DNA from: an uncultured Oscillospiraceae bacterium
GTDB lineage: Bacteria > Bacillota > Clostridia > Christensenellales > CAG-138
Assembly: GCA_964476505.1 (NCBI GenBank)
Contig: CAYZAW010000003.1
Span: 2,462-66,461, forward strand
Length of the DNA stretch: 64,000 nucleotides
Direction of reading: 5' to 3'
Positions 1-64,000 of this stretch are shown here, piece after piece. Positions within the stretch are counted from its first letter, which is position 1. Each line of letters opens with the position of its first letter. Position numbers and translations under genes: made by a program. The notes under the pieces are model-generated. The model had not been told where the DNA came from and ran no database searches. It saw nothing but the letters and a program-made list of their open reading frames with translations.

Positions 1-420
1 CGCAAACCAATAGCATACGCCTCCCGGCGTGTGCCCCGGCGTGTGCAGCACAACCGCTTGCATAGAGCCAACGGTAATGGAATCGTTTTCTTGCAGGAGC
101 CTGTTTGCGGTAAACGTTTCTACGCGGGCATTCATCAAAGCCGCCAAGCTTGCGTTTTCGTTTTCCGGCATGAAAGCGTCTGCCGCATGGATGCAGACCT
201 CCGCCCCCGTGGCCTCCGCCAAGCGCTTGACCCCGCCGATATGGTCAAAATGCCCATGTGTTAACAGTATCCGTTCGCAGTGCAACCCTTGCGCAAGCAG
301 AAACGCGGATACCGGTAGGTACGCCGCCGGGTCTATCACGGCGCAGTTCTGTTCGCCCTCTTTCCAGATCACATAGGCGTTCACGTCCAGCGGCCCGCAA
401 ACGATGGTTTCTATTTGCAT
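1..420 (-). CDS. MBL-fold metallo-hydrolase (hydroxyacylglutathione hydrolase-like); C-terminus cut by the window edge
   Basis: Not in the ORF track because no stop falls inside the window. The reverse complement of 418-420 is ATG. My translation reads MQIETIVCGPLDVNAYVIWKEGEQ..., contains ILLTHGHFDHIGG (HxHxDH zinc motif, about 241-270), and ends ...LHTPGHTPGGVCYWFA at nt 1. Confidence 0.85.
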   Translation of the reverse strand, partial: MQIETIVCGPLDVNAYVIWKEGEQNCAVIDPAAYLPVSAFLLAQGLHCERILLTHGHFDHIGGVKRLAEATGAEVCIHAADAFMPENENASLAALMNARVETFTANRLLQENDSITVGSMQAVVLHTPGHTPGGVCYWFA

Positions 421-427
421 AGCATCC

Positions 428-874
428 TCAAAACAGCTTTTTGCTTTCCAAGAGTATGGTCACAGGCCCGTCGTTGATCAATGCAACATCCATTACCGCC
501 TGAAACTCGCCCGTTTCTACAGGAACGCTTTCCTGCAGGATGGCAATACACTTTTCGTACAGCGGAATGGCGGTCTCCGGGCGCGCCGCCTTGATAAAGC
601 TTGGCCTGCGGCCCTTTCTGGCGTCCCCGTACAGGGTAAACTGGGATACCAATAAAATGCTCCCGCCCACGTCCGTAATGGAAAGGTTCATCTTCTCCTC
701 CGCGTCCTCAAACACGCGAAGGCCTATGAGCTTATCGCAAATATACCGGGCGTCTGCCTCGGTATCCGTGTCCTCCACGCCCAACAGAACCATATAGCCC
801 TTGCCGATCTTTCCGATCACACGGCCGTCCGTGGTAACGCTGGCTTCCTTTACCCGCTGTACTACTGCTCGCAT
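428..874 (-). CDS. dtd: D-aminoacyl-tRNA deacylase
   Basis: 148-aa [12 protein letters not shown]-terminus and the SQFTLYGD motif are typical of Dtd. It sits directly downstream of relA, as in many Firmicutes. Confidence 0.9.
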
Positions 875-884
875 GTATTGCTCC

Positions 885-3080
885 TTAATTGCTTATTCTG
901 TAAACGTCATTGATGCCCCGTATCTTTTTGAGGCCCTTGATCACATTGGTGAGCTGGCTTGCGTTATTCACTTCAAAAGACATCTGCACGTTGACGGAGC
1001 CGTTCTTGTCTGCCTTTGCGTTCAGCGCGGAAATGCCCAAGTCGAAGCTCATCAAAAGCTGGGTGATATCCATGACCACACCCGGCCTGTCTACCGCCGA
1101 AATATGGATATTTGCCATATAGGTAGAGCGCACGTCCGTTGCCCATTCCACAGGCACCATGCGATCTTCCTCCCGGAACAGGTCGCCCACGTTGGGGCAG
1201 TCGCTGCGGTGGATGGAAACGCCTCTGCCGCGGGTGATGTAGCCTACGATGTCGTCTCCCGGCAGCGGACTGCAGCACTGGGCAAAGCGTACCACCATGT
1301 TTGGCTCCCCTTTTACGATGATGCCACGGGAACCGCCGCTGTGCTGCGGCTTTGGTGCCGTTTGGGTCGTCAGCCCTTCGTTTAGGCTGTTGATCTTTTC
1401 TTCCAGCAGCTGCTGTTTTTCGGTTTTGCGATACTGCTCCAGCAGTTTATGGAGTATTTGCCCTGTGGAAAGGCCGCCGTAGCCGATGGTGGCGTAAATA
1501 TCCTCTAAGGAGGTCATGTTATACCGCTTGAGGATATCCGCGTAAAACTCCTGCTTCATCAGTGTGGAAAGCTGCTGTCCGTGGCGTTTGGCGGCTTCCT
1601 CCAGCATTTCCCTGCCTTTTTGGATGTTCTCCTCGCGGTTGGCCTTTTTGAACCACTGGCGAATCTTCACCTTGGCCTGCTGAGTCTTTACGATATTGAT
1701 CCAATCCCGGCTGGGGCCTGCTTGGCTGGCAGAGGTGATGATCTCCACCACGTCGTTGGTTTTTAATTTGTAATCCAACCGCACCATCACGCCGTTGACC
1801 TTGGCGTGCTGGCAGTGATGGCCTACGTTGGTGTGGATGCGGTACGCAAAATCCAGCGGTGTGGAGCCGGTAGGCAAGTCCAATATCTCGCCGTTTGGGG
1901 TCAGCACGAACACATACTCGCTGAAGAAATCCTTCATGATGTTATCCACGAATTCCTTCGCGCTTTCCGTATCGTCCTCGGTTTCCAGCGCCTGCCTGAG
2001 CCAGCCCAGCTTACTGTCCAGCTCGTCCTGTACGTTGCGGCCTTCCTTATACATCCAATGCGCCGCGATGCCGTATTCCGCCGTGCGGTGCATCTCTACG
2101 GTTCTGATCTGCACCTCAAAGGGAATGCCCTCCGCCCCAAACAGCGTGGTATGCAAGGAACGATACATGTTGGGCTTTGGCATGGCGATATAATCCTTGA
2201 ACCGCCCGGGCATGGGCTTCCAAAGGGAGTGTATCACGCCCAGCGCCGCGTAACAGTCGTTCACCGTTTGCACGATCACGCGAATTGCCAACAGGTCGTA
2301 TATCTCCTCCAACGGCCTGTTCTGCTTGACCATTTTGCGGTAGATGCTGTATAAATGCTTCGGCCTGCCGTTGATCTCCGCCTGAATCCCCAGCTTGTCC
2401 ATCTGCTCGCTGATAACGGCGATGGCGCTTTTTAATATCTCTTTTCGCTGCTCTTGTAAGGGAGCGATGGCAGCGCGGAGCTTTTCGTATTCCTCGGGCA
2501 TCAGGTGCATAAAGGAGAGATCCTCCAACTCGCACTTGATAGCGCCCATGCCGAAGCGATGCGCCAAGGGCGCGTATACCTCCAGCGTTTCTTTGGCTTT
2601 CCTTACGCGCTTTGCAGTGTTGCAGTATTCCAGTGTGCGCATGTTATGCAGGCGGTCTGTGAGCTTGATGATGACCACCCGCACGTCGTTTGCGATGGCA
2701 AGGAACATCTTTCGGAGGTTTTCCGCCTGCTGCTCTTCCTTGGTGATGAAGGTTTGCGCGCCGGACTTGGTCAGCTTGGTAACGCCGTCTACCATGGTGG
2801 CGATCTCGCTGCCGAATTCCTCCGCCACGATGGCAACGGTAATATCCTTGCCGTCCTCTACCACATCGTGTAAAAGGCCTGCGATCACGGTGGCGGAGTC
2901 CATGCCAAGGTCGTACAGCATCATTGCAACGGCTTCCGGGTGGATATAGTATTCCTCGCCGGATTCCCGCTTTTGCCCCTCATGGGCTTTTTTTGCAAAG
3001 GCAATGGCTTTTTCAAGCAGACTAAGCTGTTCTGCCGTAAAGCTCTGCTTGCATTTATCGTATAGCATGCTGTTTTCCAT
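885..3080 (-). CDS. relA: bifunctional (p)ppGpp synthetase/hydrolase (RelA/SpoT homolog)
   Basis: 731 aa. N-terminal HD hydrolase motif (LLHDVVED), a central RelA/SpoT synthetase region ([19 protein letters not shown]), and a TGS-like plus C-terminal ACT-like tail. Confidence 0.93.
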
Positions 3081-3122
3081 GGCACGTACCTCCTTTCCGC
3101 CGTACTTGTAAAAGTAATGAAG

Positions 3123-3146
3123 AAATCAACGGCTAGCCGTTGATTT
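3123..3146 (-). terminator. perfect 11-bp-arm palindrome between apt and relA (possible partial terminator or processing hairpin)
   Basis: aaatcaacggc-ta-gccgttgattt. On the minus-strand RNA it is followed by CUUCAUUACUUUU, which is only moderately U-rich. Confidence 0.4.
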
Positions 3147-3168
3147 CAAATGCTTTTCGCTTATTTTA

Positions 3169-3681
3169 CTAGAAAACCATCACGGAATCAACATCATAAT
3201 CCCGAAGCGTCTCCCGACCGTTGAGCTCATCCAGCTCAATGGCAAAGCGTGCGGCTACTACCTTGCCGCCTGCCTGCTCTACCAGCCTTGCGGTGGCAAG
3301 CGCCGTACCGCCGGTAGCTAACAGGTCGTCTACGATGGCAACGCGCTGCCCGGGCTTGATGGCATCTTCATGCACTTCCAGAACATCGGTGCCGTATTCC
3401 AAGCCGTATTCGTAGCGGTTGGTTTTGCAGGGAAGCTTGCCGGGCTTACGCGCCACGATAAAGCCCGCGCCAAGGGCGTACGCCAGCGCTGAGCCAATTA
3501 CAAAGCCGCGCGCCTCGGGGCCTATGACCAATTCCACATTGAGATCCTTAACGGATTCCGCCATGCGGTCGATCAGCTCATGGTACGCCTCCGGGTTCTT
3601 TAACAGCGTTGTAATGTCGCGAAACATGATCCCTTCCTTGGGAAAGTCCGGAATATTACGGATGGTTGCAGCAAGATCCAT
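3169..3681 (-). CDS. apt: adenine phosphoribosyltransferase
   Basis: 170 aa. PRPP-binding motif VAIVDDLLATGGTA. Length and N-terminus are typical of Apt. Confidence 0.92.
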   Translation of the reverse strand: MDLAATIRNIPDFPKEGIMFRDITTLLKNPEAYHELIDRMAESVKDLNVELVIGPEARGFVIGSALAYALGAGFIVARKPGKLPCKTNRYEYGLEYGTDVLEVHEDAIKPGQRVAIVDDLLATGGTALATARLVEQAGGKVVAARFAIELDELNGRETLRDYDVDSVMVF

Positions 3682-3712
3682 TTTGTCCTCCTCCGTGCAT
3701 AAGGCACGCTAT

Positions 3713-6109
3713 TCAACTTTCTGCCGTGGTCATCGCAGCCAAAGCCGCGGAATAAATACTGCTGTTTGATAACGGTTTGTTTTCGCAGCCGTTCACCCGG
3801 CTAACGGTTTCCTCTTGCTCGTTGAACACATAAAAGCCCAGCTCGCAAAACACCGAAAGCCACAGAAGCCCCGCTTCCCGCCCTTCTAAGCGTTCCGCCG
3901 CAAGCAGCAATTCTTCTAAAGCGGCTTCGCCGTTTCGCAGCACAGCCCCATAGGCTGAAAAATACTGCTTTGCGGTTTCCCGGTTTGCCTTTAGCGGGGC
4001 AAAAAACGCATCGCCGCAAGTGCGCGGTATCGAAGCATAAACGCTTTGTGGTACCGATACCTCCGGCATAGCGGTAAACCCATAGAAAAACGCCTGCCCA
4101 AAGCCTGTTGCGGTAAGCCCGCATAAGTCGGGAGCCAGCACCAAGGCATTGTACCCGCCTTGCCCGCAGCTTTCCATGGAAACGTCGATACACTGGGCAA
4201 GGCCGCAATCCAGCAACAGCCTTTGCAGCCGGAGCGCCTCCTGCGGCATACCGCACAGCACCAGCGTGCCGTACCGGCTTTTCTTTAGCGCCGTAACCAA
4301 CGTTTCGTCCGCATCCTTTGCGGCAACAGCTTCGTGAGAAACGCCGCGACTACTAGTATACATAACATTTCGGAAAAATGCATCATAAAAATTATACGAA
4401 CGCCGCGTTACATAGCCTTCGTCCGCAAAAAACGACACGTCCTTTGCACACTTTAACAACAGCTGTATGCTCTTATGCTGCTTGTATTCGTTGATAGACG
4501 GGGTAAACAGGAGATCGTAACACTCGCCCTCGGCCAACGCCTCTGCCTGTTCGCCCAGATGAAACGCCACCACCGGCGCTCGCCAGCCCCGCTGTACCGC
4601 CGTGGCCTGCAAATGGCTGCCGGTTTTTCCTACCCGGCGTATGCTGGTAAGAGCCGTGCTTCTGGTGCAAAACACCGGCTGGGGATTGCCCTCTCCAAAG
4701 GGTGCCAGTTGCGCAAATTCATTGGCGACCCCCATGGTCAGATCGCGGATTTCTGTTTCCATATCGTAATACCGGGTGGGAACAAACGCGTCCTCCGGTA
4801 TATGATCTGCCAAATATGTGTTGAAGTCCTCAAAAAAGCCCGCAAACGCGCTGTGCGCCATGGTAAGCCCCGCCGCCTGTGCGTGCCCGCCAAAGCGGAT
4901 AAAACGCGCAGAAAAGGCGTTTAGACACTCGTACAGGTTGACCCCCGGAATACTGCGTCCGGAGCCCGTGAGGCAATCCCCTTCCAACGAAAAGAGAATG
5001 ACGGGCTTGTAATACGCCTCCGCTAGCCTTGATGCCACGATTCCGATAACGCCCGGATTCCATCCCACGCCGTAGAGAAGTATCGCGCGGTTTTGCAGAA
5101 GATCATAGCTCTTTAGCTGGGCGTTGGCAGACTTTAGTATTTCCTGCTCCGCCGCCTGCCGCTTTTCATTTTCGCCGTTCAATTCCAATGCGATAGGCAG
5201 CGCCTCTTCCTTGTTTTTGCATAACAGCAGCTGTACGCCCCGGGCGGCATCGCCCATGCGTCCGGCGGCATTCAGGCGCGGCGCGGCGCGAAACAGCAGC
5301 ATATCGCTGTCAATGGCGTTTTCGCCGCAGCCCGCAGCGGACAGCAGCGCCATGATACCAGGCACGCTTGGCATGTTTTTGATGCCCTCAGCCACGATCA
5401 CGCGATTTTCGTTTAGCAATGGCACAACGTCTGCTACCGTTGCCAAGGCCGCAAGCGCCAGATAGGGTGTGATCTCTTCACAACCCAATGCCTGCACCAG
5501 CTTTAGCGCAACGCCCGCACCGCAAAGCTTGGAGAAGGGATAGCGGCTGCCCTCCCGCTCCGCGTCGATCACGGCGGCGCATTCGGGGAGTTTGTCCGGG
5601 CACTGGTGATGGTCGGTCACCACCACCTCCATGCCAAGGGCATACGCCAAAGCAATCTCCGGCTTGGCAGATACGCCATTGTCCACGGTAACGATCAGCT
5701 TTACCCCGTCCTCCGCCAGCATTCGCACGGTTTTTTCGTTCATGCCGTATCCGTCCGTATGCCGGGAGGGAATGAAATACCGCACCGCCGCGCCGATCGC
5801 GCTAAGATACCGGGTCATAATGGCGGTGGCACAGATACCGTCTACATCATAATCCCCGTAAACGGCAATGGACTCCTGTTCCTGTACGGCGAAGCGGATA
5901 CGATCTACCGCCGCCTGCATATCCGGCAGCAAAAAAGGATCGTGCAGTTGGGCAAGGCTGGGGTGTAAAAACGCCTGTATATCGTCTGTTTCGCGCAGTC
6001 CGCGCGCGTAAAGCGCCGCAGCCATCATGGGCGATACGGCGTTTTCCTGCGCGATGCGGGCAACCTCGCTTTGGTCTGCCTGCGCAAATTTAGACAACAG
6101 CTGTAACAT
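3713..6109 (-). CDS. recJ: single-stranded-DNA-specific exonuclease RecJ
   Basis: 798 aa. DHH-family motifs (VYGDYDVDG, TVDNG, VVTDHHQ) and a DHHA1-like GGHAQAAG. Confidence 0.9.
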   Translation of the reverse strand: MLQLLSKFAQADQSEVARIAQENAVSPMMAAALYARGLRETDDIQAFLHPSLAQLHDPFLLPDMQAAVDRIRFAVQEQESIAVYGDYDVDGICATAIMTRYLSAIGAAVRYFIPSRHTDGYGMNEKTVRMLAEDGVKLIVTVDNGVSAKPEIALAYALGMEVVVTDHHQCPDKLPECAAVIDAEREGSRYPFSKLCGAGVALKLVQALGCEEITPYLALAALATVADVVPLLNENRVIVAEGIKNMPSVPGIMALLSAAGCGENAIDSDMLLFRAAPRLNAAGRMGDAARGVQLLLCKNKEEALPIALELNGENEKRQAAEQEILKSANAQLKSYDLLQNRAILLYGVGWNPGVIGIVASRLAEAYYKPVILFSLEGDCLTGSGRSIPGVNLYECLNAFSARFIRFGGHAQAAGLTMAHSAFAGFFEDFNTYLADHIPEDAFVPTRYYDMETEIRDLTMGVANEFAQLAPFGEGNPQPVFCTRSTALTSIRRVGKTGSHLQATAVQRGWRAPVVAFHLGEQAEALAEGECYDLLFTPSINEYKQHKSIQLLLKCAKDVSFFADEGYVTRRSYNFYDAFFRNVMYTSSRGVSHEAVAAKDADETLVTALKKSRYGTLVLCGMPQEALRLQRLLLDCGLAQCIDVSMESCGQGGYNALVLAPDLCGLTATGFGQAFFYGFTAMPEVSVPQSVYASIPRTCGDAFFAPLKANRETAKQYFSAYGAVLRNGEAALEELLLAAERLEGREAGLLWLSVFCELGFYVFNEQEETVSRVNGCENKPLSNSSIYSAALAAMTTAES

Positions 6110-6116
6110 GGCATCC

Positions 6117-6148
6117 TCAAAAGAAGGGCGAACTCCTGTCCGCCCTTC
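6117..6148 (-). terminator. hairpin plus U-run after secF, abutting the recJ RBS
   Basis: Minus-strand RNA reads GAAGGGCG-gacaggaguu-CGCCCUUC followed by UUUUGAGGAUGCC-AUG. The U-tract runs into the recJ Shine-Dalgarno. Confidence 0.5.
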
Positions 6149-6157
6149 CGTGGTTCG

Positions 6158-7090
6158 TTATTTTTTCTTGGTGTTGGTTGCCTTTTGTTTGGCGCTTCTC
6201 ATCTTATCCGCACGGCGGACATACCACGTGGCCCACATGGGTCCAGCCAGGAAGATGGAAGAATATGTGCCTGCCAGTAAGCCGATGATGATGGGCAGAG
6301 CGAACTGACGGATGGACTCCACGCCCAGCACGTACAACATCACGATGGTAGCCAGCGTGGTGATGGAGGTGTTGATGGAGCGCGTCATCGTTTGGCTGAT
6401 GCTCTTGTTTACGATCTCTACCCGGTGCTTATCCACCGCGGCGTCGCTTTTACTGTTTTCACGGATACGGTCGAACACAACGATGGTGTTGTTGATGGAA
6501 TAGCCAACGATGGTCAGTACCGCCGCAATGAACGGGGAGTTGACCGGTATCCGCAGGATGCAGGTGAACGCCAACATGATCACAACGTCGTGAATGAGCG
6601 CCAGCACAGCAGCCAAGCCGGAGTACAGCTCAAAGCGGATCCAAATGTATACCAGAATAAGCGCGCTTGCGATCAATATGGAGAGGAAGGCGTTGCGAAC
6701 CAAGTCCTTGCTGGCAACACCGTCCACGCGGTCAACCGCGGTGATTTCCGCTTGGGGATAGGTTGCCTGCACGGTTTCCAGCACCGCCACACGCGCGTCG
6801 CTTTCCGCAGCGTCGTCGTTCTTGCTCTTCATGCGGATATCCACCAGCGTCTGGGAGGAGGCGGAAGCTCCGGTGCGTACCGCCTGTGCATCCCCCAAGC
6901 CGTTTGCGGTCAGCGCATTGGTGATAACGCTCATGTCATAATCGCCCTTGAGGTCGATGGTAAACAGCGTACCGCCGGTGAAATCCACGCCGACGTTCAA
7001 GCCGCCCGCAAAGATGCCCACAACGATGCCAACAAGAATGATGGCGGCGGAAACGCAAGCCATAGTCTTAAACTTCTTAACGAAATCCAT
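6158..7090 (-). CDS. secF: protein translocase subunit SecF
   Basis: 310 aa. Motif VDFTGGT and six predicted TM segments. Directly downstream of secD. Confidence 0.92.
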   Translation of the reverse strand: MDFVKKFKTMACVSAAIILVGIVVGIFAGGLNVGVDFTGGTLFTIDLKGDYDMSVITNALTANGLGDAQAVRTGASASSQTLVDIRMKSKNDDAAESDARVAVLETVQATYPQAEITAVDRVDGVASKDLVRNAFLSILIASALILVYIWIRFELYSGLAAVLALIHDVVIMLAFTCILRIPVNSPFIAAVLTIVGYSINNTIVVFDRIRENSKSDAAVDKHRVEIVNKSISQTMTRSINTSITTLATIVMLYVLGVESIRQFALPIIIGLLAGTYSSIFLAGPMWATWYVRRADKMRSAKQKATNTKKK

Positions 7091-7103
7091 TGCGCTTCCC
7101 TCC

Positions 7104-8390
7104 TTATTCCGCTTCCTTGCTCTGCGTTTTCATGGGGCAGAACAAGGCTTTGTTTTTGATGTTGAAGCCTAACAGCAGGTTCATCAGCCCGCGGGTGATA
7201 AACACTGCGGTGATAAAGCTGACGATGATACCGATGAGCAGCGTAACGGCAAACCCTTTGATGGTACCGGTTCCGAAGAACAACAGCACCAGCGCCGCGA
7301 TCACGGTGGTTACGTTGGAGTCCATAATCGCCGTGAACGCACGGGAGAAGCCCGCCTTTACAGAGGTACGCGGAGACTTGCCGCTTCTTAGCTCCTCGCG
7401 CATACGCTCGAAAATAACCACGTTTGCGTCAACCGCCATGCCGATGGAGAGGATGATACCCGCAATGCCCGGCAGCGTTAGCTGCACGCCGGGTATCGTA
7501 GCCAGACAGAACAGTACGATGATCATGTAGATCACCAGCGCTAAGTCTGCCATGAGGCCGGGCAGGCGATAGTACACCGCCATGAACACCAGTATCAGTC
7601 CGATGCCGATGATCGCCGCCAGCAGGCTGGTTTCCATGGCTTCGTCGCCCAAGGTGGCGCTGACGGAGCGAACCTCTATCTCTTCCATTTCGATGGGGAT
7701 CGCGCCGCTTTGAATCTGCTGGGTCAGCCGCGCGGCTTCTTCATAGGTAAAGCCGCCCTCGATGTACGCGCTGCCGCCGCTAATCACGGAATTGACCGTG
7801 GGGTTGGAAATGACGGTGTCGTCCAGCTTGATATCGATGGATTTGCCGGTGCCTACCAGCTCTCCCGTTGCCTTTGCGAAGGCTTGGGTTGCTTCCGCGT
7901 CCAGCGTAAAGTTCACAACATAATCCGAACCGCCGGTGGGGTTCATGGTAACGCCGGTCTCCGTCATGTTGGAGCCCTCAAACAGCACCGTTCCGTCCGG
8001 ATGGAGGAACTGCACCACAGCGGGCTTCACCAAGTACTGGGTGATAGCGCTGGGGTCGTCTACCATGTTGGACTCGTTGATGGGGATCTCGATGCGGAGC
8101 CTGCCCGTGCCCTGACGGCTGATGGTGGCTTCCGTATATCCCTCGGAGTCCAAACGGGTACGCATAACACTAAATGCGATATCAATGTTTTGCGCCAGAT
8201 ACGGATCGGTAAGATCCGCCGCTTCATACACGACCGATACGCCGCCGGTCAAATCTAAGCCCTGCGGAATCTGCCGGAACAGAGGATCGATTTTGTAGAT
8301 CCCCCATGCTGCGCCGCCAAAGGCGACGATACCTGCGGCTGCCGTCAATACAATAATGATGACAAGCGCCACGATCTTGCGTACATTCAC
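7104..8390 (-). CDS. secD: protein translocase subunit SecD
   Basis: 428 aa with a GTG start 8 nt after AGGAGG. GLDLTGG motif and a C-terminal SecD/SecF TM bundle. Confidence 0.92.
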   Translation of the reverse strand: MNVRKIVALVIIIVLTAAAGIVAFGGAAWGIYKIDPLFRQIPQGLDLTGGVSVVYEAADLTDPYLAQNIDIAFSVMRTRLDSEGYTEATISRQGTGRLRIEIPINESNMVDDPSAITQYLVKPAVVQFLHPDGTVLFEGSNMTETGVTMNPTGGSDYVVNFTLDAEATQAFAKATGELVGTGKSIDIKLDDTVISNPTVNSVISGGSAYIEGGFTYEEAARLTQQIQSGAIPIEMEEIEVRSVSATLGDEAMETSLLAAIIGIGLILVFMAVYYRLPGLMADLALVIYMIIVLFCLATIPGVQLTLPGIAGIILSIGMAVDANVVIFERMREELRSGKSPRTSVKAGFSRAFTAIMDSNVTTVIAALVLLFFGTGTIKGFAVTLLIGIIVSFITAVFITRGLMNLLLGFNIKNKALFCPMKTQSKEAE

Positions 8391-8508
8391 TACGCTCTCC
8401 TCCTAAACGCCGCAATGCGGCTTGTTTCTTTACAACGCGACTTCTATTATTACAAAAACACACGGTAATTGCAAGAATAATTGGGATATTCCTAGGCGTT
8501 TTTATAGA

Positions 8509-9864
8509 TTACGCGTCTTGGGTGTTGATGCCGATGGCGCATTCCGTCCGTTTTTTCTCGAACGCACAGGTAATGGCGTACGGTTTGTTGATATCTCCGC
8601 AGTATTTATACGCGTTGGCTGCACAGCCGCCACTGCAAAAATACTTTGCCCAGCAATCCTTGCAGGCTTCCTTTGTACGCACGTTGCAGTTACGGAATTG
8701 CGTCTGCTTTTCCGGCAAGAACGTACCCGTCATCACATTGCCCATGCAAAAGCCGGGCTCACCCACAAACTGGTGGCAGGGGTAGATATCACCGTCCGGC
8801 GTTACCGCCACATACTCCACGCCCGCTCCGCAGCCGGAAATGCGTTTTTTCAGGCACGGGCCGTTTCCAAGGTCTATCATAAAATGGAAGAAGTTGAACC
8901 ATTTTCCGGCCTTCTTGCTTTCCGCCATGTAATCCACCAGTTTATCGTACTCGCTTAAAATACGCGTTACGTCCGCTTCCAATATGGCATAAGAGTCGGT
9001 TTCGGGCAGCACCACGGGTTCTAAGGAAATCTGTTCAAAGCCCTCGTTTACCAGCGATTTTACGTCCTCGGTAAAATCCAGATTGCGGTTGGTGAAGGTG
9101 CCGCGAATGTAATGCTGGCGCTCTCCCCGAAGCTCTACCATGCGCTTAGCCTTTTCGATGATGATATCATAAGAGCCTTTTCCGTTTACCGTGGGGCGAA
9201 GAGCGTCGTGTATCTCGCGCCTGCCATCTAGGCTCAATACGATATTGTACATTTCCGCATTAAGCCACTGCATCTTTTCCTCATCCAAGGCAACACAGTT
9301 GGTGGTCATTGTAAAGCGAATGGTTTTGCCGTGCTTTTGTTCCAGCTCCCGTCCGTAGGCTACGATCTCTTTTACCGCTTCAAAATTGATGAGCGGTTCG
9401 CCGCCAAACAAATCTACCTCCAGGTTCTTACGGCTACCGGACTTTTGAATCAAAAAGTCCAACGCCTGCTTGCCTACCGCAACGGGCATCAGCTTTCGCT
9501 CCCCGTGGAACTCGCCGGTACCGGCAAAGCAATACCGGCAGCGCAAATTACAGTCATGCGCAATATGCAGGCACATGGCCTTGATGACCTCCGGCGCGGC
9601 GTTTTCCGGCGGGTTCAGCGCAGGGCTGTCGTATTCTCCGGCTGCGCGCAATGCGTCCAGCTCCTGCAATATCTCTTTTACATCCGCCTGCTCAATGCCT
9701 GCCTGATAAGGGTCTTGCTTATCCTCGATCGCGCGCACTACCTTATAAGAAGCTTCGTCCAGCTCATGCAGCGCGCCGCTTTCCACATCCAGCAGTAAAT
9801 ATCTGTTTTTAAATTGAAATGCGTGTACCAATCGTTCCCTCCACATGAACACAGGGGCGCGCAT
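8509..9864 (-). CDS. scfB: radical SAM/SPASM thioether-forming SCIFF peptide maturase
   Basis: 451 aa. Radical SAM CNLRCRYC (CxxxCxxC) and a C-terminal SPASM Cys cluster (CPCHQF..., CKDCWAKYFCSGGC). It lies immediately downstream of a SCIFF precursor ORF. Confidence 0.88.
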   Translation of the reverse strand: MRAPVFMWRERLVHAFQFKNRYLLLDVESGALHELDEASYKVVRAIEDKQDPYQAGIEQADVKEILQELDALRAAGEYDSPALNPPENAAPEVIKAMCLHIAHDCNLRCRYCFAGTGEFHGERKLMPVAVGKQALDFLIQKSGSRKNLEVDLFGGEPLINFEAVKEIVAYGRELEQKHGKTIRFTMTTNCVALDEEKMQWLNAEMYNIVLSLDGRREIHDALRPTVNGKGSYDIIIEKAKRMVELRGERQHYIRGTFTNRNLDFTEDVKSLVNEGFEQISLEPVVLPETDSYAILEADVTRILSEYDKLVDYMAESKKAGKWFNFFHFMIDLGNGPCLKKRISGCGAGVEYVAVTPDGDIYPCHQFVGEPGFCMGNVMTGTFLPEKQTQFRNCNVRTKEACKDCWAKYFCSGGCAANAYKYCGDINKPYAITCAFEKKRTECAIGINTQDA

Positions 9865-9899
9865 ACTGCCCGCCCCCGTGGTAGGTCAAGACCTAACGT

Positions 9900-10043
9900 T
9901 TATTTTTCTTTCTTGGCGCAGCTCTGGTTTGCTACCGTGCAGCTGGTTTTGCAGGCGCTCTGGCAGCTTGCCTGGCACTCGCCGCAGCCGCTGTTGGCGC
10001 TGGCGTTGATGCAGGGCTTCTGAATGGTTTTAATATGCTTCAT
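9900..10043 (-). CDS. scfA: SCIFF (six-cysteines-in-forty-five) ranthipeptide precursor
   Basis: Too short for the ORF track. My translation is M(M)KHIKTIQKPCINASANSGCGECQASCQSACKTSCTVANQSCAKKEK*. GGAGGA lies 5-8 nt upstream of the tandem ATGs at 10046 and 10043, and the TAA stop is at 9900-9902. The core GCGECQxSCQSACKTSCTVxNQSC is the SCIFF signature. Confidence 0.9.
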   Translation of the reverse strand: MKHIKTIQKPCINASANSGCGECQASCQSACKTSCTVANQSCAKKEK

Positions 10044-10090
10044 CATCTAAATCCTCCGTTATCGTTGATTTCACTACATTTTGCGTTGTT

Positions 10091-10119
10091 ATTATACAAT
10101 AGCATACGCTTATGAGCAA
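10091..10119 (-). promoter_or_regulatory. sigma-A-like promoter for scfA-scfB
   Basis: Minus strand reads TTGCTC, then a 17-nt spacer, then TATAAT. It lies just after the ackA stop and about 45 nt upstream of scfA. Confidence 0.5.
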
Positions 10120-10121
10120 GT

Positions 10122-11336
10122 CTATTTACCGAATGCGATCTGTACGGTATCTCTGGCGATGGTCATTTCCTCGTCCGTGGGGATCACATACACCTTAACG
10201 CGGCTTGTGGGCTTGGAAAGCTCCGCTTCCTCGCCGCGCGGTACAGACATGTTCTTCTCAAAGTCCACATCCAAGCCAAGGTATTCCATGTCTTTTAAAA
10301 TCATGGCACGCATACCGCGGTCGTTCTCGCCAACGCCCGCCGTGAACACAATGGCATCCACGCCGCCCAGCGTTGCCGCATAAGCACCGATGAACTGCTT
10401 TACTTTATACGCAAACATATCCAGCGCAAGCGCCGCACGCTCGTTGCCTTCCTCGGCAGCCTTGCTCAGATCCCTAAAATCGCTCGATACGCCGGAAACG
10501 CCCAGCATACCGCTCTTTTTGTTCATGTAGGTATCCATTTCCTTGGCGGACATCCCGGTGCGCTCCATCAAGAACGGGAGTATCGCAGGATCGATGCTGC
10601 CGCAGCGGGTACCCATCGGCACGCCCTCTAACGGCGTTAAGCCCATGGAGGTATCCGCACATTTGCCGCCCTTTACGGCAGACAGGCTGGAGCCGTTGCC
10701 AAGGTGGCAGGTAATTACGCGGGTGTCTTCCTTCTTCATGCCAAGCGCCATGAGCTTTTTGACCGCGCAGCCCGCAACATAGCGATGCGAGGTGCCGTGG
10801 AAGCCGTAACGGCGGACTCCGTATTTCTCGTATGCCTCATAGGGGAGCGCATACATAAACGCTTTTTTCTCCATGGACTGGCCCCACGCAGTATCAAACA
10901 CGGCAACCATGGGAACGCCGGGCATTACTTCCATGCATCCGCGAATGCCCATCAGGTTTGCGGGGTTATGCAGCGGCCCTAGCGGGATACATTCCTCAAT
11001 CGTGCTTAGCACCTGCTCGTTAATTAAAACCGGCTCGCTGTATTTCTCGCCGCCATGCAGTGCACGATGCCCAACAGCTGCGATCTCGCTCATGCTTTTG
11101 ATCACGCCCACCTCGGGGTCGATCAGCTTGTCCAGCACCAGACGGATGGCGTCTGCATGGTTGTCCATGGGCTTTTTGTACTCATGGGAGTCACGGCCTG
11201 TGGGCTTATAGGTCAGCATGGAGCCTTCAATACCGATGCGCTCCACCAAGCCCTTTGCGATCACCTGTTCGCCGTCGGTATCGATCAGCTGATATTTGAG
11301 CGAGCTGCTGCCCGCGTTTACGACCAGAATATTCAT
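10122..11336 (-). CDS. ackA: acetate kinase
   Basis: 404 aa. MNILVVNAGSSSLKYQL N-terminus and GFHGTSH motif. Confidence 0.95.
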   Translation of the reverse strand: MNILVVNAGSSSLKYQLIDTDGEQVIAKGLVERIGIEGSMLTYKPTGRDSHEYKKPMDNHADAIRLVLDKLIDPEVGVIKSMSEIAAVGHRALHGGEKYSEPVLINEQVLSTIEECIPLGPLHNPANLMGIRGCMEVMPGVPMVAVFDTAWGQSMEKKAFMYALPYEAYEKYGVRRYGFHGTSHRYVAGCAVKKLMALGMKKEDTRVITCHLGNGSSLSAVKGGKCADTSMGLTPLEGVPMGTRCGSIDPAILPFLMERTGMSAKEMDTYMNKKSGMLGVSGVSSDFRDLSKAAEEGNERAALALDMFAYKVKQFIGAYAATLGGVDAIVFTAGVGENDRGMRAMILKDMEYLGLDVDFEKNMSVPRGEEAELSKPTSRVKVYVIPTDEEMTIARDTVQIAFGK

Positions 11337-11354
11337 GATACGTTCCTCCTGCTG

Positions 11355-12353
11355 TTATGCGTTTTGCGCCTGTACGGCGGTGATGGCAACGACGCTTACG
11401 ATATCCTCCACGGAGCAGCCGCGGGACAGGTCGTTGATGGGGCGTGCAAAGCCTTGGCAGATGGGGCCGATAGCCTCCGCGCCCGCCAAGCGCTGTACCA
11501 GCTTATATCCAATATTGCCCGCTTGCAGGTCGGGAAATACCAACACATTGGCTTTTCCCGCAACGGGGCTGCCGGGGGACTTTAACTGGCCGACCTTTTC
11601 TACTAAAGCGGCGTCTGCCTGCAGCTCGCCGTCTACGTTCAATTCCGGCGCAAGCTCTTTGACCAGCGCTGTTGCCTGAGCGACTTTATCTACCAAGTCG
11701 TGCTTGGCGCTGCCCTTGGTGGAGAAGGAAAGCATGGCAACTCTGGGCTCCATGCCGCAAAGCGCCTTTGCGGATTCCGCAGAGGAAACGGCGATTGCCG
11801 CCAATTGCTCGGCAGTGGGGTTGGGGTTGACCGCGCAGTCCGCAAACACCAGCACGCCGTTATCGCCAAAGGCCTTGTTGGGAACCTCCATTACAAAGCA
11901 GCTGGACACCACAGAGATGCCCTTTGCCATTTTAACGATCTGCAGACCCGGACGAAGCGTATCGCCTGTGGTGCAAAGTGCGCCCGCCACCATGCCGTCC
12001 GCCTTTTGCTCCTTGACCATCATCGCTGCAAAGAACAGCGGGTTCTTCATGGTAACGGCAGCCTTTTCGGGGGTCACGCCCTTTTCCTTGCGCATTTCGT
12101 AGAACTTATCCGTATACGCCGCAAGCTCCGGCGCTTTTTCGGGATCTACGATGCCGATGCCGTCTAAAGAAACGCCCAGCTTTTTAGCGGAAGCCTTGAT
12201 TTCATCCTCGTTTCCCAAAAGCGTTACGTCCGCAATGCCCTCGCGCACAATGATCGCCGCCGCCTGCACGGTGCGTTCTTCCGGCCCTTCCGGCAGCAGA
12301 ACATGCTTTTTGCAGGTTTTTGCCTTTGCTTTGATTTGATCGATGATCGCCAT
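11355..12353 (-). CDS. pta: phosphate acetyltransferase
   Basis: 332 aa, a short Firmicute-type Pta (VLLPEGxEER.., SRGCSVEDI). Upstream of ackA. Confidence 0.93.
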
Positions 12354-12415
12354 AATAGAATTGCTCCTTCCATATCTTAAGCTTCACAGCCTGCGCTGTG
12401 TAAAAAACCTTGTAG

Positions 12416-12424
12416 ATTATATCA
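12416..12424 (-). promoter_or_regulatory. extended -10 element (TGA-TATAAT) upstream of pta
   Basis: Minus strand reads TTTTTGTGATATAATC, about 60 nt before the pta ATG. The -35 region is poor (TATCAC). Confidence 0.4.
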
Positions 12425-12536
12425 CAAAAAGCAGGAACGTGATATGCATTCTCGCCAATTTTGGAAAATTCCCTGATTTTTACCCGTGAGTATGATACTA
12501 TCGAAGAAACATCCAAGAAACAGGGAGGAAACGGCG

Positions 12537-13736
12537 GTGCGAACGGCTGGAATCGTTGCGGAATACAATCCGCTCCATAACGGGCATGTGCATCATATAG
12601 AAGCATGCAGGGAAGCCTGCAAGGCGGATTATATCATCGCCGTGATGAGCGGGGATTTTGTGCAGCGGGGAGAGCCCGCCGTTACGGATAAATTCACCCG
12701 CGCCCAATGGGCGCTTTCCGCCGGAGTTGACGTGGTGCTGGAGCTGCCCACCGCCTACGCCGTAGGCAGCGCGGAGCGCTTTTCCCAAGGCGCGGTTGCC
12801 GTGCTGGCAGGAACCGGTGTTTTAAACGCCCTGTGCTTTGGCAGCGAGGTCGAATCCGTACCGCAGCTAACGGAAGCCGCCGCGTTGCTGGACGATGCGC
12901 CGATACAATATCAGGCAGCGCTTCGTCAGCATTTGGCGCTTGGAAAATCCTATCCCCGCGCCCGGTTCGATGCATTGCAGGCCTGCGGTGCACCTGCCGA
13001 GGTGCTTCGCGTGCTGCAATCCCCCAACGCCGTGCTAGGCATGGAATACATCCGCGCGCTTCGAAGGTTTGCGCCGGAGGCTGCCGCCGTGCCTATTCCC
13101 CGCATCGGCGAACACGATGCAGACAACAGCAGCGGCTTTCAAAGCGCCGCCGCCATCCGGGAGGCACTTCTCTCGGGCGCTTCGGCACTGGAGCTGGACC
13201 TGCCGCCCTGTACCGCCGCCGCCTTTGCGTTTTCCAATACGCCGCCCGTAACGTTACAGGACGCCGAGCAGTTGATACTATACGCGCTTCGCCGTATGGA
13301 CGGGGTGGCGCTTCGTGCGCTGCCGGATGTGCAGGAGGGCTTTGAAAACGTGATTCTCCGTGCGGCGCGGCAGTGCGGCACACTGGACGAGCTGTTGACC
13401 GTTCTAAAAAGCAAGCGTTATACCATGGCGCGGTGCAAGCGCATCCTGATTGCCGCGCTGTTGGGCATAGAACAACCCCTCTTGGAAGCCGCCAAGCCGG
13501 AGGACGCCGCCTATCTTAGAGTGCTGGCCTTCAAAACAAGCGCAAGGCCGTTATTGGCCGCCATCCAAAAGCGGCGCACCCTTCCGATGCTGCTTCGCGC
13601 GGCGGATATAAAGGCGCTGACCGCACCGGCACGGGCGTTGGTGGAGCTGGATGTTCGCGCCCATGATATTTACAATCTCATTTCTAAAAAGCGTGCCCCC
13701 CGTGACTTTTCCGCGCCGCCCGTCACCATGGAATAA
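12537..13736 (+). CDS. tmcAL: tRNA(Met) cytidine acetate ligase (TmcAL/YlbM-type nucleotidyltransferase)
   Basis: ORF track starts it at 12486. I prefer the GTG at 12537, which is preceded by GGGAGGAA plus 6 nt and gives (M)RTAGIVAEYNPLHNGHVHHI, the usual family N-terminus. Confidence 0.8.
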   Translation: MRTAGIVAEYNPLHNGHVHHIEACREACKADYIIAVMSGDFVQRGEPAVTDKFTRAQWALSAGVDVVLELPTAYAVGSAERFSQGAVAVLAGTGVLNALCFGSEVESVPQLTEAAALLDDAPIQYQAALRQHLALGKSYPRARFDALQACGAPAEVLRVLQSPNAVLGMEYIRALRRFAPEAAAVPIPRIGEHDADNSSGFQSAAAIREALLSGASALELDLPPCTAAAFAFSNTPPVTLQDAEQLILYALRRMDGVALRALPDVQEGFENVILRAARQCGTLDELLTVLKSKRYTMARCKRILIAALLGIEQPLLEAAKPEDAAYLRVLAFKTSARPLLAAIQKRRTLPMLLRAADIKALTAPARALVELDVRAHDIYNLISKKRAPRDFSAPPVTME

Positions 13737-13792
13737 CCGCGCGATTTCTTCATACAAGTAACTATGCGCCATCCGAATAAGGGGTATTATGA

Positions 13793-14893
13793 ATGAAGCA
13801 TGCACCCTCTGTTTTAGGCATTCTTTTTTGTATCCTGCTGCTGGTTTTTTCAACACCTGCGGTCTATGCCGCCAGAGAAGGGCTCACATTATGGTGGACG
13901 GTGGTGTTTCCCGCCCTGTTCCCGTTTTTTGTATGCACGGCGCTTTTGCAAAAGTCCGGCATGCTATATAGTGCCGTGGGCGGTGGAACACGAAAGGCGC
14001 GTTCGCATCAAAAAACGCGGTATGCCGTTCCCGTTCTCCTTTTATCCGCCGTATCCGGCTATCCCGGCGCGGCAAAGCTTTGCGCCCTGCTCTATGAGGA
14101 TCATGCCATCTCTTTTTCGGAAGCCGAGCGGCTGACCGTGACCTGCAACCTGTGCAGCCCGATGTTTCTCTTAGGAGCGCTTTGCACGGGGATGCTTGGC
14201 GCACCGTTTCTGTTTCCGCTGACGCTTACAGCCCATTACATAGGGGCGGGCGTTTGTTATGTGCTTTATCCAAAGCTGTTTCCGTTAAACGCCGAATCTA
14301 CGGCGGCACAGTCTGCGCCGTTTACGCCTGTGCCTCTGCTAAGAGCGCTTCCCACGGCGATTGCAGACGGCATGTGGAGTTTATTGAAGGTTTGCGGAAC
14401 CATCGTGTTTTTTATGGTATTGTCCGAATGCTGCGAGGCGCTGGCGGCAAGCGTTTTTCCCGCCGCCGCCGGCTCGCCCGGCTCTGCCTTGTTTCTTGGG
14501 CTGCTGGAAATGACAGGCGGCTGCCACAGGCTGTCCGGCCTTGCGCTGCCGCTTCGCACCGTGACCGCGCTATGCTGCGGACTTATCTCCTTTGGCGGGC
14601 TGTCCGTGCTGATGCAGGTATTGTCCTTTATGAAGCTGGCGCATCCCGGGCGCTATCTATTAACAAAAGCCCTGCACGGGATTCTTTCCGGCCTTTCCTG
14701 CTGGCTGTTGTTTCCGCTGCTGCCGCAAGCTGCCGCCGTGTTTTCCGCCTCTGCTCTCACCATTGACGTAAAAAACACCCTGACGGGCGTATCCTTGCTG
14801 TTTGCCTCCATGCTTTCGTTAGGCGTGGCGCTTTTGCTTTCTGTGTTTGCCTGTGCGCTTATGAAAAAGGGAGCGAAAAAAACACCCGTTTAA
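13793..14893 (+). CDS. ylbJ: sporulation integral membrane protein YlbJ-like (nucleoside-recognition-domain membrane protein)
   Basis: 366 aa and polytopic. N-terminal AREGLTLWWTVVFPALFPFF resembles YlbJ. It follows the ylbM homolog, as in Bacillus. Confidence 0.7.
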   Translation: MKHAPSVLGILFCILLLVFSTPAVYAAREGLTLWWTVVFPALFPFFVCTALLQKSGMLYSAVGGGTRKARSHQKTRYAVPVLLLSAVSGYPGAAKLCALLYEDHAISFSEAERLTVTCNLCSPMFLLGALCTGMLGAPFLFPLTLTAHYIGAGVCYVLYPKLFPLNAESTAAQSAPFTPVPLLRALPTAIADGMWSLLKVCGTIVFFMVLSECCEALAASVFPAAAGSPGSALFLGLLEMTGGCHRLSGLALPLRTVTALCCGLISFGGLSVLMQVLSFMKLAHPGRYLLTKALHGILSGLSCWLLFPLLPQAAAVFSASALTIDVKNTLTGVSLLFASMLSLGVALLLSVFACALMKKGAKKTPV

Positions 14894-14894
14894 A

Positions 14895-16643
14895 TCATGC
14901 CTGACGCATGGCACGTACCGCTGCTTCGTCCGGGGTGATATACAGGGTGCGGTTGGTGGTGTAGATCACCATGCCCGGCTTTGCTCCGGCGGGCTTTTTT
15001 ACATACTTTCTTTGGCAGTAATCCACCGGCACGCCGGAGGAATGCTTGCCCTTGCTATAATAGGCAGCCAGCATTGCCGCCTCCCTCAGCGCCGCCTCCG
15101 ACGGGTCGCCGCCGCATTGGATGATGACATGCGAGCCGGGAATGTTCTTGGTATGCAGCCACATGTCATTGGGTGCGGCAAAGCGCAGGGTAAGCATGTC
15201 GTTTTGCCGGTTGTTCTTCCCCACGTAAATATCCGTGCCGTCCGATGCGATATAGTGCATGGGCTTGGAGGGCGGCAGCTTCGCCTGCTTCTTTTTTCCG
15301 CCTTCCGGCTTGCTGTATCCTTCCGCTTCCAGCTCCTGCCGCAGCTCCAGGAGCTCCGCATCCGTAGCGCATTTGGAAAGGTTATCCACCTGCCCCTCCA
15401 AATACTCGATCTCTTGAAGGGTCTCCTCCTTTTGCTTGGCAGCAAGCACTTTTGCTGCCTTCCCCTTTTGATACTTCTTAAAATACCGTTTGGCGTTTTC
15501 CTGCGGAGACAGCCGCTCGTCCAGCGGAACCACTGTTTCCTCCATAGGGTCTTTATAATAGTTCATCAGCTTGGCATAGCGCACGCCCTTTGGGATGCTG
15601 TGCAGGTTGGCTGTAATCAATTCCCCGTAAAGGCATAACTCGTCCAGCCGATCCTCCGTATGCAGCGTTTCTTCAAAGATCGCCAGCTTTTTTTCACAGC
15701 GCTCGATGTTATTTTGTAAAATACGCAGCAGCGACGCGCTTCTGCGGCGGATGCGCTCCTGCATATCCCGCTCTTTATAATACAGATCCAGCGCTTGAGA
15801 AAGGGTATCCGTTCTTGTAATAGATTCCGGCGGTACAGCGGGCACAAACGGGTATACGGCCACGGTTTCTCCCGCGTCGTTATGCACAAGGCACGAAGAA
15901 AACCTGCCTGCTGCCGCGTCCTGATAAAACGCAAAGAGCGCATTAGCCAGCCGCTGCTTTTCCGGCTCGGACATGGTTTCCCCGTACGCCGCGTCTTTTC
16001 CGACAGCCCGGCTTACAAGCAGCTCCGCGATACCCGGCGCAAGGCCGAAAAAGGCGTTGGAAAGCCGTTTGTTGACCCGCCCCGCGCCGTTGATTGCCTG
16101 ATAAAAATCAGTCGCCTGCACCAGCCGCGGGTCAAGCTTATCCTGCGCGGGCGGCGGCGCGTACGAGGCGCCCGGCAGTAGAATACGCACACTGGACATC
16201 CCCACGCCCACATGCCGCACACAGTCCACCACAGCGCCCGCTTCGTTTACGAATACGAGGTTGGAGTATTTGCCCATCAGCTCCAAATACAGCGAACAGA
16301 CCGCCGCGTCTCCCAAATCATTTACAGTATCCAGCGTGATGCAAAGCACGCGGTCTAAATTGGGCTGGGTAATGGCGGTGATTTTTGCGCCTACAAGGCG
16401 TTTTCGAAGCAGCATGCAAAACGCAGGTGCATTTTGCGGGTTTTCAAATGCCGCCTCTGTTAGCTGCGCACGCCCGTTTTCCGGGTGTGCGGAAAGGAGC
16501 AGCTTATAATTGCTGCCCCCGGATCGTACCGTCAGCAGCAGGAGGTCGCGCTCCGGCTGCTGGATTTTATCGATTTTTCCGCCCACCAGTACCTGCAGCT
16601 CATGCACCGCCGCAAATAAAGACAAGCCGTCCATAGAAGCCAT
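14895..16643 (-). CDS. rqcH: NFACT-family ribosome quality control protein (RqcH / FbpA-like)
   Basis: 582 aa. NFACT-N-like N-terminus (DGLSLFAAVHEL), a coiled-coil middle, and a C-terminal NFACT-R/DUF814 region (WLHTKNIPGSHVII). Confidence 0.85.
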   Translation of the reverse strand: MASMDGLSLFAAVHELQVLVGGKIDKIQQPERDLLLLTVRSGGSNYKLLLSAHPENGRAQLTEAAFENPQNAPAFCMLLRKRLVGAKITAITQPNLDRVLCITLDTVNDLGDAAVCSLYLELMGKYSNLVFVNEAGAVVDCVRHVGVGMSSVRILLPGASYAPPPAQDKLDPRLVQATDFYQAINGAGRVNKRLSNAFFGLAPGIAELLVSRAVGKDAAYGETMSEPEKQRLANALFAFYQDAAAGRFSSCLVHNDAGETVAVYPFVPAVPPESITRTDTLSQALDLYYKERDMQERIRRRSASLLRILQNNIERCEKKLAIFEETLHTEDRLDELCLYGELITANLHSIPKGVRYAKLMNYYKDPMEETVVPLDERLSPQENAKRYFKKYQKGKAAKVLAAKQKEETLQEIEYLEGQVDNLSKCATDAELLELRQELEAEGYSKPEGGKKKQAKLPPSKPMHYIASDGTDIYVGKNNRQNDMLTLRFAAPNDMWLHTKNIPGSHVIIQCGGDPSEAALREAAMLAAYYSKGKHSSGVPVDYCQRKYVKKPAGAKPGMVIYTTNRTLYITPDEAAVRAMRQA

Positions 16644-16650
16644 GTGTTAA

Positions 16651-16950
16651 TTATTCCTTTTCTTCCAAGCGTTTTAATATCAGCCCGTAGCCGTTGGAAC
16701 CGTAGGTCAGCGACCGGTTGACCCGGCTGATGGTCGCTGTGGACGCTCCAAGCTTTTGCGCGATCTCCTGATAGGTCACGCCCTTGTGGAGCATTTTTGC
16801 CACCTCCAACCGCTGGGCAATGGCGCGAAGCTCCGAGATCGTACAAACATCTTCAAAAAAGCGATAACACTCTTCGCTGTCTTCAAGCAACAATATCGCC
16901 TCGAACAGCGCGTCTACATCCTTTGCACGCAGCTTTGATTCGTATGCCAT
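16651..16950 (-). CDS. YerC/YecD family TrpR-related protein
   Basis: 99 aa. The ELRAIAQRLEVAKML..G.TYQEIAQKLGASTATISRV helix-turn-helix is typical of the family. Confidence 0.8.
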   Translation of the reverse strand: MAYESKLRAKDVDALFEAILLLEDSEECYRFFEDVCTISELRAIAQRLEVAKMLHKGVTYQEIAQKLGASTATISRVNRSLTYGSNGYGLILKRLEEKE

Positions 16951-16968
16951 TGCAATACCCCCGTTTCC

Positions 16969-17727
16969 TTATGCTTTTACATAGTTGCGAAGCAGCCCTA
17001 TGCCTTCCACCTCGATATCGATCACGTCTCCCGGCTGCATACCGCTAATACCCGCAGGGGTGCCGGTTGAGATAATGTCGCCCGGCAAAAGCGTCATCAC
17101 GCGGGAAATATAATACACCAGCTCGTCTACGTTGTGCATCAATGTTGCCGTAGAAGCGCTTTGCTTCAATTCTCCGTTTAATCGGGATTCTACTTTTACG
17201 TTAAAGGGATCAAGCTCGGTTTCGATCCACGGGCCGATAGGACAAAATGTATCGTAGCTTTTGCCGCGCGTCCATTGCACGTCACTTTTTTGAATGTCTC
17301 TTGCGGTAACATCGTTCAGGCAGGTATAGCCTAAGACTACATCCCGAAAGCCTCCCATGGGCACGTTGCGGCAGCGGGAGCCTATCACCACAGCAAGCTC
17401 CGCCTCGTAATCCACCCGGTTGCTGTCCGGCGGGTAAATGATATCGTCCAGCATGCCAATGACCGCTGTGGAGGGTTTGATAAACAACAGCGGTCTATCC
17501 GGCACGCCCTCCTGCATTTCCATGGCGTGCGCGTAATAATTCTTTCCGATGCACACGATTTTAGAAGGGGTTACAGGCGCTAAAAGCCGCACATCGTTCA
17601 GGCGGTAATGCGCGTTTATAAGCTGTATTTTTTCAAAGGGTTCGCCTGTAACGGGCTTTATGATATCGCCCTCTATCACAGCGTAGGTAACGCTTCCGTC
17701 CGGCAGCTCGGCGCGACAAATTCTCAT
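16969..17727 (-). CDS. fumarylacetoacetate hydrolase (FAH) family protein
   Basis: 252 aa. DYEAELAVVIG and GDIISTGTPAG motifs. Confidence 0.85.
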   Translation of the reverse strand: MRICRAELPDGSVTYAVIEGDIIKPVTGEPFEKIQLINAHYRLNDVRLLAPVTPSKIVCIGKNYYAHAMEMQEGVPDRPLLFIKPSTAVIGMLDDIIYPPDSNRVDYEAELAVVIGSRCRNVPMGGFRDVVLGYTCLNDVTARDIQKSDVQWTRGKSYDTFCPIGPWIETELDPFNVKVESRLNGELKQSASTATLMHNVDELVYYISRVMTLLPGDIISTGTPAGISGMQPGDVIDIEVEGIGLLRNYVKA

Positions 17728-17766
17728 AATTCTGCCCTCCGTGGATGTTCGTACTTGTTGTTTACC

Positions 17767-17794
17767 ATTTTAGCACGTTACACCGCGAAAGCAA
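17767..17794 (-). promoter_or_regulatory. sigma-A-like promoter upstream of the FAH-family gene
   Basis: Minus strand reads TTGCTT, then a 16-nt spacer, then TGc-TAAAAT (extended -10). Confidence 0.45.
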
Positions 17795-17799
17795 GAGGT

Positions 17800-19323
17800 T
17801 TATTCGTAGCGCTTTGCGTTTTCCGGCGCAGCATCGCCGTTATGCAGCGGTTCAATATGATATTCCGAGATATGCAGCCGCTCCACCGGCCGCACGTATA
17901 TGTTCCGCCCGGGAAACGCAGGCAGCAGCGGAGACTGCGCATCGGAATGATCCTCTATCAGCGCCGCAACATCCGGGTGCACCTCTACCAAATACGACTC
18001 CGCCGCATCCTCATGCAGCCGCCTAAGTATCGCTTTTCGCACCTTTAACACAACGGTTTCCGGGGAAAGCACGCGCCCGTCTCCATGGCAGTAGGGGCAG
18101 GTGGTTTGCAGCATATTGCTGATGCAGTGCCGTGTTTTTTTACGCGTCATCTCCACCAAGCCTAGCTGGGTAATGCCAAGCACGTTGGATTTTGTGCGGT
18201 CGTTCTTCAGTTCGGATTTTAGGGTGTCCAGCACGCGCTCTTTGTCCGCGATATCCTCCATGTCGATAAAGTCGATGATGATGATGCCACTGATATCTCT
18301 TAGCCGAAGCTGCCGCGCGATCTCCCGCGCCGCCTCGCAGTTGGCCTCGGTGATGGTTTCCTGTAAATTATCGGTGCTGCCAACAAAGCGCCCTGTGTTT
18401 ACGTCGATGCTGGTAAGCGCCTCGGTTTGGTCTATCACGATATAGCCGCCGTTTGCCAGCCACACCTTGCGGGACAGCGCCTGATCGATCTTGGTTTCCA
18501 GATCGAACCGATCAAACAGGTCGTCCTCTCCCTGATACAGCACCACCCGATCCCGCAGTTGGGGCGAGGTGATTCCCGCTACGATCTGTACCCGCTCGTA
18601 AAACTCCTGATCGTTGATGGTCAACCGGTCGATCTCCGGCGTAAACAGGTCGCGGATGGTGCGGAACACCAGCGGTTCCTCCGCATGCAGAAGCCTTGGC
18701 GCGGTGACCAGCGTGTTTTTCTTTTTGATGCGCTGCCAAAGGCGCTCTAAGAACACCACGTCCGCTTCAAATTCTTCCTTGCTTTTATGCTCGGCGGCAG
18801 TACGAACGATCAGCCCCATGTCATTGGGCTTGATCTCGTCGATGGCAGAGCGCAGCCGTGCCCGCTCCTCCTCGTCCGCGATCCTTCTGGATACGCCAAC
18901 GTAATTCACGGTAGGCATTAAAACCAACGTTCGCCCGGGCAGCGTGATGTTGGTGGTGACCCGCGCACCCTTGGTGCCAACAGGCTCCTTTACCACCTGC
19001 ACCATGATCTCCTGCCCCTGCTTTACCATGTCCTGAATGTTGGGTGTGGGCAGCCTTAGCTCCGACTTCGCGTCTCCAAACTGAAATTCCGAGCGATCGA
19101 TCTGGATATCCCCGGCGTATAAAAACGCATTGCGCTCCAAGCCGATATCCACAAACGCCGCCTGCATGCCGGGCAGCACGTTTTGCACCTTGCCGCAGTA
19201 GATGTTGCCTACCAGCCGCTCCTTGCCCCGCCGTTCGATATAGATCTCGCTTGGTTTTTCATCCTCCAGAAGAACGACCCGGGTTTGATACGGGTTGATG
19301 TCTACGAGGATCTCCTTTTTCAT
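17800..19323 (-). CDS. rng: Rne/Rng family ribonuclease (RNase G-like)
   Basis: ORF track starts it at 19338. The ATG at 19323 (MKKEILVD...) has GAGGTG 7 nt upstream. S1-like GNIYCGKVQNVLPGMQAAFVDIG and a catalytic core with IIIDFIDM. Confidence 0.88.
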   Translation of the reverse strand: MKKEILVDINPYQTRVVLLEDEKPSEIYIERRGKERLVGNIYCGKVQNVLPGMQAAFVDIGLERNAFLYAGDIQIDRSEFQFGDAKSELRLPTPNIQDMVKQGQEIMVQVVKEPVGTKGARVTTNITLPGRTLVLMPTVNYVGVSRRIADEEERARLRSAIDEIKPNDMGLIVRTAAEHKSKEEFEADVVFLERLWQRIKKKNTLVTAPRLLHAEEPLVFRTIRDLFTPEIDRLTINDQEFYERVQIVAGITSPQLRDRVVLYQGEDDLFDRFDLETKIDQALSRKVWLANGGYIVIDQTEALTSIDVNTGRFVGSTDNLQETITEANCEAAREIARQLRLRDISGIIIIDFIDMEDIADKERVLDTLKSELKNDRTKSNVLGITQLGLVEMTRKKTRHCISNMLQTTCPYCHGDGRVLSPETVVLKVRKAILRRLHEDAAESYLVEVHPDVAALIEDHSDAQSPLLPAFPGRNIYVRPVERLHISEYHIEPLHNGDAAPENAKRYE

Positions 19324-19356
19324 GCTAGAGCACCTCAAATCCTATTGAAAAATATC

Positions 19357-20043
19357 TCACTGCGCCACATTCGGCAGCAGATCCGTTCCGGTAAAGTACA
19401 GATTCGTTCTGTGTACGCTTTGCAGCGTGCCCGTAGTACCGCAGGCGGTAAACAGCGCCTGCATCAACAGCGCAACGTTTAGGCTGCCTTGCGCGTCCGA
19501 TACGCCGGATACACTGAAGCGAAGGTTCTCTCCGTCATTTCCCGGCAGCAGAGCCAGCCCCAATACCAGCGGGCAGATGTCCACATCCCGCATACCCGCC
19601 TTGGTGCGCTTGTTCACGATGATCTGCCCGGAGAGCAGTTGGTTTATCTTTTCCTGTAAAACAGCAGAATCCACAGGTGCATCCGTTACCGCCGTCACCT
19701 CATACACAGCGCTTTTTGTGAGCACCGTAAGGGTAGGAAGCGTTTCCGGCGCTTCCAGCGCGGCAAGTATGGAAAAGCCCTCCGGCAGCACTGCGTTCAT
19801 GCGGGCAGCAAACGCCGCCGGGTCGATCGCCTGCTCCAAGCGTACATCCACCCATTCCGCATCGCTGGTGTACCCAACGGACAGCGCCGAGGCAAAGGAT
19901 AACTGCGGGTGCGGGTTAAAGCCTTGTGAATACGCCACAGGCATGCCCGCCCGGCGAAGGCCTCGCTGCAGCAGCCGCTGGATATCTAAATGAGACAGGA
20001 AGCGCATGGGCTCCCCTTTACGATAATTTGCAAAAATCCGCAT
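19357..20043 (-). CDS. TIGR03936-type radical-SAM-associated protein (DUF2344)
   Basis: The track start at 20055 is a TTG. The ATG at 20043 has GGAG 6 nt upstream and gives MRIFANYRKGEPMRFLSHLD, the usual family N-terminus. It overlaps the end of the upstream radical SAM gene. Confidence 0.75.
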   Translation of the reverse strand: MRIFANYRKGEPMRFLSHLDIQRLLQRGLRRAGMPVAYSQGFNPHPQLSFASALSVGYTSDAEWVDVRLEQAIDPAAFAARMNAVLPEGFSILAALEAPETLPTLTVLTKSAVYEVTAVTDAPVDSAVLQEKINQLLSGQIIVNKRTKAGMRDVDICPLVLGLALLPGNDGENLRFSVSGVSDAQGSLNVALLMQALFTACGTTGTLQSVHRTNLYFTGTDLLPNVAQ

Positions 20044-21856
20044 AACGTTCTCCAAAACAGCCGTTGCAGCCCTTTCGGCAGTCCTTTGTTATATCGCCGC
20101 ACAGTGCTTTCTCATATTCGCTCTTAAAATAGGCTTCTGTTACCAGCATATCGATATGCGCCCAAGGCAGCAGCTCGTTCAGGCTCCGATCTCTGTACGC
20201 ATATTCGTCCACGGTGAGCCCCGCAGCCGCAAAGGCCTCCCGCCACGCCTCGGGTTTAAAATGCTCCGCCCAAGAATCGAACCGGCAGCCGCGTTGGTAG
20301 GCCTCCAACAGCACCTTGGAAAGCCGCCTGTCTCCCCTAGAAAATGCTGCCTCCAGCATGCTGGTTTCTGATGCATGGTAATGATACTCCGCCCCACGGA
20401 TGCCCTTCATAGCGTCTTTAATGAGCCGCTGCTTTCTCTGCAGCTCTGCCATGGTATCCTGCGGCGCCCACTGAAACGGCGTATGCGGCTTTGGTACAAA
20501 GGAGGATACGGAAACCGTAAGCCGCAGGCCCTTGCCCCGTTCTTCCTTGGGGATTTGATAATACGCGCGGCTCACCTTGCGGGCAAGCTCTGCAATGCCC
20601 AGCACGTCTTCATCCGTTTCCGTTGGCAGGCCGATCATAAAATACAGCTTGATGCCGTTCCAACCGGAGCGGAATGCGTCCCCGGCCACCCGAAGCAGGT
20701 CTTCCTCGGTCACGCCCTTGTTGATCACATCCCGCAAGCGCTGGGTGCCTGCCTCCGGTGCAAAGGTCAATCCGGCTTTTCTGACCGACTGCATCCGTTC
20801 CAGATCGCTTTTCAGTACGCTGTCGATGCGCAACGACGGCAGCGATAAGGATACCCGCTCGCCCTCCGTCATATCCAACAGCTCCGTTACCAACTCATGG
20901 ATACAGGAGTAATCGCTGGAGCTAAGGGAAAACAGGGAGATCTCGTCATATCCTGTGCATGCCAGCAGTTCCTTAGCCTGCAGCAGCAGCGTTTCCTTGC
21001 TTTTTTCCCGTACAGGCCGGTAAATAAACCCAGCTTGGCAAAACCGGCAGCCGCGGGTGCAGCCCCGAAACAGCTCTATTGCCACACGGTCGTGCACGAT
21101 ATCCATATAGGGCACGATGGGCTTGCCTAAATACGCCGCATGCTCCAAGTCCTTCACAACGCGCTTTTGCACGCGCGCCGGCGCACGCTCGTCCAGCTTA
21201 ATAAGCCCGGTAAACAGACCGTCCTCGCCGTAGGTAGCCTCATACAGGGACGGAATGTATATCCCGTTGATCTTTGACAGGTCAACAAGCGTTTCCTGCT
21301 TGCTTTTTCCCGCCTGTTTGGCGGCGCGGTATACGCTTACAAGCTCCAGTACTATTTCCTCGCCGTCGCCAATCATCACCGCGTCCATAAAGTCCGCAAC
21401 AGGCTCCGGGTTACAGGCACAAGGCCCGCCGCATACGATCAGCGGCGCGTCCTCGCCCCGCTCCTTCGACAGCGCCGGAATGCCGGAAAGCTCCAGCATG
21501 GTCAGGATGTTGGTATAGCACATTTCGTACAGCAGGGAAAACCCAACGATATTAAATTCCTTTATTGGGCGCTTGGTTTCCAGAGAATATAAGGGCAGGT
21601 TTTCCTTACGCATCGCCTGCTCCATATCCGTCCAAGGCGCGTAGGCGCGCTCACAGGCAATACCCTCCTCGGCATTCAGCACATGGTACAGAATGCGGGA
21701 ACCCAAATGAGACATGCCGATCTCATACACGTCCGGAAAGCAAAGGGCAAAGCGAAATGCCGCCGCAGGCTTTACGATGCTGTTCCATTCGCCTCCGGTA
21801 TATCTTCCCGGCTTTTCCACCGAGGTAAGAATGCGGTTTGTATCTAATTCGTTCAA
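20018..21856 (-). CDS. TIGR03960-type B12-binding-domain radical SAM protein
   Basis: 612 aa. Radical SAM CTRGCRFC motif. The N-terminal half resembles a B12-binding-like domain. Conserved partner of the DUF2344 gene and rng. Confidence 0.8.
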   Translation of the reverse strand: MNELDTNRILTSVEKPGRYTGGEWNSIVKPAAAFRFALCFPDVYEIGMSHLGSRILYHVLNAEEGIACERAYAPWTDMEQAMRKENLPLYSLETKRPIKEFNIVGFSLLYEMCYTNILTMLELSGIPALSKERGEDAPLIVCGGPCACNPEPVADFMDAVMIGDGEEIVLELVSVYRAAKQAGKSKQETLVDLSKINGIYIPSLYEATYGEDGLFTGLIKLDERAPARVQKRVVKDLEHAAYLGKPIVPYMDIVHDRVAIELFRGCTRGCRFCQAGFIYRPVREKSKETLLLQAKELLACTGYDEISLFSLSSSDYSCIHELVTELLDMTEGERVSLSLPSLRIDSVLKSDLERMQSVRKAGLTFAPEAGTQRLRDVINKGVTEEDLLRVAGDAFRSGWNGIKLYFMIGLPTETDEDVLGIAELARKVSRAYYQIPKEERGKGLRLTVSVSSFVPKPHTPFQWAPQDTMAELQRKQRLIKDAMKGIRGAEYHYHASETSMLEAAFSRGDRRLSKVLLEAYQRGCRFDSWAEHFKPEAWREAFAAAGLTVDEYAYRDRSLNELLPWAHIDMLVTEAYFKSEYEKALCGDITKDCRKGCNGCFGERYADFCKLS

Positions 21857-21919
21857 AGGCTTCCTCCAATAGTATTCCTCATGATGCTTTAGTATTGTAT
21901 CACCAACGCAGACGAGGGG

Positions 21920-22804
21920 TCAACGTGAAAAGGCGTTTTGCAGCAGCTCCTCCAATGTAACGTTGCTGCCGTATTTGGTAATACCGGAAATAAGCTCCTT
22001 TTCACTGAGCTCGCCCGCCGGCTCCTTCCCCTGCCGCAGTACACGAATCAGCGTATAGCGGTTTTCCGGAATCAGCGGCAGCACATCTCCCGCACGCACG
22101 CTTCCTAACATCACGCAATGGTGGATGGGCACCTGTTCGCCCCGGTCGATGGCATCCTGCCGTTTCAGCATGCCGTGCAGGCGATGCTCCGGCAGCATCC
22201 GAAGCTCCCGCACCGCCGACAGCAGCAAAAACAGCCCAAACAACAACAGCGATATGTTATAGACCCCAGCATGCAGCAGCCACACGCCAACGCTTGACAA
22301 AAGTGCGCCAAATAAAACACCCGACCACGCAATTACCCGGCCAACACGGCTGCCGCGCTTTCTTTTTTCCAGCAGAGCGCGTAGCATTTTACCGCCGTCC
22401 AGCGGCAGCGCGGGCAAAAGATTGATAGCCGCCAGCGCCATATTGATTTGAAAAAAGCCGGACAGGTATGCGCCTGTTGCCGGAAACACCCGCATGGCAG
22501 CTGACAGCGCCGCCGCGGTCACAAAGCTGCAAACCGGCCCTGCAAGCGCAATGGTGAATTCCGCAGTGGGAGAAACATCCTGCTGCACCATTTTGGCAAC
22601 GCCCCCAAAGGGCAGCAGCTCTACGCACGCGATTTGGTAGCCCAAGGCTTTTGCGGTGACCGCATGGCAGCCTTCATGCAGCACGACCGCCAGCGTCGCT
22701 TCTAAAAAGCGATCCTGCCAGCCGGTCAAAAACGCAAGCACCAGCACCGGCAGCACCAGCAGATGCACCCGTACCTGCGTTTGGCCAAGCGTACACAGCT
22801 TCAT
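21920..22804 (-). CDS. spoIVFB: M50 site-2 protease, SpoIVFB-like
   Basis: 294 aa. HEGCH (HExxH) in a TM segment and NLLPALPLDGG (NxxPxxxLDG). Preceded by a LytM-domain gene, as in the spoIVF operon. Confidence 0.8.
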   Translation of the reverse strand: MKLCTLGQTQVRVHLLVLPVLVLAFLTGWQDRFLEATLAVVLHEGCHAVTAKALGYQIACVELLPFGGVAKMVQQDVSPTAEFTIALAGPVCSFVTAAALSAAMRVFPATGAYLSGFFQINMALAAINLLPALPLDGGKMLRALLEKRKRGSRVGRVIAWSGVLFGALLSSVGVWLLHAGVYNISLLLFGLFLLLSAVRELRMLPEHRLHGMLKRQDAIDRGEQVPIHHCVMLGSVRAGDVLPLIPENRYTLIRVLRQGKEPAGELSEKELISGITKYGSNVTLEELLQNAFSR

Positions 22805-22805
22805 A

Positions 22806-23471
22806 TCAGTTTAGGTCGAAGTACGCCGCAGCAGACACCGGCCTGCCTGATTCCAGAACGCTTAGGCACAGCACACCGCTTTCCGTCAGCGTTCCAAGAG
22901 TATCCTGCGCTCGCACCGGCTGCCCCACCTCCACTTGGATGCTTTCAAAGCCGTAATACACCGTTTCTAAGCCGTCCGCATGCGCGATACGCACATACTC
23001 TCCAAAGCTTGCGTCGCTGCCAACGCCTCGCACCTCTCCCGCCGCCGCCGCCATGACCTCCGTGTTTGCGCCGCTGTTCCATACCGTCATGCTATCGCCC
23101 GTTTCCACCAACGCAGTTTCCTGCTCCACCGGCGGCGACAGCTTTTCCTTGGACGGAGAAAATACCGAGATCGCCCCCGGCAGCTCCACGAATTGCAGCT
23201 TACCCAGGGTTTCGTCCGTTTGCATTTCCGCTTCCAAAACAGCCCGTGCGGAATCGCTAAGGCCGTTTTCTGGGTCGCCAAACACATTGAGCGCCAGCAC
23301 CAAAAGCCCCGCCATGGCGCACAGGCCGATTTTTGCCAGTACCGACCCGGCGTGTATATCCTGCGGGGTTCTTCTGCGGCGGGCACGGCGGCTCCGCCCT
23401 GTGCGCCGCGTTGGTCTCTTGGCATACGGCTCCTGTACGGTAAAGGCATGCAGCGTGATATTTTGGCGCAT
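22806..23471 (-). CDS. M23/LytM-domain membrane protein (SpoIVFA-like position)
   Basis: 221 aa. One TM segment and a C-terminal LytM-like region (FGEYVRIAHADGLETVYYGF...GQPVRAQDTLGTL). Stop and start are arranged TGA-T-ATG with spoIVFB. Confidence 0.7.
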   Translation of the reverse strand: MRQNITLHAFTVQEPYAKRPTRRTGRSRRARRRRTPQDIHAGSVLAKIGLCAMAGLLVLALNVFGDPENGLSDSARAVLEAEMQTDETLGKLQFVELPGAISVFSPSKEKLSPPVEQETALVETGDSMTVWNSGANTEVMAAAAGEVRGVGSDASFGEYVRIAHADGLETVYYGFESIQVEVGQPVRAQDTLGTLTESGVLCLSVLESGRPVSAAAYFDLN

Positions 23472-23537
23472 AAAAATCGTCCCCTTGCATTGTTGATACA
23501 GTCTATGCAGGAGGACGAAGGATTACACTTTAGAATG

Positions 23538-24704
23538 CTATATTTGCCGCCGCTGATTTCGCCTGAACCACACGTTTAAAACCAACCCCACCGCCATCAT
23601 ATTGGCTAGAAGATTAGAGCCCCCGTAGCTGATAAAGGGCAGCGGAATGCCCGTTACCGGCATCAGGCCGATGGTCATGCCGATATTTTCAAAAACATGC
23701 GCGAGCAGCATTCCCATAGCGCCGATGGCGATACAGGTGCCCATATGATCCTTGGAGCGAAGCGCCACCCACAGCCAGCGGAACAGCAGTAAAAAGAACA
23801 CCGCGATCAGTATCACGCCGCCAACGAAGCCTATGCCCTCCGCTATGCTGGAGAACACAAAGTCCGTATGGCGCTCCGGCACATATTTTAATTGCGCCAG
23901 CGTGCCCTCCGTAAAATAACCCTTTCCGGTCATCTGCCCGGAGCCGATTGCCTCCTTGCTGCGAAGCACATGCATGCCCGCGCCGGTTGGGTCAAGCGTT
24001 GGGTCAAGAAATACGTCGATGCGCCCTTTTTGCGAGTCGCTCAAAATATAGTAATAGCTTAACGGCGCGATAGCCGCCAAGGCCACCAGCGCCGAAATGA
24101 TGTATTTCCAGCTGATCTTAGAGATAAACAGGATGCAAACAAATATGGCGAGGAACACCACCGCCGTACCAAAGTCCGGCTGCAATACCACAAGGCCAAA
24201 GGGAATGGCAAAGCAGCCCACGGCAAGCAGAATGTCCTTGGGCGCTTTGATCGAACCGTCTCGCTCATAAGCGTCGGAACAGATTTTAGAAAGGGAGAGT
24301 ATCAGCGTGATCTTGCAGATCTCCGAGGGCTGAAACGCCCTTGTGCCGATGTTGAACCAGCCAAGTACGCCGCGCGTGCTGCCCGCCGCAACCAATAATA
24401 TGCCCAGAAGAATGATGTTGCCAACATAGATCCATTTGATCACCAGCGAGAACATGTTGTAATCCACAGCCAGCATCACAAGGCATGCGGCTATGCCCAC
24501 CATAAAATTGACGGCCTGTTTTTGCACATATTCCAGATTCAGCTTTTCCATGATACCTGAAATGCCGCTTTCCGAGCCGGTAAAGGGGTCTGCCCACACA
24601 TTTGCGATCGTGACCAAGCCAAAAGAGAACAGCCCCAGAACGAGGATGATCGTGATCCAATCGATATTCTGCGCCTTGGCGCGTGTGGAACGCTCGTTTT
24701 TCAA
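23538..24704 (-). CDS. rodA: FtsW/RodA/SpoVE family peptidoglycan glycosyltransferase (RodA-like)
   Basis: 388 aa and polytopic. QPSEICK and LPFISYGGSNLL motifs. Confidence 0.88.
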   Translation of the reverse strand: MKNERSTRAKAQNIDWITIILVLGLFSFGLVTIANVWADPFTGSESGISGIMEKLNLEYVQKQAVNFMVGIAACLVMLAVDYNMFSLVIKWIYVGNIILLGILLVAAGSTRGVLGWFNIGTRAFQPSEICKITLILSLSKICSDAYERDGSIKAPKDILLAVGCFAIPFGLVVLQPDFGTAVVFLAIFVCILFISKISWKYIISALVALAAIAPLSYYYILSDSQKGRIDVFLDPTLDPTGAGMHVLRSKEAIGSGQMTGKGYFTEGTLAQLKYVPERHTDFVFSSIAEGIGFVGGVILIAVFFLLLFRWLWVALRSKDHMGTCIAIGAMGMLLAHVFENIGMTIGLMPVTGIPLPFISYGGSNLLANMMAVGLVLNVWFRRNQRRQI

Positions 24705-25894
24705 GTTGTCTCCTGCGGCTGTGCCGGGGGTGTAAGAGAGAACCAGTCCTGCACCTGCTGATAGATCAGGCGGTATTTATCCAGCGTGTCCATCCGAACG
24801 ATGGGCATATTCAGCTTGGTAGTTTCCGGCACCGTTTCTCCGTTTAAAATTCGATCCAGCAGCATCAGTGCCTGTGCGCCCGCCTCGTAATAGGGCTCCT
24901 CTACGAATGCGTATATATCGTTTTCCTCCATGAGCGCGATGTTTTCATCGGAAATACCCACGCCTGCCACGGAAATGGTGATGGATTTGATTAACCCCGC
25001 CGGAACGGGCGTAGCGCCGGGAACAGCGTTGATCGGCGTGGCGGGAGCAGGCGTGGGCGTGGCTTTGGGGTTGGGCGTTGCCAGCTCCGGCGCACCGTTG
25101 GCTTTATACTCCCGCTGGGCCTTCACGCGCGCCTTTACGGCAATCGCTGCGCCGTCTTCATCGGTGCAAAACAAGCCCTTGATATCTCTGTTCCAAAGGA
25201 TATGATTGGCAAGCTCGTCCACGGCGGCCTCCGGCAAAACCGCCGTTCTTACAAAGTAATCCACATGATACTGCGGATAGTAGCTGTTGATGGCGGTAAC
25301 AAACGCCTGATAGCAGGCTGTGGGCTGTTTGCCGTATACGAGTATTTTCCCTGCCTTGCATTCCCGCTCTACCATGCGCTCCGCAACACCGCGGGCAACC
25401 TCCTCGGTGTAACCGATGAGGTCTGTTACCACGCTGGCGTTTGCAGCCTCGTTTTGTGTGCCGTAGTAGGGAAGTACCGTTGGAAGCCCCAGCTCCTTGG
25501 CACGGGTGATAGCGGCCGTGTTTTTATCCTCGGGATTCCAGATCAACAGCCCGGCACAGCCGTCCGTTTTTGCCTGCTGCACCGCTTCTTCCGCCTTTGC
25601 GCCAAAAGCAGCGCGATAGATCTTTGCGGGGTAGCCAAGGTTCTCCGCCGTTTTTAAAAAGCCGTGCATCACCGTATACTGCGCCATGGAACCGTCATCC
25701 GGTATCACAAAGCCCACCAGCGTGGATGAAACACTGCGATCTACAATTGGCATAGGCGTTTGCACGGGTTCGGCTTCGGGAGTCTCCTGCACCGCCTGTT
25801 CCCCCACGGGCGCGGCGCAGCCAAACACAGCCGCCATAATGCAGAAAACCAGCAGCAGCCATACCAGTGTTTTTTTACCGTTACGGAATGTCAT
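24701..25894 (-). CDS. lipoprotein with a type-I periplasmic sugar-binding-protein-like fold
   Basis: Track start is 25936. The ATG at 25894 has GGGAGGA 5 nt upstream and gives MTFRNGKKTLVWLLLVFCIMAAVFGC (signal peptide plus lipobox). The body resembles LacI/ribose-BP-type binding proteins. There is an internal Pro/Thr-rich segment. ATGA overlap with rodA. Confidence 0.6.
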   Translation of the reverse strand: MTFRNGKKTLVWLLLVFCIMAAVFGCAAPVGEQAVQETPEAEPVQTPMPIVDRSVSSTLVGFVIPDDGSMAQYTVMHGFLKTAENLGYPAKIYRAAFGAKAEEAVQQAKTDGCAGLLIWNPEDKNTAAITRAKELGLPTVLPYYGTQNEAANASVVTDLIGYTEEVARGVAERMVERECKAGKILVYGKQPTACYQAFVTAINSYYPQYHVDYFVRTAVLPEAAVDELANHILWNRDIKGLFCTDEDGAAIAVKARVKAQREYKANGAPELATPNPKATPTPAPATPINAVPGATPVPAGLIKSITISVAGVGISDENIALMEENDIYAFVEEPYYEAGAQALMLLDRILNGETVPETTKLNMPIVRMDTLDKYRLIYQQVQDWFSLTPPAQPQETT

Positions 25895-26032
25895 TGCAAT
25901 CCTCCCATATGGGCACAACGTCCCACACGAATCCAATACATTTTACCGCAAAGCGCCCAATCTGTCACCCCGCCAGCTTTGAAATTCACAGCCAAGTCAA
26001 AATAAAACCTGTATTCATCTGTATTTCCCCAC

Positions 26033-26058
26033 AAAAAAAGGCGGATCGCTCCGCCTTT
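26033..26058 (-). terminator. intrinsic terminator after pgi
   Basis: Minus-strand RNA reads GGCGGA-gcga-UCCGCC followed by UUUUUUUG. Confidence 0.8.
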
Positions 26059-26069
26059 ATCCGTATCGT

Positions 26070-27494
26070 TTATATGATGTATTGGGGCTTCTTCTCCGGA
26101 CGCGCGTCCAACTCCGCTTTCTTCTCCGCAAAGCCGGGCTTGCCCAATAACGCATAGGTGGCGTTTTTGCCCTCCTCCACGCCGGGCTGGTCGAAGGCAT
26201 TGATATCCAAGAGTTCGCCAGCAAACGCGGTTTCCACCTCCAGAAGATATAAGAGCTCGCCCACCGTGAAGGCGTTCACCTCGGGAAGGGTGATGCTGTT
26301 AGACATATGACCGCTCTTTTGCACGGCATACTCGGTAGCCATCTGCTCCGCGTGGATCAGCTCATTCAGGCTGTGCCCGCACAGGAAGGAAACGTCCGGG
26401 ATATCCGAAAAGCCCTGCGGAATCGCGATCTCGCTGCGGTAACGGTCTACGCCAAGGAAGGTGATGACCTTGTCAAAGGGGCCTTCCGTGTACAGCTGTA
26501 CTTGGCTGTGCTGATCCGTCACGCCAAGCGCCTTTACGGGCGTTTGCCCGGCATTGATCACCTTACCGGCGTTATCAAAGCGCTTGCCTAAGGACTCCGC
26601 CCAAAGCTGTGCATACCAGTCTGCCATATACTTGAGCGAATCCGCATAGGGCATCAGCACGGAAATGTTGCAGCCCTTCTGCATGGCGATGTATTGCAAC
26701 GTTGCCAGCATGTATGCCGGGTTCTTCCAAACATCCGCCGTTTTCACCTGCGCGTCCATATACGCCGCGCCCGCCAAGAGCCCGCGAATATCTATTCCGC
26801 AAACCGCCGCCGCCACAAGGCCAACGGGGCACAGCTCGGAAAACCTGCCGCCAACGCCGTCCGGCACATAGAAGGTGGTAAGCCCAAGCTGCTTGGCGAT
26901 CTTGATCAAATTGCCCTTTTTCTCGTCCGTGGTGGCGATCAGGTGCTTTTTCAGATTCTCTTCCCCTACCGCCTTACGCAACAGGTCGGTCACGATCAAC
27001 AGCTGCGACATGGTTTCGCTGGTGCCGCCGGACTTGGTGACCACGTTGAACACGGTCTTTTTCACGTCGATCACGTCTAAAAGCGCCGCCATGCGTTCCG
27101 GGTCTACATTGTCCTCCACGAACAGGCGCGGGCCACCCCGCCGCTCCCGGGGCAGGTCGTTATAATGCAGATGGTTCAGCGCCTGCTGTACGGCGATGGG
27201 ACCAAGGGCGCTGCCGCCAATGCCCAGTACCACAAAATTCTCCGCAAAGGCCGCCTCTTTCGCTGCCTTTTCAATGGCGGACACAATCGCTTCGTCCATA
27301 TACGGAAGCTCACGCCATTTCATGTTGCAGCGCTTGTCCTCCACCGCTTTTGCAGCGGCTGCAAGGCGCGGCGCTAAGGCTTCGATCTCCGACGCGGTAA
27401 TGCCATGCGCACCCATCGTATCGAACATCATGTTATTGAAGTCCACGCGAAGCCGCATGCTCTCCTGCCAAGCCTTGTTCTCATAGTTTTTCAT
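26070..27494 (-). CDS. pgi: glucose-6-phosphate isomerase
   Basis: 474 aa. GIGGSALGP and TKSGGTSET motifs. Confidence 0.93.
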   Translation of the reverse strand: MKNYENKAWQESMRLRVDFNNMMFDTMGAHGITASEIEALAPRLAAAAKAVEDKRCNMKWRELPYMDEAIVSAIEKAAKEAAFAENFVVLGIGGSALGPIAVQQALNHLHYNDLPRERRGGPRLFVEDNVDPERMAALLDVIDVKKTVFNVVTKSGGTSETMSQLLIVTDLLRKAVGEENLKKHLIATTDEKKGNLIKIAKQLGLTTFYVPDGVGGRFSELCPVGLVAAAVCGIDIRGLLAGAAYMDAQVKTADVWKNPAYMLATLQYIAMQKGCNISVLMPYADSLKYMADWYAQLWAESLGKRFDNAGKVINAGQTPVKALGVTDQHSQVQLYTEGPFDKVITFLGVDRYRSEIAIPQGFSDIPDVSFLCGHSLNELIHAEQMATEYAVQKSGHMSNSITLPEVNAFTVGELLYLLEVETAFAGELLDINAFDQPGVEEGKNATYALLGKPGFAEKKAELDARPEKKPQYII

Positions 27495-27539
27495 TCTATA
27501 CGTTCCTCCTTCGTGTATCTGTAAAGCCGTGGCTTTGGT

Positions 27540-28343
27540 TTATTGAAACACCTGTTTTAAACGGCGGTAGCTATTCGTAAATGCGTCCATATCACCGTAC
27601 AGGTCGCTGTACACCTCCACGAATGCCGGGCCGGTATAGCCCATATCGTCAAGCGCACGCTTTAGCGCCGCAAAGTTGCAGTTGCCTTCAAAGGGCAGTA
27701 AGGGAACGGCGCGGTCTTTTTCGATGCGGTAATCGCACAGATGTACGTTTGCCAGTTTATCGCCGATGGCGGCAAGGTAGCCGGGCCATTCCTGCCCGCT
27801 TCTAGCCGCCTGCTTTACATCCAGCGTAAAATACAACCAGTCGGTCTTGGCGGCATCTAAAATACGGGCGGCAAACGCAGGCTCTGAAAAGAGGCACCAG
27901 CTTACGTTTTCCCATGTAAGCGTTACGCCGTAGCTGTGCGCAAGCGCACACAGATCGCGGGTGATGGGGCCAATTCGCGTGAGCTCCAAATTTCTTGCGG
28001 CACCCCGTAAAAGTGCGCTGCCGTGAAACACATAGTACTTTGCGCCCAGCGTTTTTGCCCCTTGCAGCACCTTTTCGTACAGCGCCCACGCATCCTGCCG
28101 TTGGCGGGGGTGGATGGAAAACAACTGCGCCTCAAACTGCACGCCCATGGGATGAACGCTGTACGGCGTTAGCCCGCTTTCTTTTATTCGCCGGTCTACC
28201 AACGAGATAAACGCCGGTTCGTACTCCGAAAACGTATTTAAGAATACCTCACAAACGGACGCGCCACAAGCCTTGATTTGCGAAAAGCTGTCTTCCAGTG
28301 GGAAACGCGCAAACAAGCTTGCGGTAGATATCCCCAATTCCAT
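27540..28343 (-). CDS. sugar phosphate isomerase/epimerase (xylose isomerase-like TIM barrel)
   Basis: 267 aa. Overall pattern of the AP_endonuc_2/TIM-barrel family (YYVFHG, LTWEN, HLCDY). Substrate unknown. Confidence 0.65.
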   Translation of the reverse strand: MELGISTASLFARFPLEDSFSQIKACGASVCEVFLNTFSEYEPAFISLVDRRIKESGLTPYSVHPMGVQFEAQLFSIHPRQRQDAWALYEKVLQGAKTLGAKYYVFHGSALLRGAARNLELTRIGPITRDLCALAHSYGVTLTWENVSWCLFSEPAFAARILDAAKTDWLYFTLDVKQAARSGQEWPGYLAAIGDKLANVHLCDYRIEKDRAVPLLPFEGNCNFAALKRALDDMGYTGPAFVEVYSDLYGDMDAFTNSYRRLKQVFQ

Positions 28344-28426
28344 GCCTGCGTCCTCCCTTCATACTGCCATGCAGTATATCAAAAAAACCGATTTTGTGAA
28401 AGCCGTTTACGCGTATTTCTTCCTTG

Positions 28427-28435
28427 TGTTATACT
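28427..28435 (+). promoter_or_regulatory. extended -10 (TGt-TATACT) ending 7 nt before the DUF3810 ATG
   Basis: gTGtTATACTgtgcggtATG. A TTTACG -35-like hexamer lies 18 nt upstream. Confidence 0.4.
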
Positions 28436-28442
28436 GTGCGGT

Positions 28443-29597
28443 ATGGAACAACAGGATATGCAAAAACAAAAACAGAAAAAACGCCTGTCGCCCGAATGGC
28501 GGTTTGTATTGCTGCGCCTGCCGTGGCTGCTTTTGATACCGCTTGCCATGTGCTTGGCGCATGTTGCCTCCCGTAACCCGCAGTATATTGAGGATATCTA
28601 CGCAAAGAGCATTTATCCCGTGATAAATCAAATCGTGGGAACCATATTCTCCTTTGCGCCCTTTTCCGTTGTGGAGCTGGTGTTATACGGGTTGATCATC
28701 GGGCTTGCGCTGTTTGTGATCGTAAGCGTTGTTCGTATGATTACGGGCAGTATGCCGGTGCACCGGTTCGTAAACAAGCTGGTTTCTCTTGGCATTGCCT
28801 TTGGCGTACTGTTCAACCTGTTTTATTTTTCGTGGGGCTTCAATTATTTCCGCCCGTCCATTGCAAACGCCATGGAGCTAAACGTACACGAACGCAGCCA
28901 GCGGGAATTGGAAACGCTTTGCTATTCTCTGGCGGAGGCAGCAAACGATCTGCGGACGCAAGTAAACGAGGACAGCACAGGCGTATTTACGCTGCCCGCA
29001 GGCACGACCCTTGCGGACTGCTTCCAAAAGGCTGCCGATTCCTATACCGCGCTTGGAAAAGAGTATCCCATGTTTACCTACGCACCGGCAAAAGCAAAGT
29101 ATGTGCTGGCCTCGGAGGCCATGAGCTGGGCAGGCATTTCCGGCATCTTTGTGCCGTTTACGGCGGAATCCAACTTAAACGTGCATCAGCCGCTTTTAAT
29201 GATTCCCGTATCCGCCGCACACGAAAATGCGCATGCCTGCGGCATTGCCCCGGAAAATGAGGCAAATTTCGTGGGATTTCTCGCCTGTATGTACAGTTCC
29301 GACACGACCTTGCAGTACTCCGGCGTGATGCTGGCGCTCATCAACAGCGGCAACGCCCTGCACGACAGCGACGAGGCCGCCTATGACCGGCTGTTTGCCA
29401 CTTATTCGGAGGGCGTTGTGCGTGACATCAAGCATTACAACGCCTATTGGAAGGCTTACGAAGGCCCCGTGGAGGAGGCCATGACGGAAATGAACGACAA
29501 TTACCTGAAATACAACCGGCAGGAAAGCGGCGTAAAAAGCTACGGGGAAATGGTGGATTTGCTGCTGGCTTGGCTGGAAAAGGAAAGCGCCTCTTAA
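28443..29597 (+). CDS. DUF3810-like membrane-anchored putative zinc metallopeptidase
   Basis: The track ORF begins at 28278 and overlaps the divergent gene. The first plausible start is ATG 28443 (MEQQDMQKQKQKKR...). TM segments near the N-terminus and an HExxH motif (AHENAHACG). Confidence 0.6.
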   Translation: MEQQDMQKQKQKKRLSPEWRFVLLRLPWLLLIPLAMCLAHVASRNPQYIEDIYAKSIYPVINQIVGTIFSFAPFSVVELVLYGLIIGLALFVIVSVVRMITGSMPVHRFVNKLVSLGIAFGVLFNLFYFSWGFNYFRPSIANAMELNVHERSQRELETLCYSLAEAANDLRTQVNEDSTGVFTLPAGTTLADCFQKAADSYTALGKEYPMFTYAPAKAKYVLASEAMSWAGISGIFVPFTAESNLNVHQPLLMIPVSAAHENAHACGIAPENEANFVGFLACMYSSDTTLQYSGVMLALINSGNALHDSDEAAYDRLFATYSEGVVRDIKHYNAYWKAYEGPVEEAMTEMNDNYLKYNRQESGVKSYGEMVDLLLAWLEKESAS

Positions 29598-30646
29598 AGA
29601 AGCGCTTTTTTGATATTCTCTGCAAATGCCGCCGCCCGTTTTTCAATACCGGGAAGCGTTTGTATCTCGCCGGGATCGTTAGCGGTTTCCAGCATGCAAA
29701 ATCCGGGCGGCAGGTAAAAGGCTTTGTTCATGTTCAGGCTGGAGATGAGCTGCATGCCTACGATATCTCCTCCGCTATATCCGGACACCACGATACCGAA
29801 CAACTGCTTCTCGTAAAAGCGCCTTCTGCGAAACAGCCCCGTGAGGCGGTTGATGAACGCATTTAAATTTGCGCCCAGCGCATCGTTATAATTGGGGCAC
29901 AGCAGCAGCAGCCCGTCGCATTCCGTAATGGCCGGATACAACTGCTCCACCATCACACCGCCGTAAAAGCAATTTCCCTGCTCGCTAAAATGCATACAGG
30001 TGGTATAGGCACAGCCCACGCAGTCCACCACCGCGCCGTTACGAAGGGTAATTTCCTGCAATTGGATTTCTTGCGGCAAACGCTCCTTTACCATGCTCCA
30101 CAACAACAGCGTATTAGAGGTGGTGCGGTTACTGGCGTGCAGCACCAGCAGCTTTGGGTTAGGCCTTTTTTCTATTGGCGCAGCGGTCAGCCGCTCCACA
30201 AGCGCCGCCGTTTCCGCACGGTACGCCTCCTCCGGCATGATACCGCTGTAATTTGCCACAACGCGGTAGTTGTGCAGCGTTCCCGTGCCTTCCGCAAGAG
30301 GTCGCCCCACAAAGGCGCAGCCGGCTGCGTTTGCCGCCAGCACAAAGGCGCGGGCGCAATCCTTGGTATACAGCTCCTCCTGCCCATCTATCACGATACC
30401 GCCGGTACAGCCCGCAAGCGCTTCCTTATGCCTGCGAAGCCAAGCCATGCTTTCGTATAAAGCGGGGTTATATCCGCCTACTTCCAACGCCGCCGCAAAC
30501 AGCACGGTGCTATCAGGCTGTATATGCGCCGGATGCTCCACCGCCGTGTGCGGGGTGTTCATAAGCGCATGCGCCAAAAGGCCGTCCAGCCGCTTAGAGG
30601 ACGCGCCCATTTGGCATACGATCAGTTTTTTGCCCGATTCCGTCAT
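29594..30646 (-). CDS. tandem flavodoxin-like / NAD(P)H-dependent FMN reductase-like protein
   Basis: 350 aa. The C-terminal half (KLLVLHASNRTTSNT...LLLLCPNYNDALGANLNAFINRL) matches the flavodoxin-like FMN reductase pattern with a Cys cluster CVGCAYTTCx8C. The N-terminal half also looks flavodoxin-like. ATGA overlap with the upstream gene. Confidence 0.55.
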   Translation of the reverse strand: MTESGKKLIVCQMGASSKRLDGLLAHALMNTPHTAVEHPAHIQPDSTVLFAAALEVGGYNPALYESMAWLRRHKEALAGCTGGIVIDGQEELYTKDCARAFVLAANAAGCAFVGRPLAEGTGTLHNYRVVANYSGIMPEEAYRAETAALVERLTAAPIEKRPNPKLLVLHASNRTTSNTLLLWSMVKERLPQEIQLQEITLRNGAVVDCVGCAYTTCMHFSEQGNCFYGGVMVEQLYPAITECDGLLLLCPNYNDALGANLNAFINRLTGLFRRRRFYEKQLFGIVVSGYSGGDIVGMQLISSLNMNKAFYLPPGFCMLETANDPGEIQTLPGIEKRAAAFAENIKKALL

Positions 30647-31824
30647 AGCAAGCTTTCCTGCTGCACCAATGTGTCGTACGCGTTTTTAAGCCGCGCCATC
30701 AGCGGCTCCGGTATAGGTTCCACTTCCCAATCCAAACCCGCTTGTGTAAACCGGTTATAGCAGCCAAAGTAGGCGTTTCCCAAGGGGATAGCGCTATAAT
30801 GCCAGTCTCCCCGGATGGCGGCAAGGATAGAAAGCGCCCCCGAGGACAGCGCCGGGGCGATATACGGCTTAAAGCCCGTTTCGCGAAGCGCCAGATTGGC
30901 CTGCACCACCTGCTGCGTCAGTTCACGGGAAAGCACATCATCATACGCCGACAGGCTGTTTGCGATCACTAGCGCCTGCCCGTGAGGGCCGTACGCGCGG
31001 CCTTCCGATAAAAACGATTGAAAGCGCGGCTCCTTTTTTGCGTAATACGCGGCGCGGGCGTTCATTACCCCAAGGCCAAAGCCCTGTATCTGTTCCGGAC
31101 GAAGGCCGTTCCCGTCCCACTCGCCCGCTTTGTTTTGATTGCTGTATAGAAACGCCGCGCGGGACAGCACATCCACCGGGTCAGACACCACACAGAACAA
31201 TCCCTGATACCGCGCCGCTCTTGCCAGCTTTGCGTAGTGCTTGATGATCGCCGCATTTCCCGCAAGCTGCGCCATGCGCACGTCCGTTTTCTGCGTGCTA
31301 AGCGGCGGCACGGCTTTGCAGGCGCAGAAAATGAACACATCGCATGAAAACAGCTCCTCCGCCTGCAAGGGATGCACGGCGGGCAGCGCATCATACGCTC
31401 GCGGCCAAGCGATCTGGTTCATTTCAAAGGCATAGCGCTGCATCTGCGCTTGATTTACGTCGTAAATGCCGATACGCTCTATCACATCTCCGCCCAACAG
31501 CACCAGCCCCGTTAACAGCGTTGCTCCTACGTCTCCCAGTGCCAGCAGATGCATCCGTTTTTTCCCTGACGAAAACGGTACGGAAGGCATTTTTGCCGTA
31601 CAGCCCCAGCAGTTGTTCACCGCACGGGCTGTGCCGTTACGAATGGCGCTTTGCTGGGCCGGCGTAAGCGATACCTCCTGTGTATGCCCGGTTTCGTTGA
31701 GCCATGCAATGCCCGCAGCTTCGGTAAGCTGCCATGGGCGCGTGACGCAAAACGATCCCATGGAGGAACGCTTTGCCTGCTCTAAAATGAATACGGTTTG
31801 CCCGTTGTATTGCTCGCTTTGCAT
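30643..31824 (-). CDS. LDH/MDH-superfamily 2-hydroxyacid dehydrogenase-like protein with an N-terminal extension of about 90 aa
   Basis: 393 aa. Rossmann LLALGDVGATL...IGIYDVN. Counterparts of the LDH catalytic residues are present: VRMAQLAGN (R-x-x-x-L..N), VVSDPVDVL, NARAAYY (Arg) and YGPHGQ (His). Confidence 0.55.
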   Translation of the reverse strand: MQSEQYNGQTVFILEQAKRSSMGSFCVTRPWQLTEAAGIAWLNETGHTQEVSLTPAQQSAIRNGTARAVNNCWGCTAKMPSVPFSSGKKRMHLLALGDVGATLLTGLVLLGGDVIERIGIYDVNQAQMQRYAFEMNQIAWPRAYDALPAVHPLQAEELFSCDVFIFCACKAVPPLSTQKTDVRMAQLAGNAAIIKHYAKLARAARYQGLFCVVSDPVDVLSRAAFLYSNQNKAGEWDGNGLRPEQIQGFGLGVMNARAAYYAKKEPRFQSFLSEGRAYGPHGQALVIANSLSAYDDVLSRELTQQVVQANLALRETGFKPYIAPALSSGALSILAAIRGDWHYSAIPLGNAYFGCYNRFTQAGLDWEVEPIPEPLMARLKNAYDTLVQQESLL

Positions 31825-31825
31825 A

Positions 31826-34800
31826 TTACCCTCGTTCTATCATGTCGCCAACGCGCAGCAGCGCTTCAATATCGCTTGTAACATACACCGAAGGCGGCAG
31901 GTTCACATCGTAAGACAAGCTGCCCCGATCCGGCACCCTTGGCCACAGCAGTGCCTCACCCAAACGGTTGAGCGTTAAGTTGCGTTCATACAGCAGTTGA
32001 TGCTCTTTTTCCAGCGTTTCCAGTATCGCCCTCGCGTTTTCCAAGCAGGTGAGCGAAAGCCGGTATACCGCCTCCTGACTCACATCCGATATAAAGCCGG
32101 GGTACGCGTAGGGCAATATCTGGTTGATGGAGGGCAGCGTATGCAGGCTGCGCCTTGCGCTTTCTCGAAGCACGCTGTCTCCGCCCAAGAAGGGATACAG
32201 CATGCTTTCCACAAACCAGTACCGCAGATTGGGAATGAAATACACGCAATCCACCTCGCGCCCCTGTACCGCCATCAAGTCCTTGCCCCTGCCGGACAGG
32301 ATTCCAACCACGATCTTTTTGATGGACAGGCCCGCCTCAACAAATAGCGGATCGAGCGCCTCTAAGCGGTAGCCCTTATGCAGCAGGTCGTCCGCCAATA
32401 TGACGGGACGGCGGAAGGAATGGATGACCCGAATCTGATTCATCAGGCTGGAATAGCCCGGGTATTCCGTAATGGTAAAGGATTTTGCGTCCGGCGCGTA
32501 TATCTTTTCGGCGTGCAGCCCTTTTGTGACCGTGTTTGGCACCACAACGCCGCGCAGTATTTTCCCGTACGGTACGCACATGTATTCGCCAAGCGGGCGG
32601 GAGCCGTCTGTTGCTGTAACGTTTCCGTTTGCCGCAATGATCTTTTGGGTAAGCGCGTGGTTCAAAAGCCCCGCGTGAAAGGACAGCACCAGCCGCCCCG
32701 GATACAGCTCCGACATTGCCTTGGAAAAGCTCTTATGCGTATCGTTTAGCACCTGCTCCACGGCAGGCCTATCTCTTAGGGGCGCTTTGATGCCCTGCTG
32801 CACATCCTCGATTAGGGCGATGGGCGTTCGCATATCCACGATATAGATGTGCTCGCGCTCCTCCTCTCCCGGCAGCTGCACAAAGCCTTGCCTTAAAAGC
32901 GTGCCGCGAAGCTTCGCGTCGTCCGAAACGCCGTTCCCGTGATAAATGGCATAGGTATAATCCTGTTCCAGCAGCCTTGCCAGCGTTTCTGTTAACAGCA
33001 GGCGGAATACATCCCGCCGGTACACGCCCGCCGCAAATATGCCGGACAGTACAGCGATCTTGCCGGAGGTATGCCTTCGCACATATTCCGACAGCGCAAT
33101 GCTGCCAAACTCGCGGAACAGCTCCGCTCCGTTGGTGCGATACACACATGCACAGCCAAGCGGCCTGTCCCCCGCCGCCTCGTCCACCATTTCCATTACA
33201 TACGCGTTGGGGCGGCTTAGGCTGTACTGTATCACCTGCGCAAGCTGCTGGGGCTCCATGTCCGTCCCCTCGGCGGCAACAGCCATCACGCGATCCAACA
33301 GTGCGCCGTCGTCCGGGCTGCGCCGCCTGAACGATAGCGTTTCCGACGGCAGCTGCTCCTTATACTGCGGCTCCCGCAGATACAGGCCGTTATCGTAAAT
33401 GTAATTTTGCGCCACCGGGTCAACCAGCATGGAGATATCCCGGTTATAGTCCACATTCTCGCGAATGCGGCTGGAGCTCACATCCTCCAGATAGGTAGGC
33501 AGCGCCAGCTCAATGATCTCGTTTTTCACACGGGAGCGAATGACCCGCTTTTGCTCTTCCCATGCACCGTCTTCCATATTACGGCGGAAAATCACATGGG
33601 GCAGGTGATGGATGGAATGCGCCGTAGGCGCTTTGCGGTAAGAGGAGGCGTTTAGTATCACGTCGCTTCCCGCAACGATGTACAGCGTTTGCCCCGGAAA
33701 CTGCCGCTGCAACAGTACCAGATCCTCCGGGTTTGCCAGATTCACCGGAATATCGTCCGGGAAAACGAACACCGAAAACGCATCCGCCACAGACATGTTC
33801 ACGATTCGCCGCCGCACGTCATGAGGCTGGGTGCGCTTTGACCAGCTGAATTCGTCCACCGCCAGATACACGTCCAAGCCCAGATCGCGTATGGCCTTAA
33901 CAATGCCCTTATGGCTGGAGGAAAAGGGGTCGAAGGTGCCCGGGAAGAACGCAACGCCCTTGGATTCCGGGAACTGGAACGGGCCGAAGCGCACCGTTGC
34001 GTTGGTGATAAAGCGGTAAATATGGTTCAGCGACGCCGCACTGTTAAAGAACGTAAGTGTATCCTGCCGCTGCTCGTACAGCAGCGTCAGCAGCTTTTTA
34101 TGGATGCGCTTGAACAGCGTGCGCTTGCGTTCGTATAACAGGTCGCTTCCGAACAGCTGTTTGCCGATTACTAAAAATGCCTCTTGGCATACCGAATCGT
34201 TATAATGCGCAAGCCCGGAGAGCAACAGCCCCAGCATGCGATCCCGGCGGGCGGTAAAGGTATCGTTATCCTCCTGAAAGCGCGCTTGGTATTCCTCATC
34301 GTAATGCAGCAGCAGCACGCCAAGCGTTGGCATGGTAACGCAGGCGGCGCGTTCGTTTGCGGATTTGATGTACTTTTGGAATTCGTCTATGATCTCGTCC
34401 AGCTCTTTCGGGTGCAGGTATAAGGCAAACCGCCCCAAATACCGGGGAATATACTTGGAAAACTCGTACTCTGCCGTTTCCAGCCCCTTGGTAAGCTCAA
34501 TGGCGATCTCGTTTCGCTGTTCCAGCGTTAGGCGGCCGGCAATGCGAATGAGCGCATCTCCCGCCGCATGCCGCACGGTGATTCGCTCGCTCACGCGCAC
34601 CAAATTAGCAAGGTGCGTGGCTACCTGCAGCGCTTTATCCTGCTCCTCCGTTCGCAGGTGGAACAGTAATAGCTCGATGTTGATCTCCTTAATGACCCAC
34701 GGTGTAGCCGTTTTTAAATTGTCTAAAAACAACCCCGCATAATCGGAGGCGATGAGCGCGCTGTTGCAGGCCTCCGCCTGCCGTTCCATGCCCGGCAGCA

Positions 34801-36703
34801 TGCTATAAATACAATACTGCAGGTAAAGGATGCTGATATCCTGCTTCTCCGGCAGCGCCTGTATGATTTGTTCTGTTTGCAGCCGCATGCCCTGCCGAAT
34901 TTCATCATCTGTCAGCACATATTGCAAGAACCGCAGCGCCACGGCGTGATTGCGGCGTTCCTGCGTGTGCTGCATCACATACAGCGCCAGCGCAAAGGGG
35001 CCTATTAAGTTATTGATTGATAAATAGCGCAGCGGCACCATACACAGGCTGTCCAGCAACACGAAGGGGTACGCCTCCGTGCGGTACCGCTCCTGCGTAA
35101 AGCAGGCAAGGTACGGCTCCAGATACCGCTCGGCATCCTCCGGCCTGCAATTTTCTAGGATAGACTGTAATACGATCTTTAGCGTATACCCGATCCATAC
35201 CCGGTGCTTGGCCGCCACCTTGTGATCCGGATTCAATATCCGTTCTATGTATTGTGCCCATAGGTCAAAGCTGGTTTCCCCAACCGGCGACGGCCTTGCA
35301 TGGCGGGGCAGCTCCTTGCGGTATTCCACATCGTAATGGGTGAGGATGTTACCTAAAAGCGCTGCCGCCTGCCGCCGGATATCCCCTTGGTTGTGCAGGA
35401 ACAGCTCGTATAAAAACCGCATGGTGATCAGCTTTTGCCGCTGGGTCATGTAGGTAAAATACTCTTCCAGTATGTTGATATAGGCGCGGATATGCTTCCA
35501 GTCCTTTTCCGTGCGGGCAGCCTCCAGCATATCCACAAAGGCCGTTTCGGAGCTAAAGCGCCGCATGAGCGACAGGTTCTCCCGAATGGCGCAGAACTTG
35601 AGCCCCTGCACGGCCTCCTGCGGCGTCATAAGGGCGGGGTGTTTGCTGACGGCTTGACCGGGCACGTTGGAAAACGGGTCGGTATTCACGCCGAGCGACA
35701 CCATATAATCCTCAAAATCGTGCAGCTTACGGTATACGCGCTCATACCGGCGGCGCTTTTTATCGTCTACATGATCCAGCTTGGAAAGTATAACGGAATA
35801 GGATTCGTCTAGCGTATATACCCGTATCTGTTCCTTGCCCAAAGCATCGTGCGTGCTTTTCACGCGAAAATCCGCGTAGATCAACAGTAGCGATTCCACC
35901 GGCAGGTTTTCCAGCTCCAAATCCCAAGTGGAATGGTTGGCGGCAATATGCGCGATTCCATCCAAAGAGTAACGCTTGAGCCACTCGTCCGTATAGTAAT
36001 AATGCAGGTACGGAATGCGGGCGGTTTCGTCGCCCTTGCAGCCGAATTTACCGATATCGTGCGACAGCGCCGCCGCGGACACCAGCGGCAGGTCTACCGC
36101 CGCCTCGGTATTGATAAGCTGCCGCGCCGTATGCATGGCAACGTGATGCACGCCCGCAATATGCCCCAGCGTATCAAACGGCATGATCTCCCGCCCGATA
36201 TGCAGCAGCTCTTGCACAAAGGAACGATCCAACAGCTTTAAAAAGCGCTCGTACGCATCCTTTGTTTGGCTGTTCTCCAACTCCTGCGGCTGCGCCAGCG
36301 CAAACCATGTATGCGGGTCAAACTCGCCTTCTGCTTCCTCCGCCTGTAAAAAAGTGCGGTACGTCAAAAGAAAGAACAATGCCGCGCGGTTCATTTGGGT
36401 ATCCCGGCTCTTTGGCGGGTCGGACGGGAACAACTGCTCCACAAGGTCGTGATACAGATAGTTTAGCCACCCCTCCGGCGGCTCCTTGGCGTACAGCTCC
36501 ATTACCGGACGGCATAAGGAAAGAACCGCGTCAGCCGTGACCGGCGTGCCGGTGCGATACTGTGAAACGCGGTTCTTAAAGTCTTGCTCGCGCAACAGGA
36601 GAAGCAGCGCCTTTTTTGTGATCTGCGCCGTTTTTAGGAATTCCCTTTGGGAAAGGTTATTTAAGAGGCTTTGGTAGAATGCGTTTGGCGCCGTTTTAGG
36701 CAT
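31826..36703 (-). CDS. 1625-aa multidomain protein: HD phosphohydrolase + helical (HEAT-like) repeats + NadD-like nucleotidyltransferase + GNAT-like + PRTase-like regions
   Basis: Uninterrupted ORF with AGAGGAG 8 nt before the ATG. Motifs verified in the DNA: HDIGK at 36047-36061, GTFDPF at 33923-33940 and VILADDLL at 32381-32404. Function unknown. Confidence 0.8.
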   Translation of the reverse strand: MPKTAPNAFYQSLLNNLSQREFLKTAQITKKALLLLLREQDFKNRVSQYRTGTPVTADAVLSLCRPVMELYAKEPPEGWLNYLYHDLVEQLFPSDPPKSRDTQMNRAALFFLLTYRTFLQAEEAEGEFDPHTWFALAQPQELENSQTKDAYERFLKLLDRSFVQELLHIGREIMPFDTLGHIAGVHHVAMHTARQLINTEAAVDLPLVSAAALSHDIGKFGCKGDETARIPYLHYYYTDEWLKRYSLDGIAHIAANHSTWDLELENLPVESLLLIYADFRVKSTHDALGKEQIRVYTLDESYSVILSKLDHVDDKKRRRYERVYRKLHDFEDYMVSLGVNTDPFSNVPGQAVSKHPALMTPQEAVQGLKFCAIRENLSLMRRFSSETAFVDMLEAARTEKDWKHIRAYINILEEYFTYMTQRQKLITMRFLYELFLHNQGDIRRQAAALLGNILTHYDVEYRKELPRHARPSPVGETSFDLWAQYIERILNPDHKVAAKHRVWIGYTLKIVLQSILENCRPEDAERYLEPYLACFTQERYRTEAYPFVLLDSLCMVPLRYLSINNLIGPFALALYVMQHTQERRNHAVALRFLQYVLTDDEIRQGMRLQTEQIIQALPEKQDISILYLQYCIYSMLPGMERQAEACNSALIASDYAGLFLDNLKTATPWVIKEINIELLLFHLRTEEQDKALQVATHLANLVRVSERITVRHAAGDALIRIAGRLTLEQRNEIAIELTKGLETAEYEFSKYIPRYLGRFALYLHPKELDEIIDEFQKYIKSANERAACVTMPTLGVLLLHYDEEYQARFQEDNDTFTARRDRMLGLLLSGLAHYNDSVCQEAFLVIGKQLFGSDLLYERKRTLFKRIHKKLLTLLYEQRQDTLTFFNSAASLNHIYRFITNATVRFGPFQFPESKGVAFFPGTFDPFSSSHKGIVKAIRDLGLDVYLAVDEFSWSKRTQPHDVRRRIVNMSVADAFSVFVFPDDIPVNLANPEDLVLLQRQFPGQTLYIVAGSDVILNASSYRKAPTAHSIHHLPHVIFRRNMEDGAWEEQKRVIRSRVKNEIIELALPTYLEDVSSSRIRENVDYNRDISMLVDPVAQNYIYDNGLYLREPQYKEQLPSETLSFRRRSPDDGALLDRVMAVAAEGTDMEPQQLAQVIQYSLSRPNAYVMEMVDEAAGDRPLGCACVYRTNGAELFREFGSIALSEYVRRHTSGKIAVLSGIFAAGVYRRDVFRLLLTETLARLLEQDYTYAIYHGNGVSDDAKLRGTLLRQGFVQLPGEEEREHIYIVDMRTPIALIEDVQQGIKAPLRDRPAVEQVLNDTHKSFSKAMSELYPGRLVLSFHAGLLNHALTQKIIAANGNVTATDGSRPLGEYMCVPYGKILRGVVVPNTVTKGLHAEKIYAPDAKSFTITEYPGYSSLMNQIRVIHSFRRPVILADDLLHKGYRLEALDPLFVEAGLSIKKIVVGILSGRGKDLMAVQGREVDCVYFIPNLRYWFVESMLYPFLGGDSVLRESARRSLHTLPSINQILPYAYPGFISDVSQEAVYRLSLTCLENARAILETLEKEHQLLYERNLTLNRLGEALLWPRVPDRGSLSYDVNLPPSVYVTSDIEALLRVGDMIERG
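32159..32701 (-). other. type-I phosphoribosyltransferase-like region (aa ~1335-1515)
   Basis: RRPVILADDLLHKGYRLEAL keeps the hydrophobic-DD signature of the PRPP motif but lacks the TxGxT loop. The context resembles the PurF C-terminal domain. Confidence 0.4.
32804..33331 (-). other. GNAT-like region (aa ~1125-1300)
   Basis: The beta-strand/helix pattern IAVLSGIFAAGVYRRDVFRLLLTETLARL...YAIYHG...LRQGFVQL resembles an acetyltransferase fold, but the Q/RxxGxG/A motif is degenerate. Confidence 0.35.
33380..33958 (-). other. NadD/cytidylyltransferase-like region (aa ~916-1108)
   Basis: FFPGTFDPFSSSH is a degenerate form of GxFxPxHxGH. IVAGSD is present. The tail VSSSRIRENV...LVDPVAQNYIYDNGLY resembles the NadD ISSTxIR...YI..n.LY end. 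Confidence 0.6.
35834..36211 (-). other. HD-domain region of the 1625-aa protein (aa ~165-290)
   Basis: GHIAGVHHVAMH ... LSHDIGK ... ANHSTWD ... LLIYADF, following the H...HD...D pattern. Confidence 0.7.
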
Positions 36704-36743
36704 GCTGCGTTCTCTCCTCTTTGGCGTATTCCTTTGTAAAAGC

Positions 36744-37250
36744 CTATTCCGGCATAAAGGTCGTAATCACGGTAAAGGTGTAATCCATCATCTGCACATC
36801 CATATCGGTACCGATCTGCGCATAGATATGGTTCTTGCCCGGATAGATCACCAGCCCAAAGCTTTGTGCGGAATGCAGCTCGGTATTGGCTACCTCCGTG
36901 CCGTCCTCGTCAAAAAAGGCCATGCCCATTTGCCCGAACAGCGTTTTGGGATAGGTGCTGTTGCACACGCCGTCTAAATACGTGCCGCCTCCGTACTCAT
37001 ATACGCGAATCTCCTCAAAGGACAGGTATTGCAGGTAATGATCCTCCGTATACACCACGCTGCCACGCGCATCGGTAGGGCGCGGCTCCGGCGTGATGCT
37101 CTGCGACAGCGGCATAGGCGTTGGCGAGGGCGATGGCGACGGCGTTGGCGCAGTTGCCCACACGGGCTGCTGTGATATGCAGCCCGAAAGCAGCGCCGCC
37201 AAAAGAGCGGCTATAAGTATCAGCAAAATTGAATGGCAGCCGCGCTTCAT
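36744..37250 (-). CDS. small secreted lipoprotein of unknown function
   Basis: 168 aa. Signal peptide plus lipobox (LLSGC) and a Pro/Ser/Thr linker (APTPSPSPSPTPMP). TAATG overlap with the pncB stop. Confidence 0.7.
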   Translation of the reverse strand: MKRGCHSILLILIAALLAALLSGCISQQPVWATAPTPSPSPSPTPMPLSQSITPEPRPTDARGSVVYTEDHYLQYLSFEEIRVYEYGGGTYLDGVCNSTYPKTLFGQMGMAFFDEDGTEVANTELHSAQSFGLVIYPGKNHIYAQIGTDMDVQMMDYTFTVITTFMPE

Positions 37251-38692
37251 TACTCTTCCACGGTGGGCTGACAGCTCCGTAACAGCCCCTGCTTCAGGTC
37301 GTACAGCTTGTCCGAAAGGTCTACCTTATACACATGGGGGTTCAAGAGCCGCTTATACTCCTCCCACATGGTAGCAAGCTCCTGCTTGGCATAGCTTTGG
37401 ATGGTTTTGATGTCCGGAGACTCATACACCTGCTTGCCGTTTTGGAAGATGGGCACCAGCAGCTCTCTTGCGGTAAAGTCCGTCAGCACCATGGACTTCC
37501 ACGTTTGCACGGGGTCGAAGATGCGAAGGGGCTTTGTGTCGTCTATCACTTCGTCTGCCAAGGCGATCAAGTCCGCAATGGCCTTGCCGTTCTTTCTTCG
37601 GTATAGACGATACACCTTTTTATAGCCGGGGTTGGTTACCTTAGCGGGGTTATCGCTGATTTTGATTTTGGGAATCGTTACGCCGTTGACCACCTCTGCG
37701 GACATTTTATAAACGCCGCCAAGCGCCGGGCAGTCGTCTGAGGTGATGAGCCTTGTTCCAACGCCCCACACGTCGATGCACGCACCCTGCGCCTTAAGAT
37801 CGCGGATAACCGTTTCGTCCAAGTCGCTGGAAGCGAATATCTTGGCTTTTTCGTACCCGGCAGCGTCCAGCATGGCGCGGGCTTTTTTGGATAAATACGC
37901 CAAGTCGCCGGAATCCAAGCGGATGCCAATGGGTTCGTAACCCTTTTGACGAAGCTCGTCAAAGCATTTGATGGCGTTTGGCACGCCGCTTCTAAGCGTA
38001 TCGTAGGTATCCACCAACAGCATGCAGGTATCCGGGAACACGTCTGCATACGCACGGAAGGAATCCAGCTCCGTTGGGAAGCTCATCACCCAGCTGTGTG
38101 CGTGGGTGCCCTTCACGGCGATATCGAACATCTGCCCGGTCAGTACGTTACTGGTAGCGTCGCAGCCGCCGATGATGGCTGCCCTTGCGCCGTAAATACC
38201 GGCATCCGGCCCTTGGGCGCGGCGAAGGCCGAATTCCAGCACGGAGTCTCCGTTTGCGGCATACACCACACGGCTTGCCTTGGTGGCGATAAGCGTTTGA
38301 TGATTGATCAAATTCAACAGCGCTGTTTCTACCAGCTGTGCTTCCATGATAGGCGCTTTTACGCGTAGCAGCGGCTCGTAAGGAAACACGATGGTACCCT
38401 CCGGCATGGCGTATATCTCGCCGGTGAAGTGCAGCTCCTTTAAATACTGCATGAAGGATTCATCAAACAGCTTCAGCGAGCGAAGATAGTTTAGATCCTC
38501 CTCTGAAAAATGCAGCTCATTGATATACTCGATAGCGCTTTCCACACCCGCCATCACGGCATAGGCGCTGTTTTCCCGGGTCTTTCTGAAAAACAGGTCG
38601 AATACGGCCTCGTTGTTGGACATGCCGTGTTTATAGTAACCGTACATCATCGTTAGCTGATACAGATCCGTCAGCATCGTTAGATTTCGCAT
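37250..38692 (-). CDS. pncB: nicotinate phosphoribosyltransferase
   Basis: 480 aa. The LTDLYQLTMMYGYY N-terminus and GTHAHSW motif are typical of PncB. Confidence 0.9.
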   Translation of the reverse strand: MRNLTMLTDLYQLTMMYGYYKHGMSNNEAVFDLFFRKTRENSAYAVMAGVESAIEYINELHFSEEDLNYLRSLKLFDESFMQYLKELHFTGEIYAMPEGTIVFPYEPLLRVKAPIMEAQLVETALLNLINHQTLIATKASRVVYAANGDSVLEFGLRRAQGPDAGIYGARAAIIGGCDATSNVLTGQMFDIAVKGTHAHSWVMSFPTELDSFRAYADVFPDTCMLLVDTYDTLRSGVPNAIKCFDELRQKGYEPIGIRLDSGDLAYLSKKARAMLDAAGYEKAKIFASSDLDETVIRDLKAQGACIDVWGVGTRLITSDDCPALGGVYKMSAEVVNGVTIPKIKISDNPAKVTNPGYKKVYRLYRRKNGKAIADLIALADEVIDDTKPLRIFDPVQTWKSMVLTDFTARELLVPIFQNGKQVYESPDIKTIQSYAKQELATMWEEYKRLLNPHVYKVDLSDKLYDLKQGLLRSCQPTVEE

Positions 38693-38714
38693 AGTATCAC
38701 TCCAGCCTTTCGCG

Positions 38715-39761
38715 TTATGCTTCTGTTTCGGGGTCTTTTAGTGCTTCCGAAGCGGCGGGTTCCTCGGCTTTTGCCGGGGATTCCTCTGTGGTGGGCTCCT
38801 CGGTTTTTGCCGGGGACTCCTCGGCGGGTTCCTCAGCCGCTTTCGCTGTTTCCTCCGCCGGCTGCTCCGTTTCTGTTGCAGGCGTATCCGCAGTTACTTT
38901 GGCCGCTTGTTCGCCAGCCTCCTCCGGTATGGCCTCCGGCGTTGGCCAAATCAGCCTACCGAGTTTTTTCTCGCGGGCTTTACGAATCAGGAAGAACGCG
39001 GCAACGCCCACCACAAACAGGAGGGAGAGCATTTGCGAAACACGGATGACGCCGGGGATGAGCCACAGGCTGTCGCCCCGAAGCGGCTCCACCAGCATCC
39101 GTTCAAAGCCGTACAGCAGCAGATACCAGCAAAATACGTCGCCGTCGTGCTTGGTACGCTTGCGGATGATAAACCACAGCGCCAAGAATACAAGCAGGCA
39201 CCATAAGGATTCATAGAAGAACGTGGCAAGGTGATACGGATTTGTGCAGATCTCGCCATTGAAATAATGCAGCCCGTCGATCTTGACCGCCAAGGGGAAC
39301 CACATCATGTTGGGGTCTGTTACGGCAAATCCGAAGGCTTCCTGATTGAAGAAGTTGCCCCAGCGGCCAATGGCCTGTGCCAGCACCAGCCCCGGCGCAA
39401 AGATGTCCATCATTTTGAGCATGCGCAACTTTTTCACTTTTGCATACACGAACATGCCGATGAGCCCGCCAATCATGGCACCGTAAAACGCTAAGCCGCC
39501 CTCCCAGATATACAGGATGCGGATGGGGTCTGCCAAATACTGCTCCAACTCAAAGAGCACGTAATACAACCGTGCGCCAACGATACCGCTTGGAATCAAC
39601 ACCAAGCACATATCCAGCACAAAGTCCTGCTTCATTTTTTTTCGCTTTGCTTCAACGGTGGAAAGCAGAACCGCCAGCAAAATGCCCAGCGCCATCAATA
39701 CACCGTACCAGTAAATATCTTTTCCGAATATCGTGAACGCAACACGGCTTGGATTTTGCAT
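38715..39761 (-). CDS. lgt: prolipoprotein diacylglyceryl transferase with an acidic low-complexity C-terminal tail
   Basis: 348 aa. GARLYYV, GGLAFYGA and GRWGNFFNQE motifs. The last ~80 aa are rich in E, P, A, K and T. Confidence 0.9.
   Translation of the reverse strand: MQNPSRVAFTIFGKDIYWYGVLMALGILLAVLLSTVEAKRKKMKQDFVLDMCLVLIPSGIVGARLYYVLFELEQYLADPIRILYIWEGGLAFYGAMIGGLIGMFVYAKVKKLRMLKMMDIFAPGLVLAQAIGRWGNFFNQEAFGFAVTDPNMMWFPLAVKIDGLHYFNGEICTNPYHLATFFYESLWCLLVFLALWFIIRKRTKHDGDVFCWYLLLYGFERMLVEPLRGDSLWLIPGVIRVSQMLSLLFVVGVAAFFLIRKAREKKLGRLIWPTPEAIPEEAGEQAAKVTADTPATETEQPAEETAKAAEEPAEESPAKTEEPTTEESPAKAEEPAASEALKDPETEA
38761..38822 (-). repeat. imperfect 36-nt tandem duplication inside the lgt tail
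   Basis: tcctcggcttttgccggggattcctc (38761-38786) versus tcctcggtttttgccggggactcctc (38797-38822). These encode EESPAKTEEPTT and EESPAKAEEPAA. Confidence 0.8.
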
Positions 39762-39816
39762 AACAAAAATCCTCCCAATCGACTTGATGGAAGTTATTAT
39801 ACTCCATTCTGTTGCA

Positions 39817-39852
39817 AAACAAAAGAGCGGCTGTGGCGCAACCGCTCTTTTT
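39817..39852. terminator. hairpin flanked by A- and T-runs between the yaaL-like gene and lgt
   Basis: Minus-strand RNA reads AAAAAGAGCGG-uugcgccaca-GCCGCUCUUUUGUUUUG. A TATAAT box (39796-39801, minus strand) follows, upstream of lgt. Confidence 0.6.
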
Positions 39853-39869
39853 GCACTTCCGCAAAAACG

Positions 39870-40343
39870 CTATATACCCTCCGGCATGCCCGCGTTTTCC
39901 TCCTCTTTTTGCCGCACGGCCTGCAGCAGGTAAATGTAACGCTTTTTTGCGGCTTCCATTTCAAACACCGCATAGTCCACCAGCGTTGGGTCTGTTACGT
40001 TTTCAAAAAATACCTTGGCGTTCTTCCACTGGGTAAGCGCATGCTCCACGTCCCGCTTTCGCTGTTCCAGCGTGTAATCGTCCTCATAAGTTGTGCGCTC
40101 CTGCGCGGCGTGATACATAACAGGCGCATGCTCGCTTTCTTCCTCGTATGCATCCTCCGGTTCCGTTACAAAAAGCCAGCCCTTGATCTGCTGCCACGTT
40201 GACAGAAGCCTGCCCGCTATTTTATACGGGTTTTTGACCGGGCGGCCAATTTCCGGCATGCGCGGCTCCGGGTCGATCTCGGGCGTTTGCGGCTCGGGCT
40301 CCCATTCCGGCAGTTGTTCGTAGTGATTCCAAAGTTTTCGCAT
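39870..40343 (-). CDS. DUF2508 (YaaL-like) protein with an acidic N-terminal extension of about 95 aa
   Basis: 157 aa with AGGAGGAG 7 nt before the ATG. The C-terminal 60 aa (WKNAKVFFENVTDPTLVDYAVFEMEAAKKRYIYLLQ) fit the YaaL/DUF2508 pattern. Confidence 0.6.
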   Translation of the reverse strand: MRKLWNHYEQLPEWEPEPQTPEIDPEPRMPEIGRPVKNPYKIAGRLLSTWQQIKGWLFVTEPEDAYEEESEHAPVMYHAAQERTTYEDDYTLEQRKRDVEHALTQWKNAKVFFENVTDPTLVDYAVFEMEAAKKRYIYLLQAVRQKEEENAGMPEGI

Positions 40344-40358
40344 GGTCGTTCTCCTCCT

Positions 40359-40389
40359 AAAAAGGGCATACTCATTCTTGAGTATGCCC
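40359..40389 (-). terminator. strong intrinsic terminator whose U-tract runs into the yaaL-like RBS
   Basis: Minus-strand RNA reads GGGCAUACUCA-agaa-UGAGUAUGCCC (11 bp, perfect) followed by UUUUUAGGAGGAG. Confidence 0.75.
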
Positions 40390-40495
40390 TCAGAAGGAAA
40401 AACGATACTGTTCGTTATTGCAGGGTCTCAATGCGCTCCGCCCATTTTTGCACCCGCGGTTTGGCGGCCTCACTCTGTTTTTTCCATAGTTGTTC

Positions 40496-41326
40496 TTATT
40501 CCGTTATATCCGTTTCTTCTGTGACTTCGCGCGTATACAGCCGCACGGTATCCCCCTCTGCGATCAATGAGGTTTCGCCCCACTGCTCCGGGGGCGTATC
40601 CAGCCATGCCGTTGCGGTTGAAATATCCACATCCGCAAAACGGGTAAACACCAGCCGGTCATCACCCAGATACAGCATAGAGGGAACGGTATCGCTGCCC
40701 TCGTAATAGTAGGAGTACCAGCCGTCCTCCCGCTGCACGATGCAGCCGCCTGCGATCAGCTGTTCCGTCGGCGGTTGCTCCTCCACCGTTGCTTCCTCTT
40801 CTTCCGGCGTTTCTGTTTCTGCCTCAGACGGTATTTCCTTGGTTTGCCGGACGTTGAGAACTCCGTCTTTTAATGTGCCCCGCACCGTATCCCCGGAGCC
40901 CAGCGTACAGGAAAAGGAAATCTCCTCGTCCGTTTGCCATACGCTGCCTGTGCCATGCAGCAGACCGTAAATGCCGCCGTCAAACAGGTTTTCCGAGGTG
41001 TATAACAGGTTGGTGGGGCCATACAGCAGCCTTTGCAGCGCATACACATGGCCCTGCGCGGCTAAAAGCTCCGGCAAAAGCGTATGCGCCTCTCCCGCCG
41101 CCGCATCCGCTGCGGCGTTGGCTTCCACGCTTGCGGCATTGAACAGGTCTACAAACAGCTTGACCGGGTTTTCCGGGTCTTTTTCAATAGCCGCCTCGGG
41201 CGTGGGCGTTGGTATTGGCGTGGCTTTCGCGGCTTCCTGCTGCTGCGGCTTTGCGCACCCGGTAAAAACCAGCGTGATGCACACCGCCAGCAGCCCCGCA
41301 ATGCTCTTTTTCATGCTGTTCCTCAA
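40496..41326 (-). CDS. lipoprotein of unknown function
   Basis: 276 aa. TTG start overlapping the proA stop, though the internal ATG (MKKSIAGLLAVCITLVFTGC) is also possible. Signal peptide plus lipobox. Confidence 0.65.
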   Translation of the reverse strand: MRNSMKKSIAGLLAVCITLVFTGCAKPQQQEAAKATPIPTPTPEAAIEKDPENPVKLFVDLFNAASVEANAAADAAAGEAHTLLPELLAAQGHVYALQRLLYGPTNLLYTSENLFDGGIYGLLHGTGSVWQTDEEISFSCTLGSGDTVRGTLKDGVLNVRQTKEIPSEAETETPEEEEATVEEQPPTEQLIAGGCIVQREDGWYSYYYEGSDTVPSMLYLGDDRLVFTRFADVDISTATAWLDTPPEQWGETSLIAEGDTVRLYTREVTEETDITE

Positions 41327-42564
41327 CGCACCTGTCCGCCGCCGCGAACCACATATTTCACCGTTGTTAATTCGTTTAAGCCCATGGGGCCTCGGGCGTG
41401 CAGCTTTTGCGTGCTGATGCCTATTTCCGCGCCAAAGCCGAATTCTTCTCCATCCGTAAACCGGGTGGAGGCGTTCACGTACACCGCCGCGGAATCCACC
41501 TCGTTTAAGAACTGCTCCGCGCGGGCATAGTCACGCGTTACGATACAATCGCTGTGATGCGTTCCGTAGCGATTGATGTGAGAGATCGCCTCCGAAACGT
41601 TCTCTACCACCTTGACCGCTAAAATGTAATCGTCATATTCCTCTGCCCAGTCCGCCTCCGTTGCAGGCTTCATATCCGGCAGAATGGCACGGCATGCCTC
41701 GCAGCCGCGAAGCTCCACCTGCTTTTTTGCAAGCGGCGCTAAAAGCTCCGCCAAATATGCGTTTGCCACGGAGCGCTCCACCAAAACCGTTTCGATGGCG
41801 TTGCATACCGCCGGGCGGGAGGTTTTTGCGTTATAAATGATGCGCTTTGCCATTTCGATATCCGCGCCCGCGTCCACATATACATGGCAGTTACCGGCAC
41901 CCGTTTCGATGACCGGCACAGACGCGTTTTTTACCACGGATTGAATCAGCTTTGCGCCGCCCCTAGGAATCAGTACATCAACAAGGCCGTTTAAGCGCAT
42001 CAGCTCCTGTGCGCCCTCATGTGTGGTATCTGTTATAAGCTGTATCGCTCCCTGCGGAAGCCCTGCTTCAACTGCCGCCTGCAATACCGCGTTCACGATG
42101 CAGATGTTAGACTGGATGGCCTCCGAGCCGCCCCGCAAAACCAGCGCGTTGCCGGATTTTACGCATAGCCCGATGGCGTCTGTTGTTACATTGGGGCGTG
42201 CCTCGCAAATGATGCCTACCACGCCCAAGGGCACCCGGCGCTTGGAGATCATCAAGCCGTTGGGGCGCTTCGCGGTGCCTTCCTCGCTGCCAACGGGATC
42301 GGGCAGCGCCGCCACCTTTTTCAGCCCCTCTGCCATGCCCGCAATGCGTGCCTCCGTTAAGCGCAAACGATCCAGCATTGCCTCCGGCTTACCGTTGCTT
42401 CTGGCAGCCTCTACATCCTTTTCGTTTGCAGCAACGATCGCTTTTGTATTTTCCGTGAGCGCTTGTGCCATAGCAAAAAGCGCCGCGTTTTTAACGGGCA
42501 GCGGCAGATTCATCATTTGATAGGATGCCTGCTTTGCCAATGTTGCCTGCTCTTTGATCTGCAT
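41323..42564 (-). CDS. proA: glutamate-5-semialdehyde dehydrogenase
   Basis: 413 aa. Typical ProA sequence (VIYNAKTSRPAVCNAIETVLV, STRFTDGEEFG). Confidence 0.92.
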   Translation of the reverse strand: MQIKEQATLAKQASYQMMNLPLPVKNAALFAMAQALTENTKAIVAANEKDVEAARSNGKPEAMLDRLRLTEARIAGMAEGLKKVAALPDPVGSEEGTAKRPNGLMISKRRVPLGVVGIICEARPNVTTDAIGLCVKSGNALVLRGGSEAIQSNICIVNAVLQAAVEAGLPQGAIQLITDTTHEGAQELMRLNGLVDVLIPRGGAKLIQSVVKNASVPVIETGAGNCHVYVDAGADIEMAKRIIYNAKTSRPAVCNAIETVLVERSVANAYLAELLAPLAKKQVELRGCEACRAILPDMKPATEADWAEEYDDYILAVKVVENVSEAISHINRYGTHHSDCIVTRDYARAEQFLNEVDSAAVYVNASTRFTDGEEFGFGAEIGISTQKLHARGPMGLNELTTVKYVVRGGGQVR

Positions 42565-42624
42565 AAAACCGCCGCCCTTTTCGCTTATTTATTGGGGCAT
42601 ACGGCAAAACCGTATGCTGCAATT

Positions 42625-42653
42625 AGTATACAACGCTTCCCTGTGTTTCGCAA
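42625..42653 (-). promoter_or_regulatory. sigma-A-like promoter for proA
   Basis: Minus strand reads TTGCGA, then a 17-nt spacer, then TATACT, about 60 nt before the proA ATG. Confidence 0.5.
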
Positions 42654-42660
42654 TTCTCCC

Positions 42661-42704
42661 GATAAAATAATAGGCTCCGCCCGGGTACGATACGGGCAGA
42701 GCCT
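42661..42704 (-). terminator. intrinsic terminator after the BofC-like gene
   Basis: Minus-strand RNA reads AGGCUCUGCCCG-uaucguacc-CGGGCGGAGCCU followed by AUUAUUUUAUC. Confidence 0.7.
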
Positions 42705-42733
42705 GCTTCTCTTACGTGATCTTCATTTCCTAA

Positions 42734-43297
42734 CTAGCTTTCCACGCCCTCTAGGTATGCATCGATCTCGTTTAGCCGGTCGAACACGATACCCTCCTGC
42801 AGCGCCTTTTGCACATCCTCATGCAAAACGGATACGTCAAAGGGGATCTCCGTTTCCGTTTGCCGGGTATAATCCTGCTGATCGGTTTTGCTGTACCAAA
42901 GGGAATCGTCCTTTTTGGTTTGCAGCAGATAATGCGCCGGGCAGCAGGCAGGCATTTCCCGCTCGATAAGCGCATGCGTCTTTTCCAGCTCCATTATGTG
43001 CGCATTGTTCCAAAGGGTTTCCACCTGCGCCCCGGTCAGCCCCACAAGCTCCCGGTTGGCATACGCCTGCTCCAAAATATGCCCGCACTTTAAAAAGGTA
43101 TAGCGAACGGTGATCTCCGTTTGCGGCAAAATGCTTTTCTCTCCGATCTCTGCCACCTCTGCCGCAGGGAGCGTTTCCACGGCAAGCGGCTCCTGCCTAT
43201 CTGTCGGCAGTTGAATGATAAGGCCTATCAAAAGGCCTGTGACCACCAATATCGTTCCCAGCAGTATCCATCTGCCGTATTGCTTCCATAACTGCAT
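42734..43297 (-). CDS. membrane-anchored BofC-like protein
   Basis: 187 aa with an N-terminal TM segment. The C-terminal IPFDVSVLHEDVQKALQEGIVFDRLNEIDAYLE resembles the BofC C-terminal domain pattern (F.ID...L.....L..GI.F....E). Assignment is tentative. Confidence 0.4.
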   Translation of the reverse strand: MQLWKQYGRWILLGTILVVTGLLIGLIIQLPTDRQEPLAVETLPAAEVAEIGEKSILPQTEITVRYTFLKCGHILEQAYANRELVGLTGAQVETLWNNAHIMELEKTHALIEREMPACCPAHYLLQTKKDDSLWYSKTDQQDYTRQTETEIPFDVSVLHEDVQKALQEGIVFDRLNEIDAYLEGVES

Positions 43298-43387
43298 TGG
43301 ATTCCCTCCTTTGTGTTTTCATGTATGCCCAAAACCTTTCCTGTCGATACAGGATTGGGTATAATGGAACAGTTGGGAGGGTCTGTT

Positions 43388-45265
43388 ATGGGCATTATCG
43401 TATCCGTTATTTACTTCATCATCTATGCATGCACCGGATATCTTCTCAGCCGCCGGGTGTTCTTTCGGGAACGTACCGTTGTACGGCTTTGGCTGGGCGG
43501 CGTTTTTTCGCTGCTGCTATTGCTGTGGCTTCCGGCGCTGTTCTCCTTCCTTTTGGGGTTTACGGCAGCGGCGCAATACATAGCGCTTTTAGTATGTGCG
43601 GCAATCGGCGCATCTGCACTTTTCCTTGGGAAAAAGCAGGTTTTAAGCAAAACGCCTTGGAAGGCGGAGCTGCCGCTGTTATGTACGCTGCTGCCCCTGT
43701 TCATTTTAGGGACGGTGTTGTTTTGCACCCATACGCTGATGCCCGTTGACGGCGCGCTCTACTCCGGCCAATCCACCTTTGGGGACCTCCCCCTGCATCT
43801 GGGGTTCGTGACTAGCCTTGCCCGGCAGGGTACGTTCCCGCCTATGTACTCCATCTGCCCGGGCGTTGCCGTAGGGTATCCGTTTTTATGCGACAGCATC
43901 AGCGCAACCTTTTACGTGCTTGGCGCAACGCTGCGCTTTTCCATGCTGCTGCCCGCGGTGTTTGCCTATGGGCTGGTGCTGTTAGGGGTATATCTGTTCT
44001 TCGAGCGTTGGCTGAAAACGCCCGGCAAAGCCGTGTTTTCCACGCTGCTGTTCTTCATTGGCGGCGGGTTCGGCTTTGCGTACTTTTTTGATTTGTTACA
44101 GCAAGACCCAGAGAATCTTACGCGTATATTCACCGCGTTTTACGAAACGCCTACCAACTATACCGCTATGGGCGTTCGCTGGGTCAATCCCATTGCGGAC
44201 ATGCTGATTCCCCAACGCGCCACGCTGTTTGGCTGGGCACTGCTGTTTCCCTGCCTGTACCTGTTGCGCCGGGCGGCTTACGAAAAGGAGAAGGCGGCAT
44301 TTTTAGCGTTGGGGATCATCGCGGGCTGTATGCCCTTGGTGCATACTCATTCCTTCTTGGCGCTGGGCGTCATTTCCGCCATATACCTGTTTCAGGCACT
44401 TGCGTCCAAGGAAGGTCGCAACCAATGGAAGCTTTGGCTTACATACGCGGGCGTTGCGCTGCTGCTTTCCGCGCCCCAGCTATTGTGCTTTACCTTCCGG
44501 CAGGCAGAAAGCTTTTTGACCTTACGCTTCAACTGGGCAAATGAAAGCGATTCCTTCCTTTGGTTTTACATCAAAAACTGGGGGCTGCTGTTCCTGCTTT
44601 TGCCCGTTGCCGTACTCCGTTTTCCCAAAGCGGAGCGCCGCTATCTTTACGGTGCATTTGCCCTTTGGCTGCTGGCAGAATGCATCCAATTCCAGCCCAA
44701 TCCCTACGATAACAACAAGCTGCTGTTTGTGGTGTTTGCCTATATCTGCGGCGCTGTTGGGAGCCTGCTTACAGATGCTTTTACCGCATATCGCGGGAAA
44801 GTCGGCTGCCGGTATCTGGCTGCCGTTACCTGCGCGCTGCTGTTTCTTTCCGGTATATTAACGCTTGGGCGGGAGGTTGTTGGAAAATACGAGCAGTTCT
44901 CAAGCGAAGCCGTGGAGGCTGCCGGTTACATTGAGGCGGATACCGACCCGCGTGCCGTGTTTTTGACCGCCACCAATCACAACAACGCTGTTGCCGCGCT
45001 TACCGGCAGAAACATCGTTTGCGGCACCAGCTCTTATCTGTACTTTCACGGCGTGGATTACAGCGCCAGAGAGGAGCATGTTCGCAGCATGTATGAGCGC
45101 CCGGATGCCTGCTTTGACCAGCTTCGCACCCAGTACGGCATTTCCTATGTGTTGTTTAGCGATTATGAACGCTACACATACGCCTGCGATGAAAGCTATT
45201 ATCTCTCTCGCTTCCCCGTTGCGTTTGAAAACGACGGCGTTTGCATCTATGATGTTCGCGCATGA
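43388..45265 (+). CDS. large polytopic membrane protein (GT-C/ArnT-PMT-like glycosyltransferase candidate)
   Basis: The track ORF starts at 43313. The ATG at 43388 has GGGAGG 7 nt upstream. More than 10 hydrophobic segments and a soluble C-terminal ~150 aa. The family assignment is not secure. Confidence 0.45.
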   Translation: MGIIVSVIYFIIYACTGYLLSRRVFFRERTVVRLWLGGVFSLLLLLWLPALFSFLLGFTAAAQYIALLVCAAIGASALFLGKKQVLSKTPWKAELPLLCTLLPLFILGTVLFCTHTLMPVDGALYSGQSTFGDLPLHLGFVTSLARQGTFPPMYSICPGVAVGYPFLCDSISATFYVLGATLRFSMLLPAVFAYGLVLLGVYLFFERWLKTPGKAVFSTLLFFIGGGFGFAYFFDLLQQDPENLTRIFTAFYETPTNYTAMGVRWVNPIADMLIPQRATLFGWALLFPCLYLLRRAAYEKEKAAFLALGIIAGCMPLVHTHSFLALGVISAIYLFQALASKEGRNQWKLWLTYAGVALLLSAPQLLCFTFRQAESFLTLRFNWANESDSFLWFYIKNWGLLFLLLPVAVLRFPKAERRYLYGAFALWLLAECIQFQPNPYDNNKLLFVVFAYICGAVGSLLTDAFTAYRGKVGCRYLAAVTCALLFLSGILTLGREVVGKYEQFSSEAVEAAGYIEADTDPRAVFLTATNHNNAVAALTGRNIVCGTSSYLYFHGVDYSAREEHVRSMYERPDACFDQLRTQYGISYVLFSDYERYTYACDESYYLSRFPVAFENDGVCIYDVRA

Positions 45266-45316
45266 CCGCAGGCAGATTTTGGGGGCTTTGGGTTCTATTT
45301 AACGGGATTTATCTAA

Positions 45317-45346
45317 TTCCCGGGAACGGTGTAATGATTCCGGGAA
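45317..45346 (+). promoter_or_regulatory. two TTCC(C)GGGAA palindromes just upstream of the GH3 promoter
   Basis: ttcccgggaa (45317-45326) and ttccgggaa (45338-45346). They could also pair as a hairpin. Confidence 0.3.
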
Positions 45347-45351
45347 AAATA

Positions 45352-45380
45352 TTGTAATAGAATCGAAAAATTGCTATACT
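45352..45380 (+). promoter_or_regulatory. sigma-A-like promoter for the GH3 gene
   Basis: TTGTAA, then a 17-nt spacer, then TGc-TATACT. It lies in the most AT-rich intergenic stretch of the window. Confidence 0.55.
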
Positions 45381-45494
45381 TTCCCTGTACTGTTTTTAAG
45401 GCGTATCTTTTGTATCGCACCCAAACACAACTGATTCTTTGTTTTTCCCCAGTATTCATACATTCAATTCATCAGATGGCAGGAGGGGGTTCCT

Positions 45495-47930
45495 ATGACA
45501 AGGCTGGCTGGCAATCCGTTTGAAGAAGTTCTGCCCCGGGCGAAGGAATTGACCGCGCAAATGACGCTCAAGGAAAAGGCGGCGTTATGTGCCGGTACCG
45601 ATTTCTGGCACACGCATGCCATAGACAGGCTTGGGCTTCCCTCCGTGATGGTTACAGACGGCCCGCACGGCCTTCGCAAGCAATCCTCCGATTCGGATCA
45701 CTTAGGCATCAACGCCTCCGTGCCCGCAACCTGCTTTCCTACCGCCGCCACCACCGCTTGCAGCTTTGACCGCGATTTGCTGTATGAAATAGGCACAGCG
45801 CTTGCACAGGAATGCATACAGGAAGAAGTTGCCGTGCTTTTAGGGCCTGCCGCGAACATCAAGCGAAGCCCTCTTTGCGGACGGAATTTTGAATACATCT
45901 CGGAAGACCCGTTTGTAACCGGCGAAACCGCCGCCTCCATTATCAACGGCATACAAAGCAAAAACGTTGGCACCAGCCTGAAACACTATTTGGCAAACAA
46001 TCAGGAGAAGGCAAGGCTGGTTTCCAATTCCGTGATCGACGAACGCGCGCTTCGCGAAATCTATATGGCGGGCTTTGAAGCCGCCATCAAAGAAGCGCAG
46101 CCTTGGACGGTCATGTGTTCTTATAATAGAATCAACGGCGTTTACGCCTCCGACAGCAAGCGCTTTATGACGGACGTTGCCCGCGGCGAATGGGGTTATA
46201 ACGGCATGGTGGTGACCGACTGGGGCGCGTTAAACGATCGCATATCAGCCGTAAAGGCCGGGGTGGACTTGGAAATGCCGGGGCCCAACCCCAATTCCGA
46301 CGAAGAGATCATCAAGGCTGTGCAAAACGGTACCCTAAGCGAGAAATTACTGGATCACTGCGTGGAGCGCATCACCGCCGTGATTTTGCAGTCCATGAAG
46401 ACCACGCGCGCCAGCTACGACATCCCGCAGCATAACGATCTGGCACGCTTTGCCGCACGGGAAAGCGCCGTGCTGTTAAAGCTTGGCGCTGCCCTTCCCG
46501 CAAGCACAGGTGCAAAGGCCGCCATTATTGGCGAGCTTGCAAAAGCGCCCCGCTATCAAGGCGCAGGCAGCAGCCGCATCGTTCCCACCTGCATCACCTC
46601 CCTATGCGACGCTATGACTGCCGTAGGGCGGGATTACACCTATGCCGCAGGCTATTCCACCGCGCAGGATACCGCCGACCCATCGCTTATACAGGAAGCC
46701 GTTGCGGCGGCGCGGGGCAAAGACGTGGTATTTGCCTGCGTTGGGCTGCCGGATTATTACGAAAGCGAGGGCTTTGACAGAGCCCATATGCGTCTGCCCG
46801 AAGCGCACAACGCCCTGATGGATGCGCTGATCGAAACAGGCGTGCCCGTTGTTGCGATACTATACACAGGCAGCCCGGTGGAGCTGCCTTGGCGCGACCG
46901 TGTAGACTCCATCCTGCTGATGGGGCTTCCCGGGCAAAACGGCGGCAGCGCCGCCTGCGATCTGTTATACGGGGATCACAGCCCCAGCGGCAGGCTGGCG
47001 GAAACTTGGCCGCTTTCCCTTGCGGATACCCCCTGCAACGCGCACTTTGGCACGGGTGGGAACGTAGAATACCGGGAGAGCATTTACGTGGGCTACCGGT
47101 ATTACGATAAAGCGGAAAAAGCCGTGGCATATCCCTTTGGATATGGGCTGTCTTACACATCCTTTGCGTACAGCGATATCAAGCTTTCCAAAAAGCTGAT
47201 ATCCGATCAGGAGGCGCTTACCGTTACCCTGACCGTAACCAATACCGGTACCATGCGCGGAAAGGAAGTCGTGCAGCTGTACGTTGCGCCGCCAAAAAGC
47301 GCCGTCTTCAAGCCGGTACGGGAGCTGCGGGGGTTTGCGAAGATCGAGTTGGAGCCGAAGGAAAGCAAGGAAGTTGCCTTTACGTTGGAACGCCGGGCGT
47401 TTGCGTATTACAACGTGAACGTAAGCGACTGGTTCGTGGAAAGCGGCAACTACCAAATTGAGATCGGCGCGTCCAGCCGGGATATCCGGCTAACGGATAC
47501 CGTTGAGATCGTAAGCGCGCAGGTTGGCACGGTTCCCGATTATCACAGCGCCGCGCCCGCGTATTATACGCTTACAGGCGAGCCCTTCGACGTACCGCAG
47601 GCGCAATTTGAGGCGCTGTTAGGCCACCCCGTAGACCCGCTGCCCGAGATACGCCCCTTCTCCCTGAATTCTACGCTGAGCGATATTCGCGTGTGCTGGC
47701 TTGGTCGCATGATCTACAACGGCATACAGCGGGAGATCAATAAAATGCTCAACTGCGACGAAAATGCCGACGCCGCCATTATGCTTCGCGCCATGCTGGA
47801 CGATATGCCCCTGCGGCAAATCACCCTTTCCGGCCCGGACGGAATCACCCGCGGCAAGATCATCGGGTTGGTAGACCTGTTAAACGGGCATGTATTGCGC
47901 GGGCTTGGCAAGGTGCTCGGAAGGGCATAA
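45495..47930 (+). CDS. glycoside hydrolase family 3 beta-glucosidase-like enzyme with a C-terminal Fn3-like domain
   Basis: 811 aa with AGGAGGGGG before the ATG. KHYLANNQE motif, nucleophile region VVTDWGA, and a C-terminal GKEVVQLYV Fn3-like segment. Confidence 0.88.
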   Translation: MTRLAGNPFEEVLPRAKELTAQMTLKEKAALCAGTDFWHTHAIDRLGLPSVMVTDGPHGLRKQSSDSDHLGINASVPATCFPTAATTACSFDRDLLYEIGTALAQECIQEEVAVLLGPAANIKRSPLCGRNFEYISEDPFVTGETAASIINGIQSKNVGTSLKHYLANNQEKARLVSNSVIDERALREIYMAGFEAAIKEAQPWTVMCSYNRINGVYASDSKRFMTDVARGEWGYNGMVVTDWGALNDRISAVKAGVDLEMPGPNPNSDEEIIKAVQNGTLSEKLLDHCVERITAVILQSMKTTRASYDIPQHNDLARFAARESAVLLKLGAALPASTGAKAAIIGELAKAPRYQGAGSSRIVPTCITSLCDAMTAVGRDYTYAAGYSTAQDTADPSLIQEAVAAARGKDVVFACVGLPDYYESEGFDRAHMRLPEAHNALMDALIETGVPVVAILYTGSPVELPWRDRVDSILLMGLPGQNGGSAACDLLYGDHSPSGRLAETWPLSLADTPCNAHFGTGGNVEYRESIYVGYRYYDKAEKAVAYPFGYGLSYTSFAYSDIKLSKKLISDQEALTVTLTVTNTGTMRGKEVVQLYVAPPKSAVFKPVRELRGFAKIELEPKESKEVAFTLERRAFAYYNVNVSDWFVESGNYQIEIGASSRDIRLTDTVEIVSAQVGTVPDYHSAAPAYYTLTGEPFDVPQAQFEALLGHPVDPLPEIRPFSLNSTLSDIRVCWLGRMIYNGIQREINKMLNCDENADAAIMLRAMLDDMPLRQITLSGPDGITRGKIIGLVDLLNGHVLRGLGKVLGRA

Positions 47931-47950
47931 CGGTTGCTTACAGGTACGAA

Positions 47951-47978
47951 AACGCCCCGGCTGTATTGCCGGGGCGTT
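47951..47978. terminator. bidirectional terminator between the convergent GH3 and larC genes
   Basis: aacgccccggc-tgtatt-gccggggcgtt (11-bp arms), with A-rich and T-rich flanks. Confidence 0.75.
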
Positions 47979-47988
47979 GTTGCGTTTG

Positions 47989-49224
47989 TTACTCTTGCTG
48001 TTTTTTATATGCCGATAGGCTTTCTTTTACCTGTTCCAGCGAGCGCCCCGTTTCCCGGGCGATACGCACCAAGTCCTCATACTCCGGCTTTTCCCTGTTT
48101 ACGCCCCAGCCGGATACTGCCTTGATTTTAACTTCTCCGTCAGGCGTTGTTATGCTTTTACTTGTTCGCGCCAGCGTATACCGGTTGCACAGGTATTCTC
48201 GCACGCCAATGGTGGTGGTATGCAAAAACAAAAGCCTTAACAGTTGCTCCTTGCTGCTTTCCCGGCAGATGCAGTACAGCAGCACCCCGGGGCGGCTTTT
48301 TTTCATGCCTGCCGCCACAGTATACACCTCTAACGCACCGCCTAAAAACAACTGCTCCTGCGCAAAGCCGATGGCCTCGGGGGTCATATCGTCTAAATTG
48401 CAGCAAAGCTCCACGACCTGCTCCGTTTGAGACTGCGTGCTGCCTATCAGCGCACGCAGGCAGTTTGCGGCAGGAAATTCCTTGCTGCCCATGCCGTAGC
48501 CTATTTTTTGTACCGTCATTTGCGGTAAGCTTCCAAAGGAAGAAACAAAATACTTCAACAGCGCCGCGCCGGTGGGCGTGCAAAGCTCTCCTTGTATCTC
48601 TTTGCTGTAAACTGGAATGCCCTGCAATAAATATGCCGTTGCTGGCGCGGGAACGGGCAGCACACCATGGGCGCAGTGAACCGTTCCGCTTCCAACGTGT
48701 ACGGCAGACGCTATCACCTGCTCGGGAGAAAGCATATCCATCAGCAGGCAAACGCCCACCACATCCGCTACCGCGTCCATAGTGCCTACTTCATGGAAGT
48801 GTATCTGCTCCACGGTCTTGCCGTGCACATGCCCCTCCGCCTCGGCGATCAGCGTATACACGGCTATTGCATCCTGCTTCACCTTTTCCGGCAGGTCAAG
48901 ATGACTTATCATATGCCGGATGCCGGGAAGCCCCGTGCCGTGCGCATGCTCTTGGGTATGCATATGGCGGTGTTCGTGATGTTCGCCGTCACGGTTTTGA
49001 CCGTCGTTATCCGCAAGCTCTTCTTCGCCGTGTACCGTGACCTCCATGTGCGTGCCGGAGATACCGCATTTTACGGAGGGAACGGCGCGTACCGCCACGC
49101 CGGGCAGACCCAGCCCGTTCATGCGGGCAATAAACGCCGCAGGTTCCGGGCAAAGCTCCAACAGCGCCGCCATCAGCATATCTCCCGCCGCACCCATATT
49201 ACATTCTAAATACAGTGTTTTCAT
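47989..49224 (-). CDS. larC: nickel-pincer cofactor biosynthesis protein LarC (nickel insertase)
   Basis: 411 aa. MGAAGDMLMAALLEL N-terminus (DUF111 family) and a His-rich stretch GEHHEHRHMHTQEHAHG (about 48937-49032). Confidence 0.88.
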   Translation of the reverse strand: MKTLYLECNMGAAGDMLMAALLELCPEPAAFIARMNGLGLPGVAVRAVPSVKCGISGTHMEVTVHGEEELADNDGQNRDGEHHEHRHMHTQEHAHGTGLPGIRHMISHLDLPEKVKQDAIAVYTLIAEAEGHVHGKTVEQIHFHEVGTMDAVADVVGVCLLMDMLSPEQVIASAVHVGSGTVHCAHGVLPVPAPATAYLLQGIPVYSKEIQGELCTPTGAALLKYFVSSFGSLPQMTVQKIGYGMGSKEFPAANCLRALIGSTQSQTEQVVELCCNLDDMTPEAIGFAQEQLFLGGALEVYTVAAGMKKSRPGVLLYCICRESSKEQLLRLLFLHTTTIGVREYLCNRYTLARTSKSITTPDGEVKIKAVSGWGVNREKPEYEDLVRIARETGRSLEQVKESLSAYKKQQE

Positions 49225-49979
49225 ACCTTCACCCCAATATGGTTGATCATGCTTGCCAAGTATCCGGCTCCAAAGCCGTTATCGATATTGACCACGCTGA
49301 CCCCGCTTGCGCAGGAATTCAGCATGGACAGCAGCGCGGATAACCCCTCAAAGGACGCGCCGTAGCCAACGCTTGTAGGTACGGCGATCACGGGGCAGTC
49401 CGCAAGGCCGCCGATCACGCTGGCAAGCGCCCCTTCCATGCCGGCGATGGCGATAATGACCGATGCCTGCATGATATCCTCTACATGCGCAAGCAGCCTG
49501 TGCAGCCCGGCAACGCCCACGTCATACAGGCGCTGTACGGAATTTCCTAAGGCCTCCGCCGTGATCGCCGCTTCCTCCGCCACCGGCATGTCGCTGGTAC
49601 CGCCCGTTGCGATCACGATGGTGCCCCGTCCGCCGGGCTTTGGCAATTCTCCCGCAACGCCGGTTTTGCTAAGCGCATCGTATTCTATGGGTATTTGCTG
49701 CCGCACCGTTTCTGCCGCCTCCGGCGACATCCGGGTGATCAGCACGGTTTCCTGCCCCTGTTGCAGCAGTGCCTTTGTAATGCCTATGATCTGCTCCGGG
49801 GTTTTCCCCGCGCCGTAAATCACCTCGGGGATACCCTGCCGCATGGCCCGGTGATGATCCAGCTTGGCATAGCCCAAGTCCTCAAAGGGCGCGGTACGCA
49901 GCTTTAATGCCGCATCCTCCGGCAGCAGCGTACCTGCCGCCACCTGCTGCAATATCTGCTCCAATTCCTGCTTGTTCAT
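49221..49979 (-). CDS. larB: nickel-pincer cofactor biosynthesis protein LarB (NaAD carboxylase/hydrolase)
   Basis: 252 aa. PurE/AIR-carboxylase-like core (IVIATGGTSDMPVAEEA, IAIAGMEGALASVIGG). Overlaps the larC start. Confidence 0.85.
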   Translation of the reverse strand: MNKQELEQILQQVAAGTLLPEDAALKLRTAPFEDLGYAKLDHHRAMRQGIPEVIYGAGKTPEQIIGITKALLQQGQETVLITRMSPEAAETVRQQIPIEYDALSKTGVAGELPKPGGRGTIVIATGGTSDMPVAEEAAITAEALGNSVQRLYDVGVAGLHRLLAHVEDIMQASVIIAIAGMEGALASVIGGLADCPVIAVPTSVGYGASFEGLSALLSMLNSCASGVSVVNIDNGFGAGYLASMINHIGVKV

Positions 49980-49982
49980 GCG

Positions 49983-50726
49983 TTACCTCCCGGCTAAGTC
50001 CAGCGTTACGGTTGCAAAATACGGTTCCAATGCTTTTTGTATTGCTTCGCGTTCGCGTACCGCGCGTTCCATATCCTCCGCCCTGACCTCCAGCCTTGCG
50101 GCCTGCTCCATCCAGCGAACACGTATATCCTGATAGCCCAGCTCCATAAGCGCCGCCTCTGCGTGCTCCACGCAGTAAAGCATTTGCTGCGTGATGCCCG
50201 TTCCCGTTGGAATGCGGGTGGCAAGGCAGGCATAGGCGGGCTTATTCCACGTAAACAGCCCCGCCTCCTTGGAAAGTGTGCGTATCATGGGCTTGGTGAG
50301 CCCGCATGCTTGCAGCGGCGAGCAAACGCCCAACTCCCGCAGCGCCCGCATGCCCGGGCGGTCGCCGGCATCGTCAGAGGCGTTAGTGCCGTCCAACAGC
50401 AGGGTGTACCCATCTGTCAGCGCCCGTTTTTGCAGAGCTAAAAACAAGGCGGTTTTACAATGGTAACAGCGCTCCTTTGGATTTGCCGCCACCTCCGGCA
50501 GCGCCAGTACATCCAGTTCGATGATGATAAGCTTTGCACCGCAGTCTTGCGCTATTCGCTTGGCATCCTCCAACTCAAAGGCGGGCTGAAAGGCCGTTTT
50601 GATGTAATAAGGCTGCACATCCGCCTTGCATTGCTTTGCCGCATACAAAAGATACGCGGAATCCACCCCGCCGGACAGCCCCAGCGCAGCCCTAGGGTTC
50701 TGCTGAAAAAACGCCTGTAACGTCAT
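49983..50726 (-). CDS. larE: ATP-dependent sacrificial sulfur transferase LarE
   Basis: 247 aa. PP-loop LSGGVDS and the candidate sacrificial Cys in AYACLATRIP. Confidence 0.85.
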   Translation of the reverse strand: MTLQAFFQQNPRAALGLSGGVDSAYLLYAAKQCKADVQPYYIKTAFQPAFELEDAKRIAQDCGAKLIIIELDVLALPEVAANPKERCYHCKTALFLALQKRALTDGYTLLLDGTNASDDAGDRPGMRALRELGVCSPLQACGLTKPMIRTLSKEAGLFTWNKPAYACLATRIPTGTGITQQMLYCVEHAEAALMELGYQDIRVRWMEQAARLEVRAEDMERAVREREAIQKALEPYFATVTLDLAGR

Positions 50727-51445
50727 CGCGCTTCTCCTCCAACGCCAATGGCCTCTACGCCGCAGTCGTCCATTTGCTTTGTATCATACAACAGCGCTTT
50801 TGAAGCGCCGTCTGCAAACAATGCGCCTTGCTTTAGCAGCACCGCCCGATTGCAGGTGTCCGCCGCAAAGGAAATATCGTGGGTGGCGATCACCTTGGTG
50901 CAGGGCAGGCTGTTCAAAATATGGATGAGGTTTCGCCGTGCCTTGGGGTCTAAAAAGGCGCTGGGCTCGTCTAAAAGGATGACCGAAGGCTCCATTACAA
51001 GCACCGTTGCCAGCGCCGCCATGCGCTTTTCGCCGCCGGAGAGGCGCAGCGATGTGCGGCCTTTTAGATGCATGATGCCAAGCGCCGTTAAACAAGCGTC
51101 CACCCGGCGCTCTGTCTCCTCCTCCGAAACGCCTTGGTTTCTGAGGCCAAAGGCGATATCGTCGTAAATCGTTGGCATAAACAACTGATCGTCCGGGTTT
51201 TGAAACACCACGCCTACACGCTGGCGAATGCTTGCAAGCGTGTCTTTACCTAGCCGTATGCCGTCTACGGTGATGCTGCCGGATGCGGGCAGTACACCTA
51301 CCGTTGCCATGATAAACGAGGTTTTCCCCGCGCCGTTTGCGCCAATAAGCGCCACGCTTTCGCCGGAACCCACGGTGAGCGTGATATCCTTTAGCCCTAC
51401 CGTATGATCCGGATAGGTTACGGTGCAATCCGTCAATGCCAGCAT
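50723..51445 (-). CDS. cbiO: ECF/CbiO-type ABC transporter ATP-binding protein
   Basis: The track start 51469 is unlikely. The ATG at 51445 (MLALTDCTV) has GAGGTG 5 nt upstream and lies 1 nt after the cbiQ stop. Walker A GANGAGKTS and signature LSGGEKRM. Confidence 0.88.
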   Translation of the reverse strand: MLALTDCTVTYPDHTVGLKDITLTVGSGESVALIGANGAGKTSFIMATVGVLPASGSITVDGIRLGKDTLASIRQRVGVVFQNPDDQLFMPTIYDDIAFGLRNQGVSEEETERRVDACLTALGIMHLKGRTSLRLSGGEKRMAALATVLVMEPSVILLDEPSAFLDPKARRNLIHILNSLPCTKVIATHDISFAADTCNRAVLLKQGALFADGASKALLYDTKQMDDCGVEAIGVGGEAR

Positions 51446-51446
51446 G

Positions 51447-52241
51447 TTACCACCTCGCGATCCAATCAAACACGTTTACCGCCCGAAACAGCACCGGCAG
51501 CCCGCAGGCGCATAACAGATACGCATAATCGGCGGCAGTCAGCGGTCGTTTTTTTGTATACGCACCGGGAAGGCCCTGCCCCCGGCACTGCATGGCGTTA
51601 TAAATGCGCTCTGCACGGTCGAAGCTTCGAAGCAATAGCTGCCCGGTAAAGCTGCCCATGTGGCGCATTTCTACTCCGCGCCCGCCGCCGCTTCTGAGGC
51701 GGTACGCGGTAAACATGGAGGAAGCCTCCTCCAACAGCGCCGCCACATAGCGATAGGTCATTTCGAACAGCGTGATGAACAACACCGGCAGGTGCAGCCG
51801 CTTTAACTGCCCCGTCAACTGCGAAAAGGGCGTTACGCTGACCAAAAGCAGCACGGCGGATACGCATAAAAACGTTCTGTACAGTATCATCACGAACGTT
51901 ACCGCACCAAGGCTGACCGTAACGCCGCCTATCTGCATCCATGCGCCCCTGTCAAACAGCAGATTGGATACCCCCGCAAACAGGCAAAACGGCAACGCGA
52001 TGGCAGTGCGTTTTATAATCATTCCCGGAGGGACCTCCGCAAGCGCCATGATCAGCACCGGGTAAAACACATAAGGCGCAAGGCGAAACACGGCAGTACG
52101 GCTAAAGGACATCACGCATACGATATAGGTGATGCAGCCCAAAAGCTTTACAAGGGGGTGCAAACGGTGTATGGCCGTGCCCCCCTGTGCAAGCTGCTCT
52201 AAGGAATATATCTCGCTGATTGTACGCCGAATGTCTGCCAT
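51447..52241 (-). CDS. cbiQ: ECF transporter transmembrane (T) component CbiQ
   Basis: 264 aa and polytopic. Typical CbiQ position between the M component and the ATPase. Confidence 0.8.
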   Translation of the reverse strand: MADIRRTISEIYSLEQLAQGGTAIHRLHPLVKLLGCITYIVCVMSFSRTAVFRLAPYVFYPVLIMALAEVPPGMIIKRTAIALPFCLFAGVSNLLFDRGAWMQIGGVTVSLGAVTFVMILYRTFLCVSAVLLLVSVTPFSQLTGQLKRLHLPVLFITLFEMTYRYVAALLEEASSMFTAYRLRSGGGRGVEMRHMGSFTGQLLLRSFDRAERIYNAMQCRGQGLPGAYTKKRPLTAADYAYLLCACGLPVLFRAVNVFDWIARW

Positions 52242-52256
52242 AGTTCTCCCAATGAA

Positions 52257-53273
52257 TTATTCTGCCGTGTGTTTTCGTTTTTTAATAATGTAAATAAGCA
52301 AGCCCGCGCCGCCCGCAAGCACAAATGTCATGGCGGTGCCAATAAGCCCCGCCGCCGTTGTGCCGGATACGGCTTTTCCGTCGCTTCCCGAGGGATACTC
52401 ATAATCCGGCAGCAGCGCCGTTTGTTCCTGTATGGCAGCCGCATCCTCAAACAGACGGCCCTCCGCCTGTAATTCCGCCGTTCCCGCCGTTTTCTCCATA
52501 GACCATTCCAGCCCGTCCGGGTAGGCAGAGGCCGCAAGGGATAAACCGCCGCCAATTAAAAGCGCCAGCACGCTAAAGAGTATTACCACCCGCTTCATGG
52601 GAACGCCCTGCGGTATCGTCTGCCGCATGGCAGCGCTTTCTAACAGCTCCGGCCGCACCTGCTGCACAAAGCACAGCACCGCCGCCGTGATGAGCCCCTC
52701 CACCAAGCCGATCGCAAGGTGGATAGGCTGCATGACCGACACAAACGCACCAAACGGCAGCGCCGTAATGCTGGACAACAGCGTTTGCAACACCACGGCA
52801 AAGGCGCCAAGCTGGAGCGCTACAACGGCAGAGCAAACGGACGCCGTCGTTAACCGCTTTTTTGTAACGCCCTTATGCAGCAGCGGCTTGAACAGCAGCG
52901 GATACACCGCAAGGCAGGGAATGACCCCCATGTTGAATATGTTGCAGCCCAAGGCCAGCAGCCCGCCGTCTGCAAAAAACAGGCATTGAATCAGCAGCAC
53001 CGCGCAAATCGTTAAAAACGCCGGGTATCCCCCCAACATGGCGGCAAGCAGTATCCCGCCGCCGATATGCCCGCTGGAGCCCGTGCCGGGAATGGTAAAG
53101 TTGATCATTTGCGCAGCGAACACGAATGCCCCCGCCACCGCCATCATGGGCAGCTTTTTTTCGCCCAGCTCACTTTTTTGTACTTTTGCCGACGCAAGGC
53201 CAATCATGCCTGTGCTGACGGCGCACATGGTGATCCCCACAGCCGGGGACAATAACGCGTCTGCCATATGCAT
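52257..53273 (-). CDS. cbiM: CbiM/NikM-type metal-capture component fused to a C-terminal PDGLE domain
   Basis: The track start 53345 is unlikely. The ATG at 53273 has GGAGGT 7 nt upstream and gives MHMADALLSPAVG, the CbiM-family N-terminus. The C-terminal ~110 aa contain AYPDGLEWS (PDGLE) and a final TM segment. Confidence 0.8.
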   Translation of the reverse strand: MHMADALLSPAVGITMCAVSTGMIGLASAKVQKSELGEKKLPMMAVAGAFVFAAQMINFTIPGTGSSGHIGGGILLAAMLGGYPAFLTICAVLLIQCLFFADGGLLALGCNIFNMGVIPCLAVYPLLFKPLLHKGVTKKRLTTASVCSAVVALQLGAFAVVLQTLLSSITALPFGAFVSVMQPIHLAIGLVEGLITAAVLCFVQQVRPELLESAAMRQTIPQGVPMKRVVILFSVLALLIGGGLSLAASAYPDGLEWSMEKTAGTAELQAEGRLFEDAAAIQEQTALLPDYEYPSGSDGKAVSGTTAAGLIGTAMTFVLAGGAGLLIYIIKKRKHTAE

Positions 53274-53325
53274 AAGGCGTACCTCCAATAAAAAATGCCC
53301 CAAAGGAGTCTGTTCCCTGCCGGGA

Positions 53326-53382
53326 ACCGATCGCCTTCGTGGCAATACATTATTCCAGTAATCATTGACCGATCGACCTTCG
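53326..53382 (-). repeat. direct repeat CGAAGG(T)CGATCGGT x2 in the nik/lar leader
   Basis: On the plus strand: accgatcgccttcg (53326-53339) and accgatcgaccttcg (53368-53382). Each contains the palindrome CGATCG. Confidence 0.6.
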
Positions 53383-53447
53383 CTTTTTCAAAAGCGCCGC
53401 GCTCCTTCAAAGAACACGGATGGCGTATACGTTACGCCGTTGTTGGC

Positions 53448-53477
53448 ATTATACTATAAGCCCCGTATTCCCGTCAA
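53448..53477 (-). promoter_or_regulatory. sigma-A-like promoter for the cbiMQO-larEBC operon
   Basis: Minus strand reads TTGACG, then an 18-nt spacer, then TATAAT. The -35 overlaps the aroQ stop codon. The predicted 5' UTR is about 165 nt. Confidence 0.5.
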
Positions 53478-53908
53478 TTCCCATACCGGCTTTTTAAATA
53501 CGCCATGGCTTCCCGATACCCCATAAACCCGTGCCCGATAACGGTTTTTTCGCAGGCCATGCCCGCATAGGAAACCTGCCGAAAGGCTTCCCTACTGCCA
53601 ACATCGGAAATATGCACCTCCACCGCCGGGATCGACACCGCTCTTAAAGCGTCAAGTATAGCGATGCTGGTATGGGTATACGCGGCAGGGTTGATCACGA
53701 TGCCGTGAAACACGCCGTATGCCTGCTGGATAACGTCTACGATAGCCCCCTCATGGTTGGACTGAAACAGCTCCGCCTCTACGTTTAGCTCCTTTGCCCA
53801 ACCTAAAACGGCCTGCTCCAAATCCTTATAGGTTTGCCTGCCGTATATCTCCGGCTCTCGAATGCCCAGCATGTTTATGTTTGGCCCGTTAACGATCAGT
53901 ATTCGCAT
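53474..53908 (-). CDS. aroQ: type II 3-dehydroquinate dehydratase
   Basis: 144 aa. MRILIVNGPNINMLGIREPEIYG N-terminus. Confidence 0.92.
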   Translation of the reverse strand: MRILIVNGPNINMLGIREPEIYGRQTYKDLEQAVLGWAKELNVEAELFQSNHEGAIVDVIQQAYGVFHGIVINPAAYTHTSIAILDALRAVSIPAVEVHISDVGSREAFRQVSYAGMACEKTVIGHGFMGYREAMAYLKSRYGN

Positions 53909-55124
53909 AAAACGCCTCCAATAGCCGCCCCACGGTTTCCTCCGCCGGGCAGTCGTTTGTGATCACATCGTCCGAAAACCGCTCGTAATACGCACGGCGC
54001 GCTTCGTACAATGCGGTGATCGGCTGCTTTACGGATAGCGGACGCCCCGCCACAGGCAGCGCTTCCAAGCGTCTTTGCAGCCAGTATATCACGCCGTTTT
54101 GCTTTAGCGCCGCAAGGTTTTCTTCCCGCAGTACCGCGCCGCCGCCTGTAGCGATCACAACGCCGGTGCGCTTGCCAGCCTCCTGTATGACCTCCGTTTC
54201 CGTTTTGCGAAAGGCCGCTTCTCCCACCCGGGAAAGATACGAAGCCGGTTCCTCCCCCACCGCCGCTTGAATGAGATCGTCCGTATCGATCAGCGTTCGG
54301 CCTGTCTTTTTTGCCAACAGCGTTCCCACCGTGGTTTTGCCGCAGCCCGGCATGCCGATCAGTACAATGTTTTTCCGCTTTTGCAGCAGCGCGGCAGTGA
54401 TCTCATCCGTTCGGCTGTTTGGCATAGATGTGTTTAAAAACAGCTCCGCGCTTTTTTTCGCCTGTGAAACAAGCATATACAGCCCGCCGGCAGCGGATAT
54501 GCCCCGTTTGTTTGCCGCAAGCACCAGCGCAGAGGATAAGGGGTTGTACACCACGTCCACCACGCCGCAAAGAGCAGGAAATATAGAAATATCCACCGGC
54601 GCTTCGCCGTTATTGGGGTACATGCCAACGGGCGTTGTGTTCACGATTAGCGCCGCATCCCGGTGATGCTCCTGTAGCATGCCGTAGGTAACAGGCCCGC
54701 TTCTGGATACCACAACGATTTCCTTCGCGCCTATGTGCCGAAGAACTGCCTGCGCCGTGCGGCTGGTGCCGCCGCCGCCTAAGACCAATGCTTTATTTCC
54801 TGCCGGGTCGATCCCTTGGCGGCGTATCAACGCAGTCAGCCCGTAAAAATCCGTATTGTCCCCCAACAGCTTTCCGTTTCTGTTTACAACGGTGTTTACC
54901 GCGCCGATCTCCCTTGCGATATCTGACAATGAATCGCAATAGGAAATGACCGCCTGCTTGTAGGGGAGGGTCACATTTATACCGCAAAAGGCCTTTTCGC
55001 GCATGAATCCGTCCAGCGCGTCCTCCGGCATGCTGATAAGTTCGTAGGCATACGCCCCCAGCATGGCGTGTATCTCCGGGGAAAAGCTATGCCCCAGCGT
55101 TTTTCCGATGAGCCCGTACTGCAT
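53889..55124 (-). CDS. aroE: fused shikimate dehydrogenase (N-terminal) / shikimate kinase (C-terminal)
   Basis: 411 aa. AroE motifs (GHSFSPEIH, NVTLPYK, NTD, LGGGGTSR) lie in aa 1-245. AroK P-loop IVLIGMPGCGKTT plus DTDDLI start at aa ~252 (nt ~54377). Confidence 0.85.
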   Translation of the reverse strand: MQYGLIGKTLGHSFSPEIHAMLGAYAYELISMPEDALDGFMREKAFCGINVTLPYKQAVISYCDSLSDIAREIGAVNTVVNRNGKLLGDNTDFYGLTALIRRQGIDPAGNKALVLGGGGTSRTAQAVLRHIGAKEIVVVSRSGPVTYGMLQEHHRDAALIVNTTPVGMYPNNGEAPVDISIFPALCGVVDVVYNPLSSALVLAANKRGISAAGGLYMLVSQAKKSAELFLNTSMPNSRTDEITAALLQKRKNIVLIGMPGCGKTTVGTLLAKKTGRTLIDTDDLIQAAVGEEPASYLSRVGEAAFRKTETEVIQEAGKRTGVVIATGGGAVLREENLAALKQNGVIYWLQRRLEALPVAGRPLSVKQPITALYEARRAYYERFSDDVITNDCPAEETVGRLLEAFYANTDR

Positions 55125-55393
55125 TACAGCCGCCTGTTCTGGGCGTTCCGGCTAAGCTGAAACAGCAGGCAAAACAGTTCCCGCGCATCCTTCGCATAGG
55201 TATCCCCAGCGTTTTGTTCCACCCGCGCCAGTATCCGTTCCTCCCGCCCCGTATCCAGTACGGGAACGGCATGTCGCGCTTTATAATCCGCCACCGCCGC
55301 CACCGTATCCATGCGCTTTAGAAACAAGCGCAAAATCGCATCGTCTATTTGATCGATCTCGCTTCGTAATACGTCCAAGCTCTTTTCATCCAT
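55124..55393 (-). CDS. chorismate mutase (small AroQ class)
   Basis: 89 aa. LRSEIDQIDDAILRLFLKRMD...VLDTGREERIL. Confidence 0.8.
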   Translation of the reverse strand: MDEKSLDVLRSEIDQIDDAILRLFLKRMDTVAAVADYKARHAVPVLDTGREERILARVEQNAGDTYAKDARELFCLLFQLSRNAQNRRL

Positions 55394-55402
55394 AGCGCCC
55401 TC

Positions 55403-56485
55403 CTATTTTCCCGCCGCCAGCAGCATGTCTAGAAGCACCAGCGCCGCCGCTGCCTCCACGCAGGGTACCGCCCTTGGCACAATGCACGGATCATGCCTGC
55501 CAGCTACCGTGATTTTTGCGGGCGTACCGTCCGAAAGCCGAACCGTATCCTGCGGCATGCCAATGGAAGGCGTTGGCTTGATAGCTACCGTAAACAGAAT
55601 CGGCATGCCTGTGGTGATTCCGCCCAGTATTCCGCCGCAATGGTTGGTTTGTGTCTTTACAGCGCCGTCATGCATCACATACGCGTCGTTGTTTTCGCTG
55701 CCATACATGCCCGCCACAGCAAAGCCGTCCCCAAAGGAGATCCCCTTAACAGCCGGAATGCCGAACAACGCCGCGCTCAAGCGGTTTTCCACACCGCCAA
55801 ACATGGGCTCGCCCACACCCGCAGGCATGCCCACGGCGGCGCATTCAATGCTGCCGCCAACGGAATCACGGCGCGACATCGCCTCTTTTATTATACTTCT
55901 CATGCGCTCCGCTGCCGTACTGTTCAGCACGGGAAAGTCCCGTTCTCCCACCTGATTCAATTCATCAGCCGATACCGTAACAGGATCGAACCCCGTATCC
56001 GCCGCATCCATGATGTTTTTGATATGCGCGCCAACGGTAACGCCGCGCCGCGCAAGTATCTGTTTGCATACTGCGCCTGCAAAGCACAGCGGTGCCGTAA
56101 GCCTTCCTGAAAAATGTCCGCCGCCGCGCCCGTCCTGAAAACCGGCATATTTAACGTGCGCGGGATAGTCCGCATGTCCCGGCCTTGGCAGCGCCTCCAG
56201 CGCCGCATAGTCCTCCGAGCGCGTGTCTGTATTTTTGATCACCGCGCAAAGCGGCGCGCCGCAGGTCATGCCCTGATATAAGCCGGAAAGCACCTCAGGC
56301 TCGTCCGATTCTTGCCTTGGGGTAGCCAGCGCGCCGCCAGGTGCGCGCCTTGCTAAAAACGCACGCACTTCGTCAAGATTGATGGATTCCCCGGCAGGAA
56401 GCCCGTCTATCACCACGCCGATTCCCGCGCCGTGGGACTGCCCGAATATGCTGATGCGAAGCCGTTTTCCTATCATGGACGACAT
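55403..56485 (-). CDS. aroC: chorismate synthase
   Basis: 360 aa. RISIFGQSHG and RPGHADY motifs. An alternative start at 56476 would give an ATGA overlap with the aroA stop. Confidence 0.92.
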   Translation of the reverse strand: MSSMIGKRLRISIFGQSHGAGIGVVIDGLPAGESINLDEVRAFLARRAPGGALATPRQESDEPEVLSGLYQGMTCGAPLCAVIKNTDTRSEDYAALEALPRPGHADYPAHVKYAGFQDGRGGGHFSGRLTAPLCFAGAVCKQILARRGVTVGAHIKNIMDAADTGFDPVTVSADELNQVGERDFPVLNSTAAERMRSIIKEAMSRRDSVGGSIECAAVGMPAGVGEPMFGGVENRLSAALFGIPAVKGISFGDGFAVAGMYGSENNDAYVMHDGAVKTQTNHCGGILGGITTGMPILFTVAIKPTPSIGMPQDTVRLSDGTPAKITVAGRHDPCIVPRAVPCVEAAAALVLLDMLLAAGK

Positions 56486-57729
56486 ATAGCGTTTCCTCCC
56501 AGCCTGTTAAAATCCGCAAAAAACTGCGGGTAGGATTTATTGACTGCCTCCGCGCCGGTAATGATGACCGGCTCCCGGCACAAAACCGAAGCCATAGCCG
56601 CCGCCATTACGATGCGGTGATCTCCCGCGCCCGTGACCGTTCCGCCCCGAAGGATGCCGCTGCCTCGTATGGTTAAGCCATCCGGCTGCTCCGTTACAGC
56701 CCCGCCAAGGGCTTGCAGCATCAAAGCCGTGGTTTGCAGGCGGTCGCTTTCCTTTAGGCGAAGCCGCGCTGCGTTTGTGATTTTTGTTTCTCCCTGTGCG
56801 CCCGCGGCTATCACTGCCAGAACAGGCACCAAGTCCGGTGTTGCATCTGCATCTATCATACATCCGGTAAGCGGCCTTGCTTGTACCGTGACCGTTGATT
56901 CCAAAACGGATACGTCCGCGCCGAACTGCGAAAGCAGCCTGCAGATGGCGCGATCCCCCTGCTTGCTTGTTGCTTGCAGCCCTTGTACGGATACTGTATT
57001 TGTAAGCGCCCCTGCGCCTAAGAAAACAGCGCTGTTTGACCAATCCCCTTCCGCCGTTAACAAGCCGGGCGTGTGATACCGCTGCCCGCCCGTAATTTGG
57101 AACCCATCCGGCTCTATGTCGATATGGATGCCAAACTGCCGTAATACATCCAGCGTGATGTCAATATAGCCCCGGGAGCTAAGCGGTGTTGTAAGCAGGA
57201 TGCGGCTGTTTTTCTGCAACAACGGCAGGGCGAACAGCAGCCCCGTGATGTACTGGGAGCTGACATTGCCCGGCAGCATGTAAGTGCCCGCCTGCAAACC
57301 GCCCGTAATCCTCACGGGCAGCCGAACACCGTTCGCCTGTACGCCGTGGGACGCCATGGTTTCTATCAGCGCATCCAGCGGGCGGGCGGGAAGCCTGCCA
57401 CCGCCCGTAAACCTTGCCCCGCCTAACGCCGCCGCGACCGGCAATAAAAAACGCAGGGTGGAGCCGCTCTCCCCACAATCCAGTAATGGAGAAGCGGGCG
57501 TATGATCAATCGGTGTTACGATCATGTTGGTATCCGTTTGGCGAATATCCGCGCCCAAGCCTTGCAGGCAGCGGATGGTCGCTTGGATATCCTCCGAGAA
57601 CGTACAGCCCACGATCCTTGTAGGTGCATTGGATAAAGCGGCGCAAATCAACTGCCGGTGCAGTACCGACTTGGAGGAGATGGCCTGTACGGTGCCCGTA
57701 AGCGCCGCCGGTTGTATGATGCACTGCAT
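56473..57729 (-). CDS. aroA: 3-phosphoshikimate 1-carboxyvinyltransferase (EPSP synthase)
   Basis: 418 aa. SSKSVLHR, GESGSTLRF and DHRIVMA motifs. Confidence 0.92.
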   Translation of the reverse strand: MQCIIQPAALTGTVQAISSKSVLHRQLICAALSNAPTRIVGCTFSEDIQATIRCLQGLGADIRQTDTNMIVTPIDHTPASPLLDCGESGSTLRFLLPVAAALGGARFTGGGRLPARPLDALIETMASHGVQANGVRLPVRITGGLQAGTYMLPGNVSSQYITGLLFALPLLQKNSRILLTTPLSSRGYIDITLDVLRQFGIHIDIEPDGFQITGGQRYHTPGLLTAEGDWSNSAVFLGAGALTNTVSVQGLQATSKQGDRAICRLLSQFGADVSVLESTVTVQARPLTGCMIDADATPDLVPVLAVIAAGAQGETKITNAARLRLKESDRLQTTALMLQALGGAVTEQPDGLTIRGSGILRGGTVTGAGDHRIVMAAAMASVLCREPVIITGAEAVNKSYPQFFADFNRLGGNAICRP

Positions 57730-57734
57730 ATCTA

Positions 57735-58802
57735 TTACCGCAGCCCGGCTTCAAAATAAGCCGGAAGCTCTTCCGTTTTGATGGTATGGCAAATGCATTG
57801 CTCGATCGTTTCCGGTAATATCAGCGTAACGGTATCCCCGCGCCGTTTTTTATCGTTTGCGGCAAAGGGCAGCAGCTCGTTTGCCGTAAAACCGCAAACC
57901 GTTGGCAGCCCGTTATGCTGCAGCGCTTCTTTGATCTTGTTGGCGCAGGGTTCCTTTGCTATTTCCAGCTTTTCCGCCGCCCGCGCCGCCAGCAGCATGC
58001 CCATGCCCACAGCCTGCCCGTGGGATACCGCAAACCCGCTTGCCCCTTCTATGGCATGCCCAAAGGTATGCCCTAAATTCAATAACTGGCGGCAGCCGGA
58101 ATCGAATTCGTCCTGCTCCACCAGCTTCGCCTTGATGGTTACACAGCGCTCGATCAACGCCGCCGCAATCTTTCGGCAGTTACCGCCCGCTGCTTGTTCA
58201 AATAACGTTTTATCGCAGATCACGCCGTACTTGATCGTTTCTGCCATGCCCTCCGAGAACTGCGCCTCCGGCAGCGTGGAAAGGGTATTTGTGTCGTGTA
58301 GCACAAGCCTTGGCTGCCAAAACGCACCCGCCAGATTTTTGCCTGCGGGAAGATCAACTGCCGTTTTGCCGCCCACGCTGGAATCCACCGCCGCAAGCAA
58401 TGTGGTGGGAAGCTGTACAAACGGCGTTCCCCGAAGGTAACAGGCTGCCGCGAACCCGGCAATATCCCCGGGCACGCCGCCGCCCAGCGCAACGATCACA
58501 TCCGATTTTGTAAGCTCATTTTCTGCAAGGAATTGCAGGATAGAAGCGAACGTTTGCATGGTTTTGCTCTTTTCGCCATGCTCCATTACATAACAGCAAA
58601 CGGTAAAGCCTGCGCCTTCCAGCGCGTTTTGCACCTGTTTGCCGTACAGAGCGTTTACCGTATCGTCCGTTACGATAGCCGCAAGCTTTGCGGACGCAGC
58701 CACCGCCCGTATGCTATTTGCGCAGTCGCTAAGCAGGCCGGAGGCGATCACCACATCGTACTCCCGGGATGCGTTTACCCGTACTCTTCGTTCCCGCTCC
58801 AT
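57735..58802 (-). CDS. aroB: 3-dehydroquinate synthase
   Basis: 355 aa. ALGGGVPGD and LNLGHTFGHAIE motifs. Confidence 0.92.
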   Translation of the reverse strand: MERERRVRVNASREYDVVIASGLLSDCANSIRAVAASAKLAAIVTDDTVNALYGKQVQNALEGAGFTVCCYVMEHGEKSKTMQTFASILQFLAENELTKSDVIVALGGGVPGDIAGFAAACYLRGTPFVQLPTTLLAAVDSSVGGKTAVDLPAGKNLAGAFWQPRLVLHDTNTLSTLPEAQFSEGMAETIKYGVICDKTLFEQAAGGNCRKIAAALIERCVTIKAKLVEQDEFDSGCRQLLNLGHTFGHAIEGASGFAVSHGQAVGMGMLLAARAAEKLEIAKEPCANKIKEALQHNGLPTVCGFTANELLPFAANDKKRRGDTVTLILPETIEQCICHTIKTEELPAYFEAGLR

Positions 58803-58813
58803 GCTACTTCCTC

Positions 58814-59662
58814 CTAAGAAACGCCTCTTGCGGCATCCGCCTGCGTTTTAAAGGCTGCGCCTTCCTCCAGCAAGGCCGCAAACGCTTTTTCGTCCGCCTG
58901 CTTCAATGCTGTGCTGTATTCGTTTAGCCGTGCGGTCAGTCCTTCGATTTCCTGTATCAGCGCCGCGCGGTTTTCCATACAAAGCTCTGTCCACATGTCC
59001 GCATTGAGCTTGGCGACCCGGGTCGCATCCCGAAAGCTGCCGCCCGTGCACCCGCCGCATTCCACGGAGCGGGGCGTTCTAACATAAGCGCTTGCTAAAA
59101 CATGCGTCAACTGGGAGGTATACGCAATTCTATCATCATGCTCCTCCGGCGTAAACACCGGGGTACGCGCAATGCCAATTTCGGACAGCAACCGCCGCAG
59201 ACGATCCACCACCGCGATGGGGGTGCCGGTATAGGGCGTTAACAGCATGGGGGTCTTTACAAACAGCGTATCCTTGGAGGCTGAAAAGCCGCCGCCCGTG
59301 CCGCCTGCCATTGGGTGCGCCCCGATAAAGGTAAAGCCGTACTGCTTTGCAATAGGCTGCACGCCGTCGCACACCTGCTTTTTTACGCCACAGGTGTCTG
59401 ATACAATAGCGTCCTTGTTGATGAGCGGAGCAATGCGTTTGATATACTCCACCGTGTCCTTCGGGTACAGGCAAACGAATATAAAATCACAGCTAGGAAT
59501 GCGCTCGTCCGTTAATTCCTCATGGATAGCGCCTATCATTTTTGCGCCAAGCGTCACGCTTTTTACCATGTCCACCCCGTACACCGTATGCCCGGTTCGG
59601 TTGTGGAACGCCCGCGCCATAGAGCCGCCGATCAAGCCTAAACCAATGATGCCGATTTTCAT
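58814..59662 (-). CDS. tyrA: prephenate dehydrogenase
   Basis: 282 aa. MKIGIIGLGLIGGS Rossmann N-terminus and GAHPMAG. Confidence 0.88.
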   Translation of the reverse strand: MKIGIIGLGLIGGSMARAFHNRTGHTVYGVDMVKSVTLGAKMIGAIHEELTDERIPSCDFIFVCLYPKDTVEYIKRIAPLINKDAIVSDTCGVKKQVCDGVQPIAKQYGFTFIGAHPMAGGTGGGFSASKDTLFVKTPMLLTPYTGTPIAVVDRLRRLLSEIGIARTPVFTPEEHDDRIAYTSQLTHVLASAYVRTPRSVECGGCTGGSFRDATRVAKLNADMWTELCMENRAALIQEIEGLTARLNEYSTALKQADEKAFAALLEEGAAFKTQADAARGVS

Positions 59663-59674
59663 ACCGTCCTCCCG

Positions 59675-60691
59675 CTACGCCAGCTTGGCATGAAAGGCAT
59701 ATGGCCGGATATGCTCCACTGCCTTAACCAGATTGTCAAAATCCTCCGGCTTTAGGGACTGTCGCCCATCGCAAAGCGCATGATTCGGGTCGTTGTGCAC
59801 CTCGATCATCAGCCCGTCCGCCCCAGCGGCAGCCGCCGCCAGCGCCATGGGAAGCACCAGCTCGGATTTACCGGTGGCATGGCTGGGGTCAACGATCACG
59901 GGAAGGTGCGTGGCCTTTTTTAGCACCGGCACCGCCGAAAGATCCAGCGTGTTTCGGGTTTCCTGCGAGAAGGTGCGAATGCCCCGCTCGCAGAGTATCA
60001 CTTGCTCGTTGCCGCCGGAGAGGATGTACTCAGCGCTCATCAACAGCTCGTCGATGGTGCTGGATAAGCCGCGCTTTAGTAAAATCGGTTTTCTGATTTT
60101 ACCGAGCGCCCGCAGCATTTCAAAATTCTGCATGTTTCGCGCGCCCACCTGAATCACGTCCACATCGTCAAAGAGGGGCAGTTGGGAAAGATCCATGATC
60201 TCCGTGACTACCGGAAGCCCAGTGGCGTTTCTTGCTTCCAGCAGGAATTCCAAGCCCTTTTCGTGCAGCCCTTGGAAAGCGTACGGAGAGGTTCTTGGCT
60301 TAAACGCGCCGCCTCTAAGCATGCCCGCGCCGGACTTTTTTACCAGCTTTGCCACCTCGCAGATCTGCGCCTCGCTTTCGATGGAGCAGGGGCCTGCGAT
60401 GTATAAGAAGTTGCCGCCGCCCACCTTTGCGCCGCGCACCTCCACCACGGTATCCTCCGGATGAAACGCACGGTTGGCGTCTTTATAGGGCTCTTGGATG
60501 CGCTTTACATCCTTCACGATATCCAGTGCCAGTAATAAGTCCATATCCACTACAGACGTGTCCCCCACCAAGCCCATAATGGTCTGCTGGGTGCCCTGCG
60601 ACATATGAATCTGCAAATTGAGGCTGTGGAGCCAGTCCACCAGGTTTTGATACTGGTTTTGATCCGGATTGGGGTTTAATACAACGATCAT
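59675..60691 (-). CDS. aroF: 3-deoxy-7-phosphoheptulonate (DAHP) synthase, type I-beta with an N-terminal regulatory domain
   Basis: 338 aa. A ferredoxin-like N-terminal segment of about 70 aa is followed by a KDO8PS-like barrel ([26 protein letters not shown]). Confidence 0.9.
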
Positions 60692-60713
60692 GTGCGTTTC
60701 CTCCCGATTATTT

Positions 60714-60748
60714 CAAAATAAAAGCCCCGCAGCGTGTACTGCGAGGCT
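60714..60748 (-). terminator. attenuator terminator in the aro operon leader
   Basis: Minus-strand RNA reads AGCCUCGCAG-uacacg-CUGCGGGGCU (10 bp, one G-U) followed by UUUAUUUUG. It ends about 20 nt before the aroF ATG. Confidence 0.8.
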
Positions 60749-60762
60749 GTTTTAACACAGAA

Positions 60763-60778
60763 AGCCTTCTAAACGCAG
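60763..60778 (-). promoter_or_regulatory. antiterminator arm (near-copy of the terminator 3' arm)
   Basis: CUGCG-uuuaga-AGGCU lies immediately 3' of the leader-peptide stop codon. It is complementary to AGCCUCGCAG (60739-60748). Confidence 0.6.
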
Positions 60779-60856
60779 TTATACGCCAATAACCATCTGC
60801 ACCGCGTACAGATAGTAATAATAGCTGGCGTAAGCTGCGAAACGTTGCTGCATCAT
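60779..60856 (-). CDS. Tyr-rich leader peptide (25 aa) of the aro-tyrA operon
   Basis: GAAGGAG, then 6 nt, then ATGATG CAG CAA CGT TTC GCA GCT TAC GCC AGC TAT TAT TAC TAT CTG TAC GCG GTG CAG ATG GTT ATT GGC GTA TAA. This is MMQQRFAAYASYYYYLYAVQMVIGV, the 3' end of the 94-aa track ORF 60779-61063. Confidence 0.7.
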   Translation of the reverse strand: MMQQRFAAYASYYYYLYAVQMVIGV

Positions 60857-60882
60857 ACTGCGCTCCTTCAAGACTTTCGGAT

Positions 60883-60911
60883 ATGATAGCACGGTTCTTC
60901 GGGATTGTAAA
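60883..60911 (-). promoter_or_regulatory. sigma-A-like promoter of the aro leader
   Basis: Minus strand reads TTTACA, then a 17-nt spacer, then TGc-TATCAT (extended -10). The predicted TSS is about 7-10 nt before the leader RBS. Confidence 0.6.
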
Positions 60912-60995
60912 GAGCTTTTTCCTGCCATACCGAAGCGCCCAGCCACCGTTAGCGTACCCGACGTATACCCCGCTTTTTTAAAGTGCCCGCCCTTC

Positions 60996-61036
60996 AGAAA
61001 AGCGCTCTGGCAGCAACTGCATTGCCGCCAAAGCGC
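60996..61036 (-). terminator. intrinsic terminator after the second GH3 gene
   Basis: Minus-strand RNA reads GCGCUUUGGCGGCAA-ugcag-UUGCUGCCAGAGCGC (15 bp including G-U pairs) followed by UUUUCU. Confidence 0.75.
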
Positions 61037-61082
61037 CCTTCTGCTGGCTATTCTCAACGCCATACGGCGCGAAAATCAATGC

Positions 61083-63191
61083 TTACACCAAGCCCTCGCA
61101 ATGCAGCTTTACGGCATTATGCCCCGTCAGCGCGGAGGTCCGCGCATCCGGCTGCCCCATGCCAACGTACAGCACGGGCTTGCCGTCCATCATGCGCTTC
61201 CCCTCCTCGTTTACCACAAGGAAGCTGTCCTTGGGAATGCGAAGCGTTACGTTCACCTTTTGCCCAATGGGGCAGAATATCCGCTGGAACGCGCAAAGCC
61301 TTGCGTGCACGGGGGCATAATCGCTGGCCTCGTTTTGGCAGTACACCTGCACCACGTCCTGCGTATCCGCCTTGCCCGCGTTGGTCACAATGGCTTCCAC
61401 AACCAACGTACCGCTCTCCTCCTTTACATCGGCGGAGAGTACAAAGGCATCCCCATAGGTCAAGCCAAAGCCGAAGGGATAGATGGGGTCTCCGTTGTAA
61501 TAGCGGTAGGTTCTGCCACGCATGGCATAATCCGTAAAGGGCGGCATTTCCTGCAGCGCCTCGTTATGATAGAAGGTGACCGGCAGCTTACCGGAGGGCG
61601 ATACCTTGCCGAACAAAATATCCGCCACGGTTTTGCCGCCCCGCGCGCCGGGATACCACGGCAGCAGCACCGCCGCCGCTTTTTCTCCCGCTGTTCCTAA
61701 ATCGATGGAGCTGCCCGCCATCAGGCAGATCACCACCGGCTTACCGGTAGCAAGCACAGCCTCCAGCATCTTTTGCTGGGAAGCCGGAAGCAGCAGGTCG
61801 TTCTTGTCCCCGGAGGCCGCCTGATTACCGTCGTCGCCCTCTTCGCCCTCTAAGCTTTCGTCCAAGCCGACTACGGCGATCACGATATCCGAAAGCTCGG
61901 CTACCGCCTTGGCCTCTGCCAAACGGTCGTCCGCCTGCGCCAATATCTCCACTCTGTCCTGACAGATATGGCAGCCCTCGGCGTAGTACACCCGCGCCGC
62001 GTCTCCCACTTCCTGCTGGATACCCTCCAGCACCGTGATGTAGGTAGACGAGGTGCCGTAGTAGTTGCCGATAAGCGCCGCGCGGCTATTGGCGTTGGGG
62101 CCAACCACGGCGATGTTTTTGATACGATCGCGATCCAGCGGCAGGATACCGTTGTTTTTCAGCAGCACGCATGCCTTTTGCGTTGCTTCCTCCGCGATCT
62201 TTAAGTGTGCGTTGCACTCGATGGCATCGTAGGCAATGCCGTCAAACTCGCTGCCGTCCATAATGCCTAAGAGATACCGGGTGGTAAACAGATGCACGGC
62301 GGCAGTTCTGATCTGCTCCTCCGTGACCAACCCCTGCTGGTACGCCTTCATCATGTAGATATAAACGTTGCCGCAGTTTAGATCGCAGCCCATTTTCAGC
62401 GCCAACGCGGCGGATTCCTCTAATGTGTCCGTGACCATATGATGCTCGTGGAAATCCCGAATCGCCCAACAATCCGATACGATATGTCCTTGGAACTTCC
62501 ATTTCTCGCGGAGCAGGTCTACCAAGAGGGTTTTGCTGCCGCAGCACACCTCGCCGTTGGTGCGGTTGTACGCGCCCATGACCGACTCCACATCCGCCTC
62601 CTTTACGGCGGCTTCAAATGCGGGCAGATATGTTTCCTCCATGTCTTTCGGAGAAGCAACGGCGTTGAAGCAATGCCGCTGCGCCTCCGGCCCGGAATGC
62701 ACAGCAAAATGCTTGGCGCAGGCGGCGGACTTCATAACCGGCCCCTGCCCCTGCAAGCCGTTGATATACGCTACGCCCAGCCGCGAGGTCAAAAACGGGT
62801 CTTCCCCGTAGGTTTCATGTCCGCGCCCCCAGCGGGGATCGCGGAAAATATTGATGTTGGGCGACCAGAAGGTCAAGCCCTTATAAATATCCCTATCGTT
62901 TTCCTTGGCGCACATGTTGTATTTTGCGCGCCCTTCGGTTGCAGACACGTCGCCCAAGCGCTCGATCAAATCCGGATCGAAGCTTGCCGCCATACCGATG
63001 GCCTGCGGATAGCTTGTGGCAACGCCCGCGCGCGCGACCCCGTGCAGCGCCTCGTTCCACCAGTTATACGCCGGTATCCCCAATCGCTCTATGGCGGGGG
63101 AATCGTAACGCAGCTGGCTTGCCGCCTCTCCCAGCGTCATTTGCTCCACCAAAGCTTTCGCCTTTTTTACCGCTTCCTCACGATCAAACAT
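61083..63191 (-). CDS. glycoside hydrolase family 3 (beta-glucosidase/beta-xylosidase-like)
   Basis: 702 aa. KHFAVHSGPE motif, nucleophile region IVSDCWAI, and a C-terminal Fn3-like DVVQVY segment. Confidence 0.88.
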   Translation of the reverse strand: MFDREEAVKKAKALVEQMTLGEAASQLRYDSPAIERLGIPAYNWWNEALHGVARAGVATSYPQAIGMAASFDPDLIERLGDVSATEGRAKYNMCAKENDRDIYKGLTFWSPNINIFRDPRWGRGHETYGEDPFLTSRLGVAYINGLQGQGPVMKSAACAKHFAVHSGPEAQRHCFNAVASPKDMEETYLPAFEAAVKEADVESVMGAYNRTNGEVCCGSKTLLVDLLREKWKFQGHIVSDCWAIRDFHEHHMVTDTLEESAALALKMGCDLNCGNVYIYMMKAYQQGLVTEEQIRTAAVHLFTTRYLLGIMDGSEFDGIAYDAIECNAHLKIAEEATQKACVLLKNNGILPLDRDRIKNIAVVGPNANSRAALIGNYYGTSSTYITVLEGIQQEVGDAARVYYAEGCHICQDRVEILAQADDRLAEAKAVAELSDIVIAVVGLDESLEGEEGDDGNQAASGDKNDLLLPASQQKMLEAVLATGKPVVICLMAGSSIDLGTAGEKAAAVLLPWYPGARGGKTVADILFGKVSPSGKLPVTFYHNEALQEMPPFTDYAMRGRTYRYYNGDPIYPFGFGLTYGDAFVLSADVKEESGTLVVEAIVTNAGKADTQDVVQVYCQNEASDYAPVHARLCAFQRIFCPIGQKVNVTLRIPKDSFLVVNEEGKRMMDGKPVLYVGMGQPDARTSALTGHNAVKLHCEGLV

Positions 63192-63227
63192 AATAGTCTC
63201 CTTTACTGAAGCCCTTTTGTATTTCTA

Positions 63228-63306
63228 ATGTTAAACATAAGGCGAACAAGCTTCCGCTGTTGCTGTGGAAACGCATCTGTGCCTTATCGTTCATTCCATG
63301 TTAACA
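63228..63306 (-). promoter_or_regulatory. two ATGTT(A)AACA(T) palindromes upstream of the second GH3 gene
   Basis: atgttaaacat (63228-63238) and tgttaaca (63299-63306). Possible operator pair for an unidentified sugar regulator. Confidence 0.3.
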
Positions 63307-63319
63307 GTGCCTGATCCAA

Positions 63320-63982
63320 TCAAGCAGACGTAGTATCGTCATCCGGCGCAGCCTCTGCCTCCGGCGCATCGTCATTACCACCGGGCTGCGGCTTTTGGAA
63401 CCTGTCGAATATCTTTCGGTAAACAAAAGAGCACAGATACGCCGACCCGGATATGCCGCACATCATCCATACAAACCCTAGTCGGTTAATGAACATCTGC
63501 GGCCAAAGCAAGATCAATCCAATGGGCACCGCCCAAATGATCCAGATCAACAGCATTCGAAAGGGTGCGCAAAACGCCAATGCAAATGCGTTGATGATGT
63601 ACTTTTTTAGTGTGTTTTGAAACATCGCCTGCTGTGGGAAGGTAAAGGTGAGATAAATCAGCAGCAGCAAAGCGACGATGGTTGCGACCGTTAAAAACAA
63701 CGTGCGGTAGGTGCCCTCCTGCGCCTGTGCAAAAACAAAGTCTCCATATACGATGAGGCCTACCGCAAGCGCGATCAATTCCAACAGGGTCGCCTGTAAA
63801 AAGTTCGTTTTAAAGGAATGAAAAAACTCTTTGATGATGCTCTTTTCTTCGTTCCTTGCCTTTTTTAAGGTCACGGCATACATGGCTGACGTTGCCGCAC
63901 CCATGGTGATAACAGGCAGAGAGCAAAGCCCCCATAACACATTGAGCAGTATCAAATCGCACAGCTCCCGCAGGAACCGCAT
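63320..63982 (-). CDS. yesL: YesL-family (DUF624) membrane protein
   Basis: 220 aa. N-terminal LCDLILLNVLWGLCSLPVITMGAATSAMYAV is typical of DUF624. Acidic C-terminal tail. Confidence 0.75.
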   Translation of the reverse strand: MRFLRELCDLILLNVLWGLCSLPVITMGAATSAMYAVTLKKARNEEKSIIKEFFHSFKTNFLQATLLELIALAVGLIVYGDFVFAQAQEGTYRTLFLTVATIVALLLLIYLTFTFPQQAMFQNTLKKYIINAFALAFCAPFRMLLIWIIWAVPIGLILLWPQMFINRLGFVWMMCGISGSAYLCSFVYRKIFDRFQKPQPGGNDDAPEAEAAPDDDTTSA

Positions 63983-64000
63983 GACCGGATTATCCTCCGC

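Follow-up and report, generated by a model that had tools for sequence, protein, structure and literature searches.

In a 64,000-nucleotide stretch of DNA from an uncultured Oscillospiraceae bacterium (hereafter the window), a giant multi-domain protein, a dehydrogenase and a flavoprotein are encoded, in that order, by a three-gene operon that is widespread in the class Clostridia and vertically inherited. This triad is conserved in hundreds of clostridial species and makes up a module without described function; we found no match to it in the literature. In the lineage of the window, a transcription unit of lgt, pncB and a lipoprotein gene has acquired the triad at its 3' end.

Gene layout in the window

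The window carries six consecutive minus-strand genes, and direct reading of the sequence together with ORF calling gave the coordinates, strand and junctions reported in the initial annotation. The first gene, lgt (38715-39761), encodes a prolipoprotein diacylglyceryl transferase (TIGR00544, 194.6 bits against a cut-off of 118.9). It is separated by 22 nt, with no terminator-like site in the gap, from pncB (37250-38692), which encodes nicotinate phosphoribosyltransferase (NF006695, 712 bits against a cut-off of 469). The pncB stop overlaps, as TAATG at 37250, the start of a gene for a small lipoprotein of 168 aa (36744-37250), which has a signal peptide and the lipobox LSGC and no family match in Pfam or NCBIfam. 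After a 40-nt spacing, in which AGAGGAGAG precedes the ATG, comes the ORF whose translation is the 1625-aa giant protein (31826-36703), the core of the conserved module. Its stop meets the start of the dehydrogenase gene (30643-31824, 393 aa) as TAA-T-ATG, and the dehydrogenase stop overlaps the start of the flavoprotein gene (29594-30646) as ATGA at 30643-30646.

Upstream of lgt, at 39812-39868 on the minus strand, sequence and fold energy point to a terminator-like hairpin with a U-run closing a DUF2508 gene (-24.9 kcal/mol, z = -2.96), followed by a TATAAT box. Since this strong hairpin and U-run separate the DUF2508 gene from lgt, the transcription unit plausibly starts at lgt. With their overlaps and short gaps downstream of that hairpin, the genes form a compact array that is probably co-transcribed, as had been proposed. 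The surroundings are ordinary core chromosome (relA, recJ, secDF, ackA-pta, pgi, proA and aro genes), with a separate RelA/SpoT at 885-3080. A larC-larB-larE cluster lies about 10 kb away.

Extent of the conserved unit

We compared 160 related loci drawn from genomes and metagenomes. The dehydrogenase gene lies directly 3' of the giant gene in 119 of the 129 loci with room for it (66/69 genome and 53/60 metagenome loci), and 107 of 116 (61/64 and 46/52) have the flavoprotein gene. Taking family names from the titles of the genome records, the order and adjacency of the triad are kept in Anaerovoracaceae, Oscillospiraceae, Lachnospiraceae, Sedimentibacter and Christensenellaceae, while all other neighbours vary, and the order is kept in Filifactoraceae as well. 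Conservation over so many clostridial families puts the linkage of the three genes far outside what chance would produce. Acetoanaerobium noterae, whose genome is complete, also has the triad, at identities of 36% (giant), 49% (dehydrogenase) and 30% (flavoprotein).

Start and stop codons within the triad overlap or nearly so both in the window and in distant clades. Moreover, the three proteins show correlated divergence from locus to locus (r = 0.43-0.66), and a search with the dehydrogenase retrieves nearly as many homologs (about 6,150) as one with the giant (about 7,700). Clustered at 90%, more than 7,700 giant homologs have the full length of about 1620 aa; relatives of the giant are encoded in at least 577 GTDB species, and about 285 clusters at 50% identity match its C-terminal third at E<=1e-10. 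One clade has the giant without dehydrogenase and flavoprotein. The module is present in one copy in each locus examined. Its lone "plasmid" match is a mislabelled 2.6-Mb chromosome.

The three upstream genes behave differently. Linkage of lgt-pncB-lipoprotein to the triad is confined to the window and its two closest relatives (L001 and L024), which share an identical six-gene order at 54-58% giant identity and which, among the compared loci, hold the only lipoprotein homologs. None of pncB, lgt and the lipoprotein gene lies near the giant gene in the remaining 78 genome and 80 metagenome loci. In the majority of other loci an intergenic region of its own precedes the giant gene, and the gene beyond it is usually oriented divergently. 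The initial annotation had proposed a five- or six-gene system. What survives of it is the giant, dehydrogenase and flavoprotein, which do occur together elsewhere and form a real, conserved and undescribed functional unit, in a layout that is indeed unlike nadD-yqeK, nadR or pncA/pncB; the upstream half does not extend beyond this small lineage.

Domains of the giant protein

From its N-terminus the giant comprises an HD domain, HEAT-like repeats, a NadD-like nucleotidyltransferase domain, a middle domain of unknown fold and a weakly matching phosphoribosyltransferase (PRT)-like domain. The HD phosphohydrolase domain (residues ~150-330; 35714-36256, minus strand like all that follow) is matched by Pfam HD in 8 of 15 family members, with a best E of 1.2e-6 and 21.6 bits in the window protein; H181, H215-D216, H257 and D278, metal ligands included, are invariant. 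This domain is absent from a sub-clade of giants that begin at about residue 345 and retain the dehydrogenase and flavoprotein. The HEAT/ARM-like region (residues ~390-900; 34004-35536), one of the less conserved parts, is matched by Pfam HEAT in 5 of 15 members, and its profile retrieves designed helical-repeat proteins.

The NadD-like domain (residues ~915-1112; 33368-33961) is matched by CTP_transf_like in 15 of 15 members. In the window protein the NadD model TIGR00482 is covered over its whole profile at E 3.4e-9, with a score far under the cut-off, and both this match and that to HD are weak. Alignment to E. coli NadD by hhalign runs end to end (residues 1-213, probability 85%). The ATP-side motifs GTFDPFSxSH and ISSTRIRE are invariant, whereas PPHK, SYT and Trp, the motifs for NaMN binding, are missing, and therefore a pyridine substrate is not implied. 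Moreover, A. noterae has, beside the triad, a canonical obg-nadD-yqeK locus in which the GGTFDPIHNGH, PPHK, TYT and W motifs are intact, so that the giant is a paralogue of NadD rather than the housekeeping enzyme.

The middle domain (residues ~1116-1310; 32774-33358), which lies between the NadD-like and PRT-like domains and has no match in Pfam, in the PDB or by hhalign, varies more than any other region, and variants of ~1065-1100 aa lack part of it. The PRT-like domain (residues ~1370-1520; 32144-32596), with its PRPP-loop-like motif, has VP(F/Y)GKILRG and (V/I)LxxDDLLHKGYR as invariant motifs. Pfam Pribosyltran matches weakly in 3 of 15 members (18.7 bits in P0326), and in hmmsearch and hhalign comparisons with E. 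coli PyrE, Apt, Prs and PurF the PRPP loop alone aligns. The match to PRTs in the window protein is very weak, and the PRT assignment leans on this one loop motif and on sub-threshold Pfam matches. A single-sequence structure model of the giant (pLDDT 34) was not usable.

The closest precedent for the giant is the NadD-YqeK fusion. NadD and YqeK are encoded by adjacent genes in Firmicutes and fused in mycoplasmas (e.g. JCVISYN3A_0380), where the HD domain proofreads the products of NadD by hydrolysing NaAD analogues and Ap4A (PMC9426524). The giant likewise joins a NadD-fold adenylyltransferase-type domain to an HD domain, and the logic of proofreading or turnover may be shared. However, its HD domain is N-terminal and followed by ~550 residues of helical repeats before the nucleotidyltransferase domain; it matches no YqeK family model; its NadD-like domain also lacks the first His of HxGH; the middle and PRT-like domains add ~500 C-terminal residues; and it has a dehydrogenase and a flavoprotein as partners that we call obligate. 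Nor does it replace the genuine nadD-yqeK pair, with which it coexists in A. noterae. NadR (HTH-NMNAT-RNK) and NadM-Nudix also join an adenylyltransferase-type domain to other nucleotide-processing domains, but these are kinase, Nudix and HTH domains rather than HD, HEAT and PRT-like ones, neither protein has redox partners, and the giant's domain is closer to NadD than to that of either.

The dehydrogenase and the flavoprotein

The dehydrogenase consists of a small N-terminal domain (residues 1-85) and an LDH-like part (86-393). An AF2 model built with an alignment (pLDDT 89.8, pTM 0.91) retrieves L-LDH and MDH from the PDB by Foldseek, with E near 1e-16, a TM of about 0.76 and identities of 16-18%. 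With that superfamily it shares the two-domain fold, a Rossmann-type GxxG and the NAD-specific Asp, and G97, G100, D122, R183, R257 and H281 are invariant. It differs from LDH and MDH in falling ~ten-fold short of both equivalog cut-offs, in having neither Gln nor Arg at the Q102/R102 specificity position, and, in many members, in the extra N-terminal domain of ~85 residues; DPVD stands in place of NPVD. The catalytic residues had been described as retained, which holds for the equivalents of LDH R109, R171 and H195, all invariant, but not for D168, where an equally invariant Met is found.

The flavoprotein has an FMN_red domain (residues 164-323, 69 bits), matched in 26 of 26 members, behind an N-terminal domain of ~160 residues with no family match; the protein has no NCBIfam match and no significant sequence match in the PDB. 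Four Cys, invariant in the 26 sequences, form the motif C209-x2-C212-x4-C217-x8-C226 (29969-30022, minus strand), a putative [4Fe-4S] site, and three members give weak Pfam "FeS" matches. The iron-sulfur flavoprotein Isf of Methanosarcina thermophila likewise has an FMN_red-type flavodoxin-like domain and a compact four-Cys motif placed past the second strand. However, the Isf motif is CX2CX2CX4-7C rather than CX2CX4CX8C, and Isf has no counterpart of the N-terminal domain.

Discussion

What does such a module do? In other lineages the neighbours of the giant gene include purN-purH-purD, tdk with an hpt-like PRT gene and deoC, and a gene for a PPDK_N (PEP-utilising type) protein, the last directly upstream in 6 loci. 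Genes of nucleotide and PRPP metabolism are independent neighbours in three lineages (purN-purH-purD; tdk, the hpt-like PRT and deoC; pncB in that of the window), and together with the PPDK_N gene they point to PRPP and nucleotide metabolism. Upstream of the module we found no NAD riboswitch, Rex box or other shared operator.

Our best guess, and a tentative one that we would put below even chances, is that the triad both synthesises and turns over an adenylylated ribose-phosphate compound in a reaction coupled to its redox partners. The substrates, reaction order and physical complex that we infer are as follows. The NadD-like domain would use ATP to adenylylate a ribose-5-phosphate-type mononucleotide, bound otherwise than NaMN is in NadD. 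The PRT-like domain may bind PRPP or a phosphoribosyl compound and so make or sense that mononucleotide, while the HD domain, in the manner of YqeK with NadD, would hydrolyse either the product itself or erroneous ones, and the HEAT-like region would act as a scaffold. The co-translated dehydrogenase could bind NAD(H) and a group of the 2-hydroxy/2-oxo-acid type and exchange electrons with the flavoprotein through its FMN and probable [4Fe-4S] centre. Taken together, these proposed roles would let the module produce, alter or turn over an NAD-like adenylylated compound, with ties both to low-potential redox chemistry and to the pool of PRPP and nucleotides. In the lineage of the window, the adjacent PncB might supply NaMN locally or compete for PRPP. 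Several observations count against this mechanism: one clade does without the HD domain, another has the giant but neither the dehydrogenase nor the flavoprotein, the D168 equivalent is Met, the PRT assignment is weak, and the upstream regions share no operator.

An alternative that we consider unlikely, though worth weighing, is that the module signals the state of the PRPP/nucleotide pool. By analogy with RelA/SpoT and GlnD, the NadD-like and HD domains, carried on one polypeptide, would be the synthetase and hydrolase of a signalling nucleotide, which might for instance be an adenylylated derivative of PRPP or a dinucleoside polyphosphate. PRPP or nucleotides would be sensed by the PRT-like and middle domains, in the way of PurR or PyrR, and the redox partners would report the redox state of NADH/NAD+ or of ferredoxin. 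Where PRT folds have become sensors, as in PurR and PyrR, they are typically as diverged from catalytic PRTs as this one; pncB, the hpt-like PRT gene, deoC, tdk and purNHD are PRPP consumers or nucleotide-salvage genes; and the upstream promoters look constitutive, with no metabolite riboswitch. However, the likeness to RelA/SpoT and GlnD, which also combine a nucleotidyl or pyrophosphoryl transfer domain, an HD hydrolase and extra sensor regions in one large polypeptide, is at most one of working principle; the transferase folds are unrelated. If synthetase and hydrolase were an obligatory pair, one would not expect a clade that has lost HD and otherwise keeps the whole module. We also recognise no effector or output domain, and no NadD-fold enzyme is known to make alarmones.

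We give rather less credence to the original proposal, a single pyridine-nucleotide system of five or six genes from lgt to the flavoprotein in which the giant converts NaMN from PncB to NaAD or a derivative. The coupled junctions, the single terminator/promoter region upstream of lgt and the gene order kept in both close relatives fit it, and a bona fide PncB immediately upstream of a NadD-like domain does recall Preiss-Handler salvage (PncB, NadD, NadE). The lar pathway encoded nearby consumes NaAD. But lar genes occur in 0 of 80 genome loci, only one small lineage links pncB to the triad, with pncB, lgt and the lipoprotein gene away from the giant in all the remaining loci, nadE is not nearby, and lgt and the lipoprotein have no evident tie to nucleotide chemistry. 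The missing NaMN-binding motifs, a score far under the NadD equivalog cut-offs and the canonical nadD alongside the triad in A. noterae count against the pyridine reading itself. The initial interpretation is partly supported.

It is also doubtful, and slightly more so, that three unrelated housekeeping enzymes simply share a promoter and have no common pathway. Each protein does belong to a broad, generic superfamily, and the surroundings are plain core chromosome. However, the triad keeps its order across families though its other neighbours change, its start and stop codons overlap, its proteins diverge in a correlated manner, and the dehydrogenase and giant searches return similar numbers of homologs.

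Still less probable, in our judgement, is a cofactor pathway built on a 2-hydroxy acid, in analogy to F420 (CofC/FbiD and an FMN-dependent reduction). The LDH-like enzyme would make the acid, the nucleotidyltransferase domain would form a phospho-acid nucleotide diphosphate ester, and the flavoprotein would reduce an enol or dehydro intermediate. The carboxylate-binding Arg and catalytic His of the LDH-like fold, the adjacent FMN reductase-type protein and the upstream PPDK_N gene would suit such a scheme, but the argument is one of analogy only: the nucleotidyltransferase domain has the NadD fold throughout, not that of MobA/CofC, and the neighbourhood lacks equivalents of the CofD transferase and CofE ligase. 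Finally, although defence systems often contain large multi-domain HD/nucleotide-processing proteins and NAD-related enzymes, an anti-phage or conflict system acting on NAD+ or nucleotides is barely credible here, given 0 of 6 proteins of the locus matched by PADLOC, 50,697 phage records without a homolog, the core-genome context with one copy per examined locus, and housekeeping-like promoter regions upstream.

Thus, while we favour, tentatively, the synthesis and turnover of an adenylylated ribose-phosphate compound, the giant-dehydrogenase-flavoprotein triad itself is an uncharacterised conserved module of the Clostridia.

Results

The gene for the giant protein, a multi-domain protein of 1625 residues (31826..36703, minus strand), forms a co-inherited, tightly packed three-gene operon with the genes for a dehydrogenase (30643..31824, minus strand) and a flavoprotein (29594..30646, minus strand) that follow it. 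Among 80 related loci from genomes, the dehydrogenase gene lies directly 3' of the giant gene in 66 of the 69 loci with room for it, and the flavoprotein gene is present in 61 of 64; for 80 metagenome loci, which were seeded with distant variants, the corresponding counts are 53/60 and 46/52. When all ORFs of the genome loci were clustered, no fourth conserved gene emerged. The initial annotation had extended the unit to three upstream genes, lgt, pncB and a lipoprotein gene, and this extension failed, since these genes stand beside the giant gene only in the closest relatives (L001 and L024). Elsewhere the upstream neighbour varies and is usually divergent, and the intergenic regions upstream of the giant gene measure 200-300 nt and contain sigma-A-like promoter elements. 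We saw no shared operator in these upstream regions, only sigma-A-like -10/-35 elements, and no Rex box beyond scattered matches with three mismatches; in 13 related loci no Rfam family was matched and no riboswitch was found.

At least 577 species-representative genomes encode a relative of the giant protein. By the titles of the genome records, the carriers belong to Anaerovoracaceae, Oscillospiraceae, Lachnospiraceae (Blautia, Anaerotignum), Sedimentibacter, Christensenellaceae and Peptococcaceae, and common gut genera with the module are Blautia, Oscillibacter, Dysosmobacter, Flintibacter, Anaerotignum and Lentihominibacter. The triad is also found in the complete genome of Acetoanaerobium noterae DSL2. 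The A. noterae record NZ_CP154629.1 (loci L170 and L171) is labelled in PLSDB as a 2.63-Mb 'plasmid pTPELB2'; as it carries the core genes obg-nadD-yqeK-rsfS, it is evidently a chromosome and not a plasmid.

Within the window, our ORF calls recover all six minus-strand genes at the coordinates first assigned to them, and reading of the sequence bears out the proposed junctions. The pncB stop overlaps the lipoprotein start in TAATG, the giant ORF starts after a 40-nt gap that contains AGAGGAGAG, TAA-T-ATG leads from the giant stop to the dehydrogenase start, ATGA is the overlap of the dehydrogenase stop with the flavoprotein start, and lgt is separated from pncB by 22 nt without a terminator-like site. 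Because a stable hairpin with a U-run behind it (-24.9 kcal/mol, z = -2.96) and then a TATAAT box lie between the upstream DUF2508 gene and lgt, the local transcription unit most likely begins with lgt and ends with the flavoprotein gene. No Rfam family was matched in window 27000-42000. Judged by their profile matches, pncB (712 bits against a cut-off of 469 for NF006695, and E ~1e-41 for both NAPRTase_N and NAPRTase_C) and lgt (194.6 bits against an NCBIfam cut-off of 118.9) are bona fide; the lipoprotein, 168 aa long, has a signal peptide and the lipobox LSGC and matches no family in Pfam or NCBIfam. On the far side, a DUF3810 gene (28278-29597, plus strand) converges on the flavoprotein gene (29594-30646, minus strand), and the 4-nt overlap of their 3' ends leaves no space for a terminator of either transcript. 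The DUF3810 and AP_endonuc_2 neighbours are also kept in L024.

At the 90% cluster level the giant protein has over 7,700 homologs, and almost all of them are about 1,620 aa long. At its N-terminus (residues ~150-330), 8 of 15 family members match Pfam HD with a best E of 1.2e-6, the protein from the window itself scoring 21.6 bits against a cut-off of 22, and the metal-binding signature H...HD...D is invariant (H181, H215-D216 and D278, together with H257); on these sequence features we assign the domain to the HD phosphohydrolase superfamily. HEAT-like repeats follow (residues ~390-900), then a NadD-like nucleotidyltransferase domain (residues 915-1112, CTP_transf_like in 15/15 members), a middle domain to which no family is assigned (residues 1116-1310), and a C-terminal region whose sole recognisable feature is a PRPP-loop-like motif, (V/I)LxxDDLLHKGYR, with D1438, D1439, G1444 and R1446 invariant. 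Pribosyltran matches this family weakly, in 3 of 15 members and with at most 18.7 bits against a cut-off of 26.3. We compared the phosphoribosyltransferase-like, HD and middle domains by hhalign and hmmsearch with E. coli PurF, PyrE, Apt, Upp, Prs, YfbR, SpoT and CitC and with the Hpt-like phosphoribosyltransferase family. The phosphoribosyltransferase-like part aligned with PyrE, Apt, Prs, PurF and the Hpt-like family at the PRPP loop only, at hhalign probabilities of 12% or less, and beyond this loop none of the three domains gave an alignment in the panel. The phosphoribosyltransferase assignment is thus a weak one, and a suspected PurF-like C-terminal motif was unsupported by these searches. 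Sequence and profile searches of the PDB with the giant protein returned weak NadD and PPAT matches only, and a single-sequence structure model of residues 900-1625 (pLDDT 34) was unusable.

How close does the nucleotidyltransferase domain come to NadD? The whole TIGR00482 profile aligns to it (E 3e-9), with 37.0 bits against a cut-off of 112, NF000840 gives 35.2 bits against 150, and hhalign aligns it to E. coli NadD with 85% probability over the whole enzyme. The C-terminal ISSTRIRE, of ISSTxIR type, is kept, with S1077, I1080 and R1081 invariant. The first ATP-site motif has changed from HxGH to SxSH, where the first His and the Gly are each replaced by Ser and H931 is invariant, and in the hhalign alignment the NaMN-binding motifs are absent: PPHK/R is replaced by SWSKK, SYT is deleted (NIAN-P), and the stacking Trp has become Ser (Ser-Tyr). 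By these scores and motifs the domain appears to fall outside both the NadD equivalogs and the NaMN-binding pattern. Since these tests of NadD membership failed, the name 'nicotinate-nucleotide adenylyltransferase' carried by some database entries is not justified.

The closest precedent is the NadD-YqeK fusion with a proofreading role (PMC9426524). In NadD-YqeK arrangements the HD domain is adjacent or fused to NadD, whereas in the giant protein it lies about 600 residues upstream of the nucleotidyltransferase domain. The NCBIfam matches of the giant protein include no YqeK model, only the generic HD models TIGR00295 and the DVU_1551 family. A. noterae is informative here, as it carries both the triad and, 0.55 Mb from it, a canonical obg-nadD-yqeK locus whose NadD has intact GGTFDPIHNGH, PPHK, TYT, Trp and ISSTEIR motifs and whose nadD precedes a gene for an HD-domain protein that has the size and position of YqeK. 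By this comparison of sequences, the NadD-like and HD domains of the giant protein are additional paralogues rather than the housekeeping NadD, at least in this one genome.

The AlphaFold2 model of the dehydrogenase, built from a 20-sequence alignment (pLDDT 89.8, pTM 0.91), has the predicted two-domain fold of the LDH/MDH superfamily. The top 50 Foldseek matches of this model are all L-LDH/MDH, with E from 1e-16 to 1e-14, target-normalised TM scores of 0.70-0.78 (~0.76) and 16-18% identity. The LDH/MDH equivalog models are missed about tenfold (TIGR01771, 30 bits against a cut-off of 303). Conservation is complete across 29 sequences for GxxG, for D122 (the Asp of NAD type) and for R183, R257 and H281. 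We take R183, R257 and H281 to align to R109, R171 and H195 of LDH, and the invariant M254 presumably occupies the position of LDH D168. Hence the suggestion that the catalytic residues are retained holds for the two arginines and the histidine, and fails at the D168 position, where there is a Met. An apparent fusion of dehydrogenase and flavoprotein (P0123, 606 aa) proved to be an assembly artefact with an internal duplication.

The C-terminal part of the flavoprotein matches FMN_red (69 bits against a cut-off of 24; 26/26 members), and an invariant C-x2-C-x4-C-x8-C runs through the protein family. Its N-terminal domain of about 160 residues matched no family, and sequence and profile searches of the PDB with the flavoprotein gave nothing significant. 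The FMN_red match and the compact Cys motif resemble features of Isf, but the spacing of the four Cys differs from that of the Isf motif, and a [4Fe-4S] cluster in the flavoprotein is putative. Some of the genera that carry the module are presumably non-spore-forming. For this reason, and because the preprint whose Isf proposal lay behind it (bioRxiv 10.1101/803486) has Isf in general as its subject, we dropped as unsupported an analogy of the dehydrogenase and flavoprotein with dipicolinate synthase (SpoVFAB).

The neighbourhood of the giant gene changes among its variants. A search with residues 1116-1625 against 1.84 billion representatives gave 285 clusters at E<=1e-10. In one clade (L090-L101 and L148; e.g. 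L093:1281-12789) the giant protein has about 1,200-1,316 aa, starts at about residue 345 of the full-length protein and lacks the HD domain; the dehydrogenase and flavoprotein are kept, and the genes lie downstream of tdk, pgi, DUF1232, an Hpt-like phosphoribosyltransferase and a DeoC-family aldolase, a setting of nucleotide salvage. In another (L113, L114 and L132; e.g. L114:2466-10717) the giant gene comes directly after purN-purH-purD, at the end of the purine-biosynthesis operon, without dehydrogenase and flavoprotein and with a convergent APH-family kinase gene downstream. In six loci (L143, L149, L152, L163, L165 and L168; e.g. L165:3195-5837, with a stop/start overlap) a protein of 750-880 aa with a PPDK_N domain (the ATP-binding domain of pyruvate phosphate dikinase) is encoded immediately 5' of the giant gene. 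The divergent upstream neighbour in 13-19 loci (e.g. L002:8362-9705) is a gene whose product we read, from its sequence, as glutamate dehydrogenase; by their titles these loci are apparently mostly Anaerovoracaceae, and the association may reflect lineage inheritance rather than a functional link.

Elsewhere in the window, on the minus strand at 47989-53345, larC-larB-larE, for the nickel-pincer nucleotide cofactor and all above NCBIfam cut-offs, are followed by the ECF Ni/Co transporter genes cbiO, cbiQ and a cbiM-like gene. The nickel-pincer nucleotide pathway starts from NaAD, so that in theme the cluster fits the presence of pncB some 10 kb distant. Scanning of window ORFs revealed no gene of LarA type, and a link of the triad to the cluster was rejected, lar genes being present in 0/80 genome loci. 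A complete shikimate/aromatic operon (53474-60691, minus strand) comprises DAHP synthase, prephenate dehydrogenase, aroB, aroA, aroC, a fused aroE-aroK and aroQ. Next to the RNase G gene, at 19357-21856 (minus strand), a conserved pair of undescribed function encodes a B12-binding radical SAM protein (TIGR03960) and its TIGR03936 partner. Three ORFs have no match in Pfam or NCBIfam: 43313-45265 (plus strand, 650 aa), 40496-41326 (minus strand, 276 aa) and 42734-43297 (minus strand, 187 aa).

Discussion

What might such a module do? We infer that the giant protein would adenylylate a phosphoribosyl-type compound, which its PRPP-loop domain may make or sense, and that its HD domain would hydrolyse products, while an associated redox step would be catalysed or sensed by the NAD-binding LDH-like enzyme together with the FMN/Fe-S protein. 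As a whole this scheme is put forward tentatively, with somewhat less than even confidence. A more specific proposal is that the triad makes and recycles an as yet undescribed adenylylated nucleotide in anaerobic Clostridia. In that case the giant protein would start from PRPP, ATP and either a base or an acid. Its product could be a signalling nucleotide or an NAD-like dinucleotide cofactor whose head group is not nicotinate, and this product would be used or redox-modified by the dedicated LDH-like protein and Fe-S flavoprotein. This specific proposal we consider unlikely.

Several rival explanations have to be set beside these. The module could be a nucleotide or PRPP signalling device, and here we note that in three independent lineages the giant gene stands beside PRPP-consuming or nucleotide-salvage genes (pncB; hpt-deoC-tdk; purNHD). 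The six-gene pyridine-nucleotide system of the initial annotation has in its favour a bona fide pncB and a probable common transcript, and against it the restriction of its upstream half to the closest relatives. A third candidate is an F420-like hydroxy-acid cofactor pathway, to be read with the LDH/MDH fold predicted for the dehydrogenase and the FMN_red domain of the flavoprotein. The three genes could also form an operon of convenience; against this, the divergence of their products is correlated across loci, with r = 0.43-0.66. Finally, a defence system is rejected, since PADLOC gave no match for any of the six proteins, phage records gave no match to the module, and 'plasmid' records gave one, to a 2.63-Mb chromosome-sized record.

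All component folds of the module are known, and it is related to the NadD/HD nucleotide enzymes, the LDH/MDH superfamily and the Isf-like flavoproteins; the architecture of the giant protein and its fixed partnership are undescribed. Searches of full-text literature found no description of the family of the giant protein or of the module, and annotations in the sources searched read only 'hypothetical', 'HD domain protein', 'nicotinate-nucleotide adenylyltransferase' or 'lactate dehydrogenase'. The last two are misleading for proteins of the module. Since the giant protein is a NadD paralogue and not the housekeeping enzyme, as seen in A. noterae, it is wrong for metabolic reconstructions to treat it as NadD or the dehydrogenase as LDH. 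The role of the module is directly testable because cultured strains carry it, namely Acetoanaerobium noterae DSL2, Anaerotignum neopropionicum DSM 3847, Anaerovorax odorimutans DSM 5092 and Clostridium aminobutyricum. Identification of its substrate could uncover, in strict anaerobes, a new branch of nucleotide or cofactor metabolism.

Follow-up and report, generated by a model that had tools for sequence, protein, structure and literature searches.

The window analysed here is the whole stretch of 64,000 nucleotides from an uncultured Oscillospiraceae bacterium. It contains an unbroken open reading frame (ORF) of 4878 nt, which encodes 1625 amino acids plus the stop codon; the 1625-aa protein is labelled BIG here. 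A GAGGAG Shine-Dalgarno sequence lies upstream of the BIG ATG, and BIG homologues share the same start, with the N-terminus M-x-K-K. An earlier note, made from the sequence alone, had described a single uninterrupted ORF with five modules: HD, HEAT-like, NadD-like, GNAT-like, and PRTase-like. Translation confirmed the ORF, and all the motifs quoted in the note were located at their residues. At the DNA level, 36047-36061 encodes HDIGK, 33923-33940 encodes GTFDPF, and 32381-32404 encodes VILADDLL. The five-module architecture was also recovered (Table 1). The HD and NadD-like nucleotidyltransferase (NT) modules were detected by sequence profiles, with HD and CTP_transf_like above their cut-offs. 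The HEAT-like solenoid and both C-terminal folds, GNAT-like and type I PRTase-like, were seen only via confident AlphaFold (AF2) models and Foldseek.

Table 1. Features of the BIG locus, with positions in the window and residues of BIG.
Feature	Position (nt)	Strand	Residues	Evidence
FMN_red-family flavoprotein, 350 aa, Isf-like	29594..30646	(-)		Pfam FMN_red; invariant Cys; weak azoreductase PDB match
LDH/MDH-like NAD-dependent dehydrogenase, 393 aa, long form	30643..31824	(-)		Pfam Ldh_1_N; PDB LDH matches
BIG, whole ORF, 1625-aa multidomain protein	31826..36703	(-)		ORF; full-length homologues
Conserved C-terminal helices packed on PRTase-like module	31829..32083	(-)	1541-1625	AF2; 20% invariant columns
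Type I PRTase-like module	32084..32803	(-)	1301-1540	AF2; Foldseek; motif retention
GNAT-like fold	32804..33337	(-)	1123-1300	AF2; Foldseek GCN5, FeeM, ArsN, viral GNATs
NadD/NMNAT-like NT	33374..33961	(-)	915-1110	PF01467; TIGR00482; NF000840; PDB profile
HEAT/ARM-like alpha-solenoid	33989..35623	(-)	361-905	AF2 pLDDT 90, all-helical; Foldseek
HD (HDIG-type) phosphohydrolase domain	35684..36253	(-)	151-340	Pfam HD; NF045665 HD half; HDIG
N-terminal helical region	36254..36703	(-)	1-150	AF2 helices; poorly conserved, 3% invariant columns
Predicted lipoprotein, 168 aa, LLSGC lipobox, between pncB and BIG	36744..37250	(-)		Translation; no family match
pncB (nicotinate phosphoribosyltransferase), two genes upstream of BIG	37250..38692	(-)		NF006695, 712 bits

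Judged from gene order and spacing, BIG heads a conserved three-gene operon and is followed by the LDH-like dehydrogenase and then the Isf-like flavoprotein. The dehydrogenase gene starts 1 nt past the BIG stop codon, and the start of the flavoprotein gene overlaps the upstream stop (ATGA). Among 86 BIG loci, the dehydrogenase was present in 76 and the flavoprotein in 68; this very strong synteny supports the earlier note, which had named both neighbours as possible partners of BIG. The equivalents of LDH R109, R171, and H195 are kept in the dehydrogenase as the invariant R183, R257, and H281. The flavoprotein has four invariant cysteines (C209-x2-C212-x4-C217-x8-C226) and an extra N-terminal domain, for which Pfam gave no match.

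More than 7700 BIG homologues of about 1620 aa were found. Relatives of BIG occur in no fewer than 577 species genomes, nearly all of them from Clostridia, including Oscillospiraceae, Lachnospiraceae, Anaerovoracaceae, Christensenellales-like lineages, and Sedimentibacter (gut and environmental Clostridia). Between families, identity is about 45%. An artefact (mis-assembly, false fusion of ORFs, or a pseudogene in decay) would be suggested by the unusual length and nothing else, and is virtually ruled out because thousands of homologues from isolates and MAGs are collinear and of the same length (nearly all of the 120 best listed have 1606-1660 aa), both halves of BIG gave high-confidence AF2 models, and base composition is uniform along the gene. 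The BIG family behaves as a core gene and not as a mobile one, because PADLOC models matched no component in BIG or its two partners and each of the 80 returned loci came from a different genome record. An anti-phage defence system was rejected on the same PADLOC result for all three proteins and the lack of any sign of mobility.

The HD domain was detected by PF01966 with 26.6 bits (cut-off 22) on the isolated N-terminus (residues 1-345) and with 21.6 bits, just below the cut-off, on the whole protein. The same model was found in 13 of 14 relatives (best E 9e-8). H181, H215-D216, and D278 do not vary, nor do two additional His, H234 and H257. At the sequence level, this H..HD..H..H..D pattern is typical of binuclear HD hydrolases; the HD phosphohydrolase signature described earlier is upheld by the Pfam score and by the invariance of these predicted metal ligands. 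The best profiles for the region were the HD half of NF045665, TIGR00295, and HDIG. The YqeK model was not listed at E<=1 for the 14 members, a search in which HMMER filters may hide very weak matches. A profile of the HD region gave no match in the PDB. The earlier rationale for the HD and NadD pairing was that nadD and yqeK are neighbours in Firmicutes. NadD-type and HD domains do coexist in one chain, but the HD domain is not detectably of the YqeK type by profile; therefore, the nadD-yqeK comparison is an analogy and not a family membership. The profile closest to the BIG HD domain is the C-terminal HD half of the DVU_1551-family NTP transferase (NF045665), which matched 13 of 14 BIG members (best E 6e-11). 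Like BIG, this family has a nucleotidyltransferase fused to an HD domain. It differs in having 359 aa and two domains, and only its HD half matches BIG, far under the 315-bit cut-off.

In the NT domain, the motifs FFPGTFDPFSSSH ... GSD ... VSSSRIR ... YIYDNGLY occur in this order. PF01467 (CTP_transf_like) scored 23.2 bits (cut-off 21) in a match of residues 919-1082 to profile positions 1-132 of 133, and is precomputed for most BIG homologues; the NadD-like region claimed earlier is thus confirmed, together with its ISSTxIR-type motif and YI...LY tail (VSSSRIRE...YIYDNGLY). TIGR00482 (NadD) aligned end to end (E 3e-9) with 37.0 bits against a trusted cut-off of 112.45, and NF000840 also aligned end to end, with 35.2 bits against 150. 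The NadD equivalog level is not reached, as these scores are far under the cut-offs. The profile of the domain matched 3H05 best in the PDB (E 4e-6), followed by NadD, NMNAT, and PPAT, and a direct sequence search of the PDB with whole BIG returned one marginal NadD match.

The canonical GxFxPxHxGH form is absent from BIG. The site reads PGTFDPFSSSH, with Ser in place of the first His and of the Gly and with an invariant final His; across the family, the consensus is (S/T/A)-x-(S/G)-H. The motif of PPAT has the form TxGH, which the SxSH of BIG resembles. Invariant residues of the domain are G922, F924-D925-P926-F927, H931, G1012/D1014, Y1022, S1077, I1080, and R1081, and S1013, S1076, and R1079 are nearly so. 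Y1022 lies 8 residues past the GSD Asp, as far as the stacking Trp does in E. coli NadD. The earlier note had read SSSH as a reduced, degenerate form of HxGH. By itself, SSSH does not speak for an inactive enzyme, because the motif variant recurs (3H05 has P-S-L-G-H) and the final His, GSD, and the ISSTxIR-type motif are invariant or nearly so; by its residues, the NT domain looks competent. 3H05 (VPA0413, a PRK08887-type NadD-like protein) has PSLGH where the BIG family has FSSSH or FSLSH, with Ser for His in common, and also has a C-terminal S-T-x-I-R tail; it is a single domain of 177 aa, itself uncharacterised, with low similarity to BIG. The region of BIG equivalent to the NaMN-binding SYTxDTL motif differs and the NadD match is weak; therefore, BIG may act on something other than pyridine nucleotides. 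A search for canonical nadD with the NT profile, covering the window and the 86 loci, returned one PPAT-like ORF and nothing else.

For the solenoid, Foldseek returned CAND1, karyopherins, PP2A-A, and TOG (E 5e-5 to 5e-4). Pfam gave no match in this region even at E<=5, including HEAT. The roughly 500 aa of HEAT-type repeats proposed earlier are therefore backed by AF2 and Foldseek and not by Pfam. In the model, the region is an alpha-solenoid of paired antiparallel helices like those of the PP2A A subunit, CAND1, and karyopherin-beta, and it carries HEAT-typical motifs such as GDIRRQAA..LGNI. The likeness is at the fold level only (TM 0.2-0.3), and, unlike these scaffolds, the BIG solenoid belongs to a bacterial protein and has an enzyme domain on either side.

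The C-terminal part, comprising the GNAT-like and PRTase-like modules, was modelled with pLDDT 86 and pTM 0.89. Foldseek matched the GNAT-like module to GCN5 and FeeM (E 5e-5, target-normalised TM 0.55-0.64), in line with the GNAT-like segment of the earlier note. The predicted fold is common to GNAT acyltransferases, including pseudo-acetyltransferases (the O-GlcNAcase HAT-like domain; 6r45 is among the matches). Unlike acyltransferases, the BIG module has very low conservation, no Pfam acetyltransferase match, and no conserved acyl-CoA pyrophosphate loop: the beta4-alpha3 loop Q/R-x-x-G-x-G/A is not conserved among 25 homologues, varies in length and sequence, and has no G-x-G/A. From these sequence features, the module is probably structural or regulatory and non-catalytic. 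The earlier suggestion that degenerate modules act as ligand sensors thus holds for the GNAT-like module only, in that it has a non-catalytic look; the NT and PRTase-like motifs are kept.

For the PRTase-like module, Foldseek matched UPRT, XPRT, and OPRT (E 4e-4 to 2e-3, probability 1.0, TM about 0.4). In the AF2 model, the strand, DD loop, and helix are arranged as in a PRPP loop, and an invariant loop with K/R is disordered, resembling the flexible loop of PRTases. The type I PRTase-like segment of the earlier note is accordingly retained as a predicted fold. The motifs are MCVPYGKILRG..PNTVTK (flexible loop), VILADDLLHKGYR, GILSGRGKDL, and ESMLYPFLGGD. Sequence methods returned less. Pfam gave no match on the C-terminal 515 aa even at E<=5, including Pribosyltran (PF00156). 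The family profile gave sub-threshold PDB matches only, 7 of 8 of them on PRTase-fold proteins (HPRT 0.015, Prs 0.065), and the two alignments shown fall on the DD loop. hhalign against one OPRT gave a probability of 4%. A structural search of BFVD returned GNATs and weak OPRT or Prs matches only, and a phage relative of the NAD-reconstitution type was rejected on this result. D1438-D1439 and G1444 are invariant, and the Thr positions of xxxTGxT are K1443 and R1446 (DDLLHKGYR). Of the PRPP-loop residues once described as lost, Thr is indeed replaced by Lys and Arg, but the Gly and both Asp are kept; the most distant homologues keep the motif as DD..H/N.G. The predicted fold, with a hydrophobic strand, Asp-Asp, a Gly-containing loop, a helix, and a long flexible loop with conserved basic residues, matches type I PRTases (HPRT, XPRT, UPRT, OPRT, the PRTase domain of PurF, and PRPP synthetase). 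It differs from them in that the TGxT phosphate-binding residues become H-K-G-Y-R, and the motifs MCVPxG, SGRGKD, and YPFIGGD have no known counterpart. The pyridine PRTases known so far are all type II, and a type I-like enzyme for nicotinate or nicotinamide would have no precedent.

Invariant columns were counted in 25 homologues of 46-79% identity and made up 32% of the HD domain, 24% of the NT domain, 20% of the PRTase-like module, and 5% of the GNAT-like module. In distant homologues (26-28% identity), the HD and NT motifs have decayed and the PRTase-like motifs are retained; HD-less variants keep the latter as well, and in some variants the GNAT-like module is partly missing. The PRTase-like module is therefore a core that has been conserved rather than a relic of decay, and it is the constant and most persistent part of the superfamily. 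A search of 1.8 billion representative proteins with the C-terminal module gave 413 matches, with no annotated relative among them. No stand-alone relative was found: listed matches of at least about 1000 aa have the same architecture or are shorter variants, in each of which the module aligns at the C-terminus, and short matches look like fragments. The dehydrogenase and flavoprotein genes are absent beside the distant homologues. The HD-less clade is paired instead with a PPDK_N dikinase-like gene, whose product has no similarity to the missing HD region.

We propose, with a probability of about 0.35, that BIG is an enzyme on a scaffold, built around a PRTase-like core, which both synthesises and cleaves a dinucleotide of the pyridine type. 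BIG would be the large subunit of a Clostridia-wide module with the LDH-like dehydrogenase and the Isf-like Fe-S flavoprotein. The mononucleotide that the NT domain would adenylylate is most likely of the pyridine kind (NaMN, NMN, or an analogue), and the product would be a dinucleotide. The HD domain would serve turnover or proofreading by cutting the pyrophosphate bond in this dinucleotide or in mis-made analogues. The PRTase-like module may bind a 5-phosphoribosyl compound (PRPP or a mononucleotide) and either make the NT substrate or gate the NT and HD activities. The GNAT-like fold would be a structural or regulatory adaptor. The solenoid would hold the domains together. As pure inference, the two redox partners, whose genes are translationally coupled, may also dock on it, which would link the making and breaking of the dinucleotide to NAD(H)/flavin redox chemistry.

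The dinucleotide-enzyme reading is supported because NadD and an HD hydrolase in one chain have a precedent: in a NadD-YqeK fusion, the HD part hydrolyses NaAD and analogues, i.e., it proofreads (PMC9426524). The mycoplasma fusions (JCVISYN3A_0380; PRK07152) and the Firmicutes nadD-yqeK pair are among the closest known systems, and the fusions share with BIG a NadD-type adenylyltransferase and an HD-superfamily phosphohydrolase in one polypeptide. In BIG, however, some 570 residues separate the N-terminal HD domain from the NT domain, PRK07152 aligns over its NadD half only, the NT motif is SxSH and not HxGH, and about 1200 further residues (solenoid, GNAT-like, PRTase-like) are present. The pyridine assignment is also supported by pncB, two genes upstream in the window and its three closest relatives, and by the catalytic Arg, Arg, and His kept in the LDH-like partner. 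Several observations count against it: the NadD score of 37 against 112 bits, an HD domain that is not YqeK-type, and distant homologues that lack the redox genes. As a general functional link, the pncB adjacency was rejected, being lineage-specific (3 of 86 loci, namely the three closest relatives). An upstream riboswitch or leader RNA as a ligand clue was rejected too; Rfam found none, including NAD-type, upstream of BIG in the window and six diverse loci, the sole hit being an unrelated T-box in L032. A search for a Rex-type operator upstream gave matches at noise level only, with 3 mismatches.

The pairing of the HD-less clade with a PPDK_N dikinase-like gene suggests that the core chemistry may not concern NAD. 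It is possible, if rather unlikely, that BIG belongs to an assembly line unrelated to NAD that yields a new dinucleotide-type cofactor or metabolite: the PRTase-like module would ribosylate or phosphoribosylate an unknown base or acid, the NT domain would nucleotidylate it, the HD domain would trim phosphate, and the LDH-like enzyme and flavoprotein would tailor the product. This would fit the PRTase-like module as universal core, the weak NadD match, the co-transcription of two redox enzymes with conserved catalytic residues and four Cys, and the dikinase-like protein, which suits phosphorylate-then-nucleotidylate chemistry. However, it offers no candidate substrate, the conserved neighbourhood adds no further biosynthetic genes, and the distant clade, with HD and NT decayed and no redox partners, would need a simpler role. 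A broader conjecture, likewise improbable on present evidence, is that BIG and its redox partners form an unrecognised Clostridia-wide pathway around a new type I PRTase-like enzyme, which makes (and, with HD, destroys) a non-NAD dinucleotide, a new cofactor or redox-linked signal; the solenoid would then be the first bacterial PP2A-A-like platform for a metabolic complex.

In RelA/SpoT and GlnD, one chain carries an HD hydrolase together with a synthetase that transfers nucleotides and with C-terminal domains that bind small ligands. By the same logic, the NT synthetase and HD hydrolase of BIG could set the level of a messenger such as Ap4A, with the PRTase-like and GNAT-like modules as sensors (of PRPP, nucleotides, or (p)ppGpp) and the solenoid as transducer. 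The presence of hydrolase and synthetase in a single chain with C-terminal ligand-binding-type folds agrees with this, as does the GNAT-like module without a CoA loop. HDIG-type domains commonly cut nucleotide messengers, the HD domain of a NadD fusion was reported to cleave Ap4A and c-di-AMP, and XPRT with bound ppGpp (6w1i) is among the structural neighbours. We nevertheless consider a signalling enzyme distinctly unlikely. NadD-fold enzymes are not known as messenger synthetases, and a strictly coupled dehydrogenase and flavoprotein would be unusual; that the PRTase-like motifs outlast those of HD and NT speaks for a C-terminus that does more than regulate these two domains. The comparison is a functional analogy only, as the RelA/SpoT and GlnD synthetase folds are unrelated to the BIG NT domain.

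It is very doubtful that BIG is simply a housekeeping NadD to which a proofreading hydrolase has been fused, and that its remaining modules are regulatory or structural ornaments. Several sources name it NadD, NadD models align end to end, pncB is nearby here, and the NadD-YqeK fusions are a precedent; but the scores are far under the equivalog cut-offs, some members are maintained despite lost NT motifs, and about 1400 extra, highly conserved residues are hard to call ornament. The automatic annotation as plain NadD is probably wrong.

The earlier note knew of no characterised relative, and literature and database searches agreed: source names are "hypothetical", "HD domain-containing", or automatic "NadD", and no paper describing the BIG family or DVU_1551 was found in the literature searched. 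The family is large and strongly constrained and occurs in hundreds of Clostridia species, yet it is annotated as hypothetical or plain NadD, a label that could mislead predictions of niacin/NAD auxotrophy for gut microbes. The three-gene operon of BIG, the LDH-like dehydrogenase, and the Isf-like four-cysteine flavoprotein is new here. Its function may prove to be a regulated, proofread branch of NAD metabolism in strict anaerobes or a new nucleotide chemistry on a divergent PRTase fold, and the conserved operon and the point-mutation targets H215/D216, H931, and D1438/D1439 make it directly testable. The 168-aa lipoprotein gene was present in 3 of 86 loci and is lineage-specific.

BIG, the 1625-aa multidomain protein, is a new and elaborate variant of the nucleotidyltransferase (NT)-plus-HD nucleotide-enzyme theme and lies within a conserved three-gene module that is widespread in Clostridia. 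All motifs quoted in the earlier note were found in the BIG translation, and the positions assigned there to HDIGK (36047-36061), GTFDPF (33923-33940) and VILADDLL (32381-32404) were exact. The ATG is preceded by a GAGGAG ribosome-binding site and occupies the same position as the start of aligned homologues, and G+C content is even along the gene. A protein search, in which 8000 candidates were scored, returned 7713 homologues; the best 120 listed are nearly all 1606-1660 aa long, with 46-79% identity and about 100% query coverage. Source names among the listed homologues are "hypothetical protein", "HD domain-containing protein" and "nicotinate-(nicotinamide) nucleotide adenylyltransferase". 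Relatives were present in at least 577 genomes (scan of one genome per species), the matches listed including Anaerovorax, Hominibacterium, Lentihominibacter, Anaerotignum, Blautia, Clostridium fessum, Oscillibacter, Dysosmobacter, Flintibacter, Sedimentibacter, Tissierellia and Christensenellales-like MAGs. BIG is also carried by complete genomes, namely Anoxybacterium hadale (CP042469.1), two Anaerovoracaceae (OY781100.1 and OY782829.1), Anaerovorax odorimutans DSM 5092, Anaerotignum neopropionicum DSM 3847, Flintibacter muris DSM 110149 and Clostridium fessum. Two loci, from a Spirochaetes MAG (L038) and a Bacteroidaceae isolate bin (L080), bear non-Bacillota labels yet encode a typical clostridial-type BIG (42-46% identity); mis-binning is more likely than true occurrence outside Bacillota. 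No description of the family was found in the literature searched.

The five-module architecture proposed in the earlier note was borne out, the HD and NT domains by sequence and the solenoid, GNAT-like and PRTase-like modules by predicted structure only. Module conservation was expressed as the share of invariant columns among 25 homologues at 46-79% identity. HD had 32%, NT 24%, the PRTase-like module and the C-terminal helices 20% each, and the solenoid 12%. The GNAT-like module reached 5%, and the N-terminal 150 residues 3%.

PF01966 scored 21.6 bits on the whole protein and 26.6 bits (cut-off 22) on residues 1-345, and matched 13 of 14 relatives. H181, H215-D216, H234, H257 and D278 are invariant in the alignment, an H..HD..H..H..D arrangement that we take to be the pattern of binuclear HD hydrolases. 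The profiles nearest to the HD domain were the HD half of the DVU_1551-family NTP transferase (13/14 members, best E 6e-11), TIGR00295 and HDIG. The YqeK model gave no match in the family-profile search of 14 members, and the HD domain falls outside YqeK by the tests run. Residues about 360-905 are predicted to be all-helical (AlphaFold pLDDT 90.1, pTM 0.85); no Pfam model matches this region, and its Foldseek matches are CAND1, karyopherins, the PP2A A subunit and TOG arrays (E 5e-5 to 5e-4).

The NadD models TIGR00482 (E 3e-9) and NF000840 (E 8e-9) align end to end with the NT domain at scores far under their cut-offs; by the tests run, BIG is placed outside the NadD equivalog and, by its profile matches, within the broad HD and CTP_transf_like superfamilies. 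Against the PDB, the NT family profile matched NadD, NMNAT and PPAT structures, the best being the uncharacterised NadD-like VPA0413 (3H05, E 4e-6), whose first motif is PSLGH. The family motif is (S/T/A)-x-(S/G)-H, and the first motif of PPAT is TxGH. SSSH in BIG, which had been taken as a sign of degeneration, is a variant rather than a ruin, because its S/T first position is shared with 3H05 and PPAT and the last His is invariant. GSD, ISSTxIR and the aromatic Y1022, eight residues past the GSD Asp, show no or almost no variation in the alignment; the spacing of Y1022 presumably equals that of the nicotinate-stacking Trp in E. coli NadD.

The last 515 residues gave a confident AlphaFold fold (pLDDT 86.3, pTM 0.89), in which a GNAT-like fold (Foldseek GCN5 and FeeM, E about 5e-5) packs against a type I PRTase-like fold (UPRT, XPRT and OPRT, E 4e-4 to 2e-3), with C-terminal helices after it. 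A search of a viral structure library also gave GNAT matches, and weak matches to OPRT or Prs. The C-terminus has both folds but fails the sequence-profile tests of both families: Pfam gave zero matches on these 515 residues, and the C-terminal family profile gave sub-threshold matches only against the PDB, 7/8 of them PRTase-fold proteins. The two printed alignments, both sub-threshold (HPRT 0.015, PRPP synthetase 0.065), fall on the Asp-Asp loop. The PRTase-like module has an invariant hydrophobic strand, D1438-D1439 and G1444; Lys and Arg stand at the canonical PRPP-loop Thr positions (DDLLHKGYR). The loop MCVPxGKxLRG..PNTVTK is predicted to be disordered (pLDDT below 50) and almost invariant in sequence, resembling the flexible loop of type I PRTases. 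The GNAT-like module also fails the acyl-CoA motif test for GNAT acyltransferases, as its beta4-alpha3 loop differs in both length and sequence among 25 homologues and lacks Q/R-x-x-G-x-G/A; part of the module is absent from some relatives.

When the C-terminal 515 aa were searched against 1.8 billion representative proteins, only 413 matched. In listed matches of about 1000 aa or longer the region is always C-terminal, and short matches look like fragments. Two variants were recognised. The first is an HD-less clade of about 1200-1300 aa that starts at the solenoid. At three of its metagenomic loci, an approximately 850-aa PPDK_N (ATP-grasp, dikinase-like) gene lies upstream with overlapping stop and start, and the NT His is gone in several proteins of the clade (FDPFSEKDK and similar). 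The second comprises full-length homologues at 26-28% identity (P0170, P0187, P0205, P0261) in which the HD metal ligands and most NT motifs are gone and the PRTase-like motifs are almost unchanged (CVPxG..PNTxTK, [IL]xDD..H.G, SxxGKD, ESxLxPFIGG). At the one such locus examined (P0187; L005, 4365-9026), the LDH-like and flavoprotein genes are not downstream. The PRTase-like module is the constant core of the superfamily, because its motifs survive where HD and NT have decayed; this speaks against its earlier interpretation as a degenerate sensor remnant. Separately, a paralogous PPDK_N protein of 1044 aa, which also has a Pol-beta nucleotidyltransferase, was seen near BIG in L003 and L004.

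The minus-strand gene order in the window is lgt, pncB, lipoprotein, BIG, LDH-like and FMN_red-family flavoprotein. The LDH-like ATG lies 1 nt past the BIG stop, with a GAGGG site ahead of it, and the LDH-like stop and flavoprotein start share an ATGA overlap. Neighbourhoods were compared in 86 fetched loci, each reaching 10 kb either side. The LDH-like gene was downstream of BIG in 76/86 and the flavoprotein gene in 68/86, exceptions being mostly contig ends; lgt, pncB and the lipoprotein accompany BIG in its three closest relatives only. Unbiased clustering of all neighbouring ORFs revealed no other widely conserved neighbour. A divergent glutamate dehydrogenase gene (ELFV_dehydrog) lies 200-850 nt upstream of BIG in about 18 of the fetched loci, and several Anaerovoracaceae loci have MgtE and Carb_kinase (NAD(P)HX-dehydratase family) genes after the operon. 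No Rfam element was found upstream of BIG in the window and six diverse loci, nor a Rex-like operator upstream of BIG, and no PADLOC model matches BIG, the LDH-like protein or the flavoprotein. By eye, a 7-bp hairpin (AAAGCGC...GCGCTTT, 29584-29608, minus strand) extends across the flavoprotein stop codon, with CCTTTTCC after it; it is possibly a weak terminator at the operon end, and its 11-nt loop kept it from being called in the scan.

The LDH-like protein matches LDH over the NAD domain only (PDB profile). Its invariant R183 (DVRMAQ), R257 (MNAR) and H281 (GPHG) presumably correspond to LDH R109, R171 and H195, the D168 equivalent apparently being Asn. Across the window and loci including L019, L023, L034 and L040, short (about 320-340 aa) and long (about 390-420 aa) forms occur; the long form, to which the window copy belongs, carries about 70-90 additional conserved residues at its N-terminus. 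The flavoprotein has an additional N-terminal domain of about 160 aa and an invariant C209-x2-C212-x4-C217-x8-C226, which we take to resemble the compact [4Fe-4S] motif of archaeal iron-sulfur flavoproteins.

Our best reading, tentative at a probability of roughly 35%, is that BIG is a scaffolded nucleotide enzyme. The architecture, conservation pattern, operon and a literature precedent are established; all of its catalytic steps, its substrates and the complex are inferred. The NadD-derived NT domain would transfer an adenylyl group to a mononucleotide, in the simplest case a pyridine mononucleotide, and the HD domain would cleave the resulting, or mis-made, dinucleotide. The PRTase-like core may bind a 5-phosphoribosyl compound, making the NT substrate or gating the enzyme; the GNAT-like fold would be an adaptor, and the solenoid would keep the domains together and perhaps serve as a docking site for the two co-translated redox proteins. 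BIG would work most like NadD-plus-HD bifunctional enzymes, but by the tests run it lies outside the NadD equivalog and YqeK. The NadD-YqeK fusion of JCVI-Syn3A was shown experimentally to hydrolyse NaAD and its C and U analogues (PMC9426524). In a 2026 paper, a mycoplasma NadD protein is reported to act as a c-di-AMP phosphodiesterase, which shows that such enzymes can be versatile.

Against an NAD-type scaffolded enzyme stand the weak NadD match, an HD domain that is not YqeK-like and the lineage-specific pncB linkage. The pyridine PRTases known to us are, moreover, all type II. The alternative partners (a PPDK_N protein, or none) hint at non-NAD core chemistry, and an assembly line for a non-NAD cofactor or metabolite is an unlikely competitor. 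A RelA/SpoT-style messenger synthetase-hydrolase with sensor domains is rather improbable, and a plain housekeeping NadD with ornaments is more doubtful again. An artefact has practically no probability, mis-assembly or a pseudogene being excluded by thousands of collinear, same-length homologues and their spread over species genomes. The existence of large uncharacterised families is in itself unsurprising; BIG is a good target because of its strong conservation, unusual bacterial HEAT scaffold, persistent divergent PRTase-like core and clean experimental handles.

Coordinates of BIG, its neighbours and other features (window positions unless a locus is named)
Feature	Position	Strand	Remark
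lgt	38715-39761	-	
pncB	37250-38692	-	NF006695, 712 bits
168-aa lipoprotein	36744-37250	-	between pncB and BIG
BIG	31826-36703	-	one unbroken ORF, 1625 aa (translation)
NT domain	residues 915-1110 of BIG	-	PF01467, 23.2 bits (cut-off 21)
LDH-like gene	30643-31824	-	directly downstream of BIG
FMN_red-family flavoprotein gene	29594-30646	-	downstream of LDH-like gene
439-aa ORF	28278-29597	+	converges on flavoprotein gene; position matches DUF3810 gene in L002
276-aa ORF	40496-41326	-	start overlaps proA stop by 4 nt
187-aa ORF	42734-43297	-	upstream of proA
Ni_insertion protein, LarC-like	47989-49224	-	
AIR-carboxylase family protein, LarB-like	49221-49979	-	
PP-loop ATPase, LarE-like	49983-50726	-	weak QueC/Asn_synthase matches
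CbiM/N-CbiQ-ABC metal transporter	50723-53345	-	after lar-type genes
Shikimate operon	53889-60691	-	DAHP synthase, prephenate dehydrogenase, DHQ synthase, EPSP synthase, chorismate synthase, fused shikimate dehydrogenase-N/shikimate kinase
HD-less loci with PPDK_N	L006 699-6937; L087 866-7275; L089 1-4140		
ELFV_dehydrog upstream of BIG	L001, L003, L004, L008, L009, L012-L017, L022, L029, L037, L051, L053, L074, L084		
ELFV_dehydrog about 6.5 kb downstream of BIG	L062, L064, L065, L067, L071		different arrangement

Elsewhere in the window, three sizeable ORFs (439, 276 and 187 aa) were without a family match. A nickel-pincer-cofactor (lar) type cluster with a metal transporter (47989-53345, minus strand) lies, perhaps by coincidence, about 11 kb from BIG and pncB; NadD yields the NaAD that LarB uses. 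A complete shikimate/aromatic amino-acid operon was also observed.

Follow-up and report, generated by a model that had tools for sequence, protein, structure and literature searches.

Transcription attenuation by translation of a leader peptide has been known since trpL, and in the usual textbook view the amino-acid operons of Firmicutes are under the control of T-boxes, or of TRAP for tryptophan. The locus studied here lies on the minus strand of a 64-kb stretch of DNA, referred to as a whole as the window. It resembles the E. coli pheL-pheA and trpL-trp leaders in having a leader ORF with cognate codons, a hairpin that contains these codons and a candidate antiterminator that overlaps the 5' arm of the terminator. 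It differs from them by its amino acid, which is Tyr, and by the lack of a sequence relationship, the Rfam models of the Phe, Trp and other leaders being without match. We know of no leader attenuator specific to Tyr that has been characterised so far.

In Corynebacterium glutamicum, the Phe-Tyr-Phe leader aroR attenuates aroF, and ribosome stalling raises read-through (Neshat et al. 2014, in PMC11802643). It was reported to respond to a limitation of Phe and not of Tyr (PMC11802643). As described there, a short ORF with aromatic codons immediately precedes aroF, the gene for DAHP synthase, as it does in the window, and serves the same regulatory purpose. However, aroR belongs to the Actinobacteria and its signal is a tripeptide, whereas the window leader has six Tyr codons, and the likeness is a functional one drawn from that description. 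The uORFC-13-1 motif of Acholeplasma combines a predicted promoter, an RBS, a start codon and an intrinsic terminator, and precedes no gene other than aroF (Brewer et al. 2021, PMC8632094). It has a U-run encoding at least one Phe, its 24 representatives come from Acholeplasma and environmental sequences only, and its authors proposed that it senses the incorporation of aromatic amino acids (PMC8632094). Again, the likeness to the window is functional and taken from the description: both have a uORF and a terminator before aroF in a Firmicutes-related lineage, although the description of uORFC-13-1 mentions no Tyr run.

Within the Firmicutes, His leader-peptide attenuators have been predicted for hisS/hisZ of the B. 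cereus group (PMC2965389), and in C. difficile and Peptostreptococcaceae as well as Erysipelotrichales (PMC9413887). They are comparable to the window as instances of ordinary leader-peptide attenuation beside T-boxes, Clostridia included, but they sense another amino acid, belong to other operons and are each narrow in taxonomic range. RNA-seq of 3' ends has also revealed premature transcription termination in the aroF 5' UTR of C. difficile, to which neither a mechanism nor a leader peptide was assigned (Fuchs et al. 2021, PMC8237595). Its likeness to the locus described here is an early termination in the aroF leader of a member of the Clostridia, which in the window is a predicted one.

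The initial annotation of this DNA had pointed out a promoter, a Shine-Dalgarno (SD) sequence, a Tyr-rich ORF, a complementarity located after its stop codon and a terminator. All of them are present on the minus strand, in the order promoter, SD, 25-codon ORF with six Tyr codons, strong intrinsic terminator and aroF, as detailed below.

60883..60911, minus strand: predicted sigma-70-type promoter, TTTACA, 17 nt, TG-n-TATCAT
60863..60869, minus strand: leader SD, GAAGGAG, read directly from the sequence
60857..60878, minus strand: 5' partner of a long-range helix, GAAAGUCUU...GAGCGCAGU, lying over the leader SD; candidate anti-antiterminator and SD-sequestering arm, from folds
60779..60856, minus strand: leader ORF of 25 codons plus stop, MMQQRFAAYASYYYYLYAVQMVIGV, from the sequence and its homologues in relatives
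60806..60832, minus strand: regulatory Tyr codons (codons 9, 12-15 and 17), candidate ribosome stall site
60782..60832, minus strand: Tyr-codon hairpin, counterpart of a 1:2 or pause hairpin, from MFE and centroid folds
60760..60779, minus strand: post-stop switch segment ACUGCGUUUAGAAGGCUUUC, candidate antiterminator 5' arm, with the leader SD region as alternative partner
60715..60748, minus strand: intrinsic terminator AGCCUCGCAGU, loop acac, GCUGCGGGGCU, then UUUAUUUU, from terminator score and fold energy

The -35 (TTTACA, 60911-60906) and -10 (60888-60883) boxes of the promoter, on either side of the 17-nt spacer, match the consensus at 10 of 12 positions and are completed by an extended -10 TG. 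CTTTACA and TGnTAYYAT stand at the equivalent place in two relatives, L163 and L165, which also share GAAGGAGCGCA with the window. The leader SD is located 6 nt 5' of an ORF that opens with ATGATG (60856-60851) and closes with TAA (60781-60779). Its Tyr codons are, in order, TAC, TAT, TAT, TAC, TAT and TAC, four of them consecutive, and there is a single Phe codon. A 94-aa mechanical ORF (60779-61063) that extends the leader frame upstream was rejected because its start lies upstream of the promoter, within the GH3 terminator region. The Tyr-codon hairpin is made of an inner helix, ACUAUCUGUAC (60816-60806) with GUGCAGAUGGU (60802-60792), and an outer helix, UACGCCAG (60832-60825) with UUGGCGUA (60789-60782). 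The segment after the stop codon, CUGCG-uuuaga-AGGCU (60778-60763), finds its complement in AGCCUCGCAG (60748-60739), part of the terminator's 5' arm. The terminator stem (60748-60723) has 11 bp, of which 7 are G-C pairs, a 4-nt loop and an energy of -19.8 kcal/mol; it is followed by UUUAUUUU at 60722-60715 and ends 24 nt 5' of the aroF ATG (60691), which has its own SD, GGGAGG, at 60705-60700. The fold of the whole leader RNA reached z = -5.3 against dinucleotide shuffles.

Conservation of a Tyr-run mini-ORF upstream of aroF orthologues, which the initial annotation had left to comparison, was examined in 140 non-redundant aroF loci from related Clostridia with AroF proteins 60-77% identical. 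A Tyr/Phe-rich mini-ORF was found upstream of aroF in 123 of them (88%), accompanied by a terminator in 120. In a set of 78 related loci, an ATG mini-ORF with at least 5 Tyr/Phe in 8 residues occurred in 83%; the rate was 3.8% for the opposite strand and 1.5% for shuffled sequences. The family spans MAGs labelled Oscillospiraceae, Lachnospiraceae, Christensenellaceae, Acutalibacteraceae and Anaerovoracaceae. Its leaders carry 3-9 Tyr and Phe codons, and the share of residues is 17% for Tyr, 17% for Phe and 0.3% for Trp. Tyr and Phe are mixed in all the leaders except that of the window and that of L161, which alone among the 123 contain at most one Phe. In L163 and L165, gene calls of 29 aa correspond to the leader, and it is sometimes absorbed into an over-long AroF.

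Compensatory changes, which had also been suggested as a means of verification, were clear for two of the three structures. The family terminator is 87% paired, with compensatory changes in 10 of its 12 pairs, and a hairpin between the Tyr/Phe codons and a GUAAGG motif is 92% paired and covarying; neither score was reached by any of 500 shuffles. Covariation of the antiterminator was weak, its score being reached by 12 of 500 shuffles with 77% of pairing versus 74% in shuffles. The GUAAGG motif, located 13-17 nt 3' of the regulatory codons, was found in 52 of 120 loci and not in the window. With six Tyr, one Phe and no GUAAGG, the window leader is therefore a divergent, Tyr-only branch of the family. 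A covariance model, R1, was built from family members with the window left out, and its E-values are to be taken as rough. Searched against both strands of the 64 kb, R1 gave a single match, at 60716-60844 on the minus strand (30.8 bits, E = 3e-4, model positions 1-137). It also recovered about 45 held-out loci upstream of aroF, held-out members scoring between 18 and 64 bits. In the R1 alignment, the inner helix of the window's Tyr-codon hairpin (60816-60792) corresponds to the covarying hairpin of the family. The pairing of UACGCC with GGCGUA, mentioned in the initial annotation as a weaker possibility, is real and forms the outer part of this same hairpin. On these sequence comparisons, the window leader is a member of a clostridial aroF Tyr/Phe leader family. 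Leader-peptide attenuation had been presented as uncommon for the lineage; the device stands upstream of aroF in 88% of the sampled related loci, mostly in a mixed Tyr/Phe form, and is seldom described in the literature but not rare in genomes.

Close relatives of the window are few. No full-length AroF more than 77% identical was found in a genome scan, a metagenome scan and a search of 5.8 billion proteins, and the near relatives are L161 and L163-L166 alone, too few, therefore, for covariation of the window's own antiterminator to be assessed. The nearest, L161, has the same AYxSYYYYLY as the window and 21 identical nucleotides. A clean, textbook-like 1:2 / 2:3 / 3:4 arrangement is seen in L163 and L165, with a pairing that differs from the window's.

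The antiterminator that can be drawn in the window is a bulged helix of 6+5 bp between the post-stop segment and the 5' arm of the terminator, with an energy of -13.2 kcal/mol. Ribosome positions were simulated by masking the stretch of RNA that a ribosome would cover when stalled or when terminating, and folds were computed before the 3' arm of the terminator is transcribed. The antiterminator was predicted to form when the ribosome was stalled at codons 9, 12, 14, 15 or 17 but not 13, and never with the ribosome on the stop codon. On the whole sequence, the terminator prevailed in every equilibrium fold (about -20 versus -13 kcal/mol). The trp leader of E. coli has a similar imbalance, with about -12 kcal/mol for its antiterminator and about -20 for its terminator, and a kinetic mode of action is thus the norm among such attenuators. 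As the terminator is the more stable structure in the E. coli leaders and in the window, the decision would be kinetic. The same masking shifted antiterminator formation in the expected direction across the family: with a stalled ribosome, 100 of 120 loci had at least 60% of the terminator 5' arm sequestered, compared with 16 of 120 for a ribosome at the stop, a decrease that is partly trivial because less upstream RNA then remains for pairing. The position of the stop codon fits as well, since it consistently adjoins, or sits 3' of, the antiterminator 5' arm across the family, and lies directly 5' of this arm in the window, like in the short-type members.

Another structure, overlooked in the initial annotation, is the strongest alternative and competes for the same post-stop segment. 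It pairs this segment with the leader SD region (-24.9 kcal/mol, z = -5.2, an energy reached by none of 500 shuffles). The corresponding helix gave z = -2.4 to -3.6 in L161, L163 and L165. As a family-wide feature it was rejected, the mean z of the wider family being -0.56, and it is therefore specific to the window's clade. When no ribosome was present, this helix and the terminator both formed in the fold. The window would thus use the SD region of its own leader as anti-antiterminator, whereas a segment inside the ORF plays this role in E. coli pheL and trpL. In principle, the SD:post-stop helix might form again once a stalled ribosome has passed it, and so prevent antitermination.

It may then be asked whether the locus is a true attenuator whose operative switch is a different one: the SD:post-stop helix together with the Tyr-codon hairpin, another antiterminator, or translational coupling or Rho in addition to the terminator. 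We regard this as unlikely. In its favour, no other alternative structure comes near the strength of the clade-specific SD:post-stop helix. Moreover, the stalled-state fold of the window with its antiterminator is no more stable than those obtained after shuffling of the upstream segment (z = -0.4), and the window-type pairing is not reproduced in the fold prediction of L161. Across the family, the terminator arm was sequestered even without a ribosome in 72 of 120 members, so the logic may differ from that of trp. However, the placement of the stop codon directly before the antiterminator arm fits the post-stop:terminator model, the antiterminator was obtained in five of six simulated stalls and never with the ribosome on the stop codon, and the folds offered no better partner to either arm of the terminator. 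The specific antiterminator put forward in the initial annotation thus keeps a fitting geometry but is weak, and pairing of the post-stop segment with the terminator arm is plausible on these predictions.

In a quite different explanation, the ORF would be incidental and the run of UAY/UUY triplets would be recognised as an RNA motif, by a protein as with TRAP, by a tRNA as with a T-box or by a ligand as with a riboswitch. UAY triplet repeats do look superficially like a TRAP-type repeat site, and some conservation is independent of the frame, as seen with the GUAAGG motif and the 21-nt identity with L161. In contrast, several features of the family argue for translation. An SD of at least 4 nt precedes 91% of the leader starts versus 16% of the other ATGs of the same regions, and an SD with an ATG open to the Tyr/Phe run was found in frame 0 in 106 of the 123 loci, in frame 1 in one and in frame 2 in none. 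These two results, drawn from sequence, are evidence that the mini-ORF is translated, and a TRAP-like protein-binding repeat is rejected on them. Synonymous codons vary freely (TAT 235, TAC 266, TTT 409, TTC 86), and the stop codon is placed consistently with respect to the antiterminator arm. When 60300-61300 was searched with every Rfam 15 family (E <= 10), four noise-level matches to unrelated families came up and nothing else, and no match reached the gathering threshold in the whole window. T-boxes, riboswitches and the known leader families (Phe, Trp, His, Thr, Leu, Leu/phe) are rejected on this basis, which bears out the earlier remark that no T-box is present here. T-boxes were also absent upstream of aroF in 14 loci where the leader is lacking or weak, which were scanned for an exchange between the two devices; the T-box of L079 sits downstream of aroF. 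An RNA motif with an incidental ORF is accordingly very improbable. That the mini-ORF and hairpins are fortuitous, or encode a micropeptide (the leader peptide is indeed hydrophobic) beside a leaky terminator or stabilising 5' structure with no amino-acid sensing, is less credible still, since the Tyr/Phe run alone is conserved in peptides of 14 to 41 aa with freely variable C-termini, the very nucleotides that encode Gly-Lys in some leaders form the stop codon in others, and the position between promoter and aroF is kept in about 88% of loci versus 1.5% by chance.

The genes downstream of the leader are as follows, by Pfam assignment.

53474..60705, minus strand: operon aroF-tyrA-aroB-aroA-aroC-aroE/aroK-aroQ
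60691-59675, minus strand: aroF
59662-58814, minus strand: tyrA
58802-57735, minus strand: aroB
57729-56473, minus strand: aroA
56485-55403, minus strand: aroC
55124-53889, minus strand: aroE/aroK fusion
53908-53474, minus strand: aroQ

These seven genes are on the same strand, closely packed or overlapping, and are probably co-transcribed. They had been described as specific to the Tyr branch; the set is in fact the complete common (shikimate) pathway with the addition of prephenate dehydrogenase (tyrA). aroF is followed by tyrA in the window, as in 96 of 111 family loci, and no association between the Tyr bias of the leader and the gene context was found among the family loci, aroF-tyrA being the usual order and leaders being mixed. 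aroB is next to aroF in 5 loci with Phe-biased leaders, a sample too small to be interpreted.

Taken together, the elements of the locus, their conservation, the reading frame with its SD, the covariation of the terminator and of the hairpin in the family and the membership of the window in this family make it likely that the locus is a classical ribosome-mediated (leader-peptide) transcription attenuator, sensing charged tRNA-Tyr and controlling aroF-tyrA-aroB-aroA-aroC-aroEK-aroQ. The attenuator first proposed is therefore retained in its core, which is well supported by comparison, and abandoned as regards a Tyr-branch operon and a rarity in the lineage, its specific antiterminator being plausible at most. 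From these elements we infer the site of transcription start, ribosome stalling, a kinetic competition between the structures and a response to tyrosine. Transcription would start about 25 nt 5' of the leader ORF, and a ribosome would load while RNA polymerase proceeds. With ample charged tRNA-Tyr, the ribosome would reach the UAA and its footprint, extending about 12 nt past the stop, would hide CUGCG; the terminator hairpin (60748-60723) would then form and transcription would stop at the U-run before aroF. When charged tRNA-Tyr is scarce, the ribosome would stall at the YYYY-L-Y codons, about 30-50 nt upstream of the stop, leaving the post-stop segment exposed and able to pair with the terminator 5' arm as it emerges. 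We propose that this antiterminator kinetically delays the more stable terminator, so that the polymerase reads into the operon. In a leader that is not translated, the SD region of this same leader would capture the post-stop segment and the terminator would form; we propose that the default state is therefore OFF and that no more ribosomes load. The hairpin whose 5' arm holds the Tyr codons matches the conserved, covarying one of the family and is probably a pause or synchronisation device.

A more ambitious reading, which we hold only tentatively and with more doubt than confidence, would make this locus the first Tyr-specific leader-peptide attenuator, a Tyr-only offshoot (YYYY-L-Y, its regulatory run being free of Phe codons) equipped with a clade-specific three-way switch after the stop codon, within a large Tyr/Phe family that would govern the shikimate pathway in most of the sampled related Clostridia. 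The post-stop segment would be paired with the SD in the untranslated leader (OFF, and shut to more ribosomes), covered by the ribosome under Tyr-replete conditions (OFF) or paired with the terminator arm when the ribosome is stalled (ON). If this is true, the decision would be a single-ribosome, single-round event.

This is not a new mechanism, as aroF-specific counterparts are found in Corynebacterium and Acholeplasma. No description of a clostridial aroF Tyr/Phe leader was found in the openly searchable literature, so an earlier mention elsewhere is possible, and the family is absent from Rfam 15. In the window, the Tyr-rich gene and its stop signal most likely turn the aromatic pathway on at tyrosine shortage. 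For annotation, a leader of this type is at times called a hypothetical 29-aa gene or merged into an over-long AroF. A compact and portable sensor of Tyr or Phe could be of use in engineering, and the Tyr-only version of the window would serve as a natural reporter of tRNA-Tyr charging. More broadly, and unlike in the T-box and TRAP picture, our data indicate that in most of the sampled related gut and rumen Clostridia a translated Tyr/Phe leader gates the entry into the aromatic pathway, which affects regulon models of aromatic amino-acid supply in gut anaerobes.

All the elements listed in the initial annotation, which had proposed a ribosome-mediated tyrosine attenuator upstream of aroF, were found on the minus strand by reading positions 60400-61200. 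They are given below with the downstream genes, assigned by Pfam.

Features of the aroF leader and operon in the window (all on the minus strand)
60911-60906 (-35) and 60888-60883 (-10), minus strand: promoter, TTTACA, 17 nt, TG-c-TATCAT (sequence and consensus scan)
60878-60857 with 60779-60760, minus strand: helix between the Shine-Dalgarno (SD) region and the post-stop segment, GAAAGUCUU…GAGCGCAGU with ACUGCGUUU…AAGGCUUUC (minimum-energy fold)
60869-60863, minus strand: SD of the leader, GAAGGAG (sequence)
60856-60851 (start) and 60781-60779 (stop), minus strand: leader ORF, ATGATG start encoding MMQQRFAAYASYYYYLYAVQMVIGV, TAA stop
Leader codons 9, 12-15 and 17, minus strand: Tyr codons TAC, TAT, TAT, TAC, TAT, TAC
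60748-60723, then 60722-60715, minus strand: terminator AGCCUCGCAGU-acac-GCUGCGGGGCU, then UUUAUUUU
60705-60700 and 60691, minus strand: aroF SD GGGAGG and ATG
60691-59675, minus strand: aroF, DAHP synthase with N-terminal ferredoxin-like domain
59662-58814, minus strand: tyrA, prephenate dehydrogenase
58802-57735, minus strand: aroB, dehydroquinate synthase
57729-56473, minus strand: aroA, EPSP synthase
56485-55403, minus strand: aroC, chorismate synthase
55124-53889, minus strand: aroE/aroK, shikimate dehydrogenase/shikimate kinase fusion
53908-53474, minus strand: aroQ, type II dehydroquinase

In the consensus scan the leader promoter displayed 10 of 12 consensus matches and an extended -10, and the entire leader folded at -72.2 kcal/mol (z = -5.3 against shuffles). 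The GH3 gene upstream closes with its own strong hairpin and U-run (about 61043-60995), so that the leader needs, and possesses, its own promoter. This long near-perfect hairpin (60995-61043, minus strand), followed by UUUUCU and lying 40 nt past the GH3 stop codon, is very probably the GH3 terminator and was overlooked by a simple terminator scan because of its long stem.

The operon had been described as specific for the Tyr branch; its Pfam content covers the common pathway in full and adds the enzyme of the Tyr branch. One gene string thus carries all seven shikimate-pathway steps and tyrA, aroE/aroK being a 411-aa ORF (shikimate dehydrogenase N-terminal domain and shikimate kinase) which overlaps aroQ. 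At 47989-53345 (minus strand), a CbiM-PDGLE fusion, CbiQ and an ABC ATPase are found with a LarE-like PP-loop ATPase, recognized by weak QueC and Asn_synthase matches, an AIR-carboxylase-like (LarB-like) gene and a LarC-like Ni-insertion protein, probably forming a cluster for nickel uptake and the nickel-pincer cofactor.

To look at conservation, one-genome-per-species contigs and metagenomes were queried with AroF, each set providing 80 loci, and a few of the closest homologues were added from a large protein collection. The lineage of the window is isolated, its best full-length AroF relatives being 77% and 75% identical. A leader, defined as a mini-ORF that opens with ATG no more than 300 nt from aroF and has 5 or more Tyr/Phe within 8 residues, was present in 83% of the 78 loci with enough upstream DNA, versus 1.5% of dinucleotide shuffles and 3.8% on the opposite strand. 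In the full non-redundant set it was found in 123 of 140 loci, usually with Tyr and Phe mixed, which shows a Tyr/Phe-run mini-ORF to be conserved upstream of aroF in the relatives sampled and contradicts the view that such a leader is uncommon for the lineage. A strong hairpin and U-run separate the leader stop from aroF in 120 of these 123 loci. Tyr and Phe each represent 17% of leader residues and Trp 0.3%, and both synonymous codons are used for each. Leader starts follow an SD of 4 nt or more in 91% of cases, the remaining ATGs of these regions in 16%; an SD and ATG open to the Tyr/Phe run exist in the Tyr/Phe frame at 106 of 123 loci, against 1 and 0 for the two alternative frames. Leader conservation, SD enrichment and reading-frame bias exclude a chance ORF, and the same evidence strongly disfavours a TRAP-like triplet-repeat RNA motif.

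Gene calling handles the leader in different ways. Two near relatives (L163:1298-1387 and L165:1300-1389) have it in their source annotation as a free-standing 29-aa gene, while the 430-aa AroF call at L162:1501-2793 apparently results from a start extended upstream through the leader region, and the mechanical 94-aa ORF at 60779-61063 in the window is the same over-extension artefact. Five loci whose AroF is 67% identical to that of the window (L010, L015, L028, L031, L075) carry MAG labels of Coriobacteriia, Spirochaetales, Lentisphaerae, Victivallales and Planctomycetia. A Tyr/Phe leader with its terminator is clear in L028 and L075, and a weaker one in L031 falls below the stricter cut-off; these five are either mis-binned contigs or cases of horizontal transfer of aroF with its leader.

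In the family leader alignment (A2), the terminator was paired in 87% of cells, with compensatory changes in 10 of 12 pairs, and none of 500 shuffles reached these values. A second hairpin joins CUUUAC, the last Tyr/Phe codons (Tyr-Phe-Thr), to GUAAGG; it was 92% paired with covariation (0/500 shuffles), slid controls reaching at most 58%. GUAAGG occurs in 52 of 120 loci (43%, versus 2% by chance), at a fixed distance of 13-17 nt after the last Tyr/Phe codon (L002-L160, e.g. L016:2820-2961 and L012:2833-2973). Long leaders translate it as Gly-Lys, and in short ones it provides the stop codon or comes after it; the constraint therefore acts on the RNA, superimposed on a coding sequence. The predicted antiterminator, in which the segment after GUAAGG pairs with the terminator 5' arm and loop, was 77% paired versus 31-52% in slid controls. 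Compensatory changes, proposed as a check in orthologs, are thus evident in the terminator, but antiterminator pairing is just marginally above column shuffles and draws its support from conserved complementarity more than from covariation. L163 and L165 present the textbook 1:2, 2:3 and 3:4 arrangement.

A covariance model (R1) with two non-conflicting helices was built from 25 aligned canonical leaders, the window and its near relatives being left out. On both strands of the 64-kb window it gave a single, full-length match at 60716-60844 (minus strand; 30.8 bits, E = 3e-4), aligning the Tyr-codon hairpin and the terminator of the window onto their family counterparts, and it recovered about 45 held-out loci at the expected place just upstream of aroF. 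The window leader is a divergent member of the family. It lacks GUAAGG and, with that of its nearest relative L161 (…AYVSYYYYLY…), is one of only two among the 123 leaders with at most one Phe codon. A stretch of 21 nt, AGCTATTATTACTATCTGTAC (60806-60826, minus strand), is identical in L161, every synonymous position included, some 130-155 nt before the aroF start (L161:1501), despite AroF being only 77% identical, which points to selection acting on the choice of codons or on RNA pairing in the Tyr run.

The effect of ribosome position was analyzed by folding each leader, under three masks, as it stands before synthesis of the terminator 3' arm; the terminator 5' arm was considered sequestered when at least 60% paired with upstream sequence. 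A ribosome mask at the Tyr/Phe run, representing the stall, gave sequestration in 100 of 120 leaders, a mask at the stop codon in 16 of 120 and no mask in 72 of 120 (stalled versus stop, Wilcoxon p = 9e-17), the drop at the stop codon being partly trivial because less RNA is left to pair. In the window, post-stop ACUGCG-uuuaga-AGGCU pairs with AGCCU-CGCAGU (-13.2 kcal/mol) for stalls at codons 9, 12, 14, 15 and 17, although not 13, and is absent whenever the ribosome sits at the stop codon, where it masks CUGCG. The proposed antiterminator therefore forms at 5 of 6 simulated stall positions, but the stalled-state fold is by itself no more stable than with the upstream segment shuffled (z = -0.4) and the pairing was not reproduced in the L161 fold. 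When the two conformers are compared, the antiterminator is weaker than the terminator (-19.8 kcal/mol), which wins in every fold once the full sequence is present, so that the mechanism must be kinetic. In E. coli trp, the terminator likewise beats the antiterminator and the mechanism is kinetic.

The main threat to antitermination comes from the SD:post-stop helix, a possible rival for the post-stop segment behind a stalled ribosome. In the minimum-energy fold this segment pairs with the SD region of the leader and not with the terminator arm, a partner missed by the initial annotation. The helix is long-range, with 18 bp and -24.9 kcal/mol (z = -5.2, 0/500 shuffles); an equivalent exists in the three nearest relatives (L161, L163, L165; z = -2.4 to -3.6), and the wider family is without it (mean z = -0.56). 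An untranslated leader in this clade would hence default to termination and shut its own ribosome-binding site, and the helix may allow the leader only one round of translation.

Leader-peptide attenuation is of a classical kind, exemplified by trpL and pheL. No Rfam family reached gathering score on either strand of the 64-kb window, whether tRNA-like, riboswitch or T-box, no Rfam model matched the aroF leader, and no T-box was found upstream of aroF in the leaderless loci scanned. L079, among the few loci without a Tyr/Phe leader, contains a bona fide T-box (L079:5259-5503, 93.6 bits) on the downstream side, about 1.3 kb beyond the end of the aroF match and 2.3 kb from where that match starts. 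In C. glutamicum, the aroR leader, likened here by description, is also aroF-specific but Phe-Tyr-Phe, whereas that of the window is Tyr-only; aroR is reported to respond to Phe and not to Tyr (PMC11802643). By position and description, the predicted uORFC-13-1 motif upstream of aroF in Acholeplasma (PMC8632094) is another aroF-specific counterpart. Among Firmicutes, leader peptides of histidine genes have been reported from the B. cereus group (PMC2965389) as well as from C. difficile and its relatives (PMC9413887). The C. difficile aroF 5' UTR shows unexplained premature termination (PMC8237595), which may be a case of the present family. In the searchable literature, paywalled surveys lying outside it, nothing was found on a Tyr/Phe leader preceding aroF in Clostridia.

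Taken together, family conservation, reading frame, terminator covariation and the R1 match support a ribosome-mediated Tyr attenuator of aroF, which would sense tRNA-Tyr charging. When Tyr is replete, a ribosome at UAA would cover the antiterminator arm and the terminator would form; when Tyr is scarce, stalling on YYYY-L-Y would leave the post-stop segment free to capture the terminator 5' arm, allowing polymerase read-through. Without translation, the SD:post-stop helix and terminator would both form. The Tyr-codon hairpin, we infer, is probably a pause hairpin. The observation and core of the initial annotation stand, while operon content, rarity in the lineage and the strength of the specific antiterminator had to be revised. 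Judged from its sequence, the window leader represents a Tyr-only branch within a broad family of Clostridial aroF leaders with no prior description found. In DAHP synthases with a ferredoxin-like N-domain, such as that of Thermotoga maritima, Tyr and Phe exert feedback inhibition; the leader would place a second layer of control on top of it, acting on transcription and responding to these same end products. The mechanism itself is unsurprising, and the value of the finding lies in annotation and in understanding aromatic amino-acid control in gut anaerobes.
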